Shown: in pieces, positions 1 through 64,000 of the stretch
Position numbering within the stretch: position 1 is the first letter of the stretch
Layout of the letters: the number at the start of each line of letters is the position of its first letter
Assembly (NCBI GenBank): GCA_963740355.1
Contig: CAVUDW010000003.1
Coordinates: 1,056,001-1,120,000 of the forward strand
Direction: 5' to 3'
Length of the DNA: 64,000 nt
Origin: an uncultured Gemmatimonadaceae bacterium
GTDB lineage: Bacteria; Gemmatimonadota; Gemmatimonadetes; Gemmatimonadales; Gemmatimonadaceae
Made by a program: the position numbers and the translations under genes
Notes under the pieces: generated by a model
What the model saw: the letters and a program-made list of their open reading frames with translations, nothing else
Database searches by the model: none
What the model was told of the DNA's origin: nothing

Positions 1-2
1 AG

Positions 3-275
3 GCACTCCAGACGGCCCCATCACTGCGCAGCAACGGTTTCGACACCGCCAATCCGACGCGGCCGCGGATCTCCGGTCGCGGGAATTGCACACCGACCGT
101 CTATCTCGACGGATTGCCGATGCGCGATGGGCTCGGGGGTGTCGACGACATCGTCACCATCCGCCGTGTGGGTGCTGTCGAGGTGTATGCGAACCCGACC
201 GAGGCGCCACCACAGTACGCCAGCAGGAGTTCGTGCGCGACGGTGCTGGTGTGGACGCGGGCGTACGTGCCTTGA
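3..275 (+). CDS. 3' end of a carboxypeptidase-regulatory-like/TonB-plug-like protein (partial, paralog of next gene)
   Basis: Manual translation ...NCTPTVYLDG...GAVEVYANPTEAPPQY...CATVLVWTRAYVP* matches the C-terminus of 359..1792 (CTPVLFLDG...GIEVYANPADIPPQF...CAVIVIWT); not in the ORF track because it is truncated. Confidence 0.8.
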   Translation, partial: ALQTAPSLRSNGFDTANPTRPRISGRGNCTPTVYLDGLPMRDGLGGVDDIVTIRRVGAVEVYANPTEAPPQYASRSSCATVLVWTRAYVP

Positions 276-358
276 TGCAGGCGCGACCGCAGGTGCCTTG
301 CGGTGTCGTAGGCACGGAGTGAAGCTGTAGCAGTCACGTCACCGCCGAGAGTAGCATC

Positions 359-1792
359 ATGCGACCTGCCGCCTACCGAAAGCGCTTGCTACCGTTGCTG
401 ACGGTGTGCGCAGTCACTGCGTCGCGAGGGCTGGCGCAGACGACGGTTCACGGCATCGTCACGGACAGCCTCAGCGGTCGCCCCTTCGCCGGTGCGACCG
501 TGGAGTTGGTCCCCACGCGCACGCCATGGTTAGCCGGGTTCACAGCCCGCAGCGATTCGGCCGGCCGTTACAGCATCGCAGCTGTTCCCGCAGGCAGCTA
601 CTACTTCGGCTTCCAGCACCCGCGGCTGGACTCGCTTGGGTTGGATCCGGTGACCAGTACGCTCGAGGTGCGATCGGCCTCGCCACGACTGACAGCCAAC
701 CTCGCGCTGCCGAGTGCGTACACCTTCGCCGCTATCCTCTGTGGTGCGCGACGCGGGAGTACGACCAGCGCACTGGTCGGCCGCGTGTTCGATGCCAACG
801 ACGGACGCGCGATCAGTCGCGGGACGGTGCTTGTTCGCTGGGGTGAGTTGAGCGTTGGCGACAGTGGCTTGCGCAACGACAATGCACAACGCACAGTCGC
901 CGTCCGCAGTGATGGTCGATACATCGCGTGTAACGTGCCGACCGATGCTCCGCTGCTGATCCAGGCGATCAGCGGCAACCTCACCGATCCCAGTTGGACG
1001 ACATCACGACTGGTGAGTGGTGGGATCGAAGTCACGTTTGCGTATGACAAGCCGCTGCTTCATCGCGACCTCTATGTCGGCATGAGCGAGACCGATAGTG
1101 CCGCGCCGAGCACATCACAGATCGGAAGCGTGGGTCCAGTTCGCAAAGGGTCGTCGCGCCTGGTGGGGCGCGTAGTCAACGAAGATGGCGCCCCAGTCGT
1201 CGGCGCTCGTGTGCTGGTGCGAATTGCAGCAGCGCAGGCGGTCAGCGATTCCAGTGGCGTCTTCCGAATCAGCGGCTTGCCAATCGGGACCCAGTCGGTG
1301 GAAGTCACTGCCCTTGGCTTTGCGCCGACGAACACCGGGGTCGATCTGCTTCCCGATGTCGAGACGCCGCTCACGTTGCAGGTCGCGCGACGCGTGCAGA
1401 CGCTGGAGGAAGTAAATGTCGTGGCGCGACGGGCGGACCCGTCTGGTTTCTATGCGCGGCGCGCGAAGGGACTCGGCTACTTCGTCGACTCGGAGCAGAT
1501 CCGGAAGTGGGGCCCGCCGGACCTCGGCAGCGCGCTTTCCATGGCGCCTATGCTGCGAAAGAACCTGACAGGAAGAGGCGGTTGCACGCCAGTCTTATTT
1601 CTCGACGGGGTTCGCATCGACTATATGCTTAACGAAGTCCTGAATGGGTTGGAGCTGGGGGGAATCGAGGTGTATGCAAACCCCGCAGATATCCCGCCAC
1701 AATTTGCCTCACCCGGCAGTCGCCCCGGCGCGAGGACGCTGTCTGGCGGCTGCGCCGTCATCGTGATCTGGACACTCGCCTTCGTCCGCTGA
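359..1792 (+). CDS. secreted protein with repeated carboxypeptidase-regulatory-like domains and a C-terminal plug-like domain
   Basis: Signal peptide; repeated G.V.D...P..GA.V...SD..G.F beta-sandwich motifs; ends with a plug-like IEVY...G.IVIWT and no beta-barrel. Confidence 0.75.
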   Translation: MRPAAYRKRLLPLLTVCAVTASRGLAQTTVHGIVTDSLSGRPFAGATVELVPTRTPWLAGFTARSDSAGRYSIAAVPAGSYYFGFQHPRLDSLGLDPVTSTLEVRSASPRLTANLALPSAYTFAAILCGARRGSTTSALVGRVFDANDGRAISRGTVLVRWGELSVGDSGLRNDNAQRTVAVRSDGRYIACNVPTDAPLLIQAISGNLTDPSWTTSRLVSGGIEVTFAYDKPLLHRDLYVGMSETDSAAPSTSQIGSVGPVRKGSSRLVGRVVNEDGAPVVGARVLVRIAAAQAVSDSSGVFRISGLPIGTQSVEVTALGFAPTNTGVDLLPDVETPLTLQVARRVQTLEEVNVVARRADPSGFYARRAKGLGYFVDSEQIRKWGPPDLGSALSMAPMLRKNLTGRGGCTPVLFLDGVRIDYMLNEVLNGLELGGIEVYANPADIPPQFASPGSRPGARTLSGGCAVIVIWTLAFVR

Positions 1793-1799
1793 TCACAGC

Positions 1800-2789
1800 C
1801 TATTTCGCGGCGCCCAGCTCCCGATTCCACGCCACGAACGCGCGCTCGTAGAACGTCGGCCCGAACAACGCCCACTCACCAAGCGCCGACGGCAGCTTGA
1901 ACGCACCACCAGCCGCTGCAGCGCTCGTTCCAGCGGAATGCGCCGCACGTGCTGTCATCTCGATCTCGCCCAGCACCGCCAGATACCGATCGATCGCCGC
2001 TGCATCCGCCACGGCGCCATGCCCCGGCACATACACCGTGCTGCGATCACGCTTCAATGCGCGAACCTGCTTCGCCAACACCGTTGGCAGCGCATCGACG
2101 AAATTCGGGATCATCGCGTTCCAGACCAGGTCACCGGTGAACACGAGGCTCGGATCATCCAGCTCGATGCTCACATCACTCGACGTGTGCCCCGAGCGCG
2201 GCACGATGCGCACGCGTCGCCCCCCGAGGTCGACGATCGTCTCCGATGTGGGCGACAACTCGACGACATCCTTCAAGGCTGCGGTCCGCGAATCGACCAG
2301 TGGCGTGTTCTTCGCCAGCACCTGGTCACGCGTTGCGGCGGTCGTCAGCACGCGTGTCGGGAATCCCTCGGCGATGTATCCGTCGACACCATTGGCATGA
2401 TCGGCATGGTAGTGCGTCAGCACGACGTGCGTCGGCCAGCGGCCCGTCAGCTGGCGTGCCTGCGATGCCATCCACCGCGCTCCCTGCGAGGTGAACAGGC
2501 CCTCGATCGCCATCACACCGTTGCGGCCGGCGATGATGCCGCCGTTCGAGAGCGTCGTACGATCGCCGCTGAGGGGCGCAGAGATCAGTGCCCACACGCC
2601 GTCGGCAACTCGTTCCAGCTTGCCCCACGGTTCACGCGCCACCACGGTGCCGAACGACGGCGCAGTCCACGCTGCACGCAGCGCGGCGGGTGCAAATGTC
2701 GCAGCCAGTGCGAGATGGGCGGCGCAACTTCCCGCCGTACCAAGGAACGCACGGCGCGAGGTCGTGTCTCGCGGAAGCGGCTCAGACAC
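1800..2789 (-). CDS. MBL-fold metallo-hydrolase, Tat-exported
   Basis: THYHADH, GHT, TGD and PGHG motifs; SRRAFL twin-arginine signal. Confidence 0.85.
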   Translation of the reverse strand: MSEPLPRDTTSRRAFLGTAGSCAAHLALAATFAPAALRAAWTAPSFGTVVAREPWGKLERVADGVWALISAPLSGDRTTLSNGGIIAGRNGVMAIEGLFTSQGARWMASQARQLTGRWPTHVVLTHYHADHANGVDGYIAEGFPTRVLTTAATRDQVLAKNTPLVDSRTAALKDVVELSPTSETIVDLGGRRVRIVPRSGHTSSDVSIELDDPSLVFTGDLVWNAMIPNFVDALPTVLAKQVRALKRDRSTVYVPGHGAVADAAAIDRYLAVLGEIEMTARAAHSAGTSAAAAGGAFKLPSALGEWALFGPTFYERAFVAWNRELGAAK

Positions 2790-3783
2790 CTGCAGTCTGC
2801 GTCATGCGCTCCACGATCCGCGCGGCGATCAGGTCGCCGTGGAAGCGGCCATTCTCGATGAACGTCTTGTTGGCATCGAAGCCCGACGCCAGTACCCCCG
2901 CCAGGAACAGCCCCGGTAGCGTCGTTTCCATCGTGGCCGGGTTGTGCGTCGGAATGCCGGTCTCGGGATCGATCGGCGCGCCGACCTGTCGCAGCAAGGC
3001 CGTCTCCGGCATGTAACCGAGCATCGTGAACACATGCTGCGCCGCGACGCGAGTGCGCACACCCTCCGACTCGACATCAACCCAGTCGCCGCCAATCTCG
3101 ACCACGCGCGAATTGAACATTGCGGTGATCGCACCATCCTTGATTCGCCCTTCGATATCCGGCCGCACCCACGGTTTCACCTTCGGGTCCAACTCGGCAT
3201 CGAAGTGCACCAGCGTCACTCGCGCACCGGCGCGAAAGAGCTCCAGCGCCGCATCAACCGCTGAATTGGCACCACCCACCACGACCACGTCCTGGTCGTA
3301 GCCCATGTGCCCTTCCATGAATCGGTAGTGCACATGCGGCTGGATCTCACCCGGCACGCCGAGCCGGTTGGGCAAACCGAAATAGCCCGTGGCCATCACG
3401 ACAGCGGTAGCCTCGGTGTTTCGGAAATCACCGGCGCGGGTGCGCGAACGCACCCGCCACCGATCGGCGCAAAGCATCTCGAGCTCGTCCACCGTTTCGT
3501 ACTGGTGGATCTTGACGCCGTGATACTGCGCCACCGTGCGGTAGTAGGCCAGCGCATCCCGACGCGTTGGCTTGGCGGTCGGGATGCTGAATGGCACGCC
3601 ACCGATCGAGATCTTCTCGGCCGTCGAGAAGAACGACATCTCGGTCGGGTACGAAGCGATGCCGCTCACTAGGCAATCACGCTCGATGATGATGTTGGTG
3701 ATTCCAGCACGCTGCAGCGCGATGGACGCTGCCAGCCCACACGGGCCACCGCCGATCACCACCGCTCCGACTGCCTCCTCCAT
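2782..3783 (-). CDS. ypdA: YpdA-family FAD-dependent (putative bacillithiol) disulfide reductase
   Basis: GGGPCGL FAD motif, YPTEMSFFST, GGANSAVDAALE, FIENGRFH typical of YpdA. Confidence 0.8.
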   Translation of the reverse strand: MEEAVGAVVIGGGPCGLAASIALQRAGITNIIIERDCLVSGIASYPTEMSFFSTAEKISIGGVPFSIPTAKPTRRDALAYYRTVAQYHGVKIHQYETVDELEMLCADRWRVRSRTRAGDFRNTEATAVVMATGYFGLPNRLGVPGEIQPHVHYRFMEGHMGYDQDVVVVGGANSAVDAALELFRAGARVTLVHFDAELDPKVKPWVRPDIEGRIKDGAITAMFNSRVVEIGGDWVDVESEGVRTRVAAQHVFTMLGYMPETALLRQVGAPIDPETGIPTHNPATMETTLPGLFLAGVLASGFDANKTFIENGRFHGDLIAARIVERMTQTAGV

Positions 3784-5078
3784 TACGCCACCCCGGCTTC
3801 CATTCCAATCATCTGATCACGCCGCGTCCCCACACTGACATACGTGATTCGGGTCTCGCAGAGTTCCTCGATCCGGTCGAGATAGATGCGCGCAGCCGGC
3901 GGCAGCGCATCCAGCGAGCGGCAATCGGCAGTCGACTGCTTCCAGCCGTCATACCACTCGTACACCGGCTCGGCATTCTCGAGAAGCGCGAGGTCCGCGG
4001 GGAACTCGGTCTGCACTTCACCGTCGATCTTGTAGCCGGTGCAGATCGCGACCTTGTCGAGGGTGTCGAGCACATCGAGCTTCGTGACCGCGAGGTCCGT
4101 CAAGCCGTTGATGCGCGCGGCGAACCGCACCACCACCGCATCGAACCAGCCACAGCGGCGCGGGCGACCGGTCGTGGCGCCGAACTCGTTGCCGAGGGTG
4201 CGCATCTGGGTCTGCATCGGCTCGACGAATTCCGTCGGCAGCGGGCCGGCGCCGACGCGGGTCGTGTACGCCTTCACCACGCCAAGAATCGCATGCAGTG
4301 CCGTGGGCGCCATGCCTGCGCCGATCGCGGCCCCGCCCGACGTCGTGTTGCTGCTGGTGACGTACGGGTAGGTGCCATGATCGATGTCGAGCATCGAACC
4401 CTGTGCGCCTTCCAGCAACACCGCAGCACCGGTCTTCAACGCGCGATGAATCTGCAGGCTGATGTCGTCAGACAGCGCAAGCAAACGCGGCGCGATCTGC
4501 TCCAGCGTCTTCATCGTGTCATCGACGTCGGCGCGCGTGTCGCAGTTCATCATCGCCAGGCGACCATTCGCATTCGCGACCCCGGCCTCGACCAACGTGC
4601 GCAGGCGCGCTGGATTGCGCAGGTCGAGCACCCGTACCCCACGGCGCGCGACCTTGTCTTCGTACGTTGGGCCAATGCCGCGACCGGTGGTGCCGATCGC
4701 CTTGCTGGCCGTGCTGGCACCGTCCATCAGCTTGTGATACGGCATCACCAGGTGCGCACGCTCGCTGACGTAGAGGCGACCGGTGACGTCGATGCCATCG
4801 GCGACGAGCCCGTCGATCTCACCGAAGAGCTTCTCCGGGTCCAGCACCACACCATTGCCGATCGCGCAGCGCACGCCCGGATGCATGATGCCGCTCGGGA
4901 TCTGGTGCAGCACGACCTTCTTGTCGCCGATGTGCACCGTATGGCCGGCATTGGCGCCGCCCTGATAACGCACCACCCAGTCGGCTCGCTCCGCGAGCAC
5001 GTCGACCAGCTTGCCCTTCCCTTCGTCGCCCCATTGGGCGCCGACTACCACCAGCGTGCGTCGCGACGCGTCGAACAT
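3783..5078 (-). CDS. purA: adenylosuccinate synthetase
   Basis: QWGDEGKGK, GGANAGHT, GTTGRGIGP, EFGATTGRPRRCGW motifs. Confidence 0.98.
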   Translation of the reverse strand: MFDASRRTLVVVGAQWGDEGKGKLVDVLAERADWVVRYQGGANAGHTVHIGDKKVVLHQIPSGIMHPGVRCAIGNGVVLDPEKLFGEIDGLVADGIDVTGRLYVSERAHLVMPYHKLMDGASTASKAIGTTGRGIGPTYEDKVARRGVRVLDLRNPARLRTLVEAGVANANGRLAMMNCDTRADVDDTMKTLEQIAPRLLALSDDISLQIHRALKTGAAVLLEGAQGSMLDIDHGTYPYVTSSNTTSGGAAIGAGMAPTALHAILGVVKAYTTRVGAGPLPTEFVEPMQTQMRTLGNEFGATTGRPRRCGWFDAVVVRFAARINGLTDLAVTKLDVLDTLDKVAICTGYKIDGEVQTEFPADLALLENAEPVYEWYDGWKQSTADCRSLDALPPAARIYLDRIEELCETRITYVSVGTRRDQMIGMEAGVA

Positions 5079-5154
5079 CGGATATCTCTTCCTTGGCGCG
5101 CCGCACGAGGGGCGCGCAACAGACTCGATTCAGAGGCGCCGGACAGAAATTCAC

Positions 5155-5192
5155 CCAACGCAAAACGCCACGCGCGATAGGCGCGTGGCGTT
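5155..5192 (-). terminator. intrinsic terminator-like hairpin upstream of purA
   Basis: Perfect 12-bp stem AACGCCACGCGC/GCGCGTGGCGTT (5164-5175/5181-5192) ending in a T-rich tail on the minus strand. Confidence 0.55.
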
Positions 5193-5246
5193 GGCGAAAA
5201 CTACGCCTCGACTGCCAGCGGGGGTAGGCTATCCCCCGTCCGCAGT

Positions 5247-5417
5247 TCAGGCGTCCGGCTTGTCCCGCAGCGCGATGAACGGAAAGGCGCAGCACAGCGC
5301 CATGCCAATCGCAGGAGCGACTACCGGTCCCAACGCATAGATCCCGTCCATAACCAGCGACGGCACCACGAGATAGACCTTCACGAAGGCATACATCGCC
5401 GACAGGATCGCTTCCAT
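5247..5417 (-). CDS. small hydrophobic protein (56 aa), below ORF-track cutoff
   Basis: MEAILSAMYAFVKVYLVVPSLVMDGIYALGPVVAPAIGMALCCAFPFIALRDKPDA*, GGAG RBS 6 nt before ATG, GC-rich third positions. Confidence 0.6.
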   Translation of the reverse strand: MEAILSAMYAFVKVYLVVPSLVMDGIYALGPVVAPAIGMALCCAFPFIALRDKPDA

Positions 5418-5570
5418 TCCGGGCTCCAGAGTGTCAGGTGCGGGTCAGGGCGGAGTGTGCCGCCCTCGGCGGTGAAAGTAATCGAGTCTCGACCGGTTCC
5501 CGAGCCCCCGGGGGCCGCTTCGCCAAGCCGCGCCGACCCGCACCCACGGCCCACTGTCTCCGGCGGGACG

Positions 5571-6068
5571 TCAACTCCAGGCCGCTACCAGCAGCCAGAT
5601 ACCGATCAGGCACCCAATCAGGCTCTTCATGGCCGTCGCCACCGCCCGGCCGATCAGGGCACCGGTCGCGGCTCTAGTCGCCTTCTGGTGGTTCTTCTCG
5701 AACGAGTACTCGCCGAGCAACGCGCCGATGAAGGCGCCGGCGAAGGCTCCGATCACCGACCCGATGACCGGGACAGGAATGCCCACGAAGGCGCCCACCA
5801 GGCCGCCGGCGATCGCCCCCCATGAGGCGCGGCGCGAACCGCCGTACTTCTGCGTGTAGCGACCCGCGACAGAGAACTCGAGCCACTCAGCACCGAGCGC
5901 AATCACCACCAGCAGGCCGAGGGTCAGCCAGCCGATCGTCGGCGGTGCCACCAGCAGGTGATGCCCAACGCCCGCCAGAATCATGAGCCAGATGCCGGGC
6001 AGGCCGAGGGGGATCATGACAAGGCCGCCAATCACGGCGGCCAGCAGCAACAGCAGGTCGGGAGTCAT
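5571..6068 (-). CDS. DUF456-like membrane protein
   Basis: Hydrophobic Gly-rich protein with KYGGSRRASWGAIAGG..G motif; start placed at MTPDLL. Confidence 0.75.
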   Translation of the reverse strand: MTPDLLLLLAAVIGGLVMIPLGLPGIWLMILAGVGHHLLVAPPTIGWLTLGLLVVIALGAEWLEFSVAGRYTQKYGGSRRASWGAIAGGLVGAFVGIPVPVIGSVIGAFAGAFIGALLGEYSFEKNHQKATRAATGALIGRAVATAMKSLIGCLIGIWLLVAAWS

Positions 6069-6145
6069 GGCGAATAGTACGCATCTCCGCCGTGGCAGTT
6101 TCCCAGCAGAGCGGGATCGCAGACACGCAACGGCACTCGCGTCGC

Positions 6146-6670
6146 TCACTCCCGCGAGTGCTCACCCGCCGGCGTCTGCGCCAATAGCGTGCGCACGAAC
6201 GCCTCCATGGCGGGCGTATCCCATCGCATCGCACCGCGCCGTCGCAACGCGATGTACCCGTCACGATCGATGATCCAGGTCGTTGGCACGGCCTCGAATC
6301 GATAGACCGCAGGGGCAGGCGTGCGCTCGAGAAATACCGGCAGCGTCAGCCGACGTCGACGGACGAACGCTTGCACCGGTTCCTTGCGTTGCGGCGCAAC
6401 CATCACGAACACCAGGCCCGTGTCGGACACCGCGTTGCGCAGCTGCGCGAAGGAGCCCAGTTCCGCAACACACGGCTCACACCAGGTGGCCCAGCTGTTC
6501 ACGATGACCACGCGCCCACGAAACGCATCCAGCGAGACCGGTACACCTGACAGCGAAAACATCGACCACGAGAAGTCAGCTCGTTCGCGCTCATTCATCG
6601 GTTGCGCAATCACTCGATGCGGTACTGCGGCGAGCAGAAACGCGACGGCGACCCTGATCACGCCGCGCAT
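6146..6670 (-). CDS. TlpA/ResA-like thiol-disulfide oxidoreductase
   Basis: WATWCEPC active site, VPTTWIIDRDG, signal peptide; start at MRGVIR. Confidence 0.85.
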   Translation of the reverse strand: MRGVIRVAVAFLLAAVPHRVIAQPMNERERADFSWSMFSLSGVPVSLDAFRGRVVIVNSWATWCEPCVAELGSFAQLRNAVSDTGLVFVMVAPQRKEPVQAFVRRRRLTLPVFLERTPAPAVYRFEAVPTTWIIDRDGYIALRRRGAMRWDTPAMEAFVRTLLAQTPAGEHSRE

Positions 6671-6671
6671 G

Positions 6672-8885
6672 TCACCGTCCCGCCGTGTGACGAACTCCCA
6701 GCAACAGTCGCCGCCCCTGCAACGGCCCGTACACCCGCTCGGTGGCGAATGAATCACCGAACGGGTTCCCCGGATCGATGATCGGATCTCGCTGCACATA
6801 GTTGAAGAGATTCTTCACCGCCACGTAAAGGTCCGGCCCGCGACCAAGGCGCTTCGACACCTGCACATGCTGCTCGGTGAACCAGCCTGATTGCGATGGA
6901 AGCCCGTCGAACTTCGGCAGTGGCGTTGGTCCCTGCACGCGTCCTGTCCAGTCGATCGTCAGCGCCAACGCATCAACACGGTAGCCAAGCGTGAACACAC
7001 CCTGCACATTCGGCGCGAAAGGCAGGTCACGCCGCACCCCCCGCTCGCGAATGAACACATCCTGCACTGTCATGCCGACGTTGGCGAACAGTGGCTTGCG
7101 CAGCGTGGCATAGCCGGCCGCCACCGAAGCCCCACGCGTCACGGCAAATCCGTCCAGGTTCGCGTAGATGATCAGCGCTGGATCGGTGTCGTAGTCGCCA
7201 ACGATCCGATTCGTGAACCGCGTGAAGAATGCGTCGATGTCGAGTGTCAGCGCGTCCTCGATGCCCTGCACGTCAAAGACGCGATTGGCGCCGACCGTGA
7301 ATGAGGTCGAGCGCTCGGGCTCGAGCCGCTCCGCGATTCGCACCGCGCGCGAACCAGTCAGTGCCGCATGATCTTCGGTGAAGAGGCTCACCACGCGGAA
7401 CCCGGTCGCAGCATTCACACGGACCGTCGTGTGCGGATCGGGTGACCACTTCACCGCCACGCGCGGCGACGGGATGACTCCGTGCAGCGCATGATGGTCG
7501 AGCCGCAACCCGGCCAGCAACGTGGTGCGTGTGCCAAGTGGCAACTCGTCCTGCACGAACAGACCGGGGATGAAGCGAGACTCGCGTGTCTGTTGTGCGG
7601 CGGTGCTATCGCGATAGCGCTGATGACGCACGGTCGCACCCAGTTGCAGCGAGTGTGCACCAGCGGTCGGTGACCAGATGCCCTGCGCAAACGCGACCGT
7701 CTGCGTCGCCATGTACGGCTGCCGGCCGTAGTAGCTGTCCTGGTCGTGCCAATTCGCCGACAGGTCAAACCGCAGCGGTGCCACCCCGGGATCCACACGA
7801 TACGTCCCCAGCAACTCGGCCCGATTGGTCCGGATCGACTCGCCGTACACGCGCGATGAGCCGCGGTCCGCGCGCGTCCAGTCACGCACGCCGCCGAAGC
7901 GGTCCTCGACATAGTATCGCGCCGCGATCGTCAGCGGCTGCTGGGCGGCGGTGCCGATCGACCACTTGTTGAACACCGACAGCCGCTTCACCAGCGGCAG
8001 ATCGGAGAACCCGTCGCCGTTCTGGTCCACGAATCGCGAGTTCCAGGCGCCGTTCACGCTCAGGAGCGATCGCGCTACACCGAGCTTCGATGCGGCTCCG
8101 ATCGCGAGGCTGCTTTCGCCATTGCTGGTGCCGAACGCGTTCACGCTCAGGCGCGGCGCCAAGCGCGGATCCTTCGTCACGATGTTGATCACGCCACCCA
8201 TCGCCTCCGAACCGTACAGCGTCGAGCCGGGGCCCTTGATGATCTCGATCTGCTCGATCAGGCTGGGATCGATGCTGTTGAGGCCATACACGGTGGCCAG
8301 CGCGCTCACGAGCGGCGTGCCGTCGATCAGCACGGCGGTGTATGGGCCTTCCATGCCGTTGATGCGGATGTTGTTGGTGAAACACACCCCGCAATCGACC
8401 TGCTGATTCAATCCCGGCAGGAACGACACGTTGTCCATCAGGTTGTTGCCAGCATTGCGCTGCAGAAAGGCCGGCGTCACCACATCCACCTTCACGGGGG
8501 AGTCGGAGACGTAGCGTTCCTGCGTGGTGGCGGTGGTGACGACCGTATTGAGCATCGAGGCGCTCGCCACGAGCGTCACGCTGAGCGAGTCGAGGCGGCC
8601 TGACGCCAGCAGCACGCGGTGCGTGACGGCAGTGTGGCCGATGGCCCGGATGCGGACCTGATGTGGCCCGGCTGGGATCATCAGCCGGAAGCGTCCAGCC
8701 GAGTCGGTGCGGGCGCCGCGGCGTCCAGCGCCCTCGACGTCGACCGAGGCGTCGGCCACTGGCCGTCCTCCGCTCTGCACGCGCCCGGTCAGCGTGGCCA
8801 ACGCCCCGCCGGCCTGAGCACCGACGCGGTGCACAGAGACTGCCAGCAGGCAGAGCAGCAGAATGCAGGCGCGGCCAACAAACAT
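6672..8885 (-). CDS. TonB-dependent receptor (metal-uptake type, CGVC in plug)
   Basis: Signal peptide, carboxypeptidase-regulatory N-domain, plug (IRINGMEGPYT, IEIIKGPGSTLYGSEAMGGVINI), C-terminal barrel (NLFN...YGPLQGRR). Confidence 0.9.
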   Translation of the reverse strand: MFVGRACILLLCLLAVSVHRVGAQAGGALATLTGRVQSGGRPVADASVDVEGAGRRGARTDSAGRFRLMIPAGPHQVRIRAIGHTAVTHRVLLASGRLDSLSVTLVASASMLNTVVTTATTQERYVSDSPVKVDVVTPAFLQRNAGNNLMDNVSFLPGLNQQVDCGVCFTNNIRINGMEGPYTAVLIDGTPLVSALATVYGLNSIDPSLIEQIEIIKGPGSTLYGSEAMGGVINIVTKDPRLAPRLSVNAFGTSNGESSLAIGAASKLGVARSLLSVNGAWNSRFVDQNGDGFSDLPLVKRLSVFNKWSIGTAAQQPLTIAARYYVEDRFGGVRDWTRADRGSSRVYGESIRTNRAELLGTYRVDPGVAPLRFDLSANWHDQDSYYGRQPYMATQTVAFAQGIWSPTAGAHSLQLGATVRHQRYRDSTAAQQTRESRFIPGLFVQDELPLGTRTTLLAGLRLDHHALHGVIPSPRVAVKWSPDPHTTVRVNAATGFRVVSLFTEDHAALTGSRAVRIAERLEPERSTSFTVGANRVFDVQGIEDALTLDIDAFFTRFTNRIVGDYDTDPALIIYANLDGFAVTRGASVAAGYATLRKPLFANVGMTVQDVFIRERGVRRDLPFAPNVQGVFTLGYRVDALALTIDWTGRVQGPTPLPKFDGLPSQSGWFTEQHVQVSKRLGRGPDLYVAVKNLFNYVQRDPIIDPGNPFGDSFATERVYGPLQGRRLLLGVRHTAGR

Positions 8886-8893
8886 GATCGTCC

Positions 8894-8937
8894 CTCAGAA
8901 TCCTGAATTTCGGTTCTACGAAATTGAGGATACTGAG
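8894..8937. promoter_or_regulatory. 19-bp-arm inverted repeat with core AATTTCG-N6-CGAAATT upstream of the TonB receptor
   Basis: CTCAGAATCCTGAATTTCG / CGAAATTGAGGATACTGAG, 17 of 19 complementary, AT-rich, overlapping the receptor RBS. Confidence 0.55.
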
Positions 8938-8960
8938 AGGCTGGATCCACGTCAACGTGC

Positions 8961-9866
8961 CTACATCTCGTTCGCCAGCACCTCTGCCACGACCTTTCGG
9001 ATCACGACACGTGCCTCGTCACTGACGGGCAGCAGCGGCGACCGCGGCGCCCCCCCAACCATTCCAGCCGCGTCCACGGCGGCCTTCAGCCCCGGCACAC
9101 TGTACACGCCGGCCACTTCCGTCGCGATGCGCGTCAGGCCCTGTTGTGCGTCCGCGGCGTCTTCCGGATGCCCGACACCAACGCCACGCGCCACGGCGAG
9201 GGCCAGCTTCGGCGCAATGCAGGCGGCCGACAGCACGGCGCCGGCGCATCCCTCGCTCAACGCCTGCGACAGCGACGGGGCATGGCCCGTCAGGACCGAG
9301 AACGTCGCACTGTTGGCCCGTAGATAGCCAGTGCGCCATTCGGCGTTCCCACTCGAATCCTTGATGCCGATGATGTTGTCGTGCTGCGACAGCTCGCAGA
9401 CCACATCGGGATCGAGGTGGTAGTGCATGAAGGCAGGCACGGAATACAGCACCACCGGGGCCGGCGATGCATCGGCAACGGCCAGGTAGTGCGCGCGCTG
9501 TGCGGCGGGCGTCATCAGCGCCGTGAAGTAGTGCGGCGCCACGACCAGCACGGCGTCGGCGCCGAGTGTCGCGGCATGTTTGGCGCGCGCGATCGTGTGG
9601 CGCGTGCTTTCCGTGCCCACACCCATCAGCAGGAATCGGGAGGACGGTACTTCGTCACGCACGGCCTGCAGCAGGCCATCTCGCTCGGTCTGGTCCAGCA
9701 GCGCAGCTTCGCCAGTCGAGCCGGCGAGGAGCACACCGTGCAGCCCCGCGTCGAGCAGCGCACGCACATTGCGGCGCGCGGCGTCGCGATCGAGCGTGCC
9801 ATTGAGGTCGAAGGGCGTGACGGCGGCGGCGAGCATGCCGCCAAGCACAGGACGTGGTAGTGGCAT
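8961..9866 (-). CDS. dihydrodipicolinate synthase family (class I aldolase) protein
   Basis: GSTGE, LYSVP, IKDSSG motifs; TGATG overlap with trpS. Confidence 0.85.
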   Translation of the reverse strand: MPLPRPVLGGMLAAAVTPFDLNGTLDRDAARRNVRALLDAGLHGVLLAGSTGEAALLDQTERDGLLQAVRDEVPSSRFLLMGVGTESTRHTIARAKHAATLGADAVLVVAPHYFTALMTPAAQRAHYLAVADASPAPVVLYSVPAFMHYHLDPDVVCELSQHDNIIGIKDSSGNAEWRTGYLRANSATFSVLTGHAPSLSQALSEGCAGAVLSAACIAPKLALAVARGVGVGHPEDAADAQQGLTRIATEVAGVYSVPGLKAAVDAAGMVGGAPRSPLLPVSDEARVVIRKVVAEVLANEM

Positions 9867-10852
9867 CAGTCAGTCAGCCCCATGCGCTCGTACACCTGAC
9901 GCATCGTTTCCTGTGCCGTCGTCCGGGCGCGCGTTGCGCCATCCTCGAGCACTTCTGTCACATACGACGGCTGAGCACCGATTTCCGCTGCACGCCGACG
10001 AATTGGCACCAGCACGTGCTCCATGCTTTCCGCCAGCACCTTCTTGCACTCGATGCAGCCCCACGACGCGGCACGGCAGTTCGCCGCGACGGTGGCCTGC
10101 GTGGCGTCGTCGCTGAACGCCTTGTGCAACGAGTAGATGTTGCAGACGTCTGGATTGCCTGGGTCGGTCTTCCGCACGCGTGCCGGATCGGTCATCGCCG
10201 GCCGGAGCTTCTCCCAGATCTGCTCGCGCGTCTCGAGCAGCCCGATGGTGTTGCCGATCGACTTCGACATCTTGGCCTGCCCGTCCAGTCCCATCAGGCG
10301 GCGCACCGGCGTGAGGAGCGGCTGCGGCTCGGGGAAGTACGGCGCATCGGCCGCGAAGCGCCCGTTCCAGCGCCGCGCGATCTCGCGGCTGAGCTCCAGG
10401 TGCTGTACCTGGTCTTCGCCGACGGGCACCCGGGTGGCGTGGTACAACAGGATGTCGGCGGCCTGCAACACGGGATACGTGAGCACACCGGTGATCACGC
10501 TCTCCTGTCGGCTGCTCTTGTCCTTGTACTGCGTCTGCCGCTCCAGCTCACCCAGCGGCGTCACGGTGTTGAAGATCCACGCCAGCTCGGCATGCTGTGG
10601 CACCGCGCTCTGGAAGAAAAGCGTGCACCGCTCCGGATCGAGCCCGGCGGCCAGCAAGGAGACCGCCATTTCGTGGCGACGTCGCCGAAGATCGGCAGGC
10701 TCGTAGTTTCCTGTCAGTGCGTGAAGGTCCACGACGCAGTAGAAGGTTGCGTCGCGGCCTTCCTGCAGCCGGACCCAGTTCTGCACGGCCCCGAGGTAGT
10801 TGCCGATGTGCAGCTCGCCCGAAGGCTGGATTCCGCTGAAGATTCGAGACAT
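9866..10852 (-). CDS. trpS: tryptophan--tRNA ligase
   Basis: SGIQPSGELHIGNY (HIGH), YPVLQAADIL, VPVGEDQ, KMSKS. Confidence 0.97.
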   Translation of the reverse strand: MSRIFSGIQPSGELHIGNYLGAVQNWVRLQEGRDATFYCVVDLHALTGNYEPADLRRRRHEMAVSLLAAGLDPERCTLFFQSAVPQHAELAWIFNTVTPLGELERQTQYKDKSSRQESVITGVLTYPVLQAADILLYHATRVPVGEDQVQHLELSREIARRWNGRFAADAPYFPEPQPLLTPVRRLMGLDGQAKMSKSIGNTIGLLETREQIWEKLRPAMTDPARVRKTDPGNPDVCNIYSLHKAFSDDATQATVAANCRAASWGCIECKKVLAESMEHVLVPIRRRAAEIGAQPSYVTEVLEDGATRARTTAQETMRQVYERMGLTD

Positions 10853-10864
10853 TCCGCCAAGCTA

Positions 10865-11692
10865 ATGACAGACCGCCCTGAGCAGCGACACACCGCCCCG
10901 CAGCCCACCGCCGCCGACCGCGAAATCCTCCGCGAGATCGAGAGAGTCGCACAGGCCGCTGCCTCCTTCATCCGCAGTCAGGACGAAGGCCGCGACGCCC
11001 TGAGCTGGGATATCAAGGGCGAAAGTGACTTCGTCAGCGCGGTGGATCGCGGCACGGAGGAGCTGATCCGGGCCGCGCTTGCACCACCAGGCCGCGACGT
11101 GACCTTCATCGGCGAAGAAAGCGCGCCCGGGACGCTGGTCGCCGCCGGCCTCACCTTCATCGTGGACCCGCTCGACGGCACCACCAACTATCTGCACGGT
11201 TTCCCGGCCTACGCGGTCTCGATCGGCGCATTGATCGACGGAGAGCTGGTGGCGGCCTGCGTCGTGGATGTGCCGCGCAACGAGTGCTACACCGCGGTGC
11301 GCAACGGCGGCGCATTCCGCGATGGGCACCCGATCCGGGTCAGCGGCATCACCGATCCAGCGCTGTCGTTGATTGCGACCGGCGTGCCATTCCGCAAACC
11401 CGAGCAGATCGCACGCTACCTCTATCAATTGCCACGCGTGCTGGCCGAGACGAGCGGGATACGCCGCGCCGGCGCGGCGGCGATCGACCTGGCGCACGTA
11501 GCCTGCGGTCGCGTGGATGGGTTCTGGGAGCTTCGCCTCGCACCGTGGGACGTGGCGGCTGGCATCCTACTGGTGCGCGAAGCCGGCGGGATGGTCACCG
11601 ACTTCGATGGCACGCCGTCGGTGCCCGCGTTTTCAGGCTACGTCGCCGGCAACCCGGCCATGCACACGTGGCTTCTGTCGACCCTGGCCTGA
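10865..11692 (+). CDS. suhB: inositol monophosphatase family (SuhB-like)
   Basis: GEE, VDPLDGTTNY, RRAGAAAIDLAHVACG, WDVAAG motifs; real start within the 612-aa ORF at MTDRPE. Confidence 0.85.
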   Translation: MTDRPEQRHTAPQPTAADREILREIERVAQAAASFIRSQDEGRDALSWDIKGESDFVSAVDRGTEELIRAALAPPGRDVTFIGEESAPGTLVAAGLTFIVDPLDGTTNYLHGFPAYAVSIGALIDGELVAACVVDVPRNECYTAVRNGGAFRDGHPIRVSGITDPALSLIATGVPFRKPEQIARYLYQLPRVLAETSGIRRAGAAAIDLAHVACGRVDGFWELRLAPWDVAAGILLVREAGGMVTDFDGTPSVPAFSGYVAGNPAMHTWLLSTLA

Positions 11693-11702
11693 GGCGCACA
11701 CG

Positions 11703-13208
11703 ATGGCACTGATCGAGTGTGTTCCGAACTTCAGCGAGGGACGTGATCCCGCGGTGATCGATGCGATCGCAGCGGCAATCACGGCAGCGCGCGGGCGAGT
11801 GCTGGATCGCTCCCTCGATGCGTGGCACAACCGTGCCGTGATCACCTTCGTCGCCGAGCCACATGACATCGTCGCGGCGGCGTTCGCCGCCATTCGGACG
11901 GCGCGCGACCGCATCGACTTGTCGCAGCACAGCGGTGTGCACCCGCGGATCGGCGCAGCCGACGTGGTGCCGTTCGTGCCGCTCGACGGTACGACGATGG
12001 ACGACTGCATCCGCGCGGCCCGTGAACTGGCGGACCGCGTGGGCGCCGAGCTGCAGATTCCCGTCTACCTCTACGATCAGGCCGCGCAGCGCCCGCAGTA
12101 TCGCAACCTGGCCGACGTGCGGCACGGCGGCACCACTGCCTTGGAACAGACAATCGGGTCCACACGTCCTCCGGACGCAGGCCCGGCACACCTGCACCCA
12201 ACCGCCGGCGCCGTCGCCATTGGCGCCCGCCACTTCCTTGGTGCGTTCAACGTCTTCGTTGGCCATGCGGCGCACCTGTCACAGGCGAAAGCGATCGCGG
12301 CGGAGCTGCGCGCCGCAAATGGCGGCCTGCCGGGACTGAAGGCGCTCGGCCTCGTCGTCGATGGACAGGCGCAAGTCTCGATGAACGTCACCGATCTCGA
12401 TGCTGTCGCGCTGCACGAGGCGTTCGATGCCGTCGCGGCAGCGGCGGCGACACGCGGCATCGAGGTCACGCACAGCGAGATCATCGGGCTGGTACCCCAA
12501 CACACCATCGAGCAGGCATTCGCCAGCCGCATCATGCTTCGCGATGCGCGCGACTCCGTCTCGCTCGAATACCGCATCGCCGAAACGCGTCCGGCCGATG
12601 ATCTCTCGCACACCGCGCAGGCCATCGCGGCGCTCGACCTTCCCGAAGCCAGCGGCACCGCGTCGGCACTGGCGGCCATCCTCGCGTCCGCCACGGTGCG
12701 GCTGGCGGCTGGCGTGCATGTTGCGCGCAGCAAGAGCCCGTCTGTCGAGTCGATGCAGCGCGTGGTCGCGACAGCCAGCATGCTCGAGCGCCATCTGCAC
12801 ACCGCTGCCCGTGATGACGCGGCCGCGTGGCAACAGGTGATTGCGGCGCGTCGTACGCTCGCGCGCACCAGCGGTGGCATGCCCGACGGATTCCGCGCGG
12901 TTGATGCCGCGCTGATGGGTGCCAGCGAAGTACCGTTGCGAATCGCCCGCCTCGCCGCCGACGTGCTCGCATTGGCGGTCGAGGCGGCGCAGGCTGGAGA
13001 CAACGTGACGGCCCCCGACGCCTGGGCCGGCGCCACCATCGCCCACGCCGCCATCACCGCCGCACTCGGCCTCCTGCGCGGCAACCTCGCGATGCTTGCG
13101 GATCAGACGCTGTCACACGCCGCACACAACGAAGCCAAGTCGCTCACGCACCGCGCCGAGGGCTTGCTCGCTCAAGCGCGCACCGCGGTGAAACACGTCG
13201 CGGGATAG
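11703..13208 (+). CDS. ftcd: glutamate formimidoyltransferase with C-terminal cyclodeaminase-like domain (FTCD-like)
   Basis: MALIECVPNFSEGR, HNRAVIT, HPRIGAADVVPFVP, QVSMN; helical C-terminal FTCD_C-like region. Confidence 0.85.
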   Translation: MALIECVPNFSEGRDPAVIDAIAAAITAARGRVLDRSLDAWHNRAVITFVAEPHDIVAAAFAAIRTARDRIDLSQHSGVHPRIGAADVVPFVPLDGTTMDDCIRAARELADRVGAELQIPVYLYDQAAQRPQYRNLADVRHGGTTALEQTIGSTRPPDAGPAHLHPTAGAVAIGARHFLGAFNVFVGHAAHLSQAKAIAAELRAANGGLPGLKALGLVVDGQAQVSMNVTDLDAVALHEAFDAVAAAAATRGIEVTHSEIIGLVPQHTIEQAFASRIMLRDARDSVSLEYRIAETRPADDLSHTAQAIAALDLPEASGTASALAAILASATVRLAAGVHVARSKSPSVESMQRVVATASMLERHLHTAARDDAAAWQQVIAARRTLARTSGGMPDGFRAVDAALMGASEVPLRIARLAADVLALAVEAAQAGDNVTAPDAWAGATIAHAAITAALGLLRGNLAMLADQTLSHAAHNEAKSLTHRAEGLLAQARTAVKHVAG

Positions 13209-13253
13209 TAAAAAAGGAAACAAATGCGGGCGAAGCACGATCGATTGCACATG

Positions 13254-13379
13254 GAGCACTCCGTGAGCTCCGTGGCCTCCCCCCCAATGCAGTTTGCGAT
13301 CTTTCGCGAAGCACCTTTCTGCCCAGCGCGAGCGAAGAAACAGCAATGAGGGGGAGGCCACGGAGCTCACGGAGTGCTC
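13254..13379. repeat. long intergenic inverted repeat (30-bp perfect arms; MITE/REP-like)
   Basis: GAGCACTCCGTGAGCTCCGTGGCCTCCCCC (13254-13283) and its exact reverse complement (13350-13379), between convergent genes. Confidence 0.8.
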
Positions 13380-13449
13380 GAGTAGCCGGCGTCCGCTTTC
13401 CGCGAACGTCGTCGAGTCTTGTGGGAATGGCCTCTGGCTTCGGTTCGGC

Positions 13450-13989
13450 TCAGCGCTTGGACGCGGTCTGCTCGGGGAAACGGACGCCCTCGATCACGCC
13501 ACGGATCTGCTTCAAGTGCTCCGGGAAGCGCGTCTGCAGCTGCATGTACAGATGCTGCCCCTCGAAGGTCGGTGACCAGCTCACATCCACGCGATAGCGG
13601 CGGATGCCATCGACCAGCATCGTGGTGCTGATCGTGATGGTGGTGTCGCCGCGCGAGATCTCGCACTGCGATGAGTTGAGCGGCAGCACGGGCTTGAAGA
13701 CGAACGCCCCGCCCTTCCAGACATTCAGTTCGGCGCCGGTGCGACGGAGGTCGAAGTCGAGATCGTTCAGCGAGTTGAACTGCGGGATCCACTTCTCGGG
13801 CACCGGGAATTCCGCAGGGCCGAACGGTGTCATGCGCACCGGCACGTCGAAGGTCGCGTTGCTCGGATCACAGGGGATGTCGATGTCACGCGCACCAACG
13901 CCGACGATAGCAGGCGGGATGTTCGGTCGAGCACAGGCCGCAGCTACCAGGGCCACCACTGCCAGCGACATCGAAAGATTCCGTGTCAT
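13450..13989 (-). CDS. putative lipoprotein, unknown function (paralog 1)
   Basis: Lipobox VAAAC, GGAGG RBS; shares YMQLQTR..EHLKQ.RG.IEGVRF with neighbour. Confidence 0.75.
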   Translation of the reverse strand: MTRNLSMSLAVVALVAAACARPNIPPAIVGVGARDIDIPCDPSNATFDVPVRMTPFGPAEFPVPEKWIPQFNSLNDLDFDLRRTGAELNVWKGGAFVFKPVLPLNSSQCEISRGDTTITISTTMLVDGIRRYRVDVSWSPTFEGQHLYMQLQTRFPEHLKQIRGVIEGVRFPEQTASKR

Positions 13990-14061
13990 CGCGCCTCCGA
14001 GAATTCCCGCGTTATGTGATCCTGCATGCCCGCCCGTCCCCACCCATCCAGACTGCCACGC

Positions 14062-14583
14062 CTACTTCTTTGCGCTCAGTGAATCCACCGAGAACCGCAC
14101 TCCCTCGATGATGCCGCGCATCTGCTTCAGGTGCTCCACATAGCGCGTTTGCAGCTGCATGTAGAAGAATTGCCCCTGGATGAGCGGCGCCCACGACACG
14201 TCGACGCGATACGAAAAGCCGTTCAGGCGCTCAGCCTGAATGCTGATCGTGGTGTCGCCACGTGTGATGCGGCAGCGGATCGCGTTCTGCGGCGCCGTGC
14301 TGGGGAACACGAAGCGAGCGCCGCGCCAGACATTCAGGTCGGCGTCGATACGCTTCAGCTCGAGGTCCTGCGGCGTGGTGTAGTTCGTCGACCAGCCGCG
14401 GAGCACCGGTACGGTGGCGGGGCCGAGTGTGAAGGTCTCCGTGGCACCGTTGAGCGTGCCGTTGCGCGGATCGCAAACTTCATCGAGCGGTGTGCCAAAC
14501 GGCGCAGGCGCGAACTGGCGAAGGCAACCGCTCAGGCCGGCAACCGTCAGTGCGATGAGTATGGCTGGCTGAATTCGCGGCAT
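14062..14583 (-). CDS. putative lipoprotein, unknown function (paralog 2)
   Basis: Lipobox LSGC, AGGAGG RBS; similar to 13450..13989. Confidence 0.75.
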   Translation of the reverse strand: MPRIQPAILIALTVAGLSGCLRQFAPAPFGTPLDEVCDPRNGTLNGATETFTLGPATVPVLRGWSTNYTTPQDLELKRIDADLNVWRGARFVFPSTAPQNAIRCRITRGDTTISIQAERLNGFSYRVDVSWAPLIQGQFFYMQLQTRYVEHLKQMRGIIEGVRFSVDSLSAKK

Positions 14584-14639
14584 GCTGATCCTCCTGCACG
14601 CAGTCTGTCGGCGGGGCCCCGGATTGTCGAGTACCCCGC

Positions 14640-14711
14640 CCAGCGAAATGGGTGCACTGTCACCGGATTACCAGCGAAATGAGTGCACTGTCACCGGAAT
14701 TGTCACCGGAA
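14640..14711. repeat. direct repeat CCAGCGAAATG(G/A)GTGCACTGTCACCGGA x2 plus partial third copy (REP-like)
   Basis: Copies at 14640-14667 and 14671-14698, and TGTCACCGGAA at 14701-14711, just downstream of map. Confidence 0.75.
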
Positions 14712-14722
14712 CGCGGGCGGCC

Positions 14723-15481
14723 CTACGAATCGATGTTCGTGAGGATGCGGGGGCCGTTGGCGGTGATGGCGACGGTGTGCTCGAAGTGGGCTGACCACTT
14801 GGCGTCGGCGGTCACCATCGTCCACTTGTCGCTCAGGGTGCGGATCGCTGCCGTGCCAATGTTCACCATCGGTTCGATGGCCAGCGTCATGCCCGCCATG
14901 AGCTTTGTCCCGCGCTTGGGCTTGCCGTAGTTCGGGACCTGCAACTCCTCGTGCGGCACGAAGCCGACGCCGTGGCCGACCAGCTCACGGACGACCGAGA
15001 ATCCAGCCGCCTCGACGACGGTCTGCACCGCGTGCCCGATGTCGCCGATGTGATTGCCGAGCACCGAGACGTCGATCGCAGCCTGCAGCGACACCTTGGT
15101 GACGTCCAGCAAACGCTGATGGAGTTCGCTGATCTGTCCCACGGGATGCGTCTGCGCCGCATCGGTGAACATCCCTTCGAATTTCACGCCGATGTCGACG
15201 GAAAGGATGTCACCTTCCTTCAGGATGCGCTTCGGCGACGGAATTCCATGCACGATCTCCTCGTTGATGCTGAGGCAGACCGATCCAGGAAACCCGTACA
15301 AGCCCTTGAACGCTGGCGTCGCGCCGGCGTGGCTGCGGATGAACTCCTCCGCCAGCGCGTCCAGCTGCTGCGTACTGACGCCGGGACGAATTGCGGCACG
15401 CACATGATCATGGGTCGCGGCGAGAATTCTCCCACCGCGCGCCATCGTGTCGATCTCACGTGCCGACTTGAGCTGGATCAC
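14723..15481 (-). CDS. map: methionine aminopeptidase type I
   Basis: SINEEIVHGIP, DIGV, GHGVG, AIEPM, HFEHTV. Confidence 0.97.
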   Translation of the reverse strand: MIQLKSAREIDTMARGGRILAATHDHVRAAIRPGVSTQQLDALAEEFIRSHAGATPAFKGLYGFPGSVCLSINEEIVHGIPSPKRILKEGDILSVDIGVKFEGMFTDAAQTHPVGQISELHQRLLDVTKVSLQAAIDVSVLGNHIGDIGHAVQTVVEAAGFSVVRELVGHGVGFVPHEELQVPNYGKPKRGTKLMAGMTLAIEPMVNIGTAAIRTLSDKWTMVTADAKWSAHFEHTVAITANGPRILTNIDS

Positions 15482-16134
15482 AGGCCCAGCGCGAGTCGCG
15501 CGCGTCCCGTGATCTCATCGATCGCGCCGACGGCATCGATCGTGGCGATACGGTCACCATTCTGCTCATACCAGGCGAGCACCGGCTCAGTGGACTTCCG
15601 GTAGGCGTCGAGACGCGTCTTGACTGCTTCCGGATCATCATCCTTGCGGCGGACAAGAACGCCACCGCCCTGGCCGCTGACGCATCCGGCCACATCACAC
15701 GATTCGCCGGGCTCACGCCCGGTGAACGGTGCGCTGCACTTGTCGCAGGTGAGGCGGCTGCTGATCCGGCTGATGATTTCATCGTCCGGGATGTCGAAGA
15801 CCAGCACGGCATCGAGCGAACGCCCGAGGTCGGCCAGCACCTTCTCCAACCCGGCTGCCTGCGGCACCGTGCGCACGACGCCATCGAGCACCGCGCCCTT
15901 GGTATAGGCCGGCTGCGACAACGTTTCCTTGATGATGCCAAGGATGACATCGTCTGCGACGAGATCACCACGGTCCATGAAGGCCTTGGCGGCCAGACCC
16001 ATGGGAGTGCCAGCGCGAAGCGCGGCACGCAAGGCTTCGCCGGTAGCAAGGATCGGAACGTCAAGCGCCGCGGCGAGCCGCGGCGCCTGAGTGCCTTTTC
16101 CCGCCCCGGGTTTGCCGAAGAGGACGATAACCAT
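15478..16134 (-). CDS. adk: adenylate kinase
   Basis: GKPGAGKGTQ P-loop, Cys-containing LID, RKDD; position after secY. Confidence 0.96.
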   Translation of the reverse strand: MVIVLFGKPGAGKGTQAPRLAAALDVPILATGEALRAALRAGTPMGLAAKAFMDRGDLVADDVILGIIKETLSQPAYTKGAVLDGVVRTVPQAAGLEKVLADLGRSLDAVLVFDIPDDEIISRISSRLTCDKCSAPFTGREPGESCDVAGCVSGQGGGVLVRRKDDDPEAVKTRLDAYRKSTEPVLAWYEQNGDRIATIDAVGAIDEITGRARLALGL

Positions 16135-16203
16135 GTGCGAGCGGGGTGTCCGGAGTAGTGCCGAAGAACCGCGAGTCAGGCGACCCGGCGGGACTTCCGG
16201 CGG

Positions 16204-17538
16204 TCAGAGACCGCCGGTTGCCTGCCGTCCGCGATAGCGAACCTTGCCCTTCTTCATGAAGCCATCGTACTGGCGCAGCAAGAGATGCTGCTGCATCTGC
16301 GCCATCGTGTCCAATGCCACACCAACGACGATCAGCAGGCTGGTACCACCGAAGCTGAACGGGACGTTGATCCACTTGGCAATCAACTGCGGGAGCAGCG
16401 CGATGATAGTCAGGAAAAGTGCACCTGGCAGCGTAATGCGGCTCACGACCTGATCGATGTATTCAGCGGTCTTGGCGCCAGGCTTGATGCCCGGGACGAA
16501 ACCGCCCTGCTTCTTCAGGTTCTCGGACAGGTCGATCGGATTGAAGATGATCGACGTGTAGAAGTAGGTGAAGAACAGGATCAACACGGCGCTGAGCACG
16601 AAGTACAGCCACGTACCCGGCGAGAAGAACTCGGCGAAGGTCTTCAGGTTCTCGTTGCCGCTGAACTGTGCGATGGCACTTGGCACCACGATCACCGACT
16701 GCGCGAAGATGATCGGCATCACGCCGGCCGAATTCAGGCGCAGCGGGATGAAGTTTCGCGCTTCCTGCCGCATCCGACCTCGACTCACCGTCCGCTGCGG
16801 GATCTGGATCAGGATGCGGCGTGCCGCCATCGTGATTGCGACCACACCAGCCACCACCGCCAGCATCACCACGCCGAGCACCAGGATCTGGAGCGGACCG
16901 ATGGCGCCACTGCTGAGGAAGCTGAACGTCTGGAAGATGCCCGGCCAGAAGCGTTCGACGATCGAGAAGAAGATGATCAACGACGCGCCATTGCCGAGTC
17001 CACGCTCCGTGATCTGCTCACCAAGCCACATCACGAACATTGCACCCGTCGTCAGGAACAGCGTCATCTGGAGCTTGAACGCAAACCCAGGATTGGCCAC
17101 GGCACCGCCAAGCGATTCCGTGAACAGGCCGAAGCCCCAGCCCTGAATGACGGCGAGGAACACCGTCGCGTAGCGCGTCCACTGCGTCAGCTTCTTCCGG
17201 CCTTCTTCGTCCTTCTGCAGCTTGTCCACCTGCGGCAGCACTGCACCAGCGATCTGCACGAAGATGGAGGCCGAGATGTACGGCATGATGCCCAGCGCGA
17301 ACACGGTCGCCCGGCTCAGGCCACCACCGGAAAACAGGTCATACAGGCCCAGAATTCCGCCGCCGTTACCCTGGTTCTGGAAATACGCCGTGATGGCCAG
17401 CACATCCACGCCTGGGGCGGTGATGTGCGCGCCAACACGGTAGAGCACGAGGCAGATGAACGTGAACGTGATCTTCTGCCACAGCTCGGGCGTGCGATAA
17501 ATATTCGCGACGGTATCCGTCGCGGAGGCCTGTGCCAT
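16204..17538 (-). CDS. secY: preprotein translocase SecY
   Basis: ALGIMPYISASI, WLGEQITERGLGNG, GGTSLLIVVGV. Confidence 0.98.
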   Translation of the reverse strand: MAQASATDTVANIYRTPELWQKITFTFICLVLYRVGAHITAPGVDVLAITAYFQNQGNGGGILGLYDLFSGGGLSRATVFALGIMPYISASIFVQIAGAVLPQVDKLQKDEEGRKKLTQWTRYATVFLAVIQGWGFGLFTESLGGAVANPGFAFKLQMTLFLTTGAMFVMWLGEQITERGLGNGASLIIFFSIVERFWPGIFQTFSFLSSGAIGPLQILVLGVVMLAVVAGVVAITMAARRILIQIPQRTVSRGRMRQEARNFIPLRLNSAGVMPIIFAQSVIVVPSAIAQFSGNENLKTFAEFFSPGTWLYFVLSAVLILFFTYFYTSIIFNPIDLSENLKKQGGFVPGIKPGAKTAEYIDQVVSRITLPGALFLTIIALLPQLIAKWINVPFSFGGTSLLIVVGVALDTMAQMQQHLLLRQYDGFMKKGKVRYRGRQATGGL

Positions 17539-17541
17539 CCC

Positions 17542-18009
17542 TTACTCCTCGACGCGACCGCCGGCCGCCTCGATCTTCGCCTTGGCGCTGGCGCTCACCT
17601 TCACGCCACGCACCGTGAACGCGCCGGTGACTTCGCCGTTACCGAGCAGCTTGGCCGGACCCTTGTTCACGTTCACCAGCCCTGCTGCCAACAACGTCTC
17701 CGTCGTCACTTCGGTCCCCGTCACCTTTGTCAGTTCATCCAGACGAACGATCTGGTTGACGATGCTGAACGGGTTGGTGAAGCCACGCTTCGGAATACGA
17801 CGGGTCAACGGCATCTGACCGCCTTCGAAGTGCGGCTTGCCGCCGCCCGGGCCGTGATGGCCCGCGCGTGCCTTCTGACCCTTGTGTCCCTTACCTGCCG
17901 TCTTGCCCGTGCCGGAGCCCGGGCCGCGACCGATACGCTTCCGGTTGCGGTGCGAACCTGGTGCTGGCACCAGGTTGTGCAGGCCCAGCTTTTCGATGGT
18001 CTCGCTCAT
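17542..18009 (-). CDS. rplO: 50S ribosomal protein L15
   Basis: RIGRGPGSGTGKTAGKGHKGQKAR, FEGGQMPL. Confidence 0.97.
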   Translation of the reverse strand: MSETIEKLGLHNLVPAPGSHRNRKRIGRGPGSGTGKTAGKGHKGQKARAGHHGPGGGKPHFEGGQMPLTRRIPKRGFTNPFSIVNQIVRLDELTKVTGTEVTTETLLAAGLVNVNKGPAKLLGNGEVTGAFTVRGVKVSASAKAKIEAAGGRVEE

Positions 18010-18016
18010 GGCTCCG

Positions 18017-18271
18017 TTACTCCGCGACCGGGGTCACTTCAAGCAAGTGACGCACCCGCTTGATCTGCCCACGCAAGGACGGACTGTCCTGCTGGATTAC
18101 TTCATCCTGATGATGCTTGAGGCCCAAGGCCTCGAGCGTCGCCTTCTGGACCTGCGGGTGACCGATCCCGCTGCGCACCTGCTTGATGCGCAGCTTGCCG
18201 GTGGTCATCGGCAGGGTCTTCGGCGTCTTCTTCGGGCCCTTGGTCGGACTCCAGAAAAACTCGCGCGGCAT
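18017..18271 (-). CDS. rpmD: 50S ribosomal protein L30 (N-terminal extension)
   Basis: LRIKQVRSGIG...TLEALGL...GQIKRVRHLL; start overlaps rpsE stop. Confidence 0.9.
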   Translation of the reverse strand: MPREFFWSPTKGPKKTPKTLPMTTGKLRIKQVRSGIGHPQVQKATLEALGLKHHQDEVIQQDSPSLRGQIKRVRHLLEVTPVAE

Positions 18272-19038
18272 TATGCAACCTCCTTCGACTTGGCCCGGCT
18301 CAGGTACTGAATCGAGCTGACTTCAATACCGCGCTCACGCGCGATCTGGTCAACCGTCACCAGCTCCGCCAGGCCGGCCATCACCGCGCGCACGAGATTG
18401 TGCGGGTTGGTGCTGCCAAGGCTCTTGGTAAGGATATCCTGGATACCGACGCACTCGAACACTGCGCGGACGGCACCACCTGCGATCACACCGGCACCCG
18501 GAGCAGCAGGCTTCATCAACACCTTGCCTGCGCCGTGCTTGCCGAGGACTTCGTGCGGGATCGTGGCGCCGGTCAGCGGCACGCTCACCATGTTGCGCTT
18601 GGCGCCTTCGACGGCCTTACGGACCGCCTCTGACACTTCATTCGCCTTTCCGGTCGCATACCCGACCTTGCCCTTCCCGTCGCCAACGGCCACGAGGGCG
18701 TTGAACGAGAAGCGACGACCACCCTTCACGACCTTGGCGACGCGGTTGATCGCAACCACGTTCTCGACCAGATCGGACTGCTCGCGCTCGCCACCGCGGT
18801 TATCACCGCCGCGACCACGGCCTTCACGATTGCCACCGGGGCCACCATCGCGACCGCCACGGTTGCCGCCGGGACCACCAGGGCCTCCGCCGCCAGGACC
18901 GCCGCGACCTGCTCCGCCCCCACGACCACCACCACCGCCCCCACGACCACCACGGGCTCCACCACCACCACCCGGGCCACGGCCTGCGGGGCGCGACGTC
19001 TCACTCGACGGCGCAGTTACGTTCGGCTGATCTGCCAT
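18271..19038 (-). CDS. rpsE: 30S ribosomal protein S5 with Gly/Arg-rich N-terminal extension
   Basis: [30 protein letters not shown]. Confidence 0.97.
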
Positions 19039-19039
19039 A

Positions 19040-19396
19040 TCAGAACTCCAGGCCGCCTTCGCGGGCGCCGTCGGCGACCGCCTTCACGCGGCCATGGTAC
19101 TTGTAGCCTGCACGGTCGAAGACGACCTTCGACACGCCCGCTGCCTTCGCCTTTTCGGCGATCATCTTGCCGACCTGCACCGACTTCTCGCTCTTCTTGC
19201 CTTCGAGCTTGACGCTGGTGACGGTCATCATCGTCCGGCCGGTCGTGTCGTCCACGATCTGCGCCGTGATGTGCTTCAGCGACCGGAACACAACCAACCG
19301 GGGCCGTTCCGGCGTGCCTGCCACGTTCTTGCGAACGCGCAGGTGACGACGGGCGCGCAAATCCTGGCGCGTCTTCGGAATCCGCATCTTCGGCAT
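19040..19396 (-). CDS. rplR: 50S ribosomal protein L18
   Basis: [28 protein letters not shown]. Confidence 0.97.
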
Positions 19397-19935
19397 TACT
19401 TACCCCCGGCCTTACCCGCCTTACGGCGAATGACTTCACCCTGATACTTGACGCCCTTGCCCTTGTACGGCTCGGGCGGACGCAGGCTGCGGATTTCCGC
19501 GGCGACCTGGCCAACGACTTCCTTGTTCGCGCCATCCACCACGATCGACGTCGGCGTCGGGGCATTCAACTTGATGCCCTCCGGTGCCTTCACCTCGATC
19601 TGATGGCTGTAGCCAAGCGACATCAACAAGCCGTAGGGCTTGTTCTCTGCCTTGTAGCCGACACCGACGATATCGAGGTTCTTCTGGAACCCCTTCGTCA
19701 CGCCGTCGACCATGTTGGCCACCAGCGTCCGGGTCAGGCCGTGCATCGCCTTCGAGGCCGTTTCGTCATTCGGACGAACGACATTGATCACGCTGCCTTC
19801 CACCTTCACCGTGACGATCGGCGGCAGGGAGCGCGAGAGCGTCCCACGCGGGCCCTTCACCGTCACGTTGCGTCCCTCGAGCGTCACCGTCACGCCAGCC
19901 GGCACGTCGATCGGCTTCTTTCCAATTCGCGACAT
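19396..19935 (-). CDS. rplF: 50S ribosomal protein L6
   Basis: [19 protein letters not shown]. Confidence 0.97.
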
Positions 19936-19947
19936 CGCAATCTCTCC

Positions 19948-20349
19948 TTAGTACACGATGGCGAGGAGCTCGCCACCAGTGTTGGCGCGACGCGCTTCGC
20001 GGTCGGACATCAGGCCCTTGCTGGTGCTGACAATGGCCATGCCCAACCCGTTGCGCACGCGCGGAATCTCCGTCACGCCCACGTACTTCCGCAGGCCTGG
20101 CGTCGAGATGCGCTTCAATTCGCGAATGACCGGCTGACCGCCGGGAGCGTACTTGAGGATCACGCGCAGCAGCTTGCGGCCTTCCTCGGTGTCGATCACA
20201 CGGTAGTCCGTGATGTAGCTCGACTCCTTGAGGATGCGGGCAACCTGCACCTTCAACTTCGACGACGGCATGTCGACTCGACGGTGGCGCGCGCCAATGG
20301 CGTTGCGCAACCGCGTCAGCATGTCGGCGATCGGATCTGTCATGCTCAT
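19948..20349 (-). CDS. rpsH: 30S ribosomal protein S8
   Basis: DPIADMLTRLRNA, GMAIVSTSKG. Confidence 0.97.
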   Translation of the reverse strand: MSMTDPIADMLTRLRNAIGARHRRVDMPSSKLKVQVARILKESSYITDYRVIDTEEGRKLLRVILKYAPGGQPVIRELKRISTPGLRKYVGVTEIPRVRNGLGMAIVSTSKGLMSDREARRANTGGELLAIVY

Positions 20350-20429
20350 GAATGGGTCCTGTGCGCCCTTCGTGTCCCGTCAGACGGGACGTGAGGACTG
20401 GAAAAAGAAAAGACTGCGACGAACTGGAC

Positions 20430-20735
20430 TTACCAGCTCGCCTTTGTCACGCCGGGAAGGAAGCCGTTGAGGGCCAGCTCCCGGAACTTGTTACGGCCGA
20501 GCCCGAACTGGCGCACGAACCCACGCGGCCGACCGGTCAACTCGCACCGGTTGCGGTACCGCGTCGCCGACGAATCGCGGGGCAGGTTACGCAGCTTTTC
20601 GTAGGCGGCGTCCCGTGCATCCGGATCAGTCTTCGGATCAAGAATAACCTTCTTCAGCTCAGCACGCTTGGCAGCGTACTTCACGATCAGCGCCTTGCGC
20701 TGGGCGTTGCGAACGACCTTGCTGGTCTTTGCCAT
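20430..20735 (-). CDS. rpsN: 30S ribosomal protein S14 (long, non-zinc-ribbon form)
   Basis: [20 protein letters not shown]; 101 aa, single Cys. Confidence 0.96.
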
Positions 20736-20745
20736 GTCTCAGAAC

Positions 20746-21513
20746 TCAGGTCAGCGGGGGAATGTTCGGAGACTCGCCCTTGAACGGCATCCCCAGTTCA
20801 CGCAGCAGCGCCAGTGCCTGATCGTCCTTGGTCGACGACGTCACGAACGTGATGTCCATGCCGTGCACGTGCTCCACCATGTCGTAGTTGATCTCCGGGA
20901 AGATCATCTGTTCCTTGACGCCCAGCGAGTAGTTGCCACGGCCGTCGAAGGCGCGGGTGCCGAGTCCACGGAAGTCACGGATACGGGGGATCGAGATCGT
21001 CACGAACCGATCGAGGAATTCCCACATCCGGGCGCCGCGCATCGTCACCTGGGCACCGATCTCCTGGCCTTCGCGCAAGCCGTAGTTGGCGATCGACTTC
21101 TTCGCCTTCCGACGGATCGGCTTCTGGCCGGTGATCAGTTCCAATTCCTCGCAGACCGAATCGAGCACCTTCGGCGTCTTGATCGCTTCGCCCACGCCGC
21201 AGTTGATCACGATCTTCTCGAGCGTCGGGATCTCGTGCACGTTTTCGAGGCTGAACTGCTTGGCCAGGCGATCACGCACCGTGGCCACATAGAACCGCTT
21301 GAGGCGTGGCTCGATGGGGGCCAGCGCCGCGCCGGTGTGCGGTCCGCGCGCGGCCTTCTCGGCGTTGCGACGGCTGTTTTCCGCACCCTTCGAGCTCTTG
21401 CTGGCACCACCCTGCTTGCCACCCTTCCCGCCGGCGGGCGCTCCGCCCTTGCCGCCCTTGGCCGCCGGGGCAGCGTTCTTGCCGCCCTTCGCGCCCTTCT
21501 CCTTCGTCGCCAT
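20746..21513 (-). CDS. rplE: 50S ribosomal protein L5 with Lys/Gly/Ala-rich N-terminal extension
   Basis: KIVINCGVGE, ITGQKP, PRIRDFRG, FDGRGNY. Confidence 0.96.
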   Translation of the reverse strand: MATKEKGAKGGKNAAPAAKGGKGGAPAGGKGGKQGGASKSSKGAENSRRNAEKAARGPHTGAALAPIEPRLKRFYVATVRDRLAKQFSLENVHEIPTLEKIVINCGVGEAIKTPKVLDSVCEELELITGQKPIRRKAKKSIANYGLREGQEIGAQVTMRGARMWEFLDRFVTISIPRIRDFRGLGTRAFDGRGNYSLGVKEQMIFPEINYDMVEHVHGMDITFVTSSTKDDQALALLRELGMPFKGESPNIPPLT

Positions 21514-21530
21514 TCTCTATCTCCTCGCGG

Positions 21531-21929
21531 TCAGCGTGTACGCGGGATGACATCCCCGCTCTTCACGCTCACCCGCTCCTTCGTGCCGTCAGTGTCGATC
21601 CGCGCACGGATGCGCGTCGCCTTGCCCGTCTTCGGATCGATCAGCATCACGTTCGACAGCGCGACTGGCGCCGGCTTCTCGATGATGCCGCCCGTTTCTT
21701 CAGGGCGCGTCGCGCGCGTGTGGCGCTTGACGATGTTGATGCCCTCGACGAGCACGCGGCCCGTCTTCAGGAACACGCGCATGACCTTGCCCGTCTTCCC
21801 CTTGTCGCTGCCCCGCATCACCTGGACCGTGTCGCCCTTCGTGATCTTGGTGACCACGCGGACGGTGTTACCAGCGTGCCGCTTGCGCAGCTTCTGTCCT
21901 TCGGTCTTCCGATACTTGAGAATGCGCAT
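21531..21929 (-). CDS. rplX: 50S ribosomal protein L24
   Basis: KGDTVQVMRGSDKGKTG KOW motif, VEGINI. Confidence 0.95.
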   Translation of the reverse strand: MRILKYRKTEGQKLRKRHAGNTVRVVTKITKGDTVQVMRGSDKGKTGKVMRVFLKTGRVLVEGINIVKRHTRATRPEETGGIIEKPAPVALSNVMLIDPKTGKATRIRARIDTDGTKERVSVKSGDVIPRTR

Positions 21930-21932
21930 GGC

Positions 21933-22301
21933 TTAGAGCACCTCAGGCGCCAGCGAAACGATCTTCGTGTACTTCTTTTCACGAAGTTCGCGCGCCACTG
22001 GGCCGAAGATGCGCGTGCCGCGCGGCTCTCCGGCATCGTTGATGATCACGACGGCGTTTTCGTCGAAGCGGATGTACGTGCCGTCCTTGCGTCGGGTCTC
22101 CTTGACCGTGCGCACGACGACCGCCTTGGCCACATCGGACTTCTTCACCGTGCCATTCGGGAGCGCGTCCTTGACCGCCACGATGACCTTGTCGCCAAGG
22201 CCGGCGTAACGGCGGGCCGAGCCGCCCAGCACGCGGATGACGAGGGCTTTCTTGGCCCCCGAGTTATCCGCGACCTTTACCACTGATTCCTGTTGGATCA
22301 T
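21933..22301 (-). CDS. rplN: 50S ribosomal protein L14
   Basis: [27 protein letters not shown]. Confidence 0.98.
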
Positions 22302-22316
22302 TGTCGTCGCCCCCGG

Positions 22317-22601
22317 TCAGCGCGCGCGCTCGACGATCTCGACGACCCGCCAACGCTTGGTCTTCGAGAGCGGTCGCGTCTCCATGACGCGTACCGTATC
22401 ACCCTGCTTCGCCGAATTCTCCTCGTCGTGCGCCTTCACGGTCTTCGTGAGCGTCATCATCTTGCCGTACTGCGGATGCGGCACACGACGCTCGATCGTG
22501 ACGACCACCGTCTTGTCCATCTTGTCGCTCGTCACCACGCCGGTCCGGATCTTCCGGGCCAGGCGCGTGTTCGCGGCTGAGGACTGCTGAGTCTCTGCCA
22601 T
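22317..22601 (-). CDS. rpsQ: 30S ribosomal protein S17
   Basis: [22 protein letters not shown]. Confidence 0.97.
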
Positions 22602-22609
22602 ATATCTCC

Positions 22610-22801
22610 TTACTTACCCTGCCGCTGACGCAGCACAGTCATGAGTCGGGCCACATCGCGACGAATCGCGCGCTTGCGCAGCGGATTCTCCAGCTGTTCG
22701 GTCGCACCACGGAAGCGCAAACGGAACCGCTCTTCCTGCAGTTCGGCGATCCGCTGCTGGATCGCGTCAACGGTCAATTCCTGAATTTCACTCGCCAGCA
22801 T
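22610..22801 (-). CDS. rpmC: 50S ribosomal protein L29
   Basis: ERFRLRF...LENP...IRRDVAR; start at MLASEI. Confidence 0.93.
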
Positions 22802-23219
22802 CGGTATGCGCCTCCTCACGCACGACGAACTTCGTCTTCACGGAGAGCTTGGCCGATGCCAACGCGAGCGCCCGTTCGGCGGTCTCACGCGTCACTCCCT
22901 CGAGCTCGAACAGCATGCGGCCAGGCTTGACCACAGCCACCCATCCTTCCGGCGATCCCTTGCCCTTACCCATGCGCGTTTCCGCCGGCTTCTTGGTGAT
23001 CGGCTTGTCCGGGAAGATACGAATCCAGACCTTGCCGCCACGCTTGATGAAGCGCGTCATCGCGATACGCGCTGCCTCGATCTGCCGGTTGGAAATCCAG
23101 CCCGGCTCGAGCGACTGCAGCCCGAAGTGGCCGAAGGCCACCGTATTGCCACGGCGAGCGACACCTGTCGTCCGCCCCTTGAACATCTTGCGGAACTTGA
23201 TCCGCTTAGGACTCAGCAT
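22788..23219 (-). CDS. rplP: 50S ribosomal protein L16
   Basis: [22 protein letters not shown]. Confidence 0.98.
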
Positions 23220-23232
23220 TGGTCAGTACCCC

Positions 23233-23892
23233 TCACGCGCCGGTCGAGTAGGTCTTGCCACGCCGATCTTCCACCACTTCGCCCTTGTAGATCCAGACCT
23301 TGATACCGATGGTGCCAAAGGTGGTCTTCGCGGTTGACTGCGCGTAGTCGATGTCGGCGCGCAGCGTGTGGAGCGGAGTGCGCCCCTCGTTGTAGCCTTC
23401 GACGCGCGCGATTTCCGCACCGCCCAGACGACCGCTGCACTTGATCTTGATGCCCTGCGCGCCCATCCGCATCGCGCTCTGCACCGCACGCTTCATGGCG
23501 CGACGGAACGAGATGCGCTGCGCGAGCTGGTTCGCGACGTTGTCGCCGACCAACTGCGCGTCGAGCTCGGGACGCTTGATTTCCTCGACGTTGATGCCGA
23601 TTTCCTTGCCCGTGAGCTGAGCCAGCTCATCGCGCAGCTTGTCGACTTCCGCGCCCTTCTTGCCGATCACGACGCCTGGACGGCCCGTGTGCAGCGTCAC
23701 CGTCGCCTTGCCCGGCTTCCGCTCGATGCGGATGTCGGACAGCGCCGCATGCTCGAGGCGCTTGTGCAGGTACTTCCGCAGCAACGCGTCTTCCTTCAGC
23801 AGCTGCGGGTAGTCCCGGTTCGCATACCACGTCGACCGCCACGTCTTGGACACGCCAAGACGAAAGCCGATCGGATTGGTCTTCTGACCCAT
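23233..23892 (-). CDS. rpsC: 30S ribosomal protein S3
   Basis: [34 protein letters not shown]. Confidence 0.98.
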
Positions 23893-24269
23893 TAGCGCGT
23901 CCCCCGCTCAGTCACCGTGATCTCGATGTGGCTCGTCCGCTTGATCATCGGCGTGGCCCGCCCCATCGCCGCTGGCGTGAAGCGCTTCAACTTCGGTCCT
24001 TCATTCACCACCGCGCGGGTGATCACGAGCTGGTCGACATCGACCGGCGTCCGGCTCTCACGGCTCGCATACTCCGCATTCGCCACCGCCGAGTCGAGGA
24101 CCTTCTTGATCTCCTTCGACGCGTGCTTCTTCGAGAACTGCAGCAGCGCGAGCGCTTCGTTCACGCTCTTGCCACGGATCTGGTCGACAACCAGGCGCAC
24201 CTTGTAGGGCGACTGGCGCGTGCCACGCTGGATGGCCTTCGCCTCATGCAGGATGACTGTCTCCGCCAT
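23892..24269 (-). CDS. rplV: 50S ribosomal protein L22
   Basis: [21 protein letters not shown]. Confidence 0.97.
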
Positions 24270-24272
24270 GAT

Positions 24273-24578
24273 TTACTTGCCTCCCTTCGGCGCGCCGCCG
24301 GTCTTCTTGTCGGCTGCCTTCTGGCCCACGTGACCGCGGAACAGACGCGTCGGCGAGAATTCGCCGAACTTGTGGCCGACCATGTTTTCCGTCACGTACA
24401 CGGGCACGAACTTGTTGCCGTTGTGCACCGCGAAGGTGTGACCGACGAAGTCCGGCAGCACCGTGCTGGCGCGGCTCCACGTCTTGATCACCTTCTTCTC
24501 GTTCTTGGCGTTCATCGCAGCCACCCGTTCCACCAGGCGCGTCTGCACGAACGGCCCCTTCTTCAGACTCCGAGCCAT
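24273..24578 (-). CDS. rpsS: 30S ribosomal protein S19
   Basis: [25 protein letters not shown]. Confidence 0.98.
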
Positions 24579-24593
24579 TAGTCGTCGCTCCGG

Positions 24594-25424
24594 TTACTGG
24601 GTTGCCTTGCCACGCTTCCGACCGCGCACGATCAGGCGCTGCGAGGCCTTCTTCTTGTTGCGCGTCTTCACGCCTTCCTTGTTGCCCCACTTGTCCACGA
24701 CGTTCCGGCCGCCGCGCGTACGACCACCATGCGGGTGATCGACCGGGTTCATCACTTCACCACGCACCTTCGGACGCTTGCCCAACCAGCGGCTCTTGCC
24801 CGCCTTGCCATGGCTCAGCAGCTCGTGCTCGGCGTTACCCACCTCGCCGATCGTCGCCATGCAGGTGCCATGAATCATGCGCATCTCCGAGCTCGGCAGA
24901 CGCAGCGTGACGTAATCGCCTTCCTTCGCCATCACCGTCAGGCTCGAGCCGGCTGACCGCGCCAGCTGACCGCCCTTACCCGGCTTCAGCTCGACGTTGT
25001 GCACCGACGTGCCGAGCGGCATTTCCTTCAGCGGCAGGCAGTTGGCGAGGCGCACATCCGACCCCGGGCCGCTGACGATCGTGTCGCCGACGTTCAGGCC
25101 CTTCGGGTGGATGATGTAGCGCTTCTCGCCATCCGCGTACTCGACCAGCGCGATACGCGCCGAACGGTTCGGGTCGTACTCGATCTCGCGCACCGTGGCG
25201 ACCATGCCGAACTTGTTGCGCTTGAAGTCGATGATGCGGTACTTCCGCTTGTGACCACCACCGATGCGACGCATCGAGATGTGACCGTGGTTGTCGCGAC
25301 CACCGCTCTTCTTGAGCGGCTCGGTGAGCGACTTCTCCGGCGTCGTGCGGGTGATCACGGCGAAGTCCGACACGCTGCGGAAGCGCGACGACTTCGTCAC
25401 TGGCTTGAATTGACGAATGCCCAT
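24594..25424 (-). CDS. rplB: 50S ribosomal protein L2
   Basis: [34 protein letters not shown]. Confidence 0.98.
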
Positions 25425-25427
25425 CGC

Positions 25428-25715
25428 TTAACCCTCGAAGACCGGGATCGTGTCTCCGGCCTTCAGCCGCACGATCGCCTTCTTGTAGTTGGGACGCTTC
25501 CCCTTGGACTGCCCCACCGTGCGCTGCTTGCCGCGGCAGTTGAGCGTCCACACGTCGGTCACCGTCACGCCGAACAGGATCTGGATGGCGTTCGCGATGC
25601 CGTGCTTCGTTGACTTCGGGTGAACCTGGAAGGTGTACTCACCGAGGTTCTGGTACGCCGTGCTGCTCCGCTCACTGATGATCGGGCGCACGATGGTCTC
25701 GTGGATCGTCGGCAT
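25428..25715 (-). CDS. rplW: 50S ribosomal protein L23
   Basis: RPIISE, YTFQV, YKKAIVRL; position in S10 cluster. Confidence 0.95.
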   Translation of the reverse strand: MPTIHETIVRPIISERSSTAYQNLGEYTFQVHPKSTKHGIANAIQILFGVTVTDVWTLNCRGKQRTVGQSKGKRPNYKKAIVRLKAGDTIPVFEG

Positions 25716-25716
25716 G

Positions 25717-26370
25717 TTACTTCGCCTCCGCAGCGGCTGCCGTCTGCGCGGTCAGCGCCGAGGCTTCGATGATGACCACGTCCGACCACATCACATGGTA
25801 CGTACCGACATCCTGGTACGGCATGACGTGGGTCGACGGGATGTTGCGTGCGCTGAGGAACGTCATCGGCTTCACACCATCCGTGAGGAACAACACCTTC
25901 CGATCCGCCACGCCCAGCTTGCCGAGCAGCGACAGCATCGCCTTCGTGCTCGGTGCCTTCATCTCGAAGGAATCGATCACGAGGAGGTCGTTCTCACGGG
26001 CGCGGACGTTCAATGCGCTCTTCTTGCCCAGCGTCCGGACCTTCTTCTGCACGCGCTGCGTGTAGTCACGCGGCGTCGGGCCGAAGACGGTACCACCACC
26101 CGGCCAGTGCGGGGCGCGGGTCGAGCCCTGACGGGCGCGGCCAGTTCCCTTCTGCTTCCACGGCTTCTGGTTACCACCCACCACCTTGCCGCGCGTCTTG
26201 GTCGACGCGGTGCCCTGGCGCTGGTTGGCCAGCGTGGCCTTCACCACCTGATGGATCACCGGCACGTTCACCGTTCCGTCGAACAGCGCCTCGGGCAGCG
26301 TGATCGCTGCCTTCGCCTTGCCGTCCGCGCTGAACGCGCGTGCCTGCAGTGTCATTGTCTCTGTCGTCAT
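25717..26370 (-). CDS. rplD: 50S ribosomal protein L4
   Basis: RQGTASTKTR, KPWKQKGTGRARQG; start at MTTETM. Confidence 0.96.
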   Translation of the reverse strand: MTTETMTLQARAFSADGKAKAAITLPEALFDGTVNVPVIHQVVKATLANQRQGTASTKTRGKVVGGNQKPWKQKGTGRARQGSTRAPHWPGGGTVFGPTPRDYTQRVQKKVRTLGKKSALNVRARENDLLVIDSFEMKAPSTKAMLSLLGKLGVADRKVLFLTDGVKPMTFLSARNIPSTHVMPYQDVGTYHVMWSDVVIIEASALTAQTAAAAEAK

Positions 26371-26374
26371 CGGC

Positions 26375-27058
26375 TCAACCCTGCTTCTTGACGAGGACGA
26401 TTCCGTTGGTCGGACCCGCCACTGCGCCACGGATGTAGATCAGATTGCGCTCCACGTCCACCTTCTCGACCCGCAGGCCGATCTGGGTGTGACGGTGATC
26501 GCCGTAGTGACCGGGCATCTTCTTGCCCTTGATCACGCGCGACGGATCCGTGCCCGGTCCGATGGAGCCAGGACGACGGTGCTTCGTGTTGCCGTGCGTG
26601 TTGGGACCGCCACCGAAGCCGTAGCGCTTGACGACACCCTGGAAGCCACGGCCCTTGCTGGTGCCGGTGACCTTCACGATCTCGCCCGGCGCAAACAGCT
26701 CGACGGTGAGCTTCTGGCCCAACTCGTACGTCGGGATCTCGGGGTTCTTGCCCGGCGCGTCATCGATGCGGAAGCTGCGGATCACTTCCGGCGGATTGGT
26801 CAGGCCTGCCTTGGCGGCATGCCCGACTTCGGCCTTCGGTGCGCGGTTACCACGCGGGGTACGCTCACCCGGCTTCGACTCACGACGCACGCGCTGTGCG
26901 CCATACCCAAGCTCGACCGACGCGAAGCCGGCCGTTGCCTTCTCCATCACCTTCGTGACCGTGTTGGGAGTTGCCTCCACAACAGTCACCGGGATCTGCT
27001 GCCCGATCTCGTTAAAGATCTGGGTCATCCCGACCTTTCGTCCAATGATGCCGATCAT
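26375..27058 (-). CDS. rplC: 50S ribosomal protein L3
   Basis: GRKVGMTQIF, SKGRGFQGVVKR, KGKKMPGH. Confidence 0.98.
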   Translation of the reverse strand: MIGIIGRKVGMTQIFNEIGQQIPVTVVEATPNTVTKVMEKATAGFASVELGYGAQRVRRESKPGERTPRGNRAPKAEVGHAAKAGLTNPPEVIRSFRIDDAPGKNPEIPTYELGQKLTVELFAPGEIVKVTGTSKGRGFQGVVKRYGFGGGPNTHGNTKHRRPGSIGPGTDPSRVIKGKKMPGHYGDHRHTQIGLRVEKVDVERNLIYIRGAVAGPTNGIVLVKKQG

Positions 27059-27211
27059 TTCTCTCTCAGCTCAGTCACTGCCCGGCGCGGCGTGCGGCCC
27101 GCGACGACAACGGCAGTTGGACTCTGGCTCCCACCGGCGAATTCCGGCGGCGAACCCGCACCCGCGACCTCACCCAGCGTCGCAGACCCACACCTGCACC
27201 TGCACCCGCAA

Positions 27212-27520
27212 CTACTCGACCTTGATTTCGACGTCCACACCTGCCGGCAGGTCCAGCTTCGTCAGCGCGTCGACCGTCTGCGCCTTGGAGTCCAGGATGT
27301 CGATCACACGCTTGTGCGTCTTCAGCTGGAACTGTTCCCGCGACTTCTTGTCGACGTGCGGCGAGCGGAGCACCGTCCACCGCTGCGTCTTGGTCGGCAG
27401 TGGAATCGGGCCGGACACCTGTGCGCCGGTCTTTTCAGCCGTGCGCACGATGTCTGCCGCTGCCTGATCGATCACCGCGTGATCGAACGCCTTCAGTCGA
27501 ATCCGAATCTTGCCAGCCAT
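27212..27520 (-). CDS. rpsJ: 30S ribosomal protein S10
   Basis: [31 protein letters not shown]. Confidence 0.98.
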
Positions 27521-27535
27521 TGCAGCTCCAGAGTG

Positions 27536-28729
<1,194 letters not shown>

Positions 28730-28768
28730 GCTGCGTTCCTCTCGTCCGTTTAGTGAATCAGTGCAGGC

Positions 28769-30889
<2,121 letters not shown>

Positions 30890-30939
30890 GCGCGGAAACT
30901 CTCAGATGAGGCTGGAAGGCCAGTTGAGTCCAACAAAAA

Positions 30940-30992
30940 ACCGAATGGATCCAGGCACCCCGTTGGGGCCGATATCCATTCGCTGCCGCCGG
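30940..30992 (-). terminator. intrinsic terminator-like hairpin in the fusA 5' leader
   Basis: Minus strand CGAATGGAT...ATCCATTCG stem with inner CCCC/GGGG pairing followed by GTTTTTTGTT, about 50 nt before the fusA ATG. Confidence 0.65.
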
Positions 30993-31111
30993 GTACACGC
31001 GGACTGCGTGGGGACCCAAGGCGCGCCGCCGAAGCGACGTCTCATTTGTCGATACCGCGGCAGCCATACGAAAAGGCGCCGACAACACCGTTCTTGCGAG
31101 ACAGATCGCGG

Positions 31112-31139
31112 AAATTAGTGGCGACTGCCCCCAAGTCAA
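31112..31139 (-). promoter_or_regulatory. putative sigma70 promoter for fusA-tuf-S10
   Basis: TTGACT-N16-TAATTT on the minus strand. Confidence 0.55.
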
Positions 31140-31174
31140 TGCCCGACAGTCACATGGACCGCGTGCATGGGCCC

Positions 31175-32395
31175 CTACCCGCCGAGGACGCGTCCCAAGT
31201 GGCGACGCCACCGGCGGAAGCTCCGGCTGGCCCCCTCCGACCCGACAGATCCGGAGGCCGACGCGGCTCCCGCTCCTCCGGCGTCTCCAGCATCTCCCGC
31301 ATCAACGGCACCGGCTCGGCCCAGTGCCCAAGGCCAGCCGGACACCGCGTCGCCGAGTCCGTGCATCGCCTGCCGCCACCAATACCGAGACCACGCAACG
31401 GACGGGCTCGCTGCTGGAGAATGGAAGGCACGAAGCACCCATTCGCGCTCGGTCATGCCGGTCAACCAGCCGTTTCGACCGCGGAGTGCCACGATGGCAG
31501 ACTCGTCTACAGCCAGGCCGGCCAGGCGGCTCGCCGTCCATAGCCCCCAGCCGACGGGGAGCCCAGCCCCAATCGACTGCGCGGCCGCCACGACCTCGCG
31601 CCATTCTTTTCCGGCACCAAGCGCTGCCGAGCTCAGCCGATGGGTGTCGTGCAGGTACTGCCAACTGCCGACCTCGCCTTCGTGATTCCATGCCCAATGC
31701 ACTGAGGCGTGCACCAGGTGCCAGGCGGGGGGCAGCACCCTGACCCGGCGCTCGCCCCATGCGACATCCACACCCCGCGCCACCCAGGTCGCGGCCGGCT
31801 CGTCGGCAAATGGATGCCGCGGCGGAAAGAGGCTGCGATGCAGCTCGAGTCGGATACCGCCGCGCCACAGCAGCGGGGCGTCATGGTGATGGTCAGCGTA
31901 CGAGCTCTCACTGCCGCTTTCCCGCCACCCCGCCCGCCGGAGCGCCTCACGTGCCGCGACGTGCTGCTCAGGTTTCACCAGCAGATCGAGGTCGCCCATG
32001 CTCCGGAGCATGAAGTCATCCCGGCTCTGCATCGCCAGCGCCGCCCCCTTGAGCCAGAGCGCCGACACCCCGGCCCCGAGCAGGGCATCGACCGCGGCAC
32101 CCGCCGCTTCAGACAACTCCGCGCTGCGGAACGCGGCCACCCGGAAGATGCCCTGCATGGCATGGTGCACGTCATCCGGCACCGAGCCCACCGGCGCCGC
32201 ACGCAACAGTCGGAACACCTGCGCCTCGGCCCGTTCGAACGACGTCAGCGACACCAACGTCGGCCAGTGCACATCACTCCACGGGAGCTGTGCAGCCACT
32301 GACGCACCTCCATCGGGCATCGCGGCTGCCACCAGCACGCGCGCAGAGGGCGATAGCAGCGCGGGGGCCGTGCGTGGAGTCAGTGGCGCGAGCAT
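31175..32395 (-). CDS. nucleotidyltransferase family protein (NTP_transf_5-like), RiPP-cluster associated
   Basis: LWLKGAAL...RSMGDLDLLV...LELHRSLF signature. Confidence 0.8.
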   Translation of the reverse strand: MLAPLTPRTAPALLSPSARVLVAAAMPDGGASVAAQLPWSDVHWPTLVSLTSFERAEAQVFRLLRAAPVGSVPDDVHHAMQGIFRVAAFRSAELSEAAGAAVDALLGAGVSALWLKGAALAMQSRDDFMLRSMGDLDLLVKPEQHVAAREALRRAGWRESGSESSYADHHHDAPLLWRGGIRLELHRSLFPPRHPFADEPAATWVARGVDVAWGERRVRVLPPAWHLVHASVHWAWNHEGEVGSWQYLHDTHRLSSAALGAGKEWREVVAAAQSIGAGLPVGWGLWTASRLAGLAVDESAIVALRGRNGWLTGMTEREWVLRAFHSPAASPSVAWSRYWWRQAMHGLGDAVSGWPWALGRAGAVDAGDAGDAGGAGAASASGSVGSEGASRSFRRWRRHLGRVLGG

Positions 32396-32401
32396 CAGGC
32401 G

Positions 32402-33205
32402 TCAGTACTGCGTGAGTGTGCCGGCACGGCGCGCGTGCTGCAGCGCCAGATGGAAGCAGGCGCCGCCAAGCACGAGGCCCGCCAGCGAAAACAGCGACAG
32501 CTGCAGCAGGTCAGGCAACACCGCCGACAGCGACACATCCTTCAACAGCAACTGCCGCGCGGCGCGCAAGGCGGGCGTCATCGGCACGAAGCTCGCGAAT
32601 GGCGCAAACGCGGGCGGCAGGACGGTGACCGGGAAATACACGGTGCCGAGCAATGTCGATGCGGTGAGTACCGCCTGCGGAATGAAGAGCGATGATCGCA
32701 CCGCCAGCACGACGGCGCCGGCGATCAGCCCAATGCCCAGATACGCCGCGCCGAGCAGGCACATGATCACCACGAATTCCATCATGCGCGGCCATGCGAT
32801 GGTGGATGTCGCCCAGATCCATGCGGTCACCAGCAACACCAGTGATCGTAACGCGACCCACCCGAAACCGTACGCAGACAAGCCACCGATCATCGACGGC
32901 CACCGAATCGGGGTGGTGAGCAGCTGCTCGAGCGTGCCGGAAGTGATGTAGCTGTTGATCAACGACGGAATCGCCGACACCGCTTCGGCAATCACGAACG
33001 ACGCCACCGACCCGACGATCAGGTACGTGAAGTATTCCGACGACTCGGCCGCGATCGCCTTGGCGGCCAGCGGCTGCAGGGCACCCGCGATGAAATACAC
33101 CGGGATGACGGCGATCAGCACCGACAACAAGCTCACGAGGGTGCGCGTGCGGTACGTGACCATGCTCAGCGTGTACGCGCGCGCCACCGCAAGCAGTCTA
33201 CGCAT
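32402..33205 (-). CDS. ABC-2 type transporter permease
   Basis: About 6 TM segments, GTLEQLLTTP, GTVYFPV..LP; overlaps ATPase stop. Confidence 0.85.
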   Translation of the reverse strand: MRRLLAVARAYTLSMVTYRTRTLVSLLSVLIAVIPVYFIAGALQPLAAKAIAAESSEYFTYLIVGSVASFVIAEAVSAIPSLINSYITSGTLEQLLTTPIRWPSMIGGLSAYGFGWVALRSLVLLVTAWIWATSTIAWPRMMEFVVIMCLLGAAYLGIGLIAGAVVLAVRSSLFIPQAVLTASTLLGTVYFPVTVLPPAFAPFASFVPMTPALRAARQLLLKDVSLSAVLPDLLQLSLFSLAGLVLGGACFHLALQHARRAGTLTQY

Positions 33206-34223
33206 GGCGGACTCCCCCCGCGGGCATCGCGCTCACACCGACGGATTCCAGCAGATCCGCCAGCGTCAGCGCGAGCGGCGCAAACTCCGCCACGCGAACG
33301 CCAGCGCGCACCAGTGCCTCGACCACGACAGGCGCGTGCGCGGCATCCGGGAGCGTTGCCTCGAGCAGGACGAAGCCATCCAGCGGCGGCGTGATCACGT
33401 CGACGGGAAGGTGGAGTAACACGCGTGCGCGCGCTTCATGAGCGGCTTCGACACGCACACGGACCCGCGCGCCACCGACCCTGGAGGCCAGTTGCTGCAA
33501 CGAGTCGGTAGCCACCACTCGCCCTCGCACCATCAACGCAGCGCGATCACACAACTGCATTGCTTCTTCCGTGTTGTGTGTGGCCAGCACGATGGTGGCG
33601 CCGAGTTGCGTGCAGAGCACGTCCCGGATGAACCGGCGAAGCTCACGCGCCGTGATCGGATCGAGGCTGCGCGTCGGTTCATCGAGGATGAGAATCGGCG
33701 GACGTGTGACCAGCGCGCGCGCAATCAACGTCCGCTGGCGCATCCCGGATGAAAAGCTGCCCACCTGCTGACGACCCACGTGCGACAGCCCGACGAGTTC
33801 CAGCGCACTGGCGACGGCAGTGTCGCGCGCCTCGCCGCGGAGCCCGTAAAGCGAGGCGAAGAGCCGAACATTCTCGGCGGCACTGATGCGCCAGAACAAC
33901 GCCCGTTCATCCGCCGGCACAACCGCGAGGCGCGTGCGAACCGCCGCGGGATCGGCGAGTGCATCGACACCATCCACCATCACGCTGCCGCGCTCTGGAA
34001 GCAGCACCGTCGAGAGGATCTTCAGCAGCGTCGTCTTCCCCGCGCCGTTGGCGCCGACGAGCCCGAAGATTTCGCCACGCTGCACGGTGAGACTGACGGC
34101 ATCGAGCACCGCGCGTTGCTGTGTGCCAGGTGCGTGCCGAAGGCGACGGAGCAGTCCGCGGTCGGCACGGAAGAACTTCGACACATCGCGAAGCGCGATC
34201 GCCGGATCGGCACCCTCGGTCAT
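33198..34223 (-). CDS. ABC transporter ATP-binding protein
   Basis: GANGAGKTT Walker A, FSSGMRQR signature, ILDEPT Walker B; start MTEGAD by ATGA overlap with kinase stop. Confidence 0.92.
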   Translation of the reverse strand: MTEGADPAIALRDVSKFFRADRGLLRRLRHAPGTQQRAVLDAVSLTVQRGEIFGLVGANGAGKTTLLKILSTVLLPERGSVMVDGVDALADPAAVRTRLAVVPADERALFWRISAAENVRLFASLYGLRGEARDTAVASALELVGLSHVGRQQVGSFSSGMRQRTLIARALVTRPPILILDEPTRSLDPITARELRRFIRDVLCTQLGATIVLATHNTEEAMQLCDRAALMVRGRVVATDSLQQLASRVGGARVRVRVEAAHEARARVLLHLPVDVITPPLDGFVLLEATLPDAAHAPVVVEALVRAGVRVAEFAPLALTLADLLESVGVSAMPAGGVRHA

Positions 34224-35203
34224 GCTGGCACGCTGTCGTTCGCCGGTGCGTGACCATGCCACTGCAGCAACATGTCGATCACTGCACCGAGCCGAGACAG
34301 GTCGCGTGGCACAGCAAGATCGAACACCGCGGTGGCCTGTGCGATGTCGATGCAGCGCGTGAGCGCATCACCGGCAGCATCGGCGCCAAGGAGTTCCGTG
34401 ATCTTTCCATTCGAGAGTAACGCAAGCGCTGCGGCGCGCGTTGTACGAGGCGCACGCGCGACGTCCGCATCGGGCGACACTGGCGAGAGCACGTAGACGG
34501 CAGCCAGCGGAAGTGCGTCCGTGGCCACGTCGGCAACCACGCGCACTTTCCCCCAGTCATCGACAGTGCTCGACGCAACACCGACGGCTCGTGCGGTTTC
34601 GGCGCGCAATCGAAGCGGCAGTCCAGTCGGCGTCACTGTGACGCCGTGCGCACTCTGTCGCAGCACGACGACATCGTCGGCGACGAGGGCGCATCCGGCC
34701 TGCAGGCACGCAGTGGCGAGCGTGGACTTGCCCGTGCCACGTGGAGCGACGAATGCCACAACACCATCACCCATCACAACCGCGCTGGCGTGCATGCACC
34801 AGTCGCCGTCGCGGTGCAGTGCGTACGGCAACACCACACCGATCAGGTCAAGCGCGACCGCACTGCGGTCCACTCCCGAGGGTGCGAGGTGCGCAATCCG
34901 CCGACCGTCGTTCGAAAGCGTGAAGCGCCCGGTGTCAGTGACGAGGATCTCCGCACCGCCGACGCCTGTCGCAAGCGTCACATCGATGCCGTTCGAATAG
35001 GTGTGTCGCCCGATGATGGTTGCGGCCGGGTCGTGCTCGATGGCTCCCACATCCGACGGCGTCGTACACAGCTCCCAGAACGGGAACTGCCCATCACCGG
35101 GAGCGGCGACAGGCAGGCCAGGAAGTGGGCGATCGGTGGCGAGCACTCTGCCAAACACACGAACCCGCCCCGGCGCGAGATGCGCAGCTGGAGCGGGCTG
35201 CAT
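34220..35203 (-). CDS. HPr kinase-like RiPP kinase
   Basis: MHASAV...APRGTGKST...LVADDVVVL motifs; start re-placed at MQPAPA, 4 nt after the precursor stop. Confidence 0.8.
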   Translation of the reverse strand: MQPAPAAHLAPGRVRVFGRVLATDRPLPGLPVAAPGDGQFPFWELCTTPSDVGAIEHDPAATIIGRHTYSNGIDVTLATGVGGAEILVTDTGRFTLSNDGRRIAHLAPSGVDRSAVALDLIGVVLPYALHRDGDWCMHASAVVMGDGVVAFVAPRGTGKSTLATACLQAGCALVADDVVVLRQSAHGVTVTPTGLPLRLRAETARAVGVASSTVDDWGKVRVVADVATDALPLAAVYVLSPVSPDADVARAPRTTRAAALALLSNGKITELLGADAAGDALTRCIDIAQATAVFDLAVPRDLSRLGAVIDMLLQWHGHAPANDSVPA

Positions 35204-35207
35204 CACA

Positions 35208-35378
35208 TCAGGAACGCGTTCCGCCGCCTGGTGGCGTCGTCTCACCCGGAATGCAGTCACAGGAGGCGACGGAGCCATTGATGACATTCGAATTCAGCGC
35301 AAATGCCCCGAGGTTCAGCGACACCTGGGTCAGCTCGCGAAACGTGCCATAGCGCTCGAGGCGCGGCCGCTCGTACAT
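35208..35378 (-). CDS. lasso-type RiPP precursor peptide (56 aa)
   Basis: MYERPRLERYGTFRELTQ|VSLNLGAFALNSNVINGSVASCDCIPGETTPPGGGTRS; YxxPxL and GxxxxxTx leader; GAGAGG RBS. Confidence 0.85.
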   Translation of the reverse strand: MYERPRLERYGTFRELTQVSLNLGAFALNSNVINGSVASCDCIPGETTPPGGGTRS

Positions 35379-35471
35379 GGAATGCCTCTCAGTCATCTGG
35401 CAAAAAGTGTCGGATGCGCGCCACAGAGACAAGGGCTCTGTGGCATATCTCCACCGCTGCGACGCCCTAAG

Positions 35472-35912
35472 TCAGCGCAGCGTCACACCTTGGAGCGAGG
35501 AAAACCCTCCCCGCAGTGCTTCAGGCTCGGCAATTGGTGTGCCGTCCTGCTCCACCCAGGCGTGGGCCTCGAAGCCCGACGGACCTCGCCGGACCCCGAT
35601 GCGCACCACGGCCCTTGGCAAGCCGTGCTGGGTCACCAGTTCGCGGAGCGCGCTGGCCCGCACGAGGCAGGCCGAGTCACCGGGAAGCCAGCGGAGGGCC
35701 CGATCGACCGCCGCGCCCCAGCGCTCTGCGTGGCGGCGGTCCGCCGGCGACAGTGCCGACTCTCGTCTGGACTCAACAGACTCGGAGACATCATCGGCGG
35801 TGCGTTCAACGAGGGTTCCGACCGGGCGACCCGCCACGAGGCGGCGGGCCCGAACCACGGCCACTGCCGCCAGGCCGACATCGAATGCGGCTCGGGCCTT
35901 CCGCACCAGCAC
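35472..35912 (-). CDS. lasso peptide B2-type leader peptidase (transglutaminase-like)
   Basis: SACLVRASAL...VRIGV...FEAHAWVE (Cys-His catalytic motifs). Confidence 0.88.
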   Translation of the reverse strand: MLVRKARAAFDVGLAAVAVVRARRLVAGRPVGTLVERTADDVSESVESRRESALSPADRRHAERWGAAVDRALRWLPGDSACLVRASALRELVTQHGLPRAVVRIGVRRGPSGFEAHAWVEQDGTPIAEPEALRGGFSSLQGVTLR

Positions 35913-35917
35913 GCTGG

Positions 35918-36202
35918 TCAGCCCAGCGTTGCAGCGGTGTCCACGAGCAGCCCTTCGATCGACAGGTCCGCCAGCAACTCGCGGACGTGGCAGACTACGT
36001 CGGTCGCGCCTGCGTCAGGCCAGCGCTCGCGAACGGCGGCGGCCAGCGCCTCCTCGGACGACGCGCCGCTGGCCAAGGCCTGCCAGATCACGGTGCCGGT
36101 TTCATTCAGACCGAAATACACCTCGGTCAGCGGATGAAAGAGCACGCTGCCGTCGGGCAGTGTGCGCGTGACCACATCGGGGTGCGGAACGGGAAGCGAC
36201 AT
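35918..36202 (-). CDS. PqqD-family RiPP recognition element (lasso B1-type)
   Basis: DGSVLFHP..EVYFGLNETGTVIWQAL...VRELLADLSIEGLL. Confidence 0.88.
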   Translation of the reverse strand: MSLPVPHPDVVTRTLPDGSVLFHPLTEVYFGLNETGTVIWQALASGASSEEALAAAVRERWPDAGATDVVCHVRELLADLSIEGLLVDTAATLG

Positions 36203-36389
36203 CGAGACGGAAAAGGGAATCGGCATCCGGAAGTGAGACGCGCGGGATGCATTCGGGAAACGCACAAAGCGCTCCATCGCGGCAGGGGGTCGCGCACTGC
36301 GACCACCGACCGCGCGCCCTGATACAGACCCCTTCACCTCACGTTCCGTTAAGCAACGAACTCAGCCGAAACAACGTGCCCGCTCTCGT

Positions 36390-37727
36390 TCAGCGTCCAG
36401 GTGCAGGAGCCGATGCAACGCCGCTGACCAGTTTCCCTTCCTTCATCACCATCCGCACACGCTCGATCGCCGCGATCTCACGCGTCGGATCGCCATCGAC
36501 GGCCACGAGGTCGGCCAACATGCCCGGTGCCACGGTGCCGATCCGGTCGCCCATGTCGAGCACCTTGGCGGCAGCAGAGGTGGCGGAGACCAGCGCCTGT
36601 GTCGGTGTGAGGCCGTACTCCACCATCAGGATGGGTTCCCGCGCATTGGTGCCGTGCGTGAACACACCGACGTCACTGCCGTTCGCAATCGTGACGCCGG
36701 CGTCGATCGCCATCTTCACGCTCGCCCGCTTGGCGGTGATGCGCGCGGGTTCCGCACCGGTGCCCTTCTTCCAGCCACCGTACTGCGAGACGGCATCTCC
36801 AGCGGCGACCGTCGGCACCAGCACGACACCACGTTCCTTCATCAGGCGAAAGACTTCCGGCGTGCCATCGTCGCCATGGTCGATGGTTTTCACGCCCGCG
36901 AGAATCGCGCGCCGCATGCCTTCCGGTGTCGTCGAGTGGGCGACGACGTGCCGCCCGCTCGACTCAGCGATTTCAACCACCAGGTTCAATTCGGCCTGCG
37001 TGAAGGCCGGGCGCGCACTGCCATTCGCGCCCCAGCGATAGTCCGCGTAGATCTTGATCCAGTCCGCACCACGGCGGATCTGGTCGCGCACCACACGCGA
37101 CAGTTCTTCCGGCCCGGCAGCCTCCTCGGCGCCTTGCGGCACATCGACTTCCGGTGCGAAGCCACCCGGTCCGTAACTGCCGCGCATCACGATGGCGCGC
37201 GTGACGACGACGAGGCGTGGCCCTTCGATGATGCCCTGCTCGACCGCCTTCTTGAGCCCCACGTCCGCGTCAGCCGCGCCTTCAGTACCGAGGTCGCGCA
37301 AGGTGGTGAATCCTGCGCGCAGTGTGCGCTGCATGCTGACGGTCGCGCGGGCGACGCGAAGTCCGAGTGGCTCCTTGAGCACCTGATCATTCCACGTCGC
37401 TTCGTTGTACGGGTGCAGCAGCACATGCGAGTGGAGGTCGATCATGCCCGGCATCAACGTCATGCCAGGCAGGTCGATGACCGTCGCATCGCTTGGTGCC
37501 TTCACGCTTGCCGGTGAACCCACCGCCGTGATGCGGCCATTCTGCACCAACACCACCACGCCGGACTGCGGAGCCTGGCCCGTGCCATCGAAGACACGCG
37601 CCGGCTTGAGCAGGTAGCTGACCGATACGGCGGCGACGGGGGCTGCCTGTGCTGCGACCAGTGACGGCACGAGTGCTGCGACTGCGGACACACATCGGAG
37701 AACACGTGCGAAGGGCATGAGCATCAT
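36390..37727 (-). CDS. secreted metal-dependent amidohydrolase (prolidase-like group)
   Basis: [35 protein letters not shown] motifs; signal peptide. Confidence 0.88.
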
Positions 37728-39817
37728 CGTGAGCAGAGTGAGGGGCGTGCGGCGCTCGACGCGGGCGAAGTGGCAGCGGGTGATGCCGGTGCCGCAATCG
37801 ATGATGCATCGCGCGGCCAGACGTTGTCGGATGGGTCTCGATCGGGAAAACGACAGCCCGGATCAAAGAGCACCTGCGTGATGCGACGATTGCCGAAGTT
37901 GAGCACTGCGTCGAAGGTGCGCTTGCCACCGAACCAGACATCGACCGGCCAGGTGACGATGGCCGTCACGCTGTCCTGCATGACGGCGTTCGGCATCGGC
38001 TTGATCGCTGGGCCGGTGGCATCGAATCGCACGCGCAGCACGACCGGTGATGGCATCTGTCCATCCTGTCGCACAGTGACGGTGGTGCGCGATCCTTTCA
38101 CTGCCAGGTTCGCGATCGAACCGTCGACACGTTCGGTGGTGAAGAGCCAGGAATACCAGAACCACCCGAGATCACGATTGAGGGCCTTGTTCATGAAGAA
38201 CATGTAGTCCCACGGCGACGGATGCTTGAACATCCAGGCGGTCGCCCATTCACGCTGCGCGCGCCGTACTGCCGAATCGCCGACCACACCACCGAGCATC
38301 GACAGCATCAACGGCGTCTTGCCATAGGTGGTGAAGCTGTACGAGGGGCCGGCGTAGTTCGCGTTCCACATCATTGGCGGCTCGCTCTCACTGCCGCTGG
38401 TGAGGCCGTACGACTGTCCCAGGCGATCGAGATTCGGCGACTGCTTCGTGTTGTCGGCCGCCGAGAGGATGTTCATGTACTGGTTGAATCCTTCATCCAT
38501 CCAGCCGTACCAGGTCTCGTTGTTGCTCACCACCATCGGCCACCACTGATGCCCGGTTTCGTGATCGGCGGCGCCCTGATTGGAATTGATCACCATCGGG
38601 TATTCCATGCCGGCACTGGGCCCGTCCTGCAGCGTCAGTTGCGGGAACTGGTACGGGAACCAGAGTGCAGAGTAGAACTCGAGCGCATGGCGCGTGATGC
38701 GACCCGCATTGGCGAACAGGGCTTCCCGTCCCGGCAGGTAGACCATGTGCACCGGCACCGGACCCTTGCCAGGTATGGTGGCGCGTGTTGCCTGCCAGAC
38801 GAACTTCTTCGCCGTGGCCCATGCAAAGTCATTGACGTTGTCGGCCACGAGGTGCCACACCAGTCGATCACCAATCGCCGTGGCCTGCCCCGGGCCAATT
38901 TCAGTCGGACCGACGATGGTGACGATGCTGTCGCTCTCCAGCACGCGCGCGAGACTGGCACGTGCAGCGGCCGTAAGCACCTGATCCGGATTCTGCAGCA
39001 CGCCGGTGCCGCTGACGATCCAGCCTCCGGGCACATCGATCTTCACATCGAAGCGGCCGAAGTTGTTGTAGAACTCTGACGGGCCCAGATACAGCTCCGG
39101 ATCCCAGCCACGCAGGTCGTCATAGACGGCGATGCGCGGGAACCACTGTGTGGGCTGAAAGAGTGAATCAGCCCAGCGTTGTGTCATGCGATGGCCAGAC
39201 CCTGGCCCGCCCGGCAGCGCGTGGTTCCACTCGATGTCGATGGTGGCACTGCCGTTCGGTGCAATGGCGGATGCGAGGAAGAGTCGCGCGAGCGTGGACT
39301 TCAGGTTCACCACGGCGGCTTCGGTGGCGACGGCGCCGCGTGAGGGCGGCGGCGCGTCGAACCGCACCGGCTTGCCATTGACGCGAATGGCCGTGACCAC
39401 CATGCCGTCGGTCAGCTGCGCCGGCACCCACGGCAATGCGCGTGGATTGGTCCCGATGAAATGGTTGGCATCCAGCCGCAGTGCGATCTGCGAGAGCGAG
39501 TCGGGGCTGGCGTTGTGAAGCGTGATCGTCTCGCGCCCACTCAGACGCTGGGCGGGCACATCGAGTCGCGCCTGGATGACATAGTCGGTGCGCAGTTGCC
39601 AGTATTTCGCGCCGGGCTTGCCGGTGGAGTCGCGGGTCCCGGCACGAAACGCGGCGCGGATCGCGTCGGTCATCGGGATGTCGCGACGGATGGCGCGGTC
39701 GGGCCAGGCTGACGGAGCGGACTGGGCAAGCGCTGTGGACGCTGCCAATACGAGGATGGCGGGGAGTCGAAGCACGGGCGAACAGGCCCGGATGTGGCGT
39801 ACGATTTGGCAAGGCAT
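37724..39817 (-). CDS. secreted M1-family metallo-aminopeptidase
   Basis: [13 protein letters not shown] and downstream WMDEG; start position uncertain. Confidence 0.85.
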
Positions 39818-39863
39818 GCGGAATCGTCGACCACAACGACCGCAGGCGCAAGAGCGGCGGGTA

Positions 39864-41282
39864 CTATTCGCCGAGCGCGAGCACCGACGCCACGGCGGCG
39901 AGCGTGCGCCGCACATCCTCCGCATTCGTGCGCCAGTTCACGACGCTGACACGCATGGCCCGCTGTCCCTGCCACGTGGTGCCGCTGAAAAAGGCCTCGC
40001 CGGTGGCATTCACGCCCTCGATCACGGCATCGGTACGCCGGTCGTGATCGGCGCTCGTTGCCCCCAGGCGCGGGTCGAGGAACCGCACCAGACCCTGATT
40101 CAGGTTCGGTTCCCAGAGCACCTCGGCGCCTGGCAACGCGCCGATGCCGGTGACGATGGAGTGGCAGTGTGCACAGTCGCGATCGATCAGGTCGGCGAGG
40201 CCGTTGCGGCCCATTTCCCGAAGGGCCGCAAAGACGGCGAACCCACGCGCACGACGTGACCACTCCGGATTCCAGTCGATCTGGCTCCGTACATCGGTGT
40301 TCTCGGAGATGTACGAGGCCGAGAGTGTCATGGAAGCGCGATGCGCCTCGCGGTCACGCACGACGGCAAAGCCGCAGTCGTACGGTACGTTGAGCCACTT
40401 GTGTGCATCGGTGGCCCAGCTGTCCGCGAGCTCGACGCCGCGCAGCAGTTCTCGCTTGGTCGCGCTGGCACGCGCCATCAGGCCGAACGCACCGTCGATG
40501 TGCACCCAGGCGCCAGCAGCATGCGCGATCGGGATGAGCGTCGCAAAATCATCGATGGCACCGATGTTGAGGTCCGCGGCATCGAGCACCACGATCGTCG
40601 GTCCAGCGTGTGCGGCCAGCGCTGCGGCGAGCGTCCTGGCTTCGACGACGCCTATGTGGTTGGTGGGCAGCGCCACCAACGCATTGCTGCCGATACCGAG
40701 GAAGCGAATCGCGCGATCGATCGAGCCGTGGCGATGTTCACTGGTCAGGACACGAATCGCTGGCGCACCAAACAATCCATCGCCGTGCACATCCCAGCCC
40801 GCGCGTGAAAGGACTGCATGACGGGCGGCGGCAAGCGCGGTGAAATGCGCCAGTTGGCAGCCAGTGGTGAACGCGAATGATGCATCGCGCGGCAGGTCGA
40901 GCACGTCGAGCAACCATGCGCCCGCTACTTCCTCGACGACGGCCGCCGCCGGCGCCGTGGAATAGATGGCGGCATTCTGATCCCACGCGCACGTCAACCA
41001 ATCCGCCGCCAGCGCCGATGGCAGCGCCCCGCCGATGACCCAGGCGAAAAATCGTCCGCTGACCGCGGCATGCAATCCGCCATCGGTCATCGCGACGAGG
41101 TCGTCGATCACCTGCTCCGCGCTGACGCCATCCGCTTCGAGTGCGATGTGCATCCTGCGCCGCAACTCGGCGGCGGAAGCGGTGGCGCCGACCGAGCGGG
41201 TATCGATGCCGTCGAGCCACGCGAGCGCAGCAGCGTGCGCGCGCTCGAGGGCCGCGTGTGCGGTGGGGTGGGGCGTGGTCAT
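39864..41282 (-). CDS. PLP-dependent (group II) amino-acid decarboxylase
   Basis: WVHIDGAFG, DSWATDAHKWLNVPYDCG (PLP lysine). Confidence 0.88.
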   Translation of the reverse strand: MTTPHPTAHAALERAHAAALAWLDGIDTRSVGATASAAELRRRMHIALEADGVSAEQVIDDLVAMTDGGLHAAVSGRFFAWVIGGALPSALAADWLTCAWDQNAAIYSTAPAAAVVEEVAGAWLLDVLDLPRDASFAFTTGCQLAHFTALAAARHAVLSRAGWDVHGDGLFGAPAIRVLTSEHRHGSIDRAIRFLGIGSNALVALPTNHIGVVEARTLAAALAAHAGPTIVVLDAADLNIGAIDDFATLIPIAHAAGAWVHIDGAFGLMARASATKRELLRGVELADSWATDAHKWLNVPYDCGFAVVRDREAHRASMTLSASYISENTDVRSQIDWNPEWSRRARGFAVFAALREMGRNGLADLIDRDCAHCHSIVTGIGALPGAEVLWEPNLNQGLVRFLDPRLGATSADHDRRTDAVIEGVNATGEAFFSGTTWQGQRAMRVSVVNWRTNAEDVRRTLAAVASVLALGE

Positions 41283-41333
41283 GGTGCGGGCGTGAACGGA
41301 GGCACGGGAGGCAAATCGGCCGAGAGGGTGCGC

Positions 41334-41534
41334 GGCATTTTCGCAGGGTAACGTATTGGTGCGTCTGGAGTTAGCACGCGATCAAGGGGTCGGAGATCTT
41401 GGTCGATCAAGGGGTCAGAGATCTTGGTCGGCCGATTGCAGGCGTAAGCGGTTGCTGCATATGGAGTTAGCATCTGATCAAGATCTCCGACCCCTTGGTC
41501 TTCCGACGCGTTGATCAGGTCCGACCCGTGGATC
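41334..41534. repeat. REP-like cluster 1 (25-bp GATCAAGGGGTC(A/G)GAGATCTTG(A/G)TC units)
   Basis: Copies at 41380-41404 and 41405-41429, inverted 41476-41500, degenerate near 41513-41534. Confidence 0.85.
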
Positions 41535-41585
41535 TTCCTGCCGCCGTCTGTCGCCGGCCATGGTTCACGTCCCTGCGCTTGTCCA

Positions 41586-41626
41586 GCAAAACCAAAACGC
41601 CCCCCGGATAACCGGGAGGCGTTCTG
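41586..41626 (-). terminator. intrinsic terminator after rpsG
   Basis: Minus strand AACGCCTCCCGG-TTAT-CCGGGGGGCGTT then TTGGTTTT. Confidence 0.8.
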
Positions 41627-41646
41627 TACTGCGACGGAATCGACGA

Positions 41647-42113
41647 CTACCAGCGGTAGTGCGCGAAGGCCTTGTTGGCCTCGGCCATGCGGTGCGTGTC
41701 TTCCTTCTTCTTGATCGCGTTGCCTTCGCCCTTGCTGGCGGCGATGACTTCCGCAGCCAGGCGCTCCGGCATCGACTTCTCGTTGCGATCGCGCGAATAG
41801 CTGATCAACCAACGCATCGCGAGCGCCGTGCGGCGATCGGGACGGACTTCGACCGGCACCTGATACGTGGCACCGCCGACGCGGCGGCTCTTCACTTCCA
41901 CGACCGGCTTCAGGTTCGTCAGGGCCTGCTTGAAGATGTTCACGCCCGGCTGGCTGGTGCGTGCTTCCACCAGGTCCATCGCGGCGTAGAAGATCTTCTC
42001 TGACGTGGCCTTGCGACCCTGCAGCATCAGGTTGTTGATGAACTTGCTGACAGTCTGGCTGTCGTAGCGGGCATCAGGCAGGATGATGCGCTTTACGGAC
42101 TTTTTGCGGCGGC

Positions 42114-42117
<4 letters not shown>
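41647..42117 (-). CDS. rpsG: 30S ribosomal protein S7
   Basis: [30 protein letters not shown]. Confidence 0.98.
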
Positions 42118-42530
<413 letters not shown>

Positions 42531-42605
42531 TGCCTCTGAGTGTTCGGACCCCGACATCTACGTGGATCGCTCCCCGGGGCGGGGGCGGCACGGAACAGAC
42601 CTGCA

Positions 42606-42635
42606 AACCTAGGTGGTCAGGGGGGTGAGCGTCAA
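42606..42635 (-). promoter_or_regulatory. putative sigma70 promoter for rpsL
   Basis: TTGACG-N18-TAGGTT on the minus strand. Confidence 0.45.
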
Positions 42636-42712
42636 CCGCAGACTTTCGCGCGTACCCAATCAGGGGGATCAATTCGGGTCCCCGACGAGTCAACCGCGCA
42701 CCCCTACGAACG

Positions 42713-43159
42713 ATGTTTCGCACACTCACCACCGCCCTGATGCTGCTCGCCTGCACGGCCAGGACCGCTGCGGCCCAAGCCGATGACCAGACGACCGAAG
42801 CGCTGCTGGGCGGCTTTCGCACGCCTTCCGGCAACATCTATTGTCAGGCCTTCTCGATCGGCAAAGCCCGTCGGACCGAGCTGCGGTGTGACGTCCTCAA
42901 GAACGACGCGCCGATGGTGCGGCGGCCGGCCGACTGCGAGCAGGACTACGGGAATGCGTTCAACCTGACGGATGGTGGCCGCGCGACCCGACTCTGTGTC
43001 GGCGACACGGTGGCAGATCCGGAGCTACCGGTGCTCGCATACGGCCAGACTTGGAGCGCCAAACAGATCCGGTGTGAATTGACGACACTCCGTCTGCGTT
43101 GCAGCAACCCTGCCGGGCGATACTTCGCGCTTTCGCGGCGCGCGCAGCGCCTGGGCTGA
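42713..43159 (+). CDS. secreted Cys-rich hypothetical protein (DUF6636-like)
   Basis: Signal peptide; F.TPSGNI.C...C.GDT...L.YG..W....C......L.C.N pattern. Confidence 0.7.
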   Translation: MFRTLTTALMLLACTARTAAAQADDQTTEALLGGFRTPSGNIYCQAFSIGKARRTELRCDVLKNDAPMVRRPADCEQDYGNAFNLTDGGRATRLCVGDTVADPELPVLAYGQTWSAKQIRCELTTLRLRCSNPAGRYFALSRRAQRLG

Positions 43160-43178
43160 CAAGGCCGACTCGACGCGC

Positions 43179-43796
43179 CTACGTCGTACTGTGGGTACCG
43201 GAGATCAGGCGCTCGACGGCCCAGCGCGCACTCAGCATCGCTTCCCGACCGCTGCCACAGGGCGCTTGCGATACGGCACCCTCGTACAGCGACACGACCG
43301 CCCGCGCCAACTGCGGCGGGGCGTCGGGGACTGCACCGGCAACCAGTGAGTCGATCAGCGCGGCAAACCAGGCGCGCTGATCCCGAAACACTGGGCTCGC
43401 AGGGTGCGATGCATCCGGAAGTTCGGCTGCTGCAATCTGAAAGTGACAGCCCCTGAATCCCGGCCCTTCCGCCGAAGCCGCCGCCATGTCGAAGAGGGCC
43501 AGCAGCCGAGCACGCGGATCCGGCCCGGCACGTTCGATCGTCTGGCTGACCAGTGTTCTGGTCTGCGTCGCCCGTGCGTCGAGGTAGGCCGCGACCAACT
43601 CGTCCTTCCCCGAGAAGTGCGCGTACAGCGACGCCTTCGCAGCCCCGGACTCGGCCAGAATGCGATCGATGCCGACAGCGCGAATGCCCTCGGCGTAGAA
43701 GAGGCGATCGGCGGTTTCGAGGAGGCGAGAACGGACGTCCGGAGCGTCCTTCAGCCCAGGCGGTCGTCCACGGCGCGGTTTGGTCATTTCTGCCAT
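43179..43796 (-). CDS. TetR/AcrR family transcriptional regulator
   Basis: LFYAEGIRAVGIDRILAESGAAKASLYAHFSGKDEL HTH; RGC motif. Confidence 0.92.
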   Translation of the reverse strand: MAEMTKPRRGRPPGLKDAPDVRSRLLETADRLFYAEGIRAVGIDRILAESGAAKASLYAHFSGKDELVAAYLDARATQTRTLVSQTIERAGPDPRARLLALFDMAAASAEGPGFRGCHFQIAAAELPDASHPASPVFRDQRAWFAALIDSLVAGAVPDAPPQLARAVVSLYEGAVSQAPCGSGREAMLSARWAVERLISGTHSTT

Positions 43797-43808
43797 GCTT
43801 GACAATAC

Positions 43809-43858
43809 AGACAGACCGGTCTATTGTCTAGCCCAGAAGCAGACAGACCTGTCTGTCT
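43809..43858. promoter_or_regulatory. two palindromic TetR-type operators
   Basis: AGACAGACCGGTCTATTG (43809-43826) and AGACAGAC-CT-GTCTGTCT (43841-43858) between divergent tetR and SDR. Confidence 0.7.
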
Positions 43859-43885
43859 AAAAAGCCATCCCCTGCAGCCCAACTC

Positions 43886-44629
43886 ATGTCACAGAAGATC
43901 GAAGGATCCGTCGCACTCGTCACCGGTGCAAATCGCGGAATCGGCCGAGCCATCGTGGATGCGCTCGTCGCCGCCGGCGCCGCAAAAGTTTACGCGGGCG
44001 CTCGCACACTCGCATCACTTGAGCCCCTGAAGCGCCAGCATGGAGACATCATCGTTCCCGTCGAGCTCGATGTGGTGAAGGCTGATCAGATTGCCGCGTC
44101 CGCAGCGCTTGCGACGGATGTGACCATCGTCGTGAACAACGCCGGTATTGCGCTCGAGTACGGCACGCAGTTCGTGGACATCAATCTCGATCTGGCACGC
44201 GAGCAGCTCGAAGTGAATGCCTTCGGCACCCTCAGTGTGACACAGGCCTTCGCGCCGCATCTGAAGCGGAATGGTGGTGGCTCGCTGGTCAACATTATCT
44301 CAGCCGTCGCCTTCGCGAACTTCCCCGGCGTCGTTTCCTACAGCGTGTCGAAGGCTGCAATGCACTCGATCACGCAGGCGTCGCGCTCCGCGTTGGCGGG
44401 GCAAGGCACGGTTGTGATTGGCGTGTACCCAGGGCCCGTCGACACCGACATGGCGAGTGAAGTCCAGATGGACAAGGTGCCGGCGAAGGGTGTCGCCGAG
44501 CGGATCCTGCGTGGAATCGAGCTGGGCGAGGAGGAAGTCTTTCCCGATCCAGTGTCCGCGCAGCTCGGCGGCGTCTATGCGTCCGATCCGAAGGGTGTGG
44601 AGCGCGCGGTGGCGGCAATGGTGGTGTAA
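43886..44629 (+). CDS. short-chain dehydrogenase/reductase
   Basis: TGANRGIG, NNAG, YSVSK, PGPVDTDM. Confidence 0.93.
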   Translation: MSQKIEGSVALVTGANRGIGRAIVDALVAAGAAKVYAGARTLASLEPLKRQHGDIIVPVELDVVKADQIAASAALATDVTIVVNNAGIALEYGTQFVDINLDLAREQLEVNAFGTLSVTQAFAPHLKRNGGGSLVNIISAVAFANFPGVVSYSVSKAAMHSITQASRSALAGQGTVVIGVYPGPVDTDMASEVQMDKVPAKGVAERILRGIELGEEEVFPDPVSAQLGGVYASDPKGVERAVAAMVV

Positions 44630-44635
44630 CGCCGC

Positions 44636-44847
44636 GATCAAGGGGTCAGAGATCTTGAACGGCGAATTTTCGGCCTAAGTCACTGGGGCTCAGAGGGTTG
44701 CGTGCCGATCAAGGGGTCAGAGATCTTGATCGGGAGAGCTTGATCGATCACGATCAAGATCTCTGACCCCTTGATCGGAGGCCAACTGCATGCGCTCCAA
44801 CACATTACCCCGCTAAAACGCCGATCAAGATCTCTGACCCCTTGAAA
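44636..44847. repeat. REP-like cluster 2 (two forward, two inverted 25-bp units)
   Basis: 44636-44660 and 44707-44731 forward; 44752-44776 and 44823-44847 inverted; between convergent genes. Confidence 0.88.
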
Positions 44848-44874
44848 ACGTGGCCCCCTCGCTCGGCCGCCGAG

Positions 44875-45504
44875 TCAGACCTGCGGCAACAGCATGTCGG
44901 CCGCGGCCACCGAATCGATCGGCTCCGACACCGGCTTCAGCATCCCCGTTGCGACGTCATACACGACGCCCTGCAACAGGACCTTCTGCCCCTTCTTCCA
45001 CGCGTCCAGCACGATCGGCGTGCGCGCAAGAATGCCCATCTGCTGCAGCACATTCAGCTCCGACAGGCGGCTGAGGCGCGCCGTCTCATCCACGATGCGA
45101 TCCAGCTCCTGGCGATGCCAGCGAATCACGGTCCGGATGTCGCTGAGCCAATGGTCGATCACACCGTGCGCGCCGTCGTTCATGGCGGCCTTCAGCGCGC
45201 CACAATTGGTGTGACCACAGATCATCACGTGCTCCACCTTCAAGACATCGATCGCGTACTGCAGCACCGAGATCAGGTTCATGTCCGTCTCCCACACCTG
45301 ATTCCCGATGTTCCGGTGCACGAACATCTCGCCCGGCAACACGCCCGTCAGCGTCTCCGCTGGAACACGACTGTCGGAACAGCCGATCCAGAGGAAGTGC
45401 GGCTCCTGAGAGGAGTCTCGCTCCGAGAAGAAGTCCGGGTCCTCCGTGACGATACGGGCGGCCCAGCTCCGGTTGTTCTCGAGTATTCGTGCGAAATTCA
45501 GCAT
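44875..45504 (-). CDS. can: beta-class carbonic anhydrase
   Basis: WIGCSDSRVP, FVHRNIGN, CGHTNCG. Confidence 0.93.
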   Translation of the reverse strand: MLNFARILENNRSWAARIVTEDPDFFSERDSSQEPHFLWIGCSDSRVPAETLTGVLPGEMFVHRNIGNQVWETDMNLISVLQYAIDVLKVEHVMICGHTNCGALKAAMNDGAHGVIDHWLSDIRTVIRWHRQELDRIVDETARLSRLSELNVLQQMGILARTPIVLDAWKKGQKVLLQGVVYDVATGMLKPVSEPIDSVAAADMLLPQV

Positions 45505-45706
45505 GACGGTGAGCGAAAAGAGTCGAGAGGTGGGCGCGCTGAAATCGGGCAGCCGGCGAACAGGGCGAGATTCCAGCGAATTCGCTCGATTCCCCTACAC
45601 AGAATCTTAAAAAGGCTCAAGGAATCCAGCACGTGAGCCGAATCTCACAATCAAGCGATTGCTGAGCACGCCGGCAGGTCAGGCACCACTGGGAGCACGA
45701 CCAGAA

Positions 45707-47974
45707 GTGAACGATACCGAGAGCACCCTGCCGCGACCATCGAATACCAGAAGCCTGAGCCGCAGTTATTCGCTCGGACTTGGACTGATCGCGGCCCTTG
45801 CCCTCGGAACTTCGGCGCTGATTCTCGCGGTCGCCAACCGGAGTGCGCCGACCGAGCTGCGCGAGCGAATCGTCGCTCGACAGCTGGCGGAAGCCGACCA
45901 GCTGATCGCGGCCGGACGTACCATCGCGGCCACGTCGCCGTCCGACCCACTGGCCACGGCCGAGTCGCGCGCGCAAGCGGGTGCGGCGCTGACGGCCCAT
46001 GGCGTCGCATTGGTGAAGGCAATCGACGACGCCAACGTCAGCATCGCGGCAGATCACGCCCAGACCGTCACGCAACTGAAGCGGATCGCCATCGGATTCT
46101 GCGTCACCCTCCTCGGCGTCCTGATCTTCGAGGTGATGGTCGTCTTCCGCCCGGCGACGAAGGCGATCGGCGCACTGTTGCTGGATCAGGAAGCCGTCAA
46201 GAACGAGCTGTACGCCAAGGCCGAAGAGATGTACCAGAGCAACGTGCAGCAGGAGATCCAGAACGATACGCTCCATGCGCAGCAGCAGACGTTGCTCGAA
46301 CAACAGGAAGAACTTCTCGCGCAGCAGTCGACGCTGATCGAGCAGCGTGACCATCTTGAGCAGCGCACCAACGAGTTGTCGCGATTGACGGCGATTCTCG
46401 ACGCGACACCCGACGCCGTCGCCGTCTTCTCGCTCACGGGCGAGGTGCTCTATACGAATGCCGCGGCCGAACGGCACCTCGAGGATGTGCGTCGCCGCGA
46501 TTGGACGCACGCAGCGCACCTGCTGACGACAGAGTCGGTGCGCCAACTCCGTGACGTCGCCTTCCCGCGCGCCATTCGTCGTGGCCTCTGGCAGGGCGAG
46601 GCGACACTCCGCACCCGCGGCGGGCCGCAGCGAACCGTGATCCAGACTCTCATTGCCCATCGCGGCCCGGATGGGCGCGTGTCCACCGTGTCGGTGATGC
46701 TGCAGGATGTGACGGAATCGCGCCTTGTGGCACGAGAACTCGAGACACTCTCGCTGGTTGCACGCCAGAGTGACCACGCGATCGTGACGACTGATGCCCG
46801 CGGTGCGATCACGTGGGTGAACCCCGCCTGGGAGCGACTCACTGGCTACACGCTGACCGAGGTCTTCAGCCGTCGCCCCGGCGAATTGCTGCAAGGCACA
46901 CACACGAACAGCGAGACGGTGACGCAGATGCGGCACGCGCTGCGCGCCGGCAATGGGTGGAGCGGTGAAATCCTGAACTATCGGCGTGACGGGGCACCGT
47001 ACTGGATCGAGACGAGCATCACACCATCCCTGAACGCCGAGGGTACGATTTCAGGATTCGTCGGCCTCTCGCGAGACATCACCGCGCGCCGCAATGCCGA
47101 TCGCGAGCGACAGCAACTGGCGGCCGCTGTCGCGGTGACGGCGGACGGTATCGCAATCACCGGCGTGAGCGGCGCGCTGGAGTTCGTGAATCACGCCTTC
47201 GCACGAATGCATGGCGTGAAGCCGGCCGACCTGCTGCAGACACCATGGGCCTCGCTGTATGGCGACGACGAATCACGTCGACTGGTACGCGACGCGATTC
47301 CGGAAGTGACGCAAGTCGGTTTCTGGCACGGCGAGGCGACCGGACGGGCGAAGGATGGTACGCAGTATCCGCAGGAACTGTCGTTGACGTTGTTGCCCCA
47401 CGGCGGCCTGGTTGCGGTCGCACGCGACATCTCCGAGCGGAAGGCGGCCGAGGAGCGATTGCTGCACCTCTCGGTGCGTGATGAGCTGACGTCGCTCTAC
47501 AATCGACGCGGGTTCCTCGAGCAAGCGGATTCGGTGTTGAAGCTGTCAGCCCGACAGGGGGTGCCGTGTGCCCTGCTCTACGGCGATCTCGATTCGTTCA
47601 AGTCAGTCAATGACGGCTATGGGCACGACGCCGGCGACGCCGCCTTGAAAACAGTCTCACGCATCCTGTCGTCGACGTTTCGTGAGACCGACCTCGTCGC
47701 CAGGCTTGGCGGGGATGAGTTCACGATCCTCGCCATTGACGTCCGCCCAGAGGATGTGTCGATCATCCTCGCGCGGATCGATGACGCCGCGGCCGAGAGC
47801 AATTGCGCACGCGCGAACGACCCATCGCAGGCGTGGCGGCTTGGTATCAGCATTGGCGCGGCATACTTCAATCCTGACGCACCGGTCGACGTCGAGACGT
47901 TGCTGCGTACCGCAGACGAGGCGCAATACCTGGAGAAGCGGCTGCGCAAATCGCGGGCGGCGCAGGCCGCGTAG
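45707..47974 (+). CDS. membrane-anchored multi-PAS diguanylate cyclase
   Basis: Two TM segments, Gln-rich coiled coil, three PAS domains, DELTSLYNRR, RETD I-site and RLGGDEF; start uncertain (45659 or 45707). Confidence 0.9.
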   Translation: MNDTESTLPRPSNTRSLSRSYSLGLGLIAALALGTSALILAVANRSAPTELRERIVARQLAEADQLIAAGRTIAATSPSDPLATAESRAQAGAALTAHGVALVKAIDDANVSIAADHAQTVTQLKRIAIGFCVTLLGVLIFEVMVVFRPATKAIGALLLDQEAVKNELYAKAEEMYQSNVQQEIQNDTLHAQQQTLLEQQEELLAQQSTLIEQRDHLEQRTNELSRLTAILDATPDAVAVFSLTGEVLYTNAAAERHLEDVRRRDWTHAAHLLTTESVRQLRDVAFPRAIRRGLWQGEATLRTRGGPQRTVIQTLIAHRGPDGRVSTVSVMLQDVTESRLVARELETLSLVARQSDHAIVTTDARGAITWVNPAWERLTGYTLTEVFSRRPGELLQGTHTNSETVTQMRHALRAGNGWSGEILNYRRDGAPYWIETSITPSLNAEGTISGFVGLSRDITARRNADRERQQLAAAVAVTADGIAITGVSGALEFVNHAFARMHGVKPADLLQTPWASLYGDDESRRLVRDAIPEVTQVGFWHGEATGRAKDGTQYPQELSLTLLPHGGLVAVARDISERKAAEERLLHLSVRDELTSLYNRRGFLEQADSVLKLSARQGVPCALLYGDLDSFKSVNDGYGHDAGDAALKTVSRILSSTFRETDLVARLGGDEFTILAIDVRPEDVSIILARIDDAAAESNCARANDPSQAWRLGISIGAAYFNPDAPVDVETLLRTADEAQYLEKRLRKSRAAQAA

Positions 47975-47991
47975 CACGATGCCTCGGCGCC

Positions 47992-50676
47992 TTACCCGGT
48001 CCTGATCGCGCGAGTGACCGCGGTGTACAACTCTTCGGCGCGGAAGGGTTTCTGCACAAACCCAGCAGGCTCCATGCCGACGAACTGCGCCGTCACCTCG
48101 CGTTCGCGATAGCCGCTGGTCAGCAGCACACGCACGCTGGCGTCGATTCGGCAAAGTTCCGCCATGGTTGCGGCGCCTCCCATTCGAGGCATGGTGAGGT
48201 CGAGCAGCACCAATGCAAATGTGGAAGGCGCGGCCCGGAACTTCGCAACACCATCCTCGCCATCGTTGGCGACGACGACGGTGAATCCGCGGCGCTCCAG
48301 CAGTCGCTTCGCCACGACGCGCACCGTGTCATCATCATCGATGACCAGCACGGAGCCAAGGCCGGCACCCGTGACCGGCATGGCGCTGGCTGCGGCAGCG
48401 GGCCGCGCCACATCCGCCACGGGTAACAGGATCCGGAACGTCGAACCTGTCCCTCGCGCACTCTGAATGCGGATGCCACCACGATGACCGCGGACGATAC
48501 CGAGTGTCGCGGCGAGGCCGAGCCCGCGACCGGTGAACTTTGTGGTGAAGAATGGCTCGAAGATTCGCGTCAGCGTCTCGTCAGTCATGCCTTCGCCGGT
48601 ATCCTGCACTTCGACGAACACATAATCGCCCGCGGGCAGCGCATCACCCGCATATCCCGGCTCCGCGCTGTCGACTCCAAGCAGCTGGCGTCCGGTGCTG
48701 AGGCGGATCGTTCCCCCGCTCTCGTCCAAGGCATCCGACGCATTGGTGATCAGGTTCATGATCACCTGTCGCACCTGCGTCGCATCCGCCTCGATCAGCG
48801 GGAGTGACGGATCGAGGTTGAACTCGAGTCTCGCCTGCCGCGAGAGGACGGTACGCAGCAACGCGCTCATCTCGGCGACGAGGTCCGAGAGATCGACCGG
48901 TTCGACCACGAATTGGCCGCGGCCCGAATAGGCCAGCATCTGTCGTGTCAGATCGGCTGCACGCTGTGCCGCGCGCTCGATGTCGACCACTGGACCGTAG
49001 GCCTGGGATGCAGCGTCGAGGTCGAGCAAGGCCAGGCTCGCATTTCCAAGCACACCAACCAGCAGGTTGTTGAAATCGTGTGCGATGCCACCCGCCAGCA
49101 CCTCGAGCGACTCGAGCTTCTGGGCGCGGAGCATCTTCTGTTCGAGCTGTCGGCGCGCCTCTTCGGCACGGCGGGCATCGCTGATGTCGTCGACCGTGCC
49201 GACACGACCGACGATGGCACCAGTTTCGTCGCGGATCGCGGCGCTGTGAGCCAGCACCCACCGCTCGAGGCCATCGCTCATGACCAGACGGAATTCACCG
49301 CGGAAGTCGTGACTGCCGACCGACTTGCCAAGCCACGAATTCGCGATCTCGTGATCCTCCGGGTGGACCCGTGACGAGAATCCGGTGGTGATGAGCGACG
49401 CCTCACGCAGTTCCCAGATTCGCTGCAAGCGAGGGTTGGCGTAGGTGCATTGGCCGGCGGCATCGGCAAGGAAGATCCCGATCGGCGCCGCTTCGCCAAG
49501 CGCGCGAAAGCGAGCCTCGCTCTCGCGTAGCGCGGTGAGGGCCACTTCGCGATCCGTGACGTCCTTGGCGACCATCACGGCGCCCGCCGGATTGCCATGC
49601 GTATCGCGGAGTGCGCCAAAGCTGATTTCGTACGCTTGCATCGTTTCCGGCGTCTTGCCGAAGACGGCGAACTGGTTGGCGGCCTTTCCTGCAACTGCGG
49701 CTTCCCACATGGCGATGGCGGCATCCCGCTGCGCCTTCGGCTGCACGGCAAGCGCATCGTAGAGTGAGTCGCCAACCTCGAGCGTGGTACCCCACAACGT
49801 GCTGAAATCCGCCCGCGCGTGCTCGTTCATCGCCACGACGCGCAGCGACTGGTCCACGCCAACGACGCGATCCGGGCTGTATCGAATCACGGCGTCGAGG
49901 CGCTCGGTCAACGCCGCCAGCGCCGAGCGATCGCGCACCGTGTCGGTGACGTCATTCATGATCGAGACCGCACCGATCAAGGTGCCCGCGCTATCTCGGA
50001 GGTTGCCGAAGCGCGCGTCGAACAGCCGGGGTTCGCCGCCATCGGCGCTGATCTCGCGACGGACGGTGAATTCCTCGCCGCCGAGGGTGGCGCGCTCCCA
50101 ACGTTGGACGGCTTCCGCCAGCGCATCCGGAAAGTCCGCCAAGGCATCGCGGAAGTTGTCACCGACCTGAATGGTGCGTCCGAACACCGCCGTGAAGACA
50201 CGGGCGTAGGCCTTGTTGAACGCGAGGAAATCGAGGTTCATGTTCATCGCGACGACCATGTCCGGCGTGCTGTCGAGAATCGCCGCCAATCGTTCGTTCG
50301 CAACAGCGACGTCCGCCTGGTGCCGAAATTTTGCCGAGACTTCGGTGGCGAAGATCACCACGCCGTCCGGCAGCGGCCGCACGACGATCGATGCCCATCG
50401 CTCGCTGGGCGGATGCGGAAGTTCGAACGCGACCTCATCCCCGGCCATCGCCCGAGAGATCTGCGCCTGCAGCGCTGACCCATTCATCTCTGGCGCGACA
50501 TCGACGGCGTGGCGACCGAGCAGCGTCGTCGCGTCGCCATCTCCGAGCACGGCCGCGGCGGCGGGGTTCAGGTACCGGATTCGCCACTCGCGATCGAGTA
50601 CGACGACCGGATCGGGGGCTCGATCAAGCACAGTCAGCGCCAACCGCGCATCCGCCTCGGCGGGAATAGTGTCCAT
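47992..50676 (-). CDS. hybrid multi-PAS sensor histidine kinase/receiver
   Basis: PAS repeats, IAHDFNNLL H-box, DTGEGM, FFTTKFTGRGLGLA, C-terminal REC (LLDLTMP, FVQKPF). Confidence 0.93.
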   Translation of the reverse strand: MDTIPAEADARLALTVLDRAPDPVVVLDREWRIRYLNPAAAAVLGDGDATTLLGRHAVDVAPEMNGSALQAQISRAMAGDEVAFELPHPPSERWASIVVRPLPDGVVIFATEVSAKFRHQADVAVANERLAAILDSTPDMVVAMNMNLDFLAFNKAYARVFTAVFGRTIQVGDNFRDALADFPDALAEAVQRWERATLGGEEFTVRREISADGGEPRLFDARFGNLRDSAGTLIGAVSIMNDVTDTVRDRSALAALTERLDAVIRYSPDRVVGVDQSLRVVAMNEHARADFSTLWGTTLEVGDSLYDALAVQPKAQRDAAIAMWEAAVAGKAANQFAVFGKTPETMQAYEISFGALRDTHGNPAGAVMVAKDVTDREVALTALRESEARFRALGEAAPIGIFLADAAGQCTYANPRLQRIWELREASLITTGFSSRVHPEDHEIANSWLGKSVGSHDFRGEFRLVMSDGLERWVLAHSAAIRDETGAIVGRVGTVDDISDARRAEEARRQLEQKMLRAQKLESLEVLAGGIAHDFNNLLVGVLGNASLALLDLDAASQAYGPVVDIERAAQRAADLTRQMLAYSGRGQFVVEPVDLSDLVAEMSALLRTVLSRQARLEFNLDPSLPLIEADATQVRQVIMNLITNASDALDESGGTIRLSTGRQLLGVDSAEPGYAGDALPAGDYVFVEVQDTGEGMTDETLTRIFEPFFTTKFTGRGLGLAATLGIVRGHRGGIRIQSARGTGSTFRILLPVADVARPAAAASAMPVTGAGLGSVLVIDDDDTVRVVAKRLLERRGFTVVVANDGEDGVAKFRAAPSTFALVLLDLTMPRMGGAATMAELCRIDASVRVLLTSGYREREVTAQFVGMEPAGFVQKPFRAEELYTAVTRAIRTG

Positions 50677-50888
50677 TACGCCCGAGGTGGAAGACTGAGT
50701 GCCATCCTACACAACGTCGAAGGAACCTGCCCACCTGTAAAGCGTGCTCTGGTGCAGCGCAGTTCCGGATCGTGACCAGCCAGTCGGTCGGAAAGCGATC
50801 CGAACGCCCGAAAAGGCACACGGCCGAGGCCGGGTTCGGTATCTTTCCCAGCGACCGATTCCCGGTCCGACACCCGATTTCCGATTCG

Positions 50889-52499
50889 ATGACCAGTTCC
50901 ACGACCTCCGCCGCCATCGCCAGTACCATCGAGCGCCGACGGACGTTTGCCATTATCAGCCATCCCGACGCCGGCAAGACCACGCTCACCGAGAAGCTGC
51001 TGCTCTACGGCGGCGCGATCCATCTCGCCGGCTCGGTGAAGGCGCGCCGCGCACAGCGCCATGCGACGTCCGACTGGATGGCGCTGGAACAGGAGCGCGG
51101 CATCTCGGTCACGTCCAGCGTGATGCAGTTCAACTGGGAAGGCTATCACATCAACCTGCTCGATACGCCTGGCCACGAGGACTTTTCGGAGGACACGTAT
51201 CGCACGCTGGTTGCGGCCGACAGCGCCATGATGCTGCTCGACAACCGCAAGGGCGTCGAGGATCGCACGCGGCAGCTGTTCTTGGTGTGCAAGCGTCGGC
51301 GCATGCCGATCTTTGCGCTTGTCAACAAGTGTGACCGCGTCGGTGAAGATCCGCTGAAGCTGATCAGTGATGTGGAGACGGACCTCGGCATCAACTGTCA
51401 TCCAGTGACGTGGCCGATCCATCGCGACGGCTCCTTCGTCGGCGTCTACGATCGTCGGAAGGAACAGATCTACCTCTTCGATCGCGGCGACGATCACGGT
51501 GCGAAGCGTGCGACGGGTCACGAAGGGCGCCTCGACAGTCCGGAGATCATCGAACTGCTTGGCCCAGAGGCGCATCAGCAGCTGCTGCACGATCTCGAGC
51601 TGCTGGAAGCGGCTGGGCATCCCTTCGATCACGAGGAGATTCTCGACGGCAGCCTGGTGCCGGTGTTCTTCGGCAGCGCGCTGACGAACTTCGGCGTCGA
51701 ACCGTTCTTCCGGGAATTCCTCGAGCTGGCCCCTGCCCCGACGTCGCGCGAGTCGACGCTCGGAGCGGTGGAGCCCACACAAGAGGAGTTCACCGGTTTC
51801 GTGTTCAAGATCCAGGCGAACATGGACCCGAAGCACCGCGACCGCATTGCGTTCGTGCGCGTCTGTTCGGGCAAGTTCGAGGCGGGCATGCCGTCGATGC
51901 ACGTGCGCACCGGCAAGACGGTGCGCCTCAATGCGCCACAGCAGTTCATGGCGCGCGAACGCACGATCATCGAGGAAGCGTGGCCGGGCGACGTGATCGG
52001 CATCATGGATCGCGGCAACCTGCGCATCGGGGATTCACTCACCGAGGGTGCGAAGCTCGAGTTCAGCGACATCCCGCGCTTCCCACCTGAGCACTTCGCC
52101 CGTGTGGTGCTGAAGGACCCGATCAAGCGAAAGCAACTCGATGCGGGCCTGCGTCAGCTGACGGAAGAAGGCGCCGCGCAGGTGTTCTACACGTCGCAGT
52201 CCGATGTCTCGCAGCCGACGCCGGTGGTTGGCGCAGTCGGTGTGCTGCAGTTCGACGTGATGCTGCATCGCCTGGAGCACGAATACGGGGTGCGTTGCAA
52301 GCTGGAGCCGATCAGCGCGCGGTATCCACGCTGGGTGACGGGCAAGGAAGCCGACATCGATCGACTCGCGGCCGAACCTGGCCGCCTGCGCATCTTCGAT
52401 TCTCTGGGCAACCCGGTGATCCTGTTCGAGAGCGAATGGGCACAGCGCTGGACGGTGGACCGTGTCTCAGCGCTGCAGTTCCACGAAGTGGCTCCCTGA
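50889..52499 (+). CDS. prfC: peptide chain release factor 3
   Basis: RRTFAIISHPDAGKTTLTEK, DTPGHEDFSEDTYR, FKIQANMDPKHRDR. Confidence 0.97.
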   Translation: MTSSTTSAAIASTIERRRTFAIISHPDAGKTTLTEKLLLYGGAIHLAGSVKARRAQRHATSDWMALEQERGISVTSSVMQFNWEGYHINLLDTPGHEDFSEDTYRTLVAADSAMMLLDNRKGVEDRTRQLFLVCKRRRMPIFALVNKCDRVGEDPLKLISDVETDLGINCHPVTWPIHRDGSFVGVYDRRKEQIYLFDRGDDHGAKRATGHEGRLDSPEIIELLGPEAHQQLLHDLELLEAAGHPFDHEEILDGSLVPVFFGSALTNFGVEPFFREFLELAPAPTSRESTLGAVEPTQEEFTGFVFKIQANMDPKHRDRIAFVRVCSGKFEAGMPSMHVRTGKTVRLNAPQQFMARERTIIEEAWPGDVIGIMDRGNLRIGDSLTEGAKLEFSDIPRFPPEHFARVVLKDPIKRKQLDAGLRQLTEEGAAQVFYTSQSDVSQPTPVVGAVGVLQFDVMLHRLEHEYGVRCKLEPISARYPRWVTGKEADIDRLAAEPGRLRIFDSLGNPVILFESEWAQRWTVDRVSALQFHEVAP

Positions 52500-52516
52500 C
52501 GGCGTTCTCGCGCTGA

Positions 52517-54998
52517 CTATCGTCCGCGCACTGCTTCGGCTGCGGACATGCGAGTTGGGCCGGGATAGGGGACGGCCTGCCCCTTGATCGTGTACCAGAG
52601 AATGCGGTTGAAGAGGTCTTCCTCGGCCACGTCTTCATAGCGCAGGTCGAGCTTGCGTGACTCGATGGCGCCGGTGCCGCGCGGTGGGTTCTTCTGCGTC
52701 AGGCTCTGGGCTGGCGTGATCGCGGCATAGGGGCGCACGTCGGGTGCCGTGCGCCAGATCTCGCGCAACGGCCGACCGTAGTGATCGTACGGCGACAGCG
52801 CATCAAGGCCGAGCAGTGTCTCCATCGTCGCCATCACATCGGTGGTGTTGACGAAGCGATGCTGCGCGTCGGAACGGACCCACGGGGACACGACAAGCAA
52901 CAGCGAGCGATGTGAATCCACGTGATCGGGGCCGGCCTGCGCATCATCCTCGAGGATGAAGACCGCGGTGCTCTCCCAGAACTTCGTCTTCGACAACGCC
53001 TCGATGATGCGGCCGAGTGCGAGATCGTTGTCGGCGAAGTGTGCTTGCGGTGTTGGCTTGCCTGCGGAGGCGCCCGACGTGTGATCGTTGGGAAGTCGAA
53101 GGATCTGGAGCTGCGGCATCTCGCCCTTGCTCACGAATCCGCCAAGCTCCTTGATCCACACGTCGGCGCGGCGCTGATCCTGGATGTCGAGGTTGTAGCC
53201 AGGGAAATCCTTGCTGGTGTTGGCGACCAGGAACGGCTTCACGCCGCGATAGCCGGCCGGAGCATTTTCGTTCTCGCCTTCCGGCGCCACGAATTCACCG
53301 AAGTTGCGGAAGGTGATGCCCTTCTTCTTCGCGAGGTCCCAGAGATAGCCATTGGCCGGCTCCGCGGCATCGTCATCGCCGTCGTCGGAGGGCACGCGAC
53401 CACGATTTGTGCCCTCGTAGTCGTAGGATCGACCACGGCCCGAGTAGTTCGACGGCACGGTCTTCTGCGTGTAATCGGTGGTGTACGCGGCAGTGCTCCA
53501 GTTGTGGCCGTCCGCACTCACTTCCGCGTTGACGAAGAACCGATCGTAGAGGCCGAATCGCTCGGCGAGCGCGTGATGGTTCGGTGACGACGTCGTCGGA
53601 AAGAACATCAGCGTCGTGTCGCCATCGCCCTGCTTCATGTCGGAGAACACCTGGTCGTAGGTGCGATTCTCCTTGATGATGTAGATCACATGCTTGATCG
53701 GCGGCATGTTGTTGGCGACCGTCGGCGAATCCCAGTTGTTGGCGCGCGCGACACGGCCGGACAAGGCGGCCAGTGTGGGTTCGGCCAACGTAGACACCGC
53801 AAGTCTGGTGATGGTGCCGTTGATCTGCCCCGACGTGTAGTTGGTGGCGCGATTCTCGAGGCCAGTTGTTGCACCGGGTTGCGGCAGCTTCGGATTGGGC
53901 GCCGTTCCGCGGCCCTTGGCGTCGATCACGTGAAGGGTGTCGCCGACCAGCAGGATCGACGCCGGATACCAGCCCACCGGTGCGCGGCCGAGCAGCGAGT
54001 CGCGCGGGGCTGTGGCCTCAGAGACTGCCGGCAGTCTTCGCGCCGAGCGCGAACACGGCCACCGCATTATTGTCGCCTTCTGTTACGAATAGCCGCGAAC
54101 CATCGCGCGAGAGCACCAGTCCGATCGGTGCGCTACCCTGGCCGAGGTTCGCGGGTGTCGGATCCTTGAGTGTGGCGATCACGGTGCGCGTCTTCGTGTC
54201 CACCACGCTGATCGCGTCGGTCGATGCCGATGCGACGAAGAGCCGGGCACCGTCGGCGCTGAGCAGCAGCGTCGAGGGATGCCGGGCGACGGCGATCGGC
54301 GGCAACGGCGCGAGCACGCCGGCCGTCGCTACGAAGGGATGCACACTGGTGGTGCCCCAGCTCGAGACGAACACTTTGTCGTCAGCACCGACGGCCACGC
54401 CGTATGGGTATCGGCCTGCGGCCAGACGCTGCACCACCTTGCCCGACGCGAGGTCGACCACGGCCAACGAGTCCGCCAGATTCTCCGCGACATACAGCAT
54501 CTTGCCGTCGCGACTTGGCGCGAGACCCGCCGGATAGCTGCTGCCGTTGCTGCGTGGGCTGGGGCGACTGCGAATGATCAGCGAATCACGCAGTGTGAGC
54601 TTGTCGACGTTCCAGTCGTAGCGATACACGACATCGGTGTTGCCACCTGACGCATAGACGGTTTTGCCATCGGGCGAATACGCGAGTCCGATGAACGCGG
54701 CCGGTTGATCGAGCGTCTGTGTGACCTTGCCCGTCCGCCGGCTCACCACCTGCACACCTTGTTGCCGCCATCCGTTGAGCAGCAGCAGGATGTGCGAAGA
54801 GTCAGGCGAGAGCACTGCGGCAAGGGGAAGCGAGCCGACGTCGGTGCGCGGGCCGGCAGGATCCAGCCGCACACCGGTCGGCAGCCGCTGCGGCACCTTG
54901 GGTTCCGCTATTTCGGCGGAGGGCGTGTTTTTGCAGCCGGAGATGGCGGCCGCGACAAGAGCGGCCTGAAGCAGGCGGGAGACGGTGTGCGAGGGCAT
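52517..54998 (-). pseudogene. YncE beta-propeller/phosphoesterase (alkaline phosphatase superfamily) lipoprotein split by a single-base frameshift near 54026
   Basis: N-half (lipobox ISGC, YVTN-like repeats) stops at 54018; C-half (PVGWYP, IKHVIYIIKENRTYD, LPNDHT, EDDAQAGPDHVDSHRS) continues in the next frame without a good start; may be a sequencing error. Confidence 0.75.
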
Positions 54999-55130
54999 GC
55001 TGAAATGTGTATCAGGCGCGTTTTCACTGCATGGCCGCATCATCATTTCCGCTCACTTCAGCGCTCCTCTCGCCACGGTATTACTCCTTCGCCGTGACGC
55101 TCCTGTGACGGGGTCCGGTAGGCTCGTCGC

Positions 55131-55718
55131 ATGGCACATCTCTCATCCGCCTCGCCGAGCAGCTCTCCAGTGTCGTACACGGCAGCGCTATTGTCCGCCG
55201 AAGACCTTCAGGCGAATCCAGTGCCGAACAAGAGTGTCGAGCTCGTGGCTGGCCGCCTCGTCGTGCGCGAGCCACCAGGTTTTCAGCATGGCGTTGTAGT
55301 TGCGCGCATGCTCGTCGCGATCGCCAATCATGCAAGCGATCATTCGCTTGGTGCGGTGCTGTCAGCTGAGACAGGATTCACCTTGTTCCGGAACCCGGAC
55401 ACAGTCCGTGCGCCTGACGTCGCATTCATTTCTGCAGCTCGGCTGCCTGTTGAACGGATCATCGGGTATCCGGAGTTTGCGCCCGATCTCGTGGTGGAAG
55501 TCTTGTCGCCTTCCGATCGCGCCGGGCGGGTGCTCGCGAAGGTTGGCGACTGGATCGACGCCGGTACGCAACTGGTCTGGGTGGTGGATCCCGAGCGTCG
55601 TGTCGCCCGCGTGTATCGCATCGACGGGAGCGAATCCGTTCTGACGGCGAATGACGCCTTCGACGGCGAGGATGTCCTGCCGGGGTTGGTCATTTCGATC
55701 GCGGCCATGCTCGACTGA
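55131..55718 (+). CDS. Uma2 family (PD-(D/E)XK) endonuclease-like protein
   Basis: ELVAG, H, VRAPDVAF, APDLVVEVLSPSD, WVVDP. Confidence 0.9.
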   Translation: MAHLSSASPSSSPVSYTAALLSAEDLQANPVPNKSVELVAGRLVVREPPGFQHGVVVARMLVAIANHASDHSLGAVLSAETGFTLFRNPDTVRAPDVAFISAARLPVERIIGYPEFAPDLVVEVLSPSDRAGRVLAKVGDWIDAGTQLVWVVDPERRVARVYRIDGSESVLTANDAFDGEDVLPGLVISIAAMLD

Positions 55719-55728
55719 GATGTGCGGC

Positions 55729-55949
55729 GATCAAGATCTCTGACCACGCCGATCAAGATCTCCGACCCCTTGATCAGAGGCTAACCCTTGCGCGGACATG
55801 ACCTTAGCCCGGGAAAACGCCGATCAAGGGGTCTGACCCCTTGATCAGAGGCTAACCCTCGCGCGGACATGACCTTAGCCATGGAAAACGCCGAGCAAGG
55901 GGTCTGACCCCTTGATCGGAGCTTAACGCCATACGGGGCAACGCTTTAC
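55729..55949. repeat. REP-like cluster 3, tandem 71-bp modules
   Basis: Partial unit 55729-55745; units at 55751, 55822, 55893; two near-identical 46-bp linkers. Confidence 0.88.
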
Positions 55950-55977
55950 GCTGCGTTTTTGCTGTACGCCCAGCGCC

Positions 55978-56019
55978 ACAAACAAAACGGCCCGGAGCAT
56001 TTCGCCCCGGGCCGTTTGT
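55978..56019 (-). terminator. intrinsic terminator after rpoC
   Basis: AAACGGCCCGG/CCGGGCCGTTT stem (55985-55995/56007-56017) with T-rich tail on the minus strand. Confidence 0.8.
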
Positions 56020-56044
56020 CCATCAGACTGCAACCTGCCGCGTC

Positions 56045-59000
56045 TTACTCCTCGTCGGCCACCGCTGCTGCCGCAACCGGCATCGACAGCGGGGTGACAG
56101 CGGGCGGCTCGAGGTACGACGCACTGGCGTCGTACGGGTTCTCGGGCGCCGGCGGCGGCTCCATACCATCGATCTCGACATCGTTGTATCGGTACATACC
56201 CGTGCCTGCCGGGATGAGGTGACCGATGATGATGTTCTCCTTGAGGCCGAGCAGGTCGTCCTGCGAACCGCGGATCGCGGCATCGGTGAGGACTCGTGTC
56301 GTCTCCTGGAAGCTGGCGGCCGAGATGAACGACTGCGTCGTCAACGACGCCTTCGTGATACCCAGCAGCAGCGGCTCGGCCTGCGACGGCGTCTTGCCAT
56401 TGCCTTCGACGACCAGGTTTTCCGCCAGCCAGATCGCGCGCTCCACGTGCTCCCCTTCCAGGAATTCCGTGTCGCCGCTCTCCGAGATCCGAACCTTCTG
56501 CAACATCTGACGCACGATCACGCCGATGTGCTTGTCATTGATCTTCACGCCCTGCAGACGGTAGACCTCCTGCACTTCATTCAGGAGGTACTCCTGCACC
56601 GCGCGCGGACCCTTAATCGCGAGGATGTCGTGCGGATTGACCGGGCCTTCCGACAGTCGGTCGCCAGCGCGCACGCGGTCACCCTCGTGCACTCGGAGAT
56701 GCTTGCCGGACGGCACTTCGTACTGCTTCGGCTCCGCTGACTCGACTTCCGTCCACCCAGTCTTCGGATCGGCCGGGTACACGCGAATCTCACGCTTGCC
56801 GCGCTTGATGTCGCCGAACCGCACCACACCGTCGATCTCGGTGATCGTTGCCGGATCCTTTGGACGACGTGCCTCGAACAACTCGGCCACGCGCGGCAGA
56901 CCACCCGTGATGTCGCGCGTCTTGTAGGCCTCGCGGTTCACCTTGGCGATGATCGTACCGGCACTGATCGTCTGCTCGTCCTTCACTTCCAGCTTCGCGC
57001 CCACCGGCACCACGAAGTCGCGGATACGCTGGCCCTTGGCATCGATGATCTCGATGTGCGGATGCAGCTTCTTGTCGCGATCCTCGATGACGCGGCGTTC
57101 GCGCATGCCGGTCAACTCGTCCAGCTCGTCCGACATCGACTCGTCCTCGACGAGGTCCACGAAGCGGACCACACCGCTGACGTCCACGATGATCGGGTTC
57201 GAGTACGGATCCCAGCTGAAGATGGTGTCGTCCTTCTTCACCACCTGACCATCAGCCACCATCAGCTCGGCGCCGAGCGGCACCAGCAGACGAGCGCCGA
57301 CGCCATAGCTGGCATCTGCAGAACCCTTGATCGTGAGCTCGCCTTCGTACGAGGTGACGATCGTCTTGCCGTCCTTGTCCGTCACGAACGTGAGGCGATC
57401 GCCGAACTCGACGACACCCGGCACCTTCGTCTTCTTCACCGTGTTTTCGGCGATACGAGCAGCAGCACCACCGATGTGGAAGGTGCGCAGCGTGAGCTGC
57501 GTACCCGGCTCACCGATCGACTGTGCGGCGATGATGCCCACCGCTTCGCCAAGGTCCACCACCGCCATCGTGGCCAGGTTGCGACCGTAGCACATGCGGC
57601 AGAGACCGCGCTTGCTCTCACAGGTGAGAACGGAGCGGATCTTCACCTTCTCGATGCTCGACTCCTCGATGACCTTGGCCATGTCTTCGTCGATCATCAT
57701 GCCGGCTTCGACCAGCAGCTTCGGACGGCCGCTGTCGTCGCGCTCGAACGGATCGTACACATCCTCACCAGCGAAGCTGCCAACGATGCGCTCGCTGAGC
57801 GACTCGATCACGTCTTCGCCTTCCTTCAGCGCTTCGGCGTCGATACCCAGCAGCGTACCGCAATCTTCCTCGGCAATCGTCACGTCCTGTGCGACGTCGC
57901 AGAGACGACGCGTCAGGTAGCCGGCGTCTGCCGTCTTCAGTGCGGTGTCGGCGAGACCCTTACGGGCACCGTGCGTCGAGATGAAGTACTCGTGCACCGA
58001 CAGGCCTTCACGGAAGTTCGACTTGATCGGGCTTTCGATGATTTCGCCGAGACCACCGGTGAGCTTCTTCTGCGGCTTCGCCATCAGGCCGCGCATACCG
58101 GCGAGCTGACGGATCTGGTCGCGTGAACCACGCGCGCCGGAGTCGAACATCATGAACACGGGGTTGAACCCGCCCTGTGAGGCGCGCATGGCATCGACCA
58201 TCGAGTTGGCGATGTCGGTGTTCGCGTGCGTCCAGGTGTCGATGACTTTGTTGTAGCGCTCGCCGTTCGTGATGTTGCCCGTCTGGTAGGCGCGCTGGAA
58301 GCGATCCACTCGCTCACCCGCTTCCTTCAGCAACTCTTCCTTCTCCTTAGGGATGTGCAGGTCTTCGATGCCGATGGACACGCCGGAACGCGTCGCATTG
58401 GTGAAGCCGAACTCCTTCAGGCGGTCGAGGAACATCACGGTCTCGGCCAAACCGGCGCGACGGTAGCTCTCGAACACGAGCTCACCGAGCACCTTCTTCT
58501 TCATGTCCTTGTTCTGGAAGCCAAGCGCCTTCGGCACGATCGCGTTGAACAACACGCGGCCGGCGGTCGTGGTCACCCACGCGCCTTCGTACATATAGCG
58601 AATGACATCCTTGCGAATCAGCTTGCCGAGGGTCAGCGCCGTCTCGACGTCAGCATGTGCGCTGAAGTGCTTGAGGGCGTTGAACTTCTTCGGATCCTTG
58701 GCGGTCTGGTCGAAGTCGGCCGGAGCCTTGGTTGCGACGTAGCAGCCGAGCACGATGTCCTGTGACGGCTCCGCCACCGGACGACCGTCGGCCGGCTTGA
58801 GGATGTTGTTGGACGACAGCATGAGCACACGCGCCTCGATCTGTGCCTCGAACGAGAGCGGCACGTGCACGGCCATCTGGTCACCGTCGAAGTCGGCGTT
58901 GAACGCCGCGCAGACGAGCGGGTGAATACGAATGGCCTTGCCTTCCACGAGCACCGGCTCGAACGCCTGGATGCCCAGACGGTGCAGCGTCGGTGCGCGG

Positions 59001-60349
59001 TTCAGCAGCACCGGGTGGTCGCGGATGATCTCCTCGAGGATTTCGTACACCTCGGGGCTTTCGCGCTCCACGATCTTCTTGGCGCGCTTGACCGTCTCGG
59101 CAATGCCCTTGTCGACCAGCTTGTGGATGATGAACGGCTTGAAGAGTTCCAGCGCCATCGCCTTCGGCAGACCGCACTGGTGCAGCTTCAGTTCCGGACC
59201 GACCACGATGACCGAGCGGCCGGAATAGTCCACGCGCTTGCCGAGCAGGTTCTGACGGAACCGGCCCTGCTTGCCCTTCAGCATGTCCGACAGCGACTTC
59301 AGCGGACGCTTGCCACGACCACGGATCGCCTTCGAGCGACGACCGTTGTCGAACAATGCGTCGACGGCTTCCTGCAGCATGCGCTTTTCGTTCCGGAGAA
59401 TGACTTCCGGGGCGCGATGCAGGATCAGCTTCTGCAGACGGTTGTTGCGGTTGATGACGCGACGATACAGGTCGTTCAGGTCGGACGTCGCGAAGCGGCC
59501 GCCATCAAGCGGGACGAGTGGACGCAGGTCCGGCGGGAGCACCGGAATCACGTCCATGATCATCCACTCAGGACGGTTGCGCTGCTCGCCGTTTTCACCC
59601 GAGTTACGGAATGCATCGACGATCTTGAGGCGCTTCAGCATCTGCTTCTTGCGATGCTGGCTCGTCTCGGTGGTCAGCGACAGGCGCAGCGAGTCCGCCA
59701 GCGTATCGACATCGAGACGCTTGAGGAGTTCACGCACGGCCGGCGCGCCGATGTCGGCCAGGAACGCGGTGTCACCCTGTTCCTTGGCCCGCATCCGCAG
59801 GTCGAGATATTCGTCTTCATTGAGCAGCTGGTTCGCACGCACTTCCTGCGAACCCGGGTCAATGCAGATGTAGTTGCTGTAGTAGATCACCTTCTCGAGG
59901 TCACGCAGGGTGACGTCGATCAGGTTGCCCATCGGGGACGGCAGGGTCTTGAAGAACCAGATGTGCGCAACCGGCACGGCCAGTTCGATGTGACCCATGC
60001 GCTCGCGCCGGACCTTTGCGAGCGTGACTTCCACGCCGCAACGGTCACAGATCACGCCGCGATAACGAATCCGCTTGTACTTGCCGCAATGGCATTCCCA
60101 GTCCTTGACGGGACCAAAGATGCGCTCGCAGAAGAGACCGTCCTTTTCCGGCTTGAAGCTGCGGTAGTTGATGGTCTCGGGCTTGGTGACCTCACCCCAT
60201 GACCACCACGTGCGCAGACCCGTGAGCTCGAGACGCTCGCGTTCCTTCGGATCCTTCGGACCGCGGATCTCCTCCGGAGAGGCGATCCGGATCCGGATAT
60301 AGTCAAAGCTGGACGCGCGGGCTTCGCGCGCATTTCGGAAGTCAATCAT
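56045..60349 (-). CDS. rpoC: RNA polymerase beta' subunit
   Basis: [28 protein letters not shown]; start at MIDFRN. Confidence 0.99.
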
Positions 60350-60353
60350 CGGC

Positions 60354-64000
<3,647 letters not shown>

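Follow-up and report, generated by a model that had tools for sequence, protein, structure and literature searches.

According to its published description, the pseudomycoidin (psm) cluster of Bacillus pseudomycoides DSM 12442 has a macrolactam synthetase, PsmC, and an Ala1-Glu9 ring; its kinase places one to three phosphates on the C-terminal Ser, with phosphorylation of the precursor possible before cyclisation, and the addition of a +162 Da hexose to the phosphate requires PsmN (PMC6993621). The kinases of paeninodin (pade) and of polyphosphorylated proteobacterial lasso peptides are described as phosphorylating the C-terminal Ser hydroxyl of the linear precursor, depending little on the remaining peptide and leaving the threaded lasso unmodified (PMC8498205). 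The lasso cluster of Stanieria cyanosphaera PCC 7437 is reported to keep a PsmK-like kinase and the cyclase, with no B proteins (PMC6993621). Because leader removal and macrolactam formation, in the words of one review, 'appear coupled' in lasso biosynthesis (PMC10885120), productive B1 and B2 proteins without the cyclase C would go against the textbook expectation.

We analysed a 64-kb stretch, hereafter the window (CAVUDW010000003.1:1056001-1120000), from the genome of an uncultured Gemmatimonadaceae bacterium (GCA_963740355.1), in which a first-pass annotation had noticed a lasso-like operon with no lasso cyclase gene. Compared with the published description of psm, rather than with the PsmK and PsmN sequences, the operon likewise combines a precursor ending in Ser and split B1 and B2 proteins with ABC export, a DD metal site in a kinase of the HprK family, and a DxD pair in an uncharacterised NTP-transferase. 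It differs from psm as described in that its genome has no cyclase and its core lacks an acid at positions 7-9; the core also contains a CDC motif and, at 34-39 aa, has about double the length. Further differences are the two-gene DrrAB-like ABC-2 transport and the phylum, Gemmatimonadota. With the paeninodin clusters it shares the HprK-type kinase and the C-terminal Ser, the kinase presumably acting here by analogy; unlike the paeninodin and proteobacterial clusters, which in their description have a cyclase and yield threaded lassos (PMC8498205), it is cyclase-free. The first-pass annotation had credited paeninodin-type clusters with both a kinase and a nucleotidyltransferase, but the latter gene is described as a feature of pseudomycoidin-type clusters and as absent from the paeninodin cluster (PMC6993621). 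The Stanieria cluster, as described, is a mirror image of the window operon (cyclase but no peptidase, against peptidase but no cyclase), and both miss one 'universal' lasso enzyme.

Operon layout

The operon consists of seven packed genes at window positions 31175-36202 (Table 1), and profile matches confirmed the order and families that had first been read from the DNA alone. The window lies inside a 2.58-Mb contig of a five-contig genome that is 94.5% complete. The tight packing noted earlier, with gaps of less than 200 nt beside B1 and B2, was borne out: the distances are 5 nt (B1-B2), 93 nt (B2-A), 4 nt (A-K) and 6 nt (permease-NT), 187 nt lie upstream of B1, K and the ATPase gene overlap as ATGA, and the ATPase and permease genes overlap by 8 nt. 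The B2-A spacer, which measures 75-93 nt in all 18 genus sequences, holds an element, CTTGTC..(about 17 nt)..CGACACT, kept in at least 90% of the rows of that 18-sequence alignment, possibly serving the precursor gene as a promoter or a hairpin. GAGAGG lies 7 nt upstream of the precursor ATG.

Table 1. Features of the operon, in window coordinates.
Feature	Position	Strand	Match or remark
B1, PqqD-like RRE, 94 aa	35918..36202	-	PF05402 5.1e-11
B2, lasso leader peptidase, 146 aa	35472..35912	-	PF13471 6.2e-22
B2-A spacer, 93 nt	35379..35471	-	cyclase-gene position in relatives
Precursor A, 56 aa	35208..35378	-	NF033521 lasso_leader_L3 26.6 bits, cut-off 19
K, HprK-like P-loop kinase, 327 aa	34220..35203	-	weak HprK matches, below cut-off
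ABC ATPase, DrrA-like, 341 aa	33198..34223	-	PF00005 2.4e-32
ABC-2 permease, 267 aa	32402..33205	-	PF01061 1.2e-8
NT, nucleotidyltransferase, 406 aa	31175..32395	-	PF14907 2.5e-35

Proteins encoded by the operon

B1 matched PF05402 at 43.2 bits (cut-off 23.4) and thus supplies the RRE of a lasso cluster; its match to NF033530 (lasso_PqqD, 9.6e-11) stayed under the cut-off of that model. The protein begins MSLPVPHPD; the genus orthologues, 73-85% identical, share its start at 36202. B2, which starts with GTG and belongs to a family with a transglutaminase fold, reached 68.2 bits against NF033537 (lasso_biosyn_B2, cut-off 33), so that the leader peptidase of a lasso cluster is present as well, and it is the sole PF13471 match in the genome. 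Its putative catalytic Cys (GDSAC) and His (EAHAW) are retained in every genus row of the alignment that covers them. The third putative triad residue is Glu in the genus, as it also is in one cyclase-containing cluster (L061), and Asp in most relatives.

The matches of K to PF07475 (6.7e-4), TIGR04352 (8.7e-6) and TIGR04355 were all weak and below cut-off. Despite this, the GKST motif and DD pair expected of the kinase in the phosphorylated subtype are invariant in 30/30 aligned homologues, and the DD pair corresponds to the D158/D159 metal site described for PsmK (PMC6993621). K was found in all 20 genus genomes. In NT, an MxDxD motif is invariant (23/23 aligned homologues), its DxD corresponding to the D134/D136 pair described for PsmN (PMC6993621). 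The ATPase, whose ATG overlaps the K stop, matched TIGR01188 (drrA) at 3.7e-65, below the cut-off.

We also considered the HPr-rel-A system (NCBIfam/TIGRFAMs), which we take to pair a PqqD-like chaperone (TIGR04353) with an HprK-related kinase (TIGR04352), the two models being the best or second-best named NCBIfam matches for K and B1. Since both matches miss their cut-offs (TIGR04352, 25 bits where 200 are required; TIGR04353, 28.1 bits where 35 are required), the operon was not counted as a member.

Search for a lasso cyclase in the genome

We searched the whole genome in six frames for PF00733, as the first-pass annotation had proposed, and obtained 10 matches; none of them fell within the 64-kb window, in agreement with its claim that no asparagine-synthetase-like ORF exists there. 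The genome has five full-length Asn-synthase genes, all of which start MCG, with the glutaminase Cys nucleophile, and are AsnB-type: every one passed the TIGR01536 AsnB model (363-479 bits, cut-off 267), and none reached the cut-off of the lasso-cyclase model (at most 270 bits, cut-off 525). The cyclases borne by the clusters of relatives start MSG, MTA or MSA, failed TIGR01536 (121-229 bits) and had the lasso-cyclase model as their top match. We then used 12 Asn-synthase-like ORFs from the relatives' loci (11 cyclases and one AsnB) as tblastn queries; they matched the five AsnB loci, to which the relatives' cyclases were 21-36% identical over long stretches, and two further places were hit weakly by the AsnB query only. 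By these homology searches for Asn-synthase-type enzymes, the macrolactam synthetase of a lasso cluster is absent from both window and genome. The scanned neighbourhood showed no other gene resembling a cyclase.

Cyclase content of related loci

None of the 18 same-genus loci fetched contains an Asn-synthase-like ORF, which makes the absence of C a conserved one, as the first-pass annotation had suggested checking. All 18 run M1 peptidase-amidohydrolase-B1-B2-A-K-ABC-ABC-NT-fusA-tuf as far as their contigs reach. Among 20 genus genomes there was no cyclase orthologue; the best match to a relative's cyclase had at most 31% identity and 109 bits, and three genomes gave no match whatever. The corresponding values in three relatives (G025, G049 and G032) were 35-44% identity and 195-325 bits. 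The relatives are mostly MAGs, many of them fragmented.

Clusters in other genera have the order B1-B2-C-A-K-ABC-ABC-NT. The sister clusters in other Gemmatimonadaceae and related genera (L061, L063, L064, L068 and others) share orthologous families, order and leader motif with the window operon, their proteins being 30-47% identical to those of the window, and L060, L066 and L068 occupy the same rpsG...fusA position. Where the window operon has a spacer between B2 and A, they have the gene for an Asn-synthase-like cyclase that lacks the Cys nucleophile. All 15 of the non-genus loci counted have a cyclase, 13 in the locus and two elsewhere in the genome; G025 and G049 hold a kinase-containing cluster without a local cyclase and a cyclase orthologue on another contig. 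The kinase match in G025 contains an in-frame TGA.

In the kinase tree the genus forms one clade (SH-aLRT 99) whose sister is cyclase-free G105, and this clade is nested in another, also supported at 99, that otherwise consists mostly of kinases linked to a cyclase. The stem branch of K is long (1.45 substitutions per site in one tree; 0.68 plus 0.52 in another). A second lineage without C, comprising G108 and G162, shares the position between rpsG and fusA. NT is missing from G108 as well, and its B1 directly follows rpsG, the M1 peptidase and amidohydrolase genes being absent; in G162, which keeps B1, A, K and the transporter, neither B2 nor NT is present. This lineage looks like progressive reduction and is compatible with slow decay.

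Judged by these comparisons, the cyclase loss is old and common to the whole genus. The first-pass annotation had named a cyclase consistently present in orthologous clusters, and hence a recent deletion here, as grounds for rejecting its reading. Formally this applies, since such cyclases do occur in other genera, but the deletion is neither recent nor private: the whole genus and a sister lineage have it in common.

The M1 peptidase gene lies directly upstream in 16 of the 18 genus loci and the amidohydrolase gene in 15, three contigs ending earlier; the pair is upstream in none of 16 non-genus loci. By inspection, both proteins have signal-peptide-like N-termini.

Precursor peptide and selection on the remaining genes

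The precursor comprises an 18-aa leader (MYERPRLERYGTFRELTQ) with Thr at -2 and a 38-aa core. The lasso-leader motif YxxPxLxxxGxxxxxTx is conserved in 18/18 genus precursors, as is the C-terminal Ser, the phosphate acceptor of the paeninodin/pseudomycoidin subtype. Genus cores are 34-39 aa long with a hydrophobic N-terminal half, and the window core has the invariant CDC motif and ends in Arg-Ser. Among public sequences, 50 clusters of precursor homologues were found, with leader and CDC nearly invariant across them; the 49 with the leader motif formed the set scored, and CDC is present in all 49 and the C-terminal Ser in 48. No Asp or Glu, the ring acceptor of a lasso, occurs at core positions 7-9 in the 18 genus cores or the 49 public homologues. 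The first acidic residue is at core position 23 (at 13 in one genus sequence), and 8 of 11 cores of relatives have Asp at position 8 or 9. Since the acid at 7-9 is also missing from three precursors whose clusters do contain a cyclase (one in L058, two in L060), its absence is by itself no proof of a non-lasso fate. As read from the aligned precursors, the peptide is altered alongside the cyclase loss: the ring acceptor is gone, and the leader, CDC and C-terminal Ser are kept.

All seven genes are under purifying selection. Median pairwise dN/dS was 0.16 for B1, 0.25 for B2, 0.12 for A, 0.28 for K, 0.15 for the ATPase, 0.16 for the permease and 0.28 for NT (17-19 sequences per gene, from genus members that are kin and not independent), values that are rough because dS, at about 0.9-1.3, is near saturation. 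Apart from contig ends, the genes of the 18 genus loci showed no disruption. With dN/dS of 0.12-0.28 and the catalytic motifs of B2, kinase and NT intact, the remaining genes look functional.

A proposed cyclase-independent pathway and its alternatives

We lean, by a little more than an even chance, towards a joint reading in which the ancestor of the genus cleanly lost the macrolactam cyclase gene C, and selection has since maintained the operon, of pseudomycoidin-like type with kinase and nucleotidyltransferase, as a lasso biosynthetic operon that works independently of a cyclase; the product of this lasso-derived pathway would be a linear peptide freed of its leader, carrying phosphate and perhaps a sugar on the C-terminal Ser, and exported. 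Gene content, the absence of the cyclase, the age of its loss, purifying selection, intact motifs and the lost ring acceptor were computed directly. As the cyclase was lost yet the other genes are conserved genus-wide, its product is probably not a lasso but a straight peptide tagged with phosphate. The earlier interpretation thus stands in part. A lasso-derived system with leader recognition, cleavage, tailoring and export but without a cyclase is supported, at the level of sequence, by the cyclase missing from this genome and from the 20 genus genomes, the order in 18/18 loci, selection and the lack of an acid at 7-9, but the product chemistry is something we infer, the nucleotidyltransferase is pseudomycoidin-type, and the label 'distinct RiPP class' is stronger than the data give.

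A peptide that is still macrocyclic or threaded, closed by a cyclase from outside the cluster, namely one of the five AsnB-like genes, or by an unrelated macrocyclase, seems to us quite improbable. Trans arrangements exist, since the cyclases of G025 and G049 lie outside the cluster, on another contig than the kinase; the genome is 94.5% complete, and the homology searches covered Asn-synthase-type enzymes, which leaves more room for an unrelated macrocyclase. A possible relic ring motif, G-x-x-A-S-C-D (core 17-23), also resembles the A-G-V-T-G-S-C-D8 ring of L068. However, the Thr(-2) cleavage site is 16 residues upstream of this putative ring, lasso rings being confined to 7-9 residues, and no acid stands at core 7-9 in any genus or public precursor. 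Each of the five Asn-synthase genes has retained the Cys and fits the AsnB model but not the cyclase model, a cyclase orthologue is missing from all 20 genus genomes, and the scanned neighbourhood shows no further cyclase-like gene; the cyclase elsewhere, also raised in the first-pass annotation, is disfavoured in the genus but does occur in two relatives. To an artefact of assembly or binning we give practically no credence: although the relatives searched are mostly fragmented MAGs, B2 and A are contiguous across the short spacer in 18/18 sequences from independently assembled genomes, and the window is inside a 2.58-Mb contig.

If the operon were a decaying relic, with no useful peptide made since the cyclase loss and the genes persisting by inertia or for the transporter, we would not expect dN/dS of 0.12-0.28 at dS about 1 in all seven genes, including the 56-codon precursor. 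Genus loci undisrupted save at contig ends, intact catalytic motifs and the near-invariant leader and CDC of the 50 public clusters likewise leave decay little likelihood, even with the further losses in the second lineage (NT in G108; B2 and NT in G162) and the in-frame TGA of G025 in its favour. A functional but rewired system is also unlikely. Here the peptide would be exported with its leader or cut elsewhere, for example by extracellular trimming through the neighbouring secreted M1 peptidase or amidohydrolase, and B1 and B2 would serve mainly as chaperone or scaffold for kinase and NT. The long kinase stem branch suggests a functional shift, the two upstream genes with their signal-peptide-like products are found in the genus loci whose contigs extend to them and in none of the 16 non-genus loci, and G162, though lacking B2, retains B1, A, K and the transporter. 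But the Cys and His of B2 are conserved, as is the Thr(-2) site, and cyclase-free G108 has B1 next to rpsG, without either hydrolase.

For the linear, exported peptide that we favour, we infer all chemical steps, and the linear product itself, from the gene content. B1 would bind the 56-aa precursor through its conserved leader motif, and the HprK-like kinase would phosphorylate the invariant C-terminal Ser while the peptide is still linear. The PF14907 nucleotidyltransferase would add a further group to the phosphate, a hexose by analogy. B1-activated B2 would cleave after Thr-Gln, and the ABC-2 transporter would export the linear 34-39-residue peptide, with neither a macrolactam nor a threaded fold formed. 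The CDC motif may form a disulfide or bind metal. For the linear core, calculation gives a monoisotopic mass of 3674.767 Da.

A seven-gene lasso-type cluster in the str operon

The seven packed minus-strand genes reported by the first-pass annotation, and the families it gave them, are borne out by their coordinates and by Pfam and NCBIfam matches. Its observation that some start and stop codons overlap also holds: the kinase (K) and ABC ATPase genes share an ATGA, and the ATPase and permease genes overlap by 8 nt. The other intervals are 5 nt (B1 to B2), 93 nt (B2 to the precursor gene A), 4 nt (A to K) and 6 nt (permease to the nucleotidyltransferase gene, NT), and a Shine-Dalgarno-like GAGAGG is located 7 nt 5' of the precursor ATG. 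B2 is the sole PF13471 match genome-wide, and tblastn finds B1, B2, K and NT each in single copy. Against PDB sequences, the best match of K had E = 0.63, with no solved lasso kinase among the matches, and B1 and K scored below cut-off against the 'HPr-rel-A' NCBIfam models.

Features of the cluster and its surroundings (window coordinates)
Feature	Position	Strand	Remarks
rpsL	~42.1-42.6 kb
rpsG	41671-42114
M1 peptidase and amidohydrolase	36390-39925	-	overlap 4 nt
B1	35918-36202	-	PF05402 PqqD, 5.1e-11
B2	35472-35912	-	PF13471, 6.2e-22; NF033537 'lasso peptide biosynthesis B2 protein', 68.2 bits (cut-off 33)
B2-A spacer	35379-35471	-	near-constant length (75-93 nt), shared with 17 other genus loci
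Precursor A, 56 codons	35208-35378	-	residues 2-18 match NF033521 'lasso RiPP family leader', 26.6 bits (cut-off 19)
K, HprK-like P-loop kinase	34220-35203	-	weak family matches, all below cut-off
ABC ATPase, DrrA-like	33198-34223	-
ABC-2 permease	32402-33205	-
NT, nucleotidyltransferase	31175-32395	-	PF14907, 2.5e-35
tuf, first copy	27536-28729
str operon	27536-42600	-	contains the cluster

Within the str operon the order is rpsL, rpsG, PLP decarboxylase, M1 peptidase, amidohydrolase, the cluster, fusA and tuf, followed by the S10 operon. It is unusual for a secondary-metabolite cluster to have such a conserved place between rpsG and fusA; fusA is single-copy and thus not a spare resistance copy. 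The same slot holds lasso-type clusters elsewhere, with a cyclase in genome G033 (locus L060) and without one in G108 (L101) and G162 (L094). The M1 peptidase and amidohydrolase, whose N-termini read as signal-peptide-like, stand directly upstream of B1 in 16 and 15 of the 18 genus loci, respectively (three contigs end before them, and L051 has M1 with no amidohydrolase match), and in none of 16 loci from other genera.

A promoter scan of window 30700-36600 returned no sigma-70-like sites, and the three terminator-like hairpins there, against 3.3 expected, are uninformative. The spacer between B2 and A carries a conserved element, CTTGTC..N17..CGACACT(T/A)TTT, a candidate promoter, or RNA hairpin, of the precursor gene; the window's copy of the spacer has the inverted repeat GCCACAGAG..CTCTGTGGC as well. 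Many genus loci share another conserved word, GGAGCGCTTTGTGCGTTTC, some 60 nt upstream of B1.

The genome encodes asparagine synthases and no lasso cyclase

The cyclase is the defining enzyme of the lasso class. The claim that no asparagine-synthetase-like ORF lies in the 64 kb withstood a six-frame PF00733 search of the whole assembly (5.45 Mb, 5 contigs, 94.5% complete; window, C3:1056001-1120000), as none of the 10 matches falls within the window. Five are full-length Asn-synthase genes, and the short ones read as other PP-loop ATPases. All five genes start MCG(I), and the N-terminal Cys of MCG is the nucleophile of glutamine-hydrolysing asparagine synthases. They pass the AsnB equivalog TIGR01536 (363-479 bits, cut-off 267), their best matches are AsnB or XrtA-type amidotransferase models, and their scores against the lasso-cyclase model NF033535 stay at or below 270 bits, short of its cut-off of 525. 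The cluster-borne Asn-synthase-like proteins of relatives start MSG, MTA or MSA and fail TIGR01536 (121-229 bits); their top match is the lasso-cyclase model, yet below cut-off.

When 12 Asn-synthase-like ORFs from relatives' loci (11 cyclases, 1 AsnB) were used as tblastn queries against the genome, they landed on the five AsnB loci, with two weak extra places for the AsnB query only; the cyclases matched these loci at 21-36% identity over long stretches. A Pfam scan of the remaining genes from rpsG to rpoC (PLP decarboxylase, TetR, SDR, PAS-GGDEF, hybrid histidine kinase, phosphoesterase and beta-propeller) revealed no recognisable peptide macrocyclase.

The score of profile A4 failed as the sole discriminator of cyclases from AsnB, the divergent cluster-adjacent cyclases of loci L097-L100 scoring about as low as AsnB paralogues do. 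Because A4 is insufficient alone, cyclases were called from the N-terminal Cys, the TIGR01536 cut-off, orthologue-level identity and adjacency. One AsnB-type gene (G000:C2:624353-626290; L004, L005) reads in two frames, as overlapping ORFs of 497 and 263 aa, which indicates a frameshift or an assembly error.

Cyclase absence is conserved across the genus

The kinase is present in all 20 genomes of the genus, the source genome counted. We fetched 18 genus loci, leaving out G003, whose kinase is split over two contig ends. To the extent of each contig, all 18 show the order M1 peptidase-amidohydrolase-B1-B2-A-K-ATPase-permease-NT-fusA-tuf, and none has an Asn-synthase-like ORF. The absence of the cyclase, raised in the first-pass annotation as a point to be checked in related loci, is an old and clean loss conserved within the genus; most loci of other genera carry a cyclase. 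The B2-A spacer measures 75-93 nt in all 18 sequences, window included, and therefore has no room for a ~650-codon gene; its shortness throughout points to a single ancestral deletion in the genus. The cyclase of L061, a locus from another genus, finds orthologues in G025, G049 and G032 (35-44% identity, 195-325 bits); in the 20 genus genomes no match of this query exceeds 31% identity or 109 bits, and three genomes give none.

We examined 16 kinase loci from other genera, one of which (L065, from the unpublished genome G026) stands outside the counts and both trees; genome-level tallies take in G026, G075, G076 or G174, and locus-level claims rest on none of these. A non-Cys Asn-synthase-like gene is present in 12 of the 15 counted loci, typically in the order B1-B2-C-A-K-ABC-ABC-NT, where C is the cyclase. 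In one more (L058) the cyclase is cut by the contig end, and the last two (L059 in G049, L062 in G025) have no local cyclase and an orthologue on another contig. G025 has its cyclase match divided between two contigs and an in-frame TGA in its kinase match. Family-wide, the kinase occurs in 85 of 151 sampled genomes and, from reading the listed places, almost every strong match has a cyclase within a few kb. A scan of public genome contigs with a genus-only kinase alignment returned 18 loci, all from the genus.

Ten further loci (L092-L101) were followed up as possible cyclase-free exceptions. L096, on a 2.7-kb contig of a 74% complete genome (G105), carries B2-A-K-ATPase with a genus-like precursor. 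L101 reads rpsL-rpsG-B1-B2-A-K-ABC-ABC-fusA-tuf, without C or NT, in a genome (G108) that also has a second, cyclase-containing cluster, and L094 reads rpsG-B1-A-K-ABC-ABC-fusA, without B2, C or NT. L093 and L095 have cyclases truncated at contig ends, those of L097-L100 are divergent, and L092 was assigned neither way. Among genomes flagged as cyclase-free by profile A4, G135 and G179 proved to have cyclases cut by contig ends, the g41 genomes G070, G134 and G181 also have one, and in G175 the contig ends inside NT.

In a quick IQ-TREE kinase tree with SH-aLRT support only, the genus and G105 form one clade (support 99), while G108 and G162 form a separate clade, also with support 99, that falls within cyclase-linked kinases. 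This topology needs two cyclase losses, though the starred branches alone are compatible with one. The stem branch of the genus kinases was long in an earlier version of the tree (1.45 substitutions per site).

The precursors lack the ring acceptor

In the genus, the precursor leader is MYERPRLERYGTFRELTQ, with cleavage taken after the conserved Thr-x, and the core reads VSLNLGAFALNxNVxxGxxASCDC(I/L)P, followed by a variable Pro/Gly-rich stretch and RS. None of the 18 genus cores has Asp or Glu at positions 7-9, where a lasso-ring acceptor is expected; the first acid is at 23 in 17 cores and at 13 in one, and all end in Ser. The precursor family comprises 50 clusters among 5.8 billion proteins searched, some bearing the NCBI name 'lasso RiPP family leader peptide-containing protein [Gemmatimonadaceae bacterium]'. 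Among the 49 public clusters with the leader motif, every one has CDC and no acid at 7-9, and Ser is the last residue in 48. In the second cyclase-free lineage (G108, G162), the cores are likewise long (39 aa), with no acid at 7-9, two Cys and an RS end.

Eight of 11 precursors from relatives have Asp at 8 or 9. The other three, one of two in L058 and both in L060, belong to loci with a cyclase, so acid-less co-precursors occur in cyclase-containing clusters too. These extra precursors cannot form a normal lasso ring, and precursors with lasso leaders may more generally yield linear products in this family. The extra core of L058 (G032) is Trp/Arg-rich with no acidic residues; L060 (G033) has cores with the first acid at 15 or 29, as well as two kinases and two B1 genes. 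Core positions 17-23 of the genus, G-x-x-A-S-C-D, resemble the ring A-G-V-T-G-S-C-D8 of L068, and the genus core may contain the old ring region displaced by 16 residues from the cleavage site.

The remaining genes are under purifying selection

Rough values of dN/dS, given that dS (~0.9-1.3 across the seven cluster genes) is near saturation, were 0.16 for B1, 0.25 for B2, 0.12 for A, 0.28 for K, 0.15 for the ATPase, 0.16 for the permease and 0.28 for NT, and 0.05, 0.13 and 0.15 for the neighbouring fusA, amidohydrolase and M1 peptidase genes (median pairwise Nei-Gojobori; 17-19 sequences per gene, window included, which are kin and not independent samples). The seven remaining cluster genes are kept under purifying selection across the genus (20 genomes sampled). 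In B2, the Cys of GDSAC and the His of EAHAW are kept, and the third position is Glu, as in the cyclase-containing L061. The kinase GKST and DD pair are kept in 30 of 30 homologues and the NT MxDxD in 23 of 23. The DD corresponds to D158/D159 of PsmK and the DxD to D134/D136 of PsmN in the pseudomycoidin (psm) system, pairs at which mutation is reported to have inactivated the respective enzyme (PMC6993621).

A cyclase-independent route is proposed

The cluster descends from a kinase/nucleotidyltransferase-decorated lasso cluster and resembles those of pseudomycoidin and paeninodin in how its parts would work. It differs from lasso clusters in two defining features, the missing cyclase and the missing acceptor acid at 7-9, and because of these we do not count it among the producers of lasso peptides. 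Starting from the observed gene content, cyclase absence, age of the loss, selection and motif conservation, we lean, if only slightly, towards a route that needs no cyclase, with every step predicted. B1 would bind the leader, K would phosphorylate Ser56, NT would decorate the phosphate, B1/B2 would cut after Thr-Gln, and the ABC-2 system would export a linear 38-residue peptide. This sequence of steps follows published psm and lasso tailoring work: PsmA precursors are phosphorylated, and the +162 Da hexose units on the phosphate need PsmN (PMC6993621). Productive B1/B2 cleavage without a cyclase would, however, run against a review's statement that lasso proteolysis and cyclisation 'appear coupled' (PMC10885120). 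The predicted linear core has a calculated pI of 4.4 and monoisotopic mass of 3674.767 Da, and its hydrophobic first 21 residues have a GRAVY of 0.89.

Other explanations must be weighed against this linear-peptide route. The proteins might have a rewired role with different processing, which we consider unlikely. It is less likely still that a cyclase acting in trans, or an unrelated macrocyclase, closes the peptide, the five Asn-synthase genes of the genome being of AsnB type. Just as improbable is a slowly decaying relic, which would fit the further gene losses in G108 and G162 but is at odds with the low dN/dS values of the cluster genes. That the gap is an assembly artefact is scarcely credible, with 18 loci sharing it.

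More broadly, and tentatively, it is possible that Gemmatimonadaceae have a lasso-descended, cyclase-independent RiPP family, which apparently arose twice at one str-operon site (rpsL-rpsG-[cluster]-fusA-tuf). Here the leader, B1/B2, C-terminal Ser kinase, NT and exporter would be repurposed for a linear CDC peptide of 34-39 residues with a phospho(glyco)serine tail. We found no description of a conserved B1, B2 and kinase cluster without a cyclase in the open-access papers searched. Genome mining counts cyclase-less clusters as incomplete or as false positives, as in two studies: RRE-Finder finds no co-occurring peptidase and cyclase for about half of its ~8,000 lasso-type discrete RREs, which it views as potential false positives or as classes yet to be characterised (PMC7470986), and in a rumen survey 'incomplete' clusters are mostly tool artefacts (PMC7533575). 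The cyclase-free derivative described here is genus-wide (20 genomes), has 50 public precursor clusters and co-varies with ring-acceptor loss. If our reading is true, the lasso leader-processing and tailoring module can work, and be selected, without the class-defining cyclase. Confirmation of the product would mean that the B1/B2 leader peptidase is productive when uncoupled from cyclisation; it would also provide a natural linear peptide on which the Ser kinase and PF14907 transferase could be studied, and a mining rule (B1, B2 and kinase, no C, no acid at 7-9) for a now-overlooked RiPP group.

Other observations on the region

Genes rpsL and rpoC are often adjacent. Here, ~12 kb of unrelated genes lie between them (window 42700-56000), among them TetR, SDR, PAS-GGDEF, a PAS hybrid histidine kinase, phosphoesterase, beta-propeller and three ORFs without a Pfam match. 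The genome has two tuf copies, at G000:C3:1083539-1084729 and at G000:C3:1124432-1125622, 4.4 kb past the window end, which encode identical proteins (100% over 397 aa by tblastn); this duplication is probably why many genus MAG contigs break ~5.6 kb from the kinase.

Follow-up and report, generated by a model that had tools for sequence, protein, structure and literature searches.

Gene organization of the locus

The operon was located on the minus strand of the window (the whole 64,000-nt stretch of DNA that was analysed, from an uncultured Gemmatimonadaceae bacterium) and was tightly packed in the order B1 (PqqD)–B2–A–kinase–ABC ATPase–ABC-2 permease–NTP_transf_5, in which the 93-nt spacer between B2 and A was the sole gap (Table 1). 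It encoded a discrete RiPP recognition element (RRE), a kinase resembling HprK, an NTP transferase, and an exporter, but no cyclase. Only small shares of the locus were present in three sediment-metagenome DNA runs, and a search for RNA runs containing it gave none.

Table 1. Positions of the operon genes, the parts of gene A, and the flanking genes in the window.
Feature	Position	Strand	Basis or remark
M1 peptidase, secreted-looking	37724–39925	(-)	PF01433
Amidohydrolase	36390–37727	(-)	PF01979
B1, discrete PqqD-like RRE	35918–36337	(-)	PF05402, E 5e-11
B2, lasso-type transglutaminase-like Cys leader peptidase	35472–35912	(-)	NF033537, PF13471
B2–A spacer	35379–35471	(-)	93 nt; ~650-aa cyclase gene at this position in sister clusters
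Precursor gene A	35208–35378	(-)	56-aa ORF by translation
Gene A leader	35325–35378	(-)	Codons 1–18
Gene A core	35211–35324	(-)	Codons 19–56; 38 aa, predicted
Gene A stop codon	35208–35210	(-)
K, HprK/PEPCK-fold P-loop peptide kinase	34220–35206	(-)	Motifs and predicted structure
ABC transporter ATPase	33198–34223	(-)	PF00005, E 2e-32; DrrA-like
ABC-2 type permease, exporter partner	32402–33205	(-)	PF01061, E 1e-8
N, NTP_transf_5 nucleotidyltransferase-family protein	31175–32395	(-)	PF14907, E 2.5e-35
fusA (EF-G)	28769–30889	(-)	Flanking marker; translation

B1 exceeded the PF05402 cut-off and gave further matches to NF033530 and TIGR04353, both below threshold. The ortholog alignments to B1 opened at residues 38–48 in many species, and translation probably begins at a Met inside the called ORF, either the one at 36226 or the one at 36202. 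B2 was the single PF13471 match in the host genome (78 bits, above the cut-off) and scored 68 bits against NF033537 (cut-off 33). Its Cys and His residues were kept in all 44 aligned B2 proteins, whereas the acidic residue 12 positions past the His was Glu in 17/17 cyclase-less rows and Asp in 27/27 cyclase-type rows. This exchange in the triad could mean an altered activity in the cyclase-less members. When the B2 sequence was compared with solved structures, only chance matches to clostridial toxin repeat modules were obtained (E 0.005–0.18).

The ATPase gene probably starts at the ATG at 34223, which overlaps the kinase stop codon as ATGA. The nucleotidyltransferase-family protein N is the counterpart of PsmN, BsfN, and LppN. 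The fusA gene was found directly downstream of N or Dp in cyclase-less and cyclase-containing loci alike, and this shared flank marks the locus as orthologous to the cyclase-containing clusters of the sister genera. On the other side, upstream of B1, the amidohydrolase was present in 13 of 16 loci of the genus and the M1 peptidase also in 13 of 16, with at least one of them in 14 of 16; the pair was found upstream of B1 in none of 64 other genome loci. One cyclase-type locus carried rpoC in their place.

Precursor gene and predicted core

The translation of 35208–35432 on the minus strand gave the peptide MYERPRLERYGTFRELTQVSLNLGAFALNSNVINGSVASCDCIPGETTPPGGGTRS, which starts at the ATG of gene A at 35378. 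A Shine-Dalgarno-like motif, GAGAGG, was located 6 nt 5' of this ATG, and in two congeners a stop codon was found three codons 5' of the corresponding Met, so that the ATG is the sole usable start of gene A. The longest-ORF call began at a TTG at 35432, and the peptide was mis-started in the ORF track, as the initial annotation had stated. The same annotation had attributed the overlap between the kinase and the peptide to the ORF track. The kinase ORF as called from 35287 overlapped gene A by 80 nt, whereas the conserved kinase start was a GTG or ATG (35206 or 35203), 1–4 nt past the gene A stop. This GTG was found in 16 of 19 orthologs and was the sole possible start in five of these. Because the conserved start falls after the gene A stop, the overlap is an artefact.

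Residues Tyr2, Pro5, Leu7, Gly11, and Thr17 of the precursor fitted the pattern YxxPxLx3Gx5Tx exactly, so that the Tyr, Gly, and Thr occupied positions −17, −8, and −2, respectively. The precursor scored 26.6 bits against the NCBIfam model NF033521 (lasso_leader_L3; cut-off 19). Since this score was above the cut-off and the neighbouring genes encoded the PqqD/RRE protein and B2, the leader match goes beyond chance.

A lasso ring joins residue 1 (usually Gly, Ser, Ala, or Cys) to an acidic residue (Asp or Glu) at position 7–9 of the core. In the predicted core, positions 7–9 were Ala-Phe-Ala, without Asp or Glu, and the first acidic residues were Asp23 and Glu28. Residues 1 and 3 were Val and Leu, respectively, and the core contained a hydrophobic Asn-rich N-half, a CDC motif, and a C-terminal Ser. 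The canonical lasso leader and the 38-aa core described in the initial annotation were thus recovered by translation, the leader also by the NF033521 match. Residue 1 was Val, as had been described, but it was not anomalous; the cores of the sister cyclase-bearing clusters start with Val or Ile together with Asp8.

Kinase

Gene K began 1 nt past the gene A stop, a spacing that suggests translational coupling of the two genes. The protein fell below the curated cut-off of every kinase family model, with sub-threshold matches to PF07475 (E 7e-4, 19.7 bits; cut-off 33.3) and TIGR04352 (E 9e-6, 25 bits; cut-off 200). It contained a Walker A P loop (GTGKST), and when 32 kinases were aligned, residues His138, Gly158, Asp176, and Asp177 were invariant and Lys159 was nearly so. 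His-Lys-Asp-Asp residues have been reported for lasso kinases in the sections cited here of a review (PMC9266682). A search of the K sequence against solved structures gave only matches with E > 0.6. The AF2 model had a pLDDT of 92.4, and its best Foldseek matches were PEP carboxykinases (E 3e-8) and HprK/P (1kkl_B, E 5e-6, TMt 0.56). The model therefore places K in the HprK/PEPCK-type P-loop kinase fold, as a predicted assignment.

Absence of a macrolactam cyclase

All seven genes of the operon were assigned, and none encoded an Asn-synthetase-type macrolactam cyclase. The host genome (an assembly of 5 contigs, 94.5% complete) contained five Asn-synthase (PF00733) paralogs, each starting with MCGI(A/C)G. 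All five passed the AsnB model TIGR01536 with 363–478 bits (cut-off 267) and scored lower, with 191–270 bits, on the lasso cyclase model NF033535. The sister-genus cyclases showed the reverse; they were without Cys1 and scored higher on NF033535 than on TIGR01536. By sequence, the five host paralogs look like genuine AsnB enzymes. A cyclase acting in trans within the host genome was considered and rejected, since the genome carried one B2 and only these five AsnB-type paralogs. When a sister cyclase was used as a query against 20 genomes of the genus, the best match had 104 bits and 28% identity, compared with 195–491 bits and 35–46% identity for true inter-genus cyclase orthologs. A cyclase in the missing ~5% of the host genome is formally possible, given the completeness of the assembly. 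The lack of a cyclase, which the initial annotation had noted, was thus found in the operon, in the host genome, and, by the sister-cyclase query, in 20 genomes of the genus. Two genomes of other genera (G032 and G025) carried cassettes without a cyclase on the same contig and had cyclase orthologs elsewhere in the genome; these two were therefore not counted as cyclase-less.

An alignment of 22 upstream regions revealed a block of the B2–A spacer that was conserved within the genus, CTTGTCTCTGTGG...CCGACACT(A/T)TTT, and the spacer of the host genome carried an 8-bp inverted repeat (CCACAGAG/CTCTGTGG). The conserved block looks promoter-like, which is offered as a suggestion only because a consensus sigma-70 scan gave no promoter-like site. 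Terminator-like sites were at chance level.

Conservation and selection

Each of the 19 congeneric species searched had a precursor ortholog, which was full-length in 18 and interrupted by a contig end in the remaining one. The B2–A–K order was identical in the 19 loci, none of which showed a stop codon or frameshift, and the full operon was identical in all 10 longer loci. Purifying selection acts on every gene of the operon. In comparisons spanning 16–19 species, the dN/dS of the precursor was 0.03 for the leader, 0.085 for core residues 1–27, and 0.079 for core residues 1–14, with synonymous sites near saturation. The values for B1, B2, the ABC ATPase, the permease, and N were 0.43, 0.24, 0.13, 0.16, and 0.28, respectively, and the six other operon genes, K included, lay within 0.13–0.43. 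Third codon positions of gene A varied in 43 of 45 codons, and no overlapping functional element was seen on the strand opposite gene A.

Related loci, which were found via the precursor alignment, gave 67 distinct CDC-type cores. None of them had Asp or Glu at positions 7–9. The G-x4-CDC motif was present in 67/67, Gly17 and Asp23 included, and the residue two before its Gly was Val, Leu, or Ile in 65. Ser2 was found in 66. The alignment of homologous precursors, which the initial annotation had proposed as a check, showed that CxC was kept throughout the family and that the C-terminal Arg-Ser was kept in 65 cores. In the leader, Thr(−2)-Gln(−1) was conserved, and the whole leader was unchanged in 45 of the 67 family members.

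Cyclase-containing relatives and loss of the cyclase

When the Gemmatimonadota loci in which B2, A, and K were all visible were compared, the 35 loci with a CDC-type core were all without a cyclase, whereas the 44 loci whose cores had Asp or Glu at positions 7–9 all contained one, usually at the same fusA-adjacent site. This split, the low dN/dS values, and the retention in 19 of 19 congeners favour co-evolution of core and cyclase loss rather than decay, which had been the initial interpretation.

The fusA-adjacent clusters of other Gemmatimonadaceae and of Longimicrobiales had the order B1-B2-C-A-K-Da-Dp-N-fusA. They shared with the present clade the fusA site, the gene order, the leader family [RK][FYL]G[TNS]FR[EDT]LTQ, a Val, Ile, or Leu at core residue 1, and a mid-core Asn-Gly, and many of their cores likewise ended in Gly/Arg-Ser. 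Their cores began with V/I-G-F-N-G-T-T-D. The sister clusters carried the ~650-aa cyclase between B2 and A together with Asp8, whereas this clade had the spacer and Phe8. It further differed by Ser2 in place of Gly2, a new CDC motif, Glu in place of Asp in B2, and a long kinase stem branch. The cyclase-containing sister clusters evidently represent the ancestral state.

The kinase tree grouped the 17 cyclase-less rows in one clade among the cyclase-type clusters (SH-aLRT 100) with a stem of 1.57 substitutions per site, which shows that the cyclase-less clade arose once. A second kinase tree placed the clade in a fork whose branching was unresolved (SH-aLRT below 80), together with three kinases, of which L047 was of the cyclase type and L044 and L048 sit beside acceptor-less cores. 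The view that the loss was recent and confined to this genus was softened in light of this fork, and the loss of the cyclase is dated only to the base of the clade or earlier.

Proposed pathway and alternative interpretations

The locus is probably a lasso-derived operon that lost the cyclase and the acceptor Asp together and is still working, with a linear, phosphate-decorated product. In the proposed pathway, B1 would bind the near-invariant YxxPxL leader through its RRE, and the HprK-like kinase would phosphorylate a conserved Ser. This is most likely the C-terminal Ser; core Ser2 is the alternative. Among kinases of this family, PadeK, ThcoK, and SyanK are reported to phosphorylate the C-terminal Ser of their precursors. 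B2 would cut after Thr-Gln(−1) to give the 38-aa linear core. The NTP_transf_5 protein may decorate the phosphate further, a step that is speculative because LppN was inactive in the sole published linear system (cited sections of PMC13381572). The ABC-2 transporter would export the product, presumably with a biological function as a linear, non-threaded phosphopeptide with a hydrophobic Asn-rich N-half, in which the G-x4-C-D-C motif could form a disulfide or bind a metal. Some points weigh against parts of this pathway. Ser2 showed the same invariance as the C-terminal Ser, and the phosphorylated site is not the same in the two non-Bacillota-type relatives that have been characterised. The kinase was under all curated kinase family cut-offs, the acidic triad position of B2 was Glu and not Asp in all cyclase-less members, and the G-x4-CDC motif with Val, Leu, or Ile at −2 would also be consistent with processing at a second site.

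A cut at such an internal site, after (V/L/I)-(N/S/G) and before Gly17, would release a still linear peptide of ~22 aa (GSVASCDC...), and the hydrophobic N-half would serve as an extended leader or a follower. The invariant motif and the residue two before its Gly are consistent with this cut, experiments on the kinase-type Bsf system have validated leaders with Ile/Val(−2) (cited sections of PMC10368454), and the clade-specific upstream M1 aminopeptidase and amidohydrolase could trim an exported peptide. However, YxxPxL would then be at −33 to −28 and not at the fixed −17 to −12 (same source), and the FRELTQ junction is common to the sister precursors, in which Asp8 sets the position of the cut directly after Gln. 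Core residues 1–14 were as strongly selected as the remainder, and their dN/dS suits a mature-peptide role as well as a leader role. The internal cut was judged unlikely. The cryptic GSVASCD register pointed out in the initial annotation coincides with the invariant motif but breaks the YxxPxL spacing, and no cyclase is available for its ring. The leader could also be kept, if the protease role of B2 has changed or been lost and the full-length, possibly phosphorylated 56-mer acts, or the peptide stays intracellular, for example as a regulator. The Glu of the cyclase-less B2 proteins would agree with this, and the poor cleavage of the unphosphorylated LPP precursor (cited sections of PMC13381572) illustrates that processing can be conditional. 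The retained Cys and His of B2 and its dN/dS of 0.24, the conserved Thr-Gln with a leader unchanged in most of the family, and the conserved dedicated ABC exporter make such a product quite unlikely.

The product would still be cyclised if a Gly17–Asp23 or Val1–Asp23 ring, or a Cys crosslink, were made by an enzyme other than an Asn synthetase or by a cyclase from an unassembled region. This is very unlikely, although Gly17 and Asp23 are invariant with the spacing of a seven-residue ring, the host genome is 94.5% complete, and, as a speculation, the kinase and the nucleotidyltransferase could in principle activate a carboxylate. No lasso-type cyclase was found in the host genome or, by the sister query, in 20 genomes of the genus; the cluster was without a cyclase on 35/35 independent contigs, the operon was without any other modifying enzyme, and the literature searched held no precedent for such chemistry. 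That G-x4-C-D-C is the site of a new cyclase-free crosslink or ring, a new RiPP macrocyclisation replacing lasso chemistry, is just as improbable. Such a crosslink could form through an acyl-phosphate or acyl-adenylate of Asp23, which the kinase or the nucleotidyltransferase would make in a new role and an amine would capture, or through a CxC link, and the long kinase stem and the replacement of Asp by Glu in B2 would then be traces of re-purposing. A functionless, decaying remnant of a lasso cluster could account for the loss of both elements that define a lasso, the cyclase and an Asp/Glu acceptor. Against the low dN/dS of the peptide (0.03–0.085) and of the six other genes, the 19 loci without stops or frameshifts, and 67 distinct intact cores, decay is extremely improbable.

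Lasso peptides are defined by the cyclase and the ring. This locus shows that the leader, RRE, B2, kinase, nucleotidyltransferase, and exporter can persist under strong selection after both have been lost. The loss can be traced as a single event at a fixed site in the chromosome, and sister clusters that contain the cyclase allow a direct comparison. It thus provides a before-and-after pair for recognition by B1/B2 and the kinase, for the phosphorylated Ser, and for the role of phosphate or sugar decoration without a lasso fold. Genome-mining rules will discard the CDC-type family if they need a cyclase or use Asp/Glu at positions 7–9 in their scoring. In the description of RRE-Finder cited here, lasso-type RREs without a cyclase are treated as possible false positives.

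Comparison with known systems

Full-text literature outside subscription journals was searched, and no paper was found there that describes a lasso-type pathway with B2 but without a cyclase, or any characterised Gemmatimonadota lasso peptide. Phosphorylated lasso peptides include paeninodin (PadeK), the ThcoK and SyanK substrates, and pseudomycoidin (PsmK/PsmN) (cited sections of the review PMC9266682), and the bsf cluster of Bradymonas sediminis is a phosphorylated lasso system (cited sections of PMC10368454). Their clusters and the present operon have genes A, B1, B2, K, N, and D in common and share YxxPxL at −17 to −12. The conserved C-terminal Ser of the operon cores is found as in PadeA, ThcoA, and SyanA, and the bsf cluster is likewise bordered by ribosomal protein genes. 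The phosphorylated lasso clusters contain a cyclase C and Asp/Glu at positions 7–9 and give a threaded product, whereas the operon has neither the cyclase nor the acceptor.

The closest published analogue of the operon is the Bacillota family of linear polyphosphorylated peptides (LPP; lppA-K-B-S-D-N), described from Paenibacillus alginolyticus and further members of the Bacillota (Popov et al., Nat Commun 2026, PMC13381572). In the sections of that paper cited here, the cyclase-free linear product was demonstrated by mass spectrometry and the family was described as restricted to Bacillota, whereas the present operon belongs to Gemmatimonadota. Both systems combine a discrete RRE for a YxxP leader with a kinase of the HprK-like type, an NTP transferase, and an exporter, and neither has a cyclase. 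The leader-trimmed linear phosphopeptide was seen by mass spectrometry for LPP and is inferred from the genes here. LPP clusters use a SipW-like signal peptidase, LppS, and have no B2, whereas the operon keeps B2 and has no signal peptidase gene. The LPP leader, YxxPxVLxHQxIxFETxxS, differs from that of the operon, YERPRLERYGTFRELTQ, which is a canonical YxxPxLx3Gx5Tx leader without HQxIxFET. The exporter is MsbA-like in LPP and a two-gene ABC-2 type in the operon. LPP is phosphorylated on core Ser3, the residue also reported for LppK and BsfK, whereas core residue 3 of the operon is Leu, and the C-termini of LPP cores are variable, whereas those of the operon family end in the conserved Arg-Ser. 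Cyclase-free linear lasso analogues, described only in 2026 and with a different peptidase, are thereby extended beyond Bacillota. That they also occur in an uncultured phylum of soil and sediment suggests more than one switch from lasso to linear peptide. LPP and the operon are both evolutionary offshoots of kinase-type lasso pathways, and they arose independently.

Precursor peptide and gene organization

The precursor A was a 56-residue peptide, MYERPRLERYGTFRELTQVSLNLGAFALNSNVINGSVASCDCIPGETTPPGGGTRS, starting from the ATG at 35378 (translation of 35208–35432, minus strand). Residues 2–18 were an exact match to YxxPxLx3Gx5Tx, the consensus of lasso leaders, which placed Tyr, Pro, Leu, Gly, and Thr at −17, −14, −12, −8, and −2, respectively. 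NF033521, the NCBIfam lasso leader model, gave 26.6 bits against a cut-off of 19. The predicted core (residues 19–56) began with Val, was hydrophobic in its N-half, contained Ala-Phe-Ala at positions 7–9 and its first acidic residues at positions 23 and 28, carried a Cys-Asp-Cys motif, and ended with Arg-Ser. The translation and NF033521 thus agreed with every element of the leader and core description in the initial annotation. The mis-start of the peptide and its overlap with the kinase, also noted there, were borne out by the ORF list and by mapping of starts in congeners. The mechanical ORF list placed the peptide start at TTG 35432 and the kinase start at 35287, which gave an 80-nt overlap, and a stop codon lay three codons upstream of the precursor Met in two congeners. 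The conserved kinase start was a GTG/ATG located 1–4 nt past the peptide stop; the GTG was found in 16 of 19 orthologs and was the sole possible start in five.

Features of the locus in the window
Feature	Positions	Strand	Remarks
M1 peptidase and amidohydrolase	36390–39925	−	directly upstream of B1; the two genes overlap by 4 nt
B1	35918–36337	−	PqqD-type RRE; real start probably internal
B2	35472–35912	−	leader peptidase; NF033537 and PF13471, each above cut-off
B2–A spacer	35379–35471	−	93 nt
A	35208–35378	−	precursor
K	34220–35206	−	HprK-like kinase
Da	33198–34223	−	exporter, ABC ATPase; ATGA overlap with kinase stop
Dp	32402–33205	−	exporter, ABC-2 permease
N	31175–32395	−	NTP_transf_5 protein
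fusA	28769–30889	−	flanking gene
tuf-like ORF	27536–28729	−	flanking gene, 397 aa; tuf call from ORF length only

Neither an Asn-synthetase-like gene nor space for a further gene was found in the operon. The kinase scored under every curated family cut-off (PF07475, 19.7 vs 33.3 bits; TIGR04352, 25 vs 200). Its P-loop was GTGKST, and in the alignment of the kinase and its relatives (n = 32) residues His138, Asp176, and Asp177 were invariant and Lys159 nearly so. These residues correspond to the His-Lys-Asp-Asp set reported for lasso kinases in a review (PMC9266682). The AlphaFold2 model, built on the 32-relative alignment, had a pLDDT of 92.4, and its Foldseek matches included PEP carboxykinases (E 3e-8, TMq ~0.55) and the HprK/P structure 1kkl_B (E 5e-6, TMt 0.56); the modelled fold is that of the family expected for lasso-type kinases.

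The B2–A spacer contained a genus-wide conserved block, CTTGTCTCTGTGG...CCGACACTWTTT (35400–35445, minus strand), and, in the window's genome, an 8-bp inverted repeat, CCACAGAG/CTCTGTGG. The block, unflagged by a consensus promoter scan, may serve as a promoter for the precursor itself or as an RNA element. Long plus-strand ORFs also covered the cluster (35001–36137, 34646–35281, and similar ones; e.g. 378 aa). These are high-GC shadow ORFs of genes on the minus strand; they lacked family matches and lay antisense to conserved genes.

Conservation and selection

A six-frame peptide search of 61 genomes (the window's own genome G000, 19 congeners, and 41 more distant ones) detected the peptide in 19/19 congeners with 71–91% identity, one copy being interrupted by a contig end; the tally of 43/61 at E ≤ 1 takes in weak leader-only matches and the unpublished genome G026, which supports none of the results given here. 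All 19 full-length peptides (own and 18 others) had the common leader, and their cores shared a V/F-S-(L/V)-(N/G) start, an ASCDC(I/L/V)P motif, and an Arg-Ser end. B2 was located ~95 nt upstream of the peptide and the kinase directly downstream in 19/19 loci. Regions of up to 20 kb were retrieved for ten congeners, and all ten had the order M1 peptidase, amidohydrolase, B1, B2, A, K, Da, Dp, N; fusA followed N in all nine with contigs long enough. The contigs of at least seven congeners ended ~6.5 kb downstream of the peptide, just beyond fusA; these ends are probably assembly artefacts caused by a duplicated tuf gene.

Pairwise Nei–Gojobori comparison of the 19 sequences gave a dN/dS of 0.029 over the leader and of 0.085 over core residues 1–27, with synonymous differences near saturation (pS 0.47–0.67), and third-codon positions were variable in 43/45 cases as compared with 9/45 for second-codon positions. 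The coding frame is therefore that of the peptide, and purifying selection on it is strong. The dN/dS values of B1, B2, K, Da, Dp, and N were 0.43, 0.24, 0.27, 0.13, 0.16, and 0.28, respectively. A decaying lasso remnant was ruled out by the conservation of the peptide and the low dN/dS across the operon.

Core type and cyclase in related loci

A precursor alignment was used as the query in a degenerate-pattern scan that covered 185,579 species genomes and gave 80 loci; a metagenome scan gave 80 further loci. All 80 genome loci came from MAGs of Gemmatimonadota; most belonged to Gemmatimonadaceae, some to Longimicrobiales, and one carried the label Gemmatimonas aurantiaca. Their common architecture was B1-B2-C-A-K-Da-Dp-N-fusA, where C is the cyclase, at the same fusA-adjacent site as in the window. 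The cyclase-type cores started with V/I-G-F-N-G-T-T-D, with Val/Ile1 and Asp8, and Phe8 of the window's core was aligned with this Asp8. The Val at core position 1, which the initial annotation had regarded as an oddity, is therefore normal in Gemmatimonadota.

The count of core type against cyclase was restricted to loci showing B2, A, and K together, which excluded 81 loci (48 orphan precursors, 47 of them with Asp/Glu at 7–9, and 33 partial clusters truncated by contig ends). The cyclase was absent in 35/35 loci with a CDC-type core, named for its Cys-Asp-Cys motif (17 genomic, 18 metagenomic), and present in 44/44 loci with Asp/Glu at 7–9 (31 genomic, 13 metagenomic), an association that is essentially one evolutionary event, the loci being kin and not independent trials. 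The missing acceptor thus fits the missing cyclase, as the initial annotation had proposed, and its preference for co-evolution over decay was supported by purifying selection on all genes and by the tracking of cyclase presence by core type.

Together with 50 protein clusters from a search of 5.8 billion proteins, the scan loci provided 67 distinct CDC-type cores, none of which had Asp/Glu at positions 7–9. Residue 1 was Val in 61, Leu in four, Phe in one, and Met in one, and residue 2 was Ser in 66 and Ala in one. The alignment of homologous precursors suggested earlier confirmed the motifs in question: G-x4-C-D-C occurred in 67/67 cores, exactly two Cys in 66/67, and the Arg-Ser end in 65/67, the two exceptions being on contigs of 535 and 547 nt. 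The cores of a divergent sub-branch (L066, L145–L147) started with L-S/A-P and had their first Asp at 11–12; the gene order was the same cyclase-less arrangement.

The genome scan contributed 19 of the orphan precursor loci and the metagenome scan 29. Many cyclase-type Gemmatimonadaceae genomes carried a second, orphan VGFNGTTD... copy whose surroundings, over up to 10 kb, lacked biosynthetic genes (L067, L068, L083–L085, L088, L093, L094, L097, L100, L113, L118, L125, L127, and others). The orphan precursors are presumably processed in trans.

Search for a cyclase elsewhere in the genome

G000 (5 contigs, 94.5% complete) contained a single B2. Its ten PF00733 matches comprised five Asn-synthase genes and three weak matches. 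The five Asn-synthases all started with MCGI(A/C)G, which provides the glutaminase nucleophile, and all passed the AsnB equivalog TIGR01536 (363–478 bits, cut-off 267), with lower scores on the lasso-cyclase model NF033535 (191–270 bits). The sister-genus cyclases L040 and L047 lacked Cys1 (N-termini MSAILG and MSGFLC) and scored higher on NF033535 (226 and 204 bits) than on TIGR01536 (178 and 162 bits, under its cut-off), the opposite pattern to the AsnB genes. The L040 cyclase gave a best match of 104 bits and 28% identity across all 20 genus genomes, and in G000 its best match was an AsnB gene at 85 bits. For calibration, true cyclase orthologs across other genera of the family gave 195–491 bits with 35–46% identity, and AsnB paralogs ≤113 bits. 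Given the single B2, the AsnB-type paralogs, and the poor L040 matches relative to this calibration, the cyclase is regarded as absent from G000, with the reservation that 5% of the genome is unassembled. One of the five AsnB paralogs (G000:C2:625094–626235; L004/L005) was split over two open frames of 498 and 471 aa, which points either to a frameshifted pseudogene or to an error in the assembly.

Origin of the cyclase-less clade

Maximum-likelihood analysis of 50 kinases, with a Longimicrobiales cluster as the root, grouped the 17 cyclase-less kinases in one clade (SH-aLRT 100), which had a stem of 1.57 substitutions per site and branched from among cyclase-type clusters. A single state change explains the cyclase distribution in this tree. 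A second kinase tree, which added cassette-type loci from other genera, placed the clade in an unresolved fork with L047, a cyclase-type kinase, and L044 and L048, whose kinases adjoin acceptor-less cores; the loss can therefore be placed no more precisely than at the clade's base or earlier.

L044 (G032:C273, 7453–7566, minus strand) and L048 (G033:C5, 7685–7849, minus strand) are lasso-leader precursors from other Gemmatimonadaceae genera with cores that lack a usable acceptor. One core was a Trp/Arg-rich 20-mer with zero Asp/Glu, FFGWWWRRRWSWHYHNSGSR, and another a Gly-Phe repeat, GFWNFFGGGFGG..., with a GSR end; each precursor adjoined B1 and a kinase. Cyclase orthologs were present in the genomes of such cassettes.

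The Cys and His of B2 were kept in 44/44 aligned proteins. The acidic residue 12 past the His, which we take from the McjB triad spacing to be the triad acid, was Asp in 27/27 cyclase-type and Glu in 17/17 cyclase-less rows. The M1 peptidase and amidohydrolase both had signal-peptide-like N-termini and were found only in the cyclase-less genus (each gene in 13/16 loci, one or both in 14/16); the remaining 64 genome loci contained neither. The two may act as trimming enzymes in the periplasm or may simply be adjacent genes. The cyclase-type cluster L078 (539–4969, plus strand) was located between rpoC, on its upstream flank, and fusA, and the bsf cluster of Bradymonas is described as bordered by ribosomal protein genes (PMC10368454). 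Kinase-type lasso clusters seem to lie preferentially near the rpoBC/str operon.

Proposed pathway

The leader was identical in 45/67 members, which together with its dN/dS of 0.03 suggests that this near-invariant leader is still bound by B1 and still required by the kinase and B2. The kinase would phosphorylate the C-terminal Ser of the precursor or else core Ser2. Published members of the kinase family are reported to act on the precursor: PadeK, ThcoK, and SyanK phosphorylate its C-terminal Ser (PMC9266682), and BsfK (PMC10368454) and LppK (Popov et al. 2026, PMC13381572) phosphorylate core Ser3. The sister cyclase-type precursors mostly had Gly at position 2 and frequently a Gly-Ser or Arg-Ser end, so the C-terminal Ser is the probable acceptor and Ser2 the less likely one. 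B2 would cleave after Gln18, because YxxPxL is fixed at −17 to −12, as reported for this motif (PMC10368454), and the junction is common to the sister precursors, whose Asp8 sets the register. By analogy with PsmN, for which addition of a hexose or nucleotide has been proposed (PMC9266682), the NTP_transf_5 protein may attach either group to the phosphate; LppN is reported as inactive in the sole linear system tested (PMC13381572). The ABC-2 pair is assumed from its conservation to export the product.

Comparison with known systems

By membership, the window's peptide is not a lasso peptide, since the cyclase and the Asp/Glu acceptor at 7–9 were both tested for and both found to be missing. 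A full-text literature search turned up neither a B2-dependent pathway without a cyclase nor a characterised Gemmatimonadota lasso peptide. According to the RRE-Finder work, a co-occurring peptidase and cyclase are missing for about half of the discrete lasso-type RREs, and these RREs are treated there as possible false positives.

The closest likeness in way of working was to the linear polyphosphorylated peptides (LPP), which Popov et al. (2026, PMC13381572) describe, with the paeninodins, as confined to Bacillota. However, LPP use a SipW-like peptidase, their own leader motif, and an MsbA-like exporter, whereas the window's operon, from Gemmatimonadota, has B2, a canonical lasso leader, and an ABC-2 exporter. 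The locus is not an LPP member because peptidase, leader, exporter, and phylum differ, and its gene content and conservation indicate that it is a functional, lasso-derived, cyclase-less RiPP pathway.
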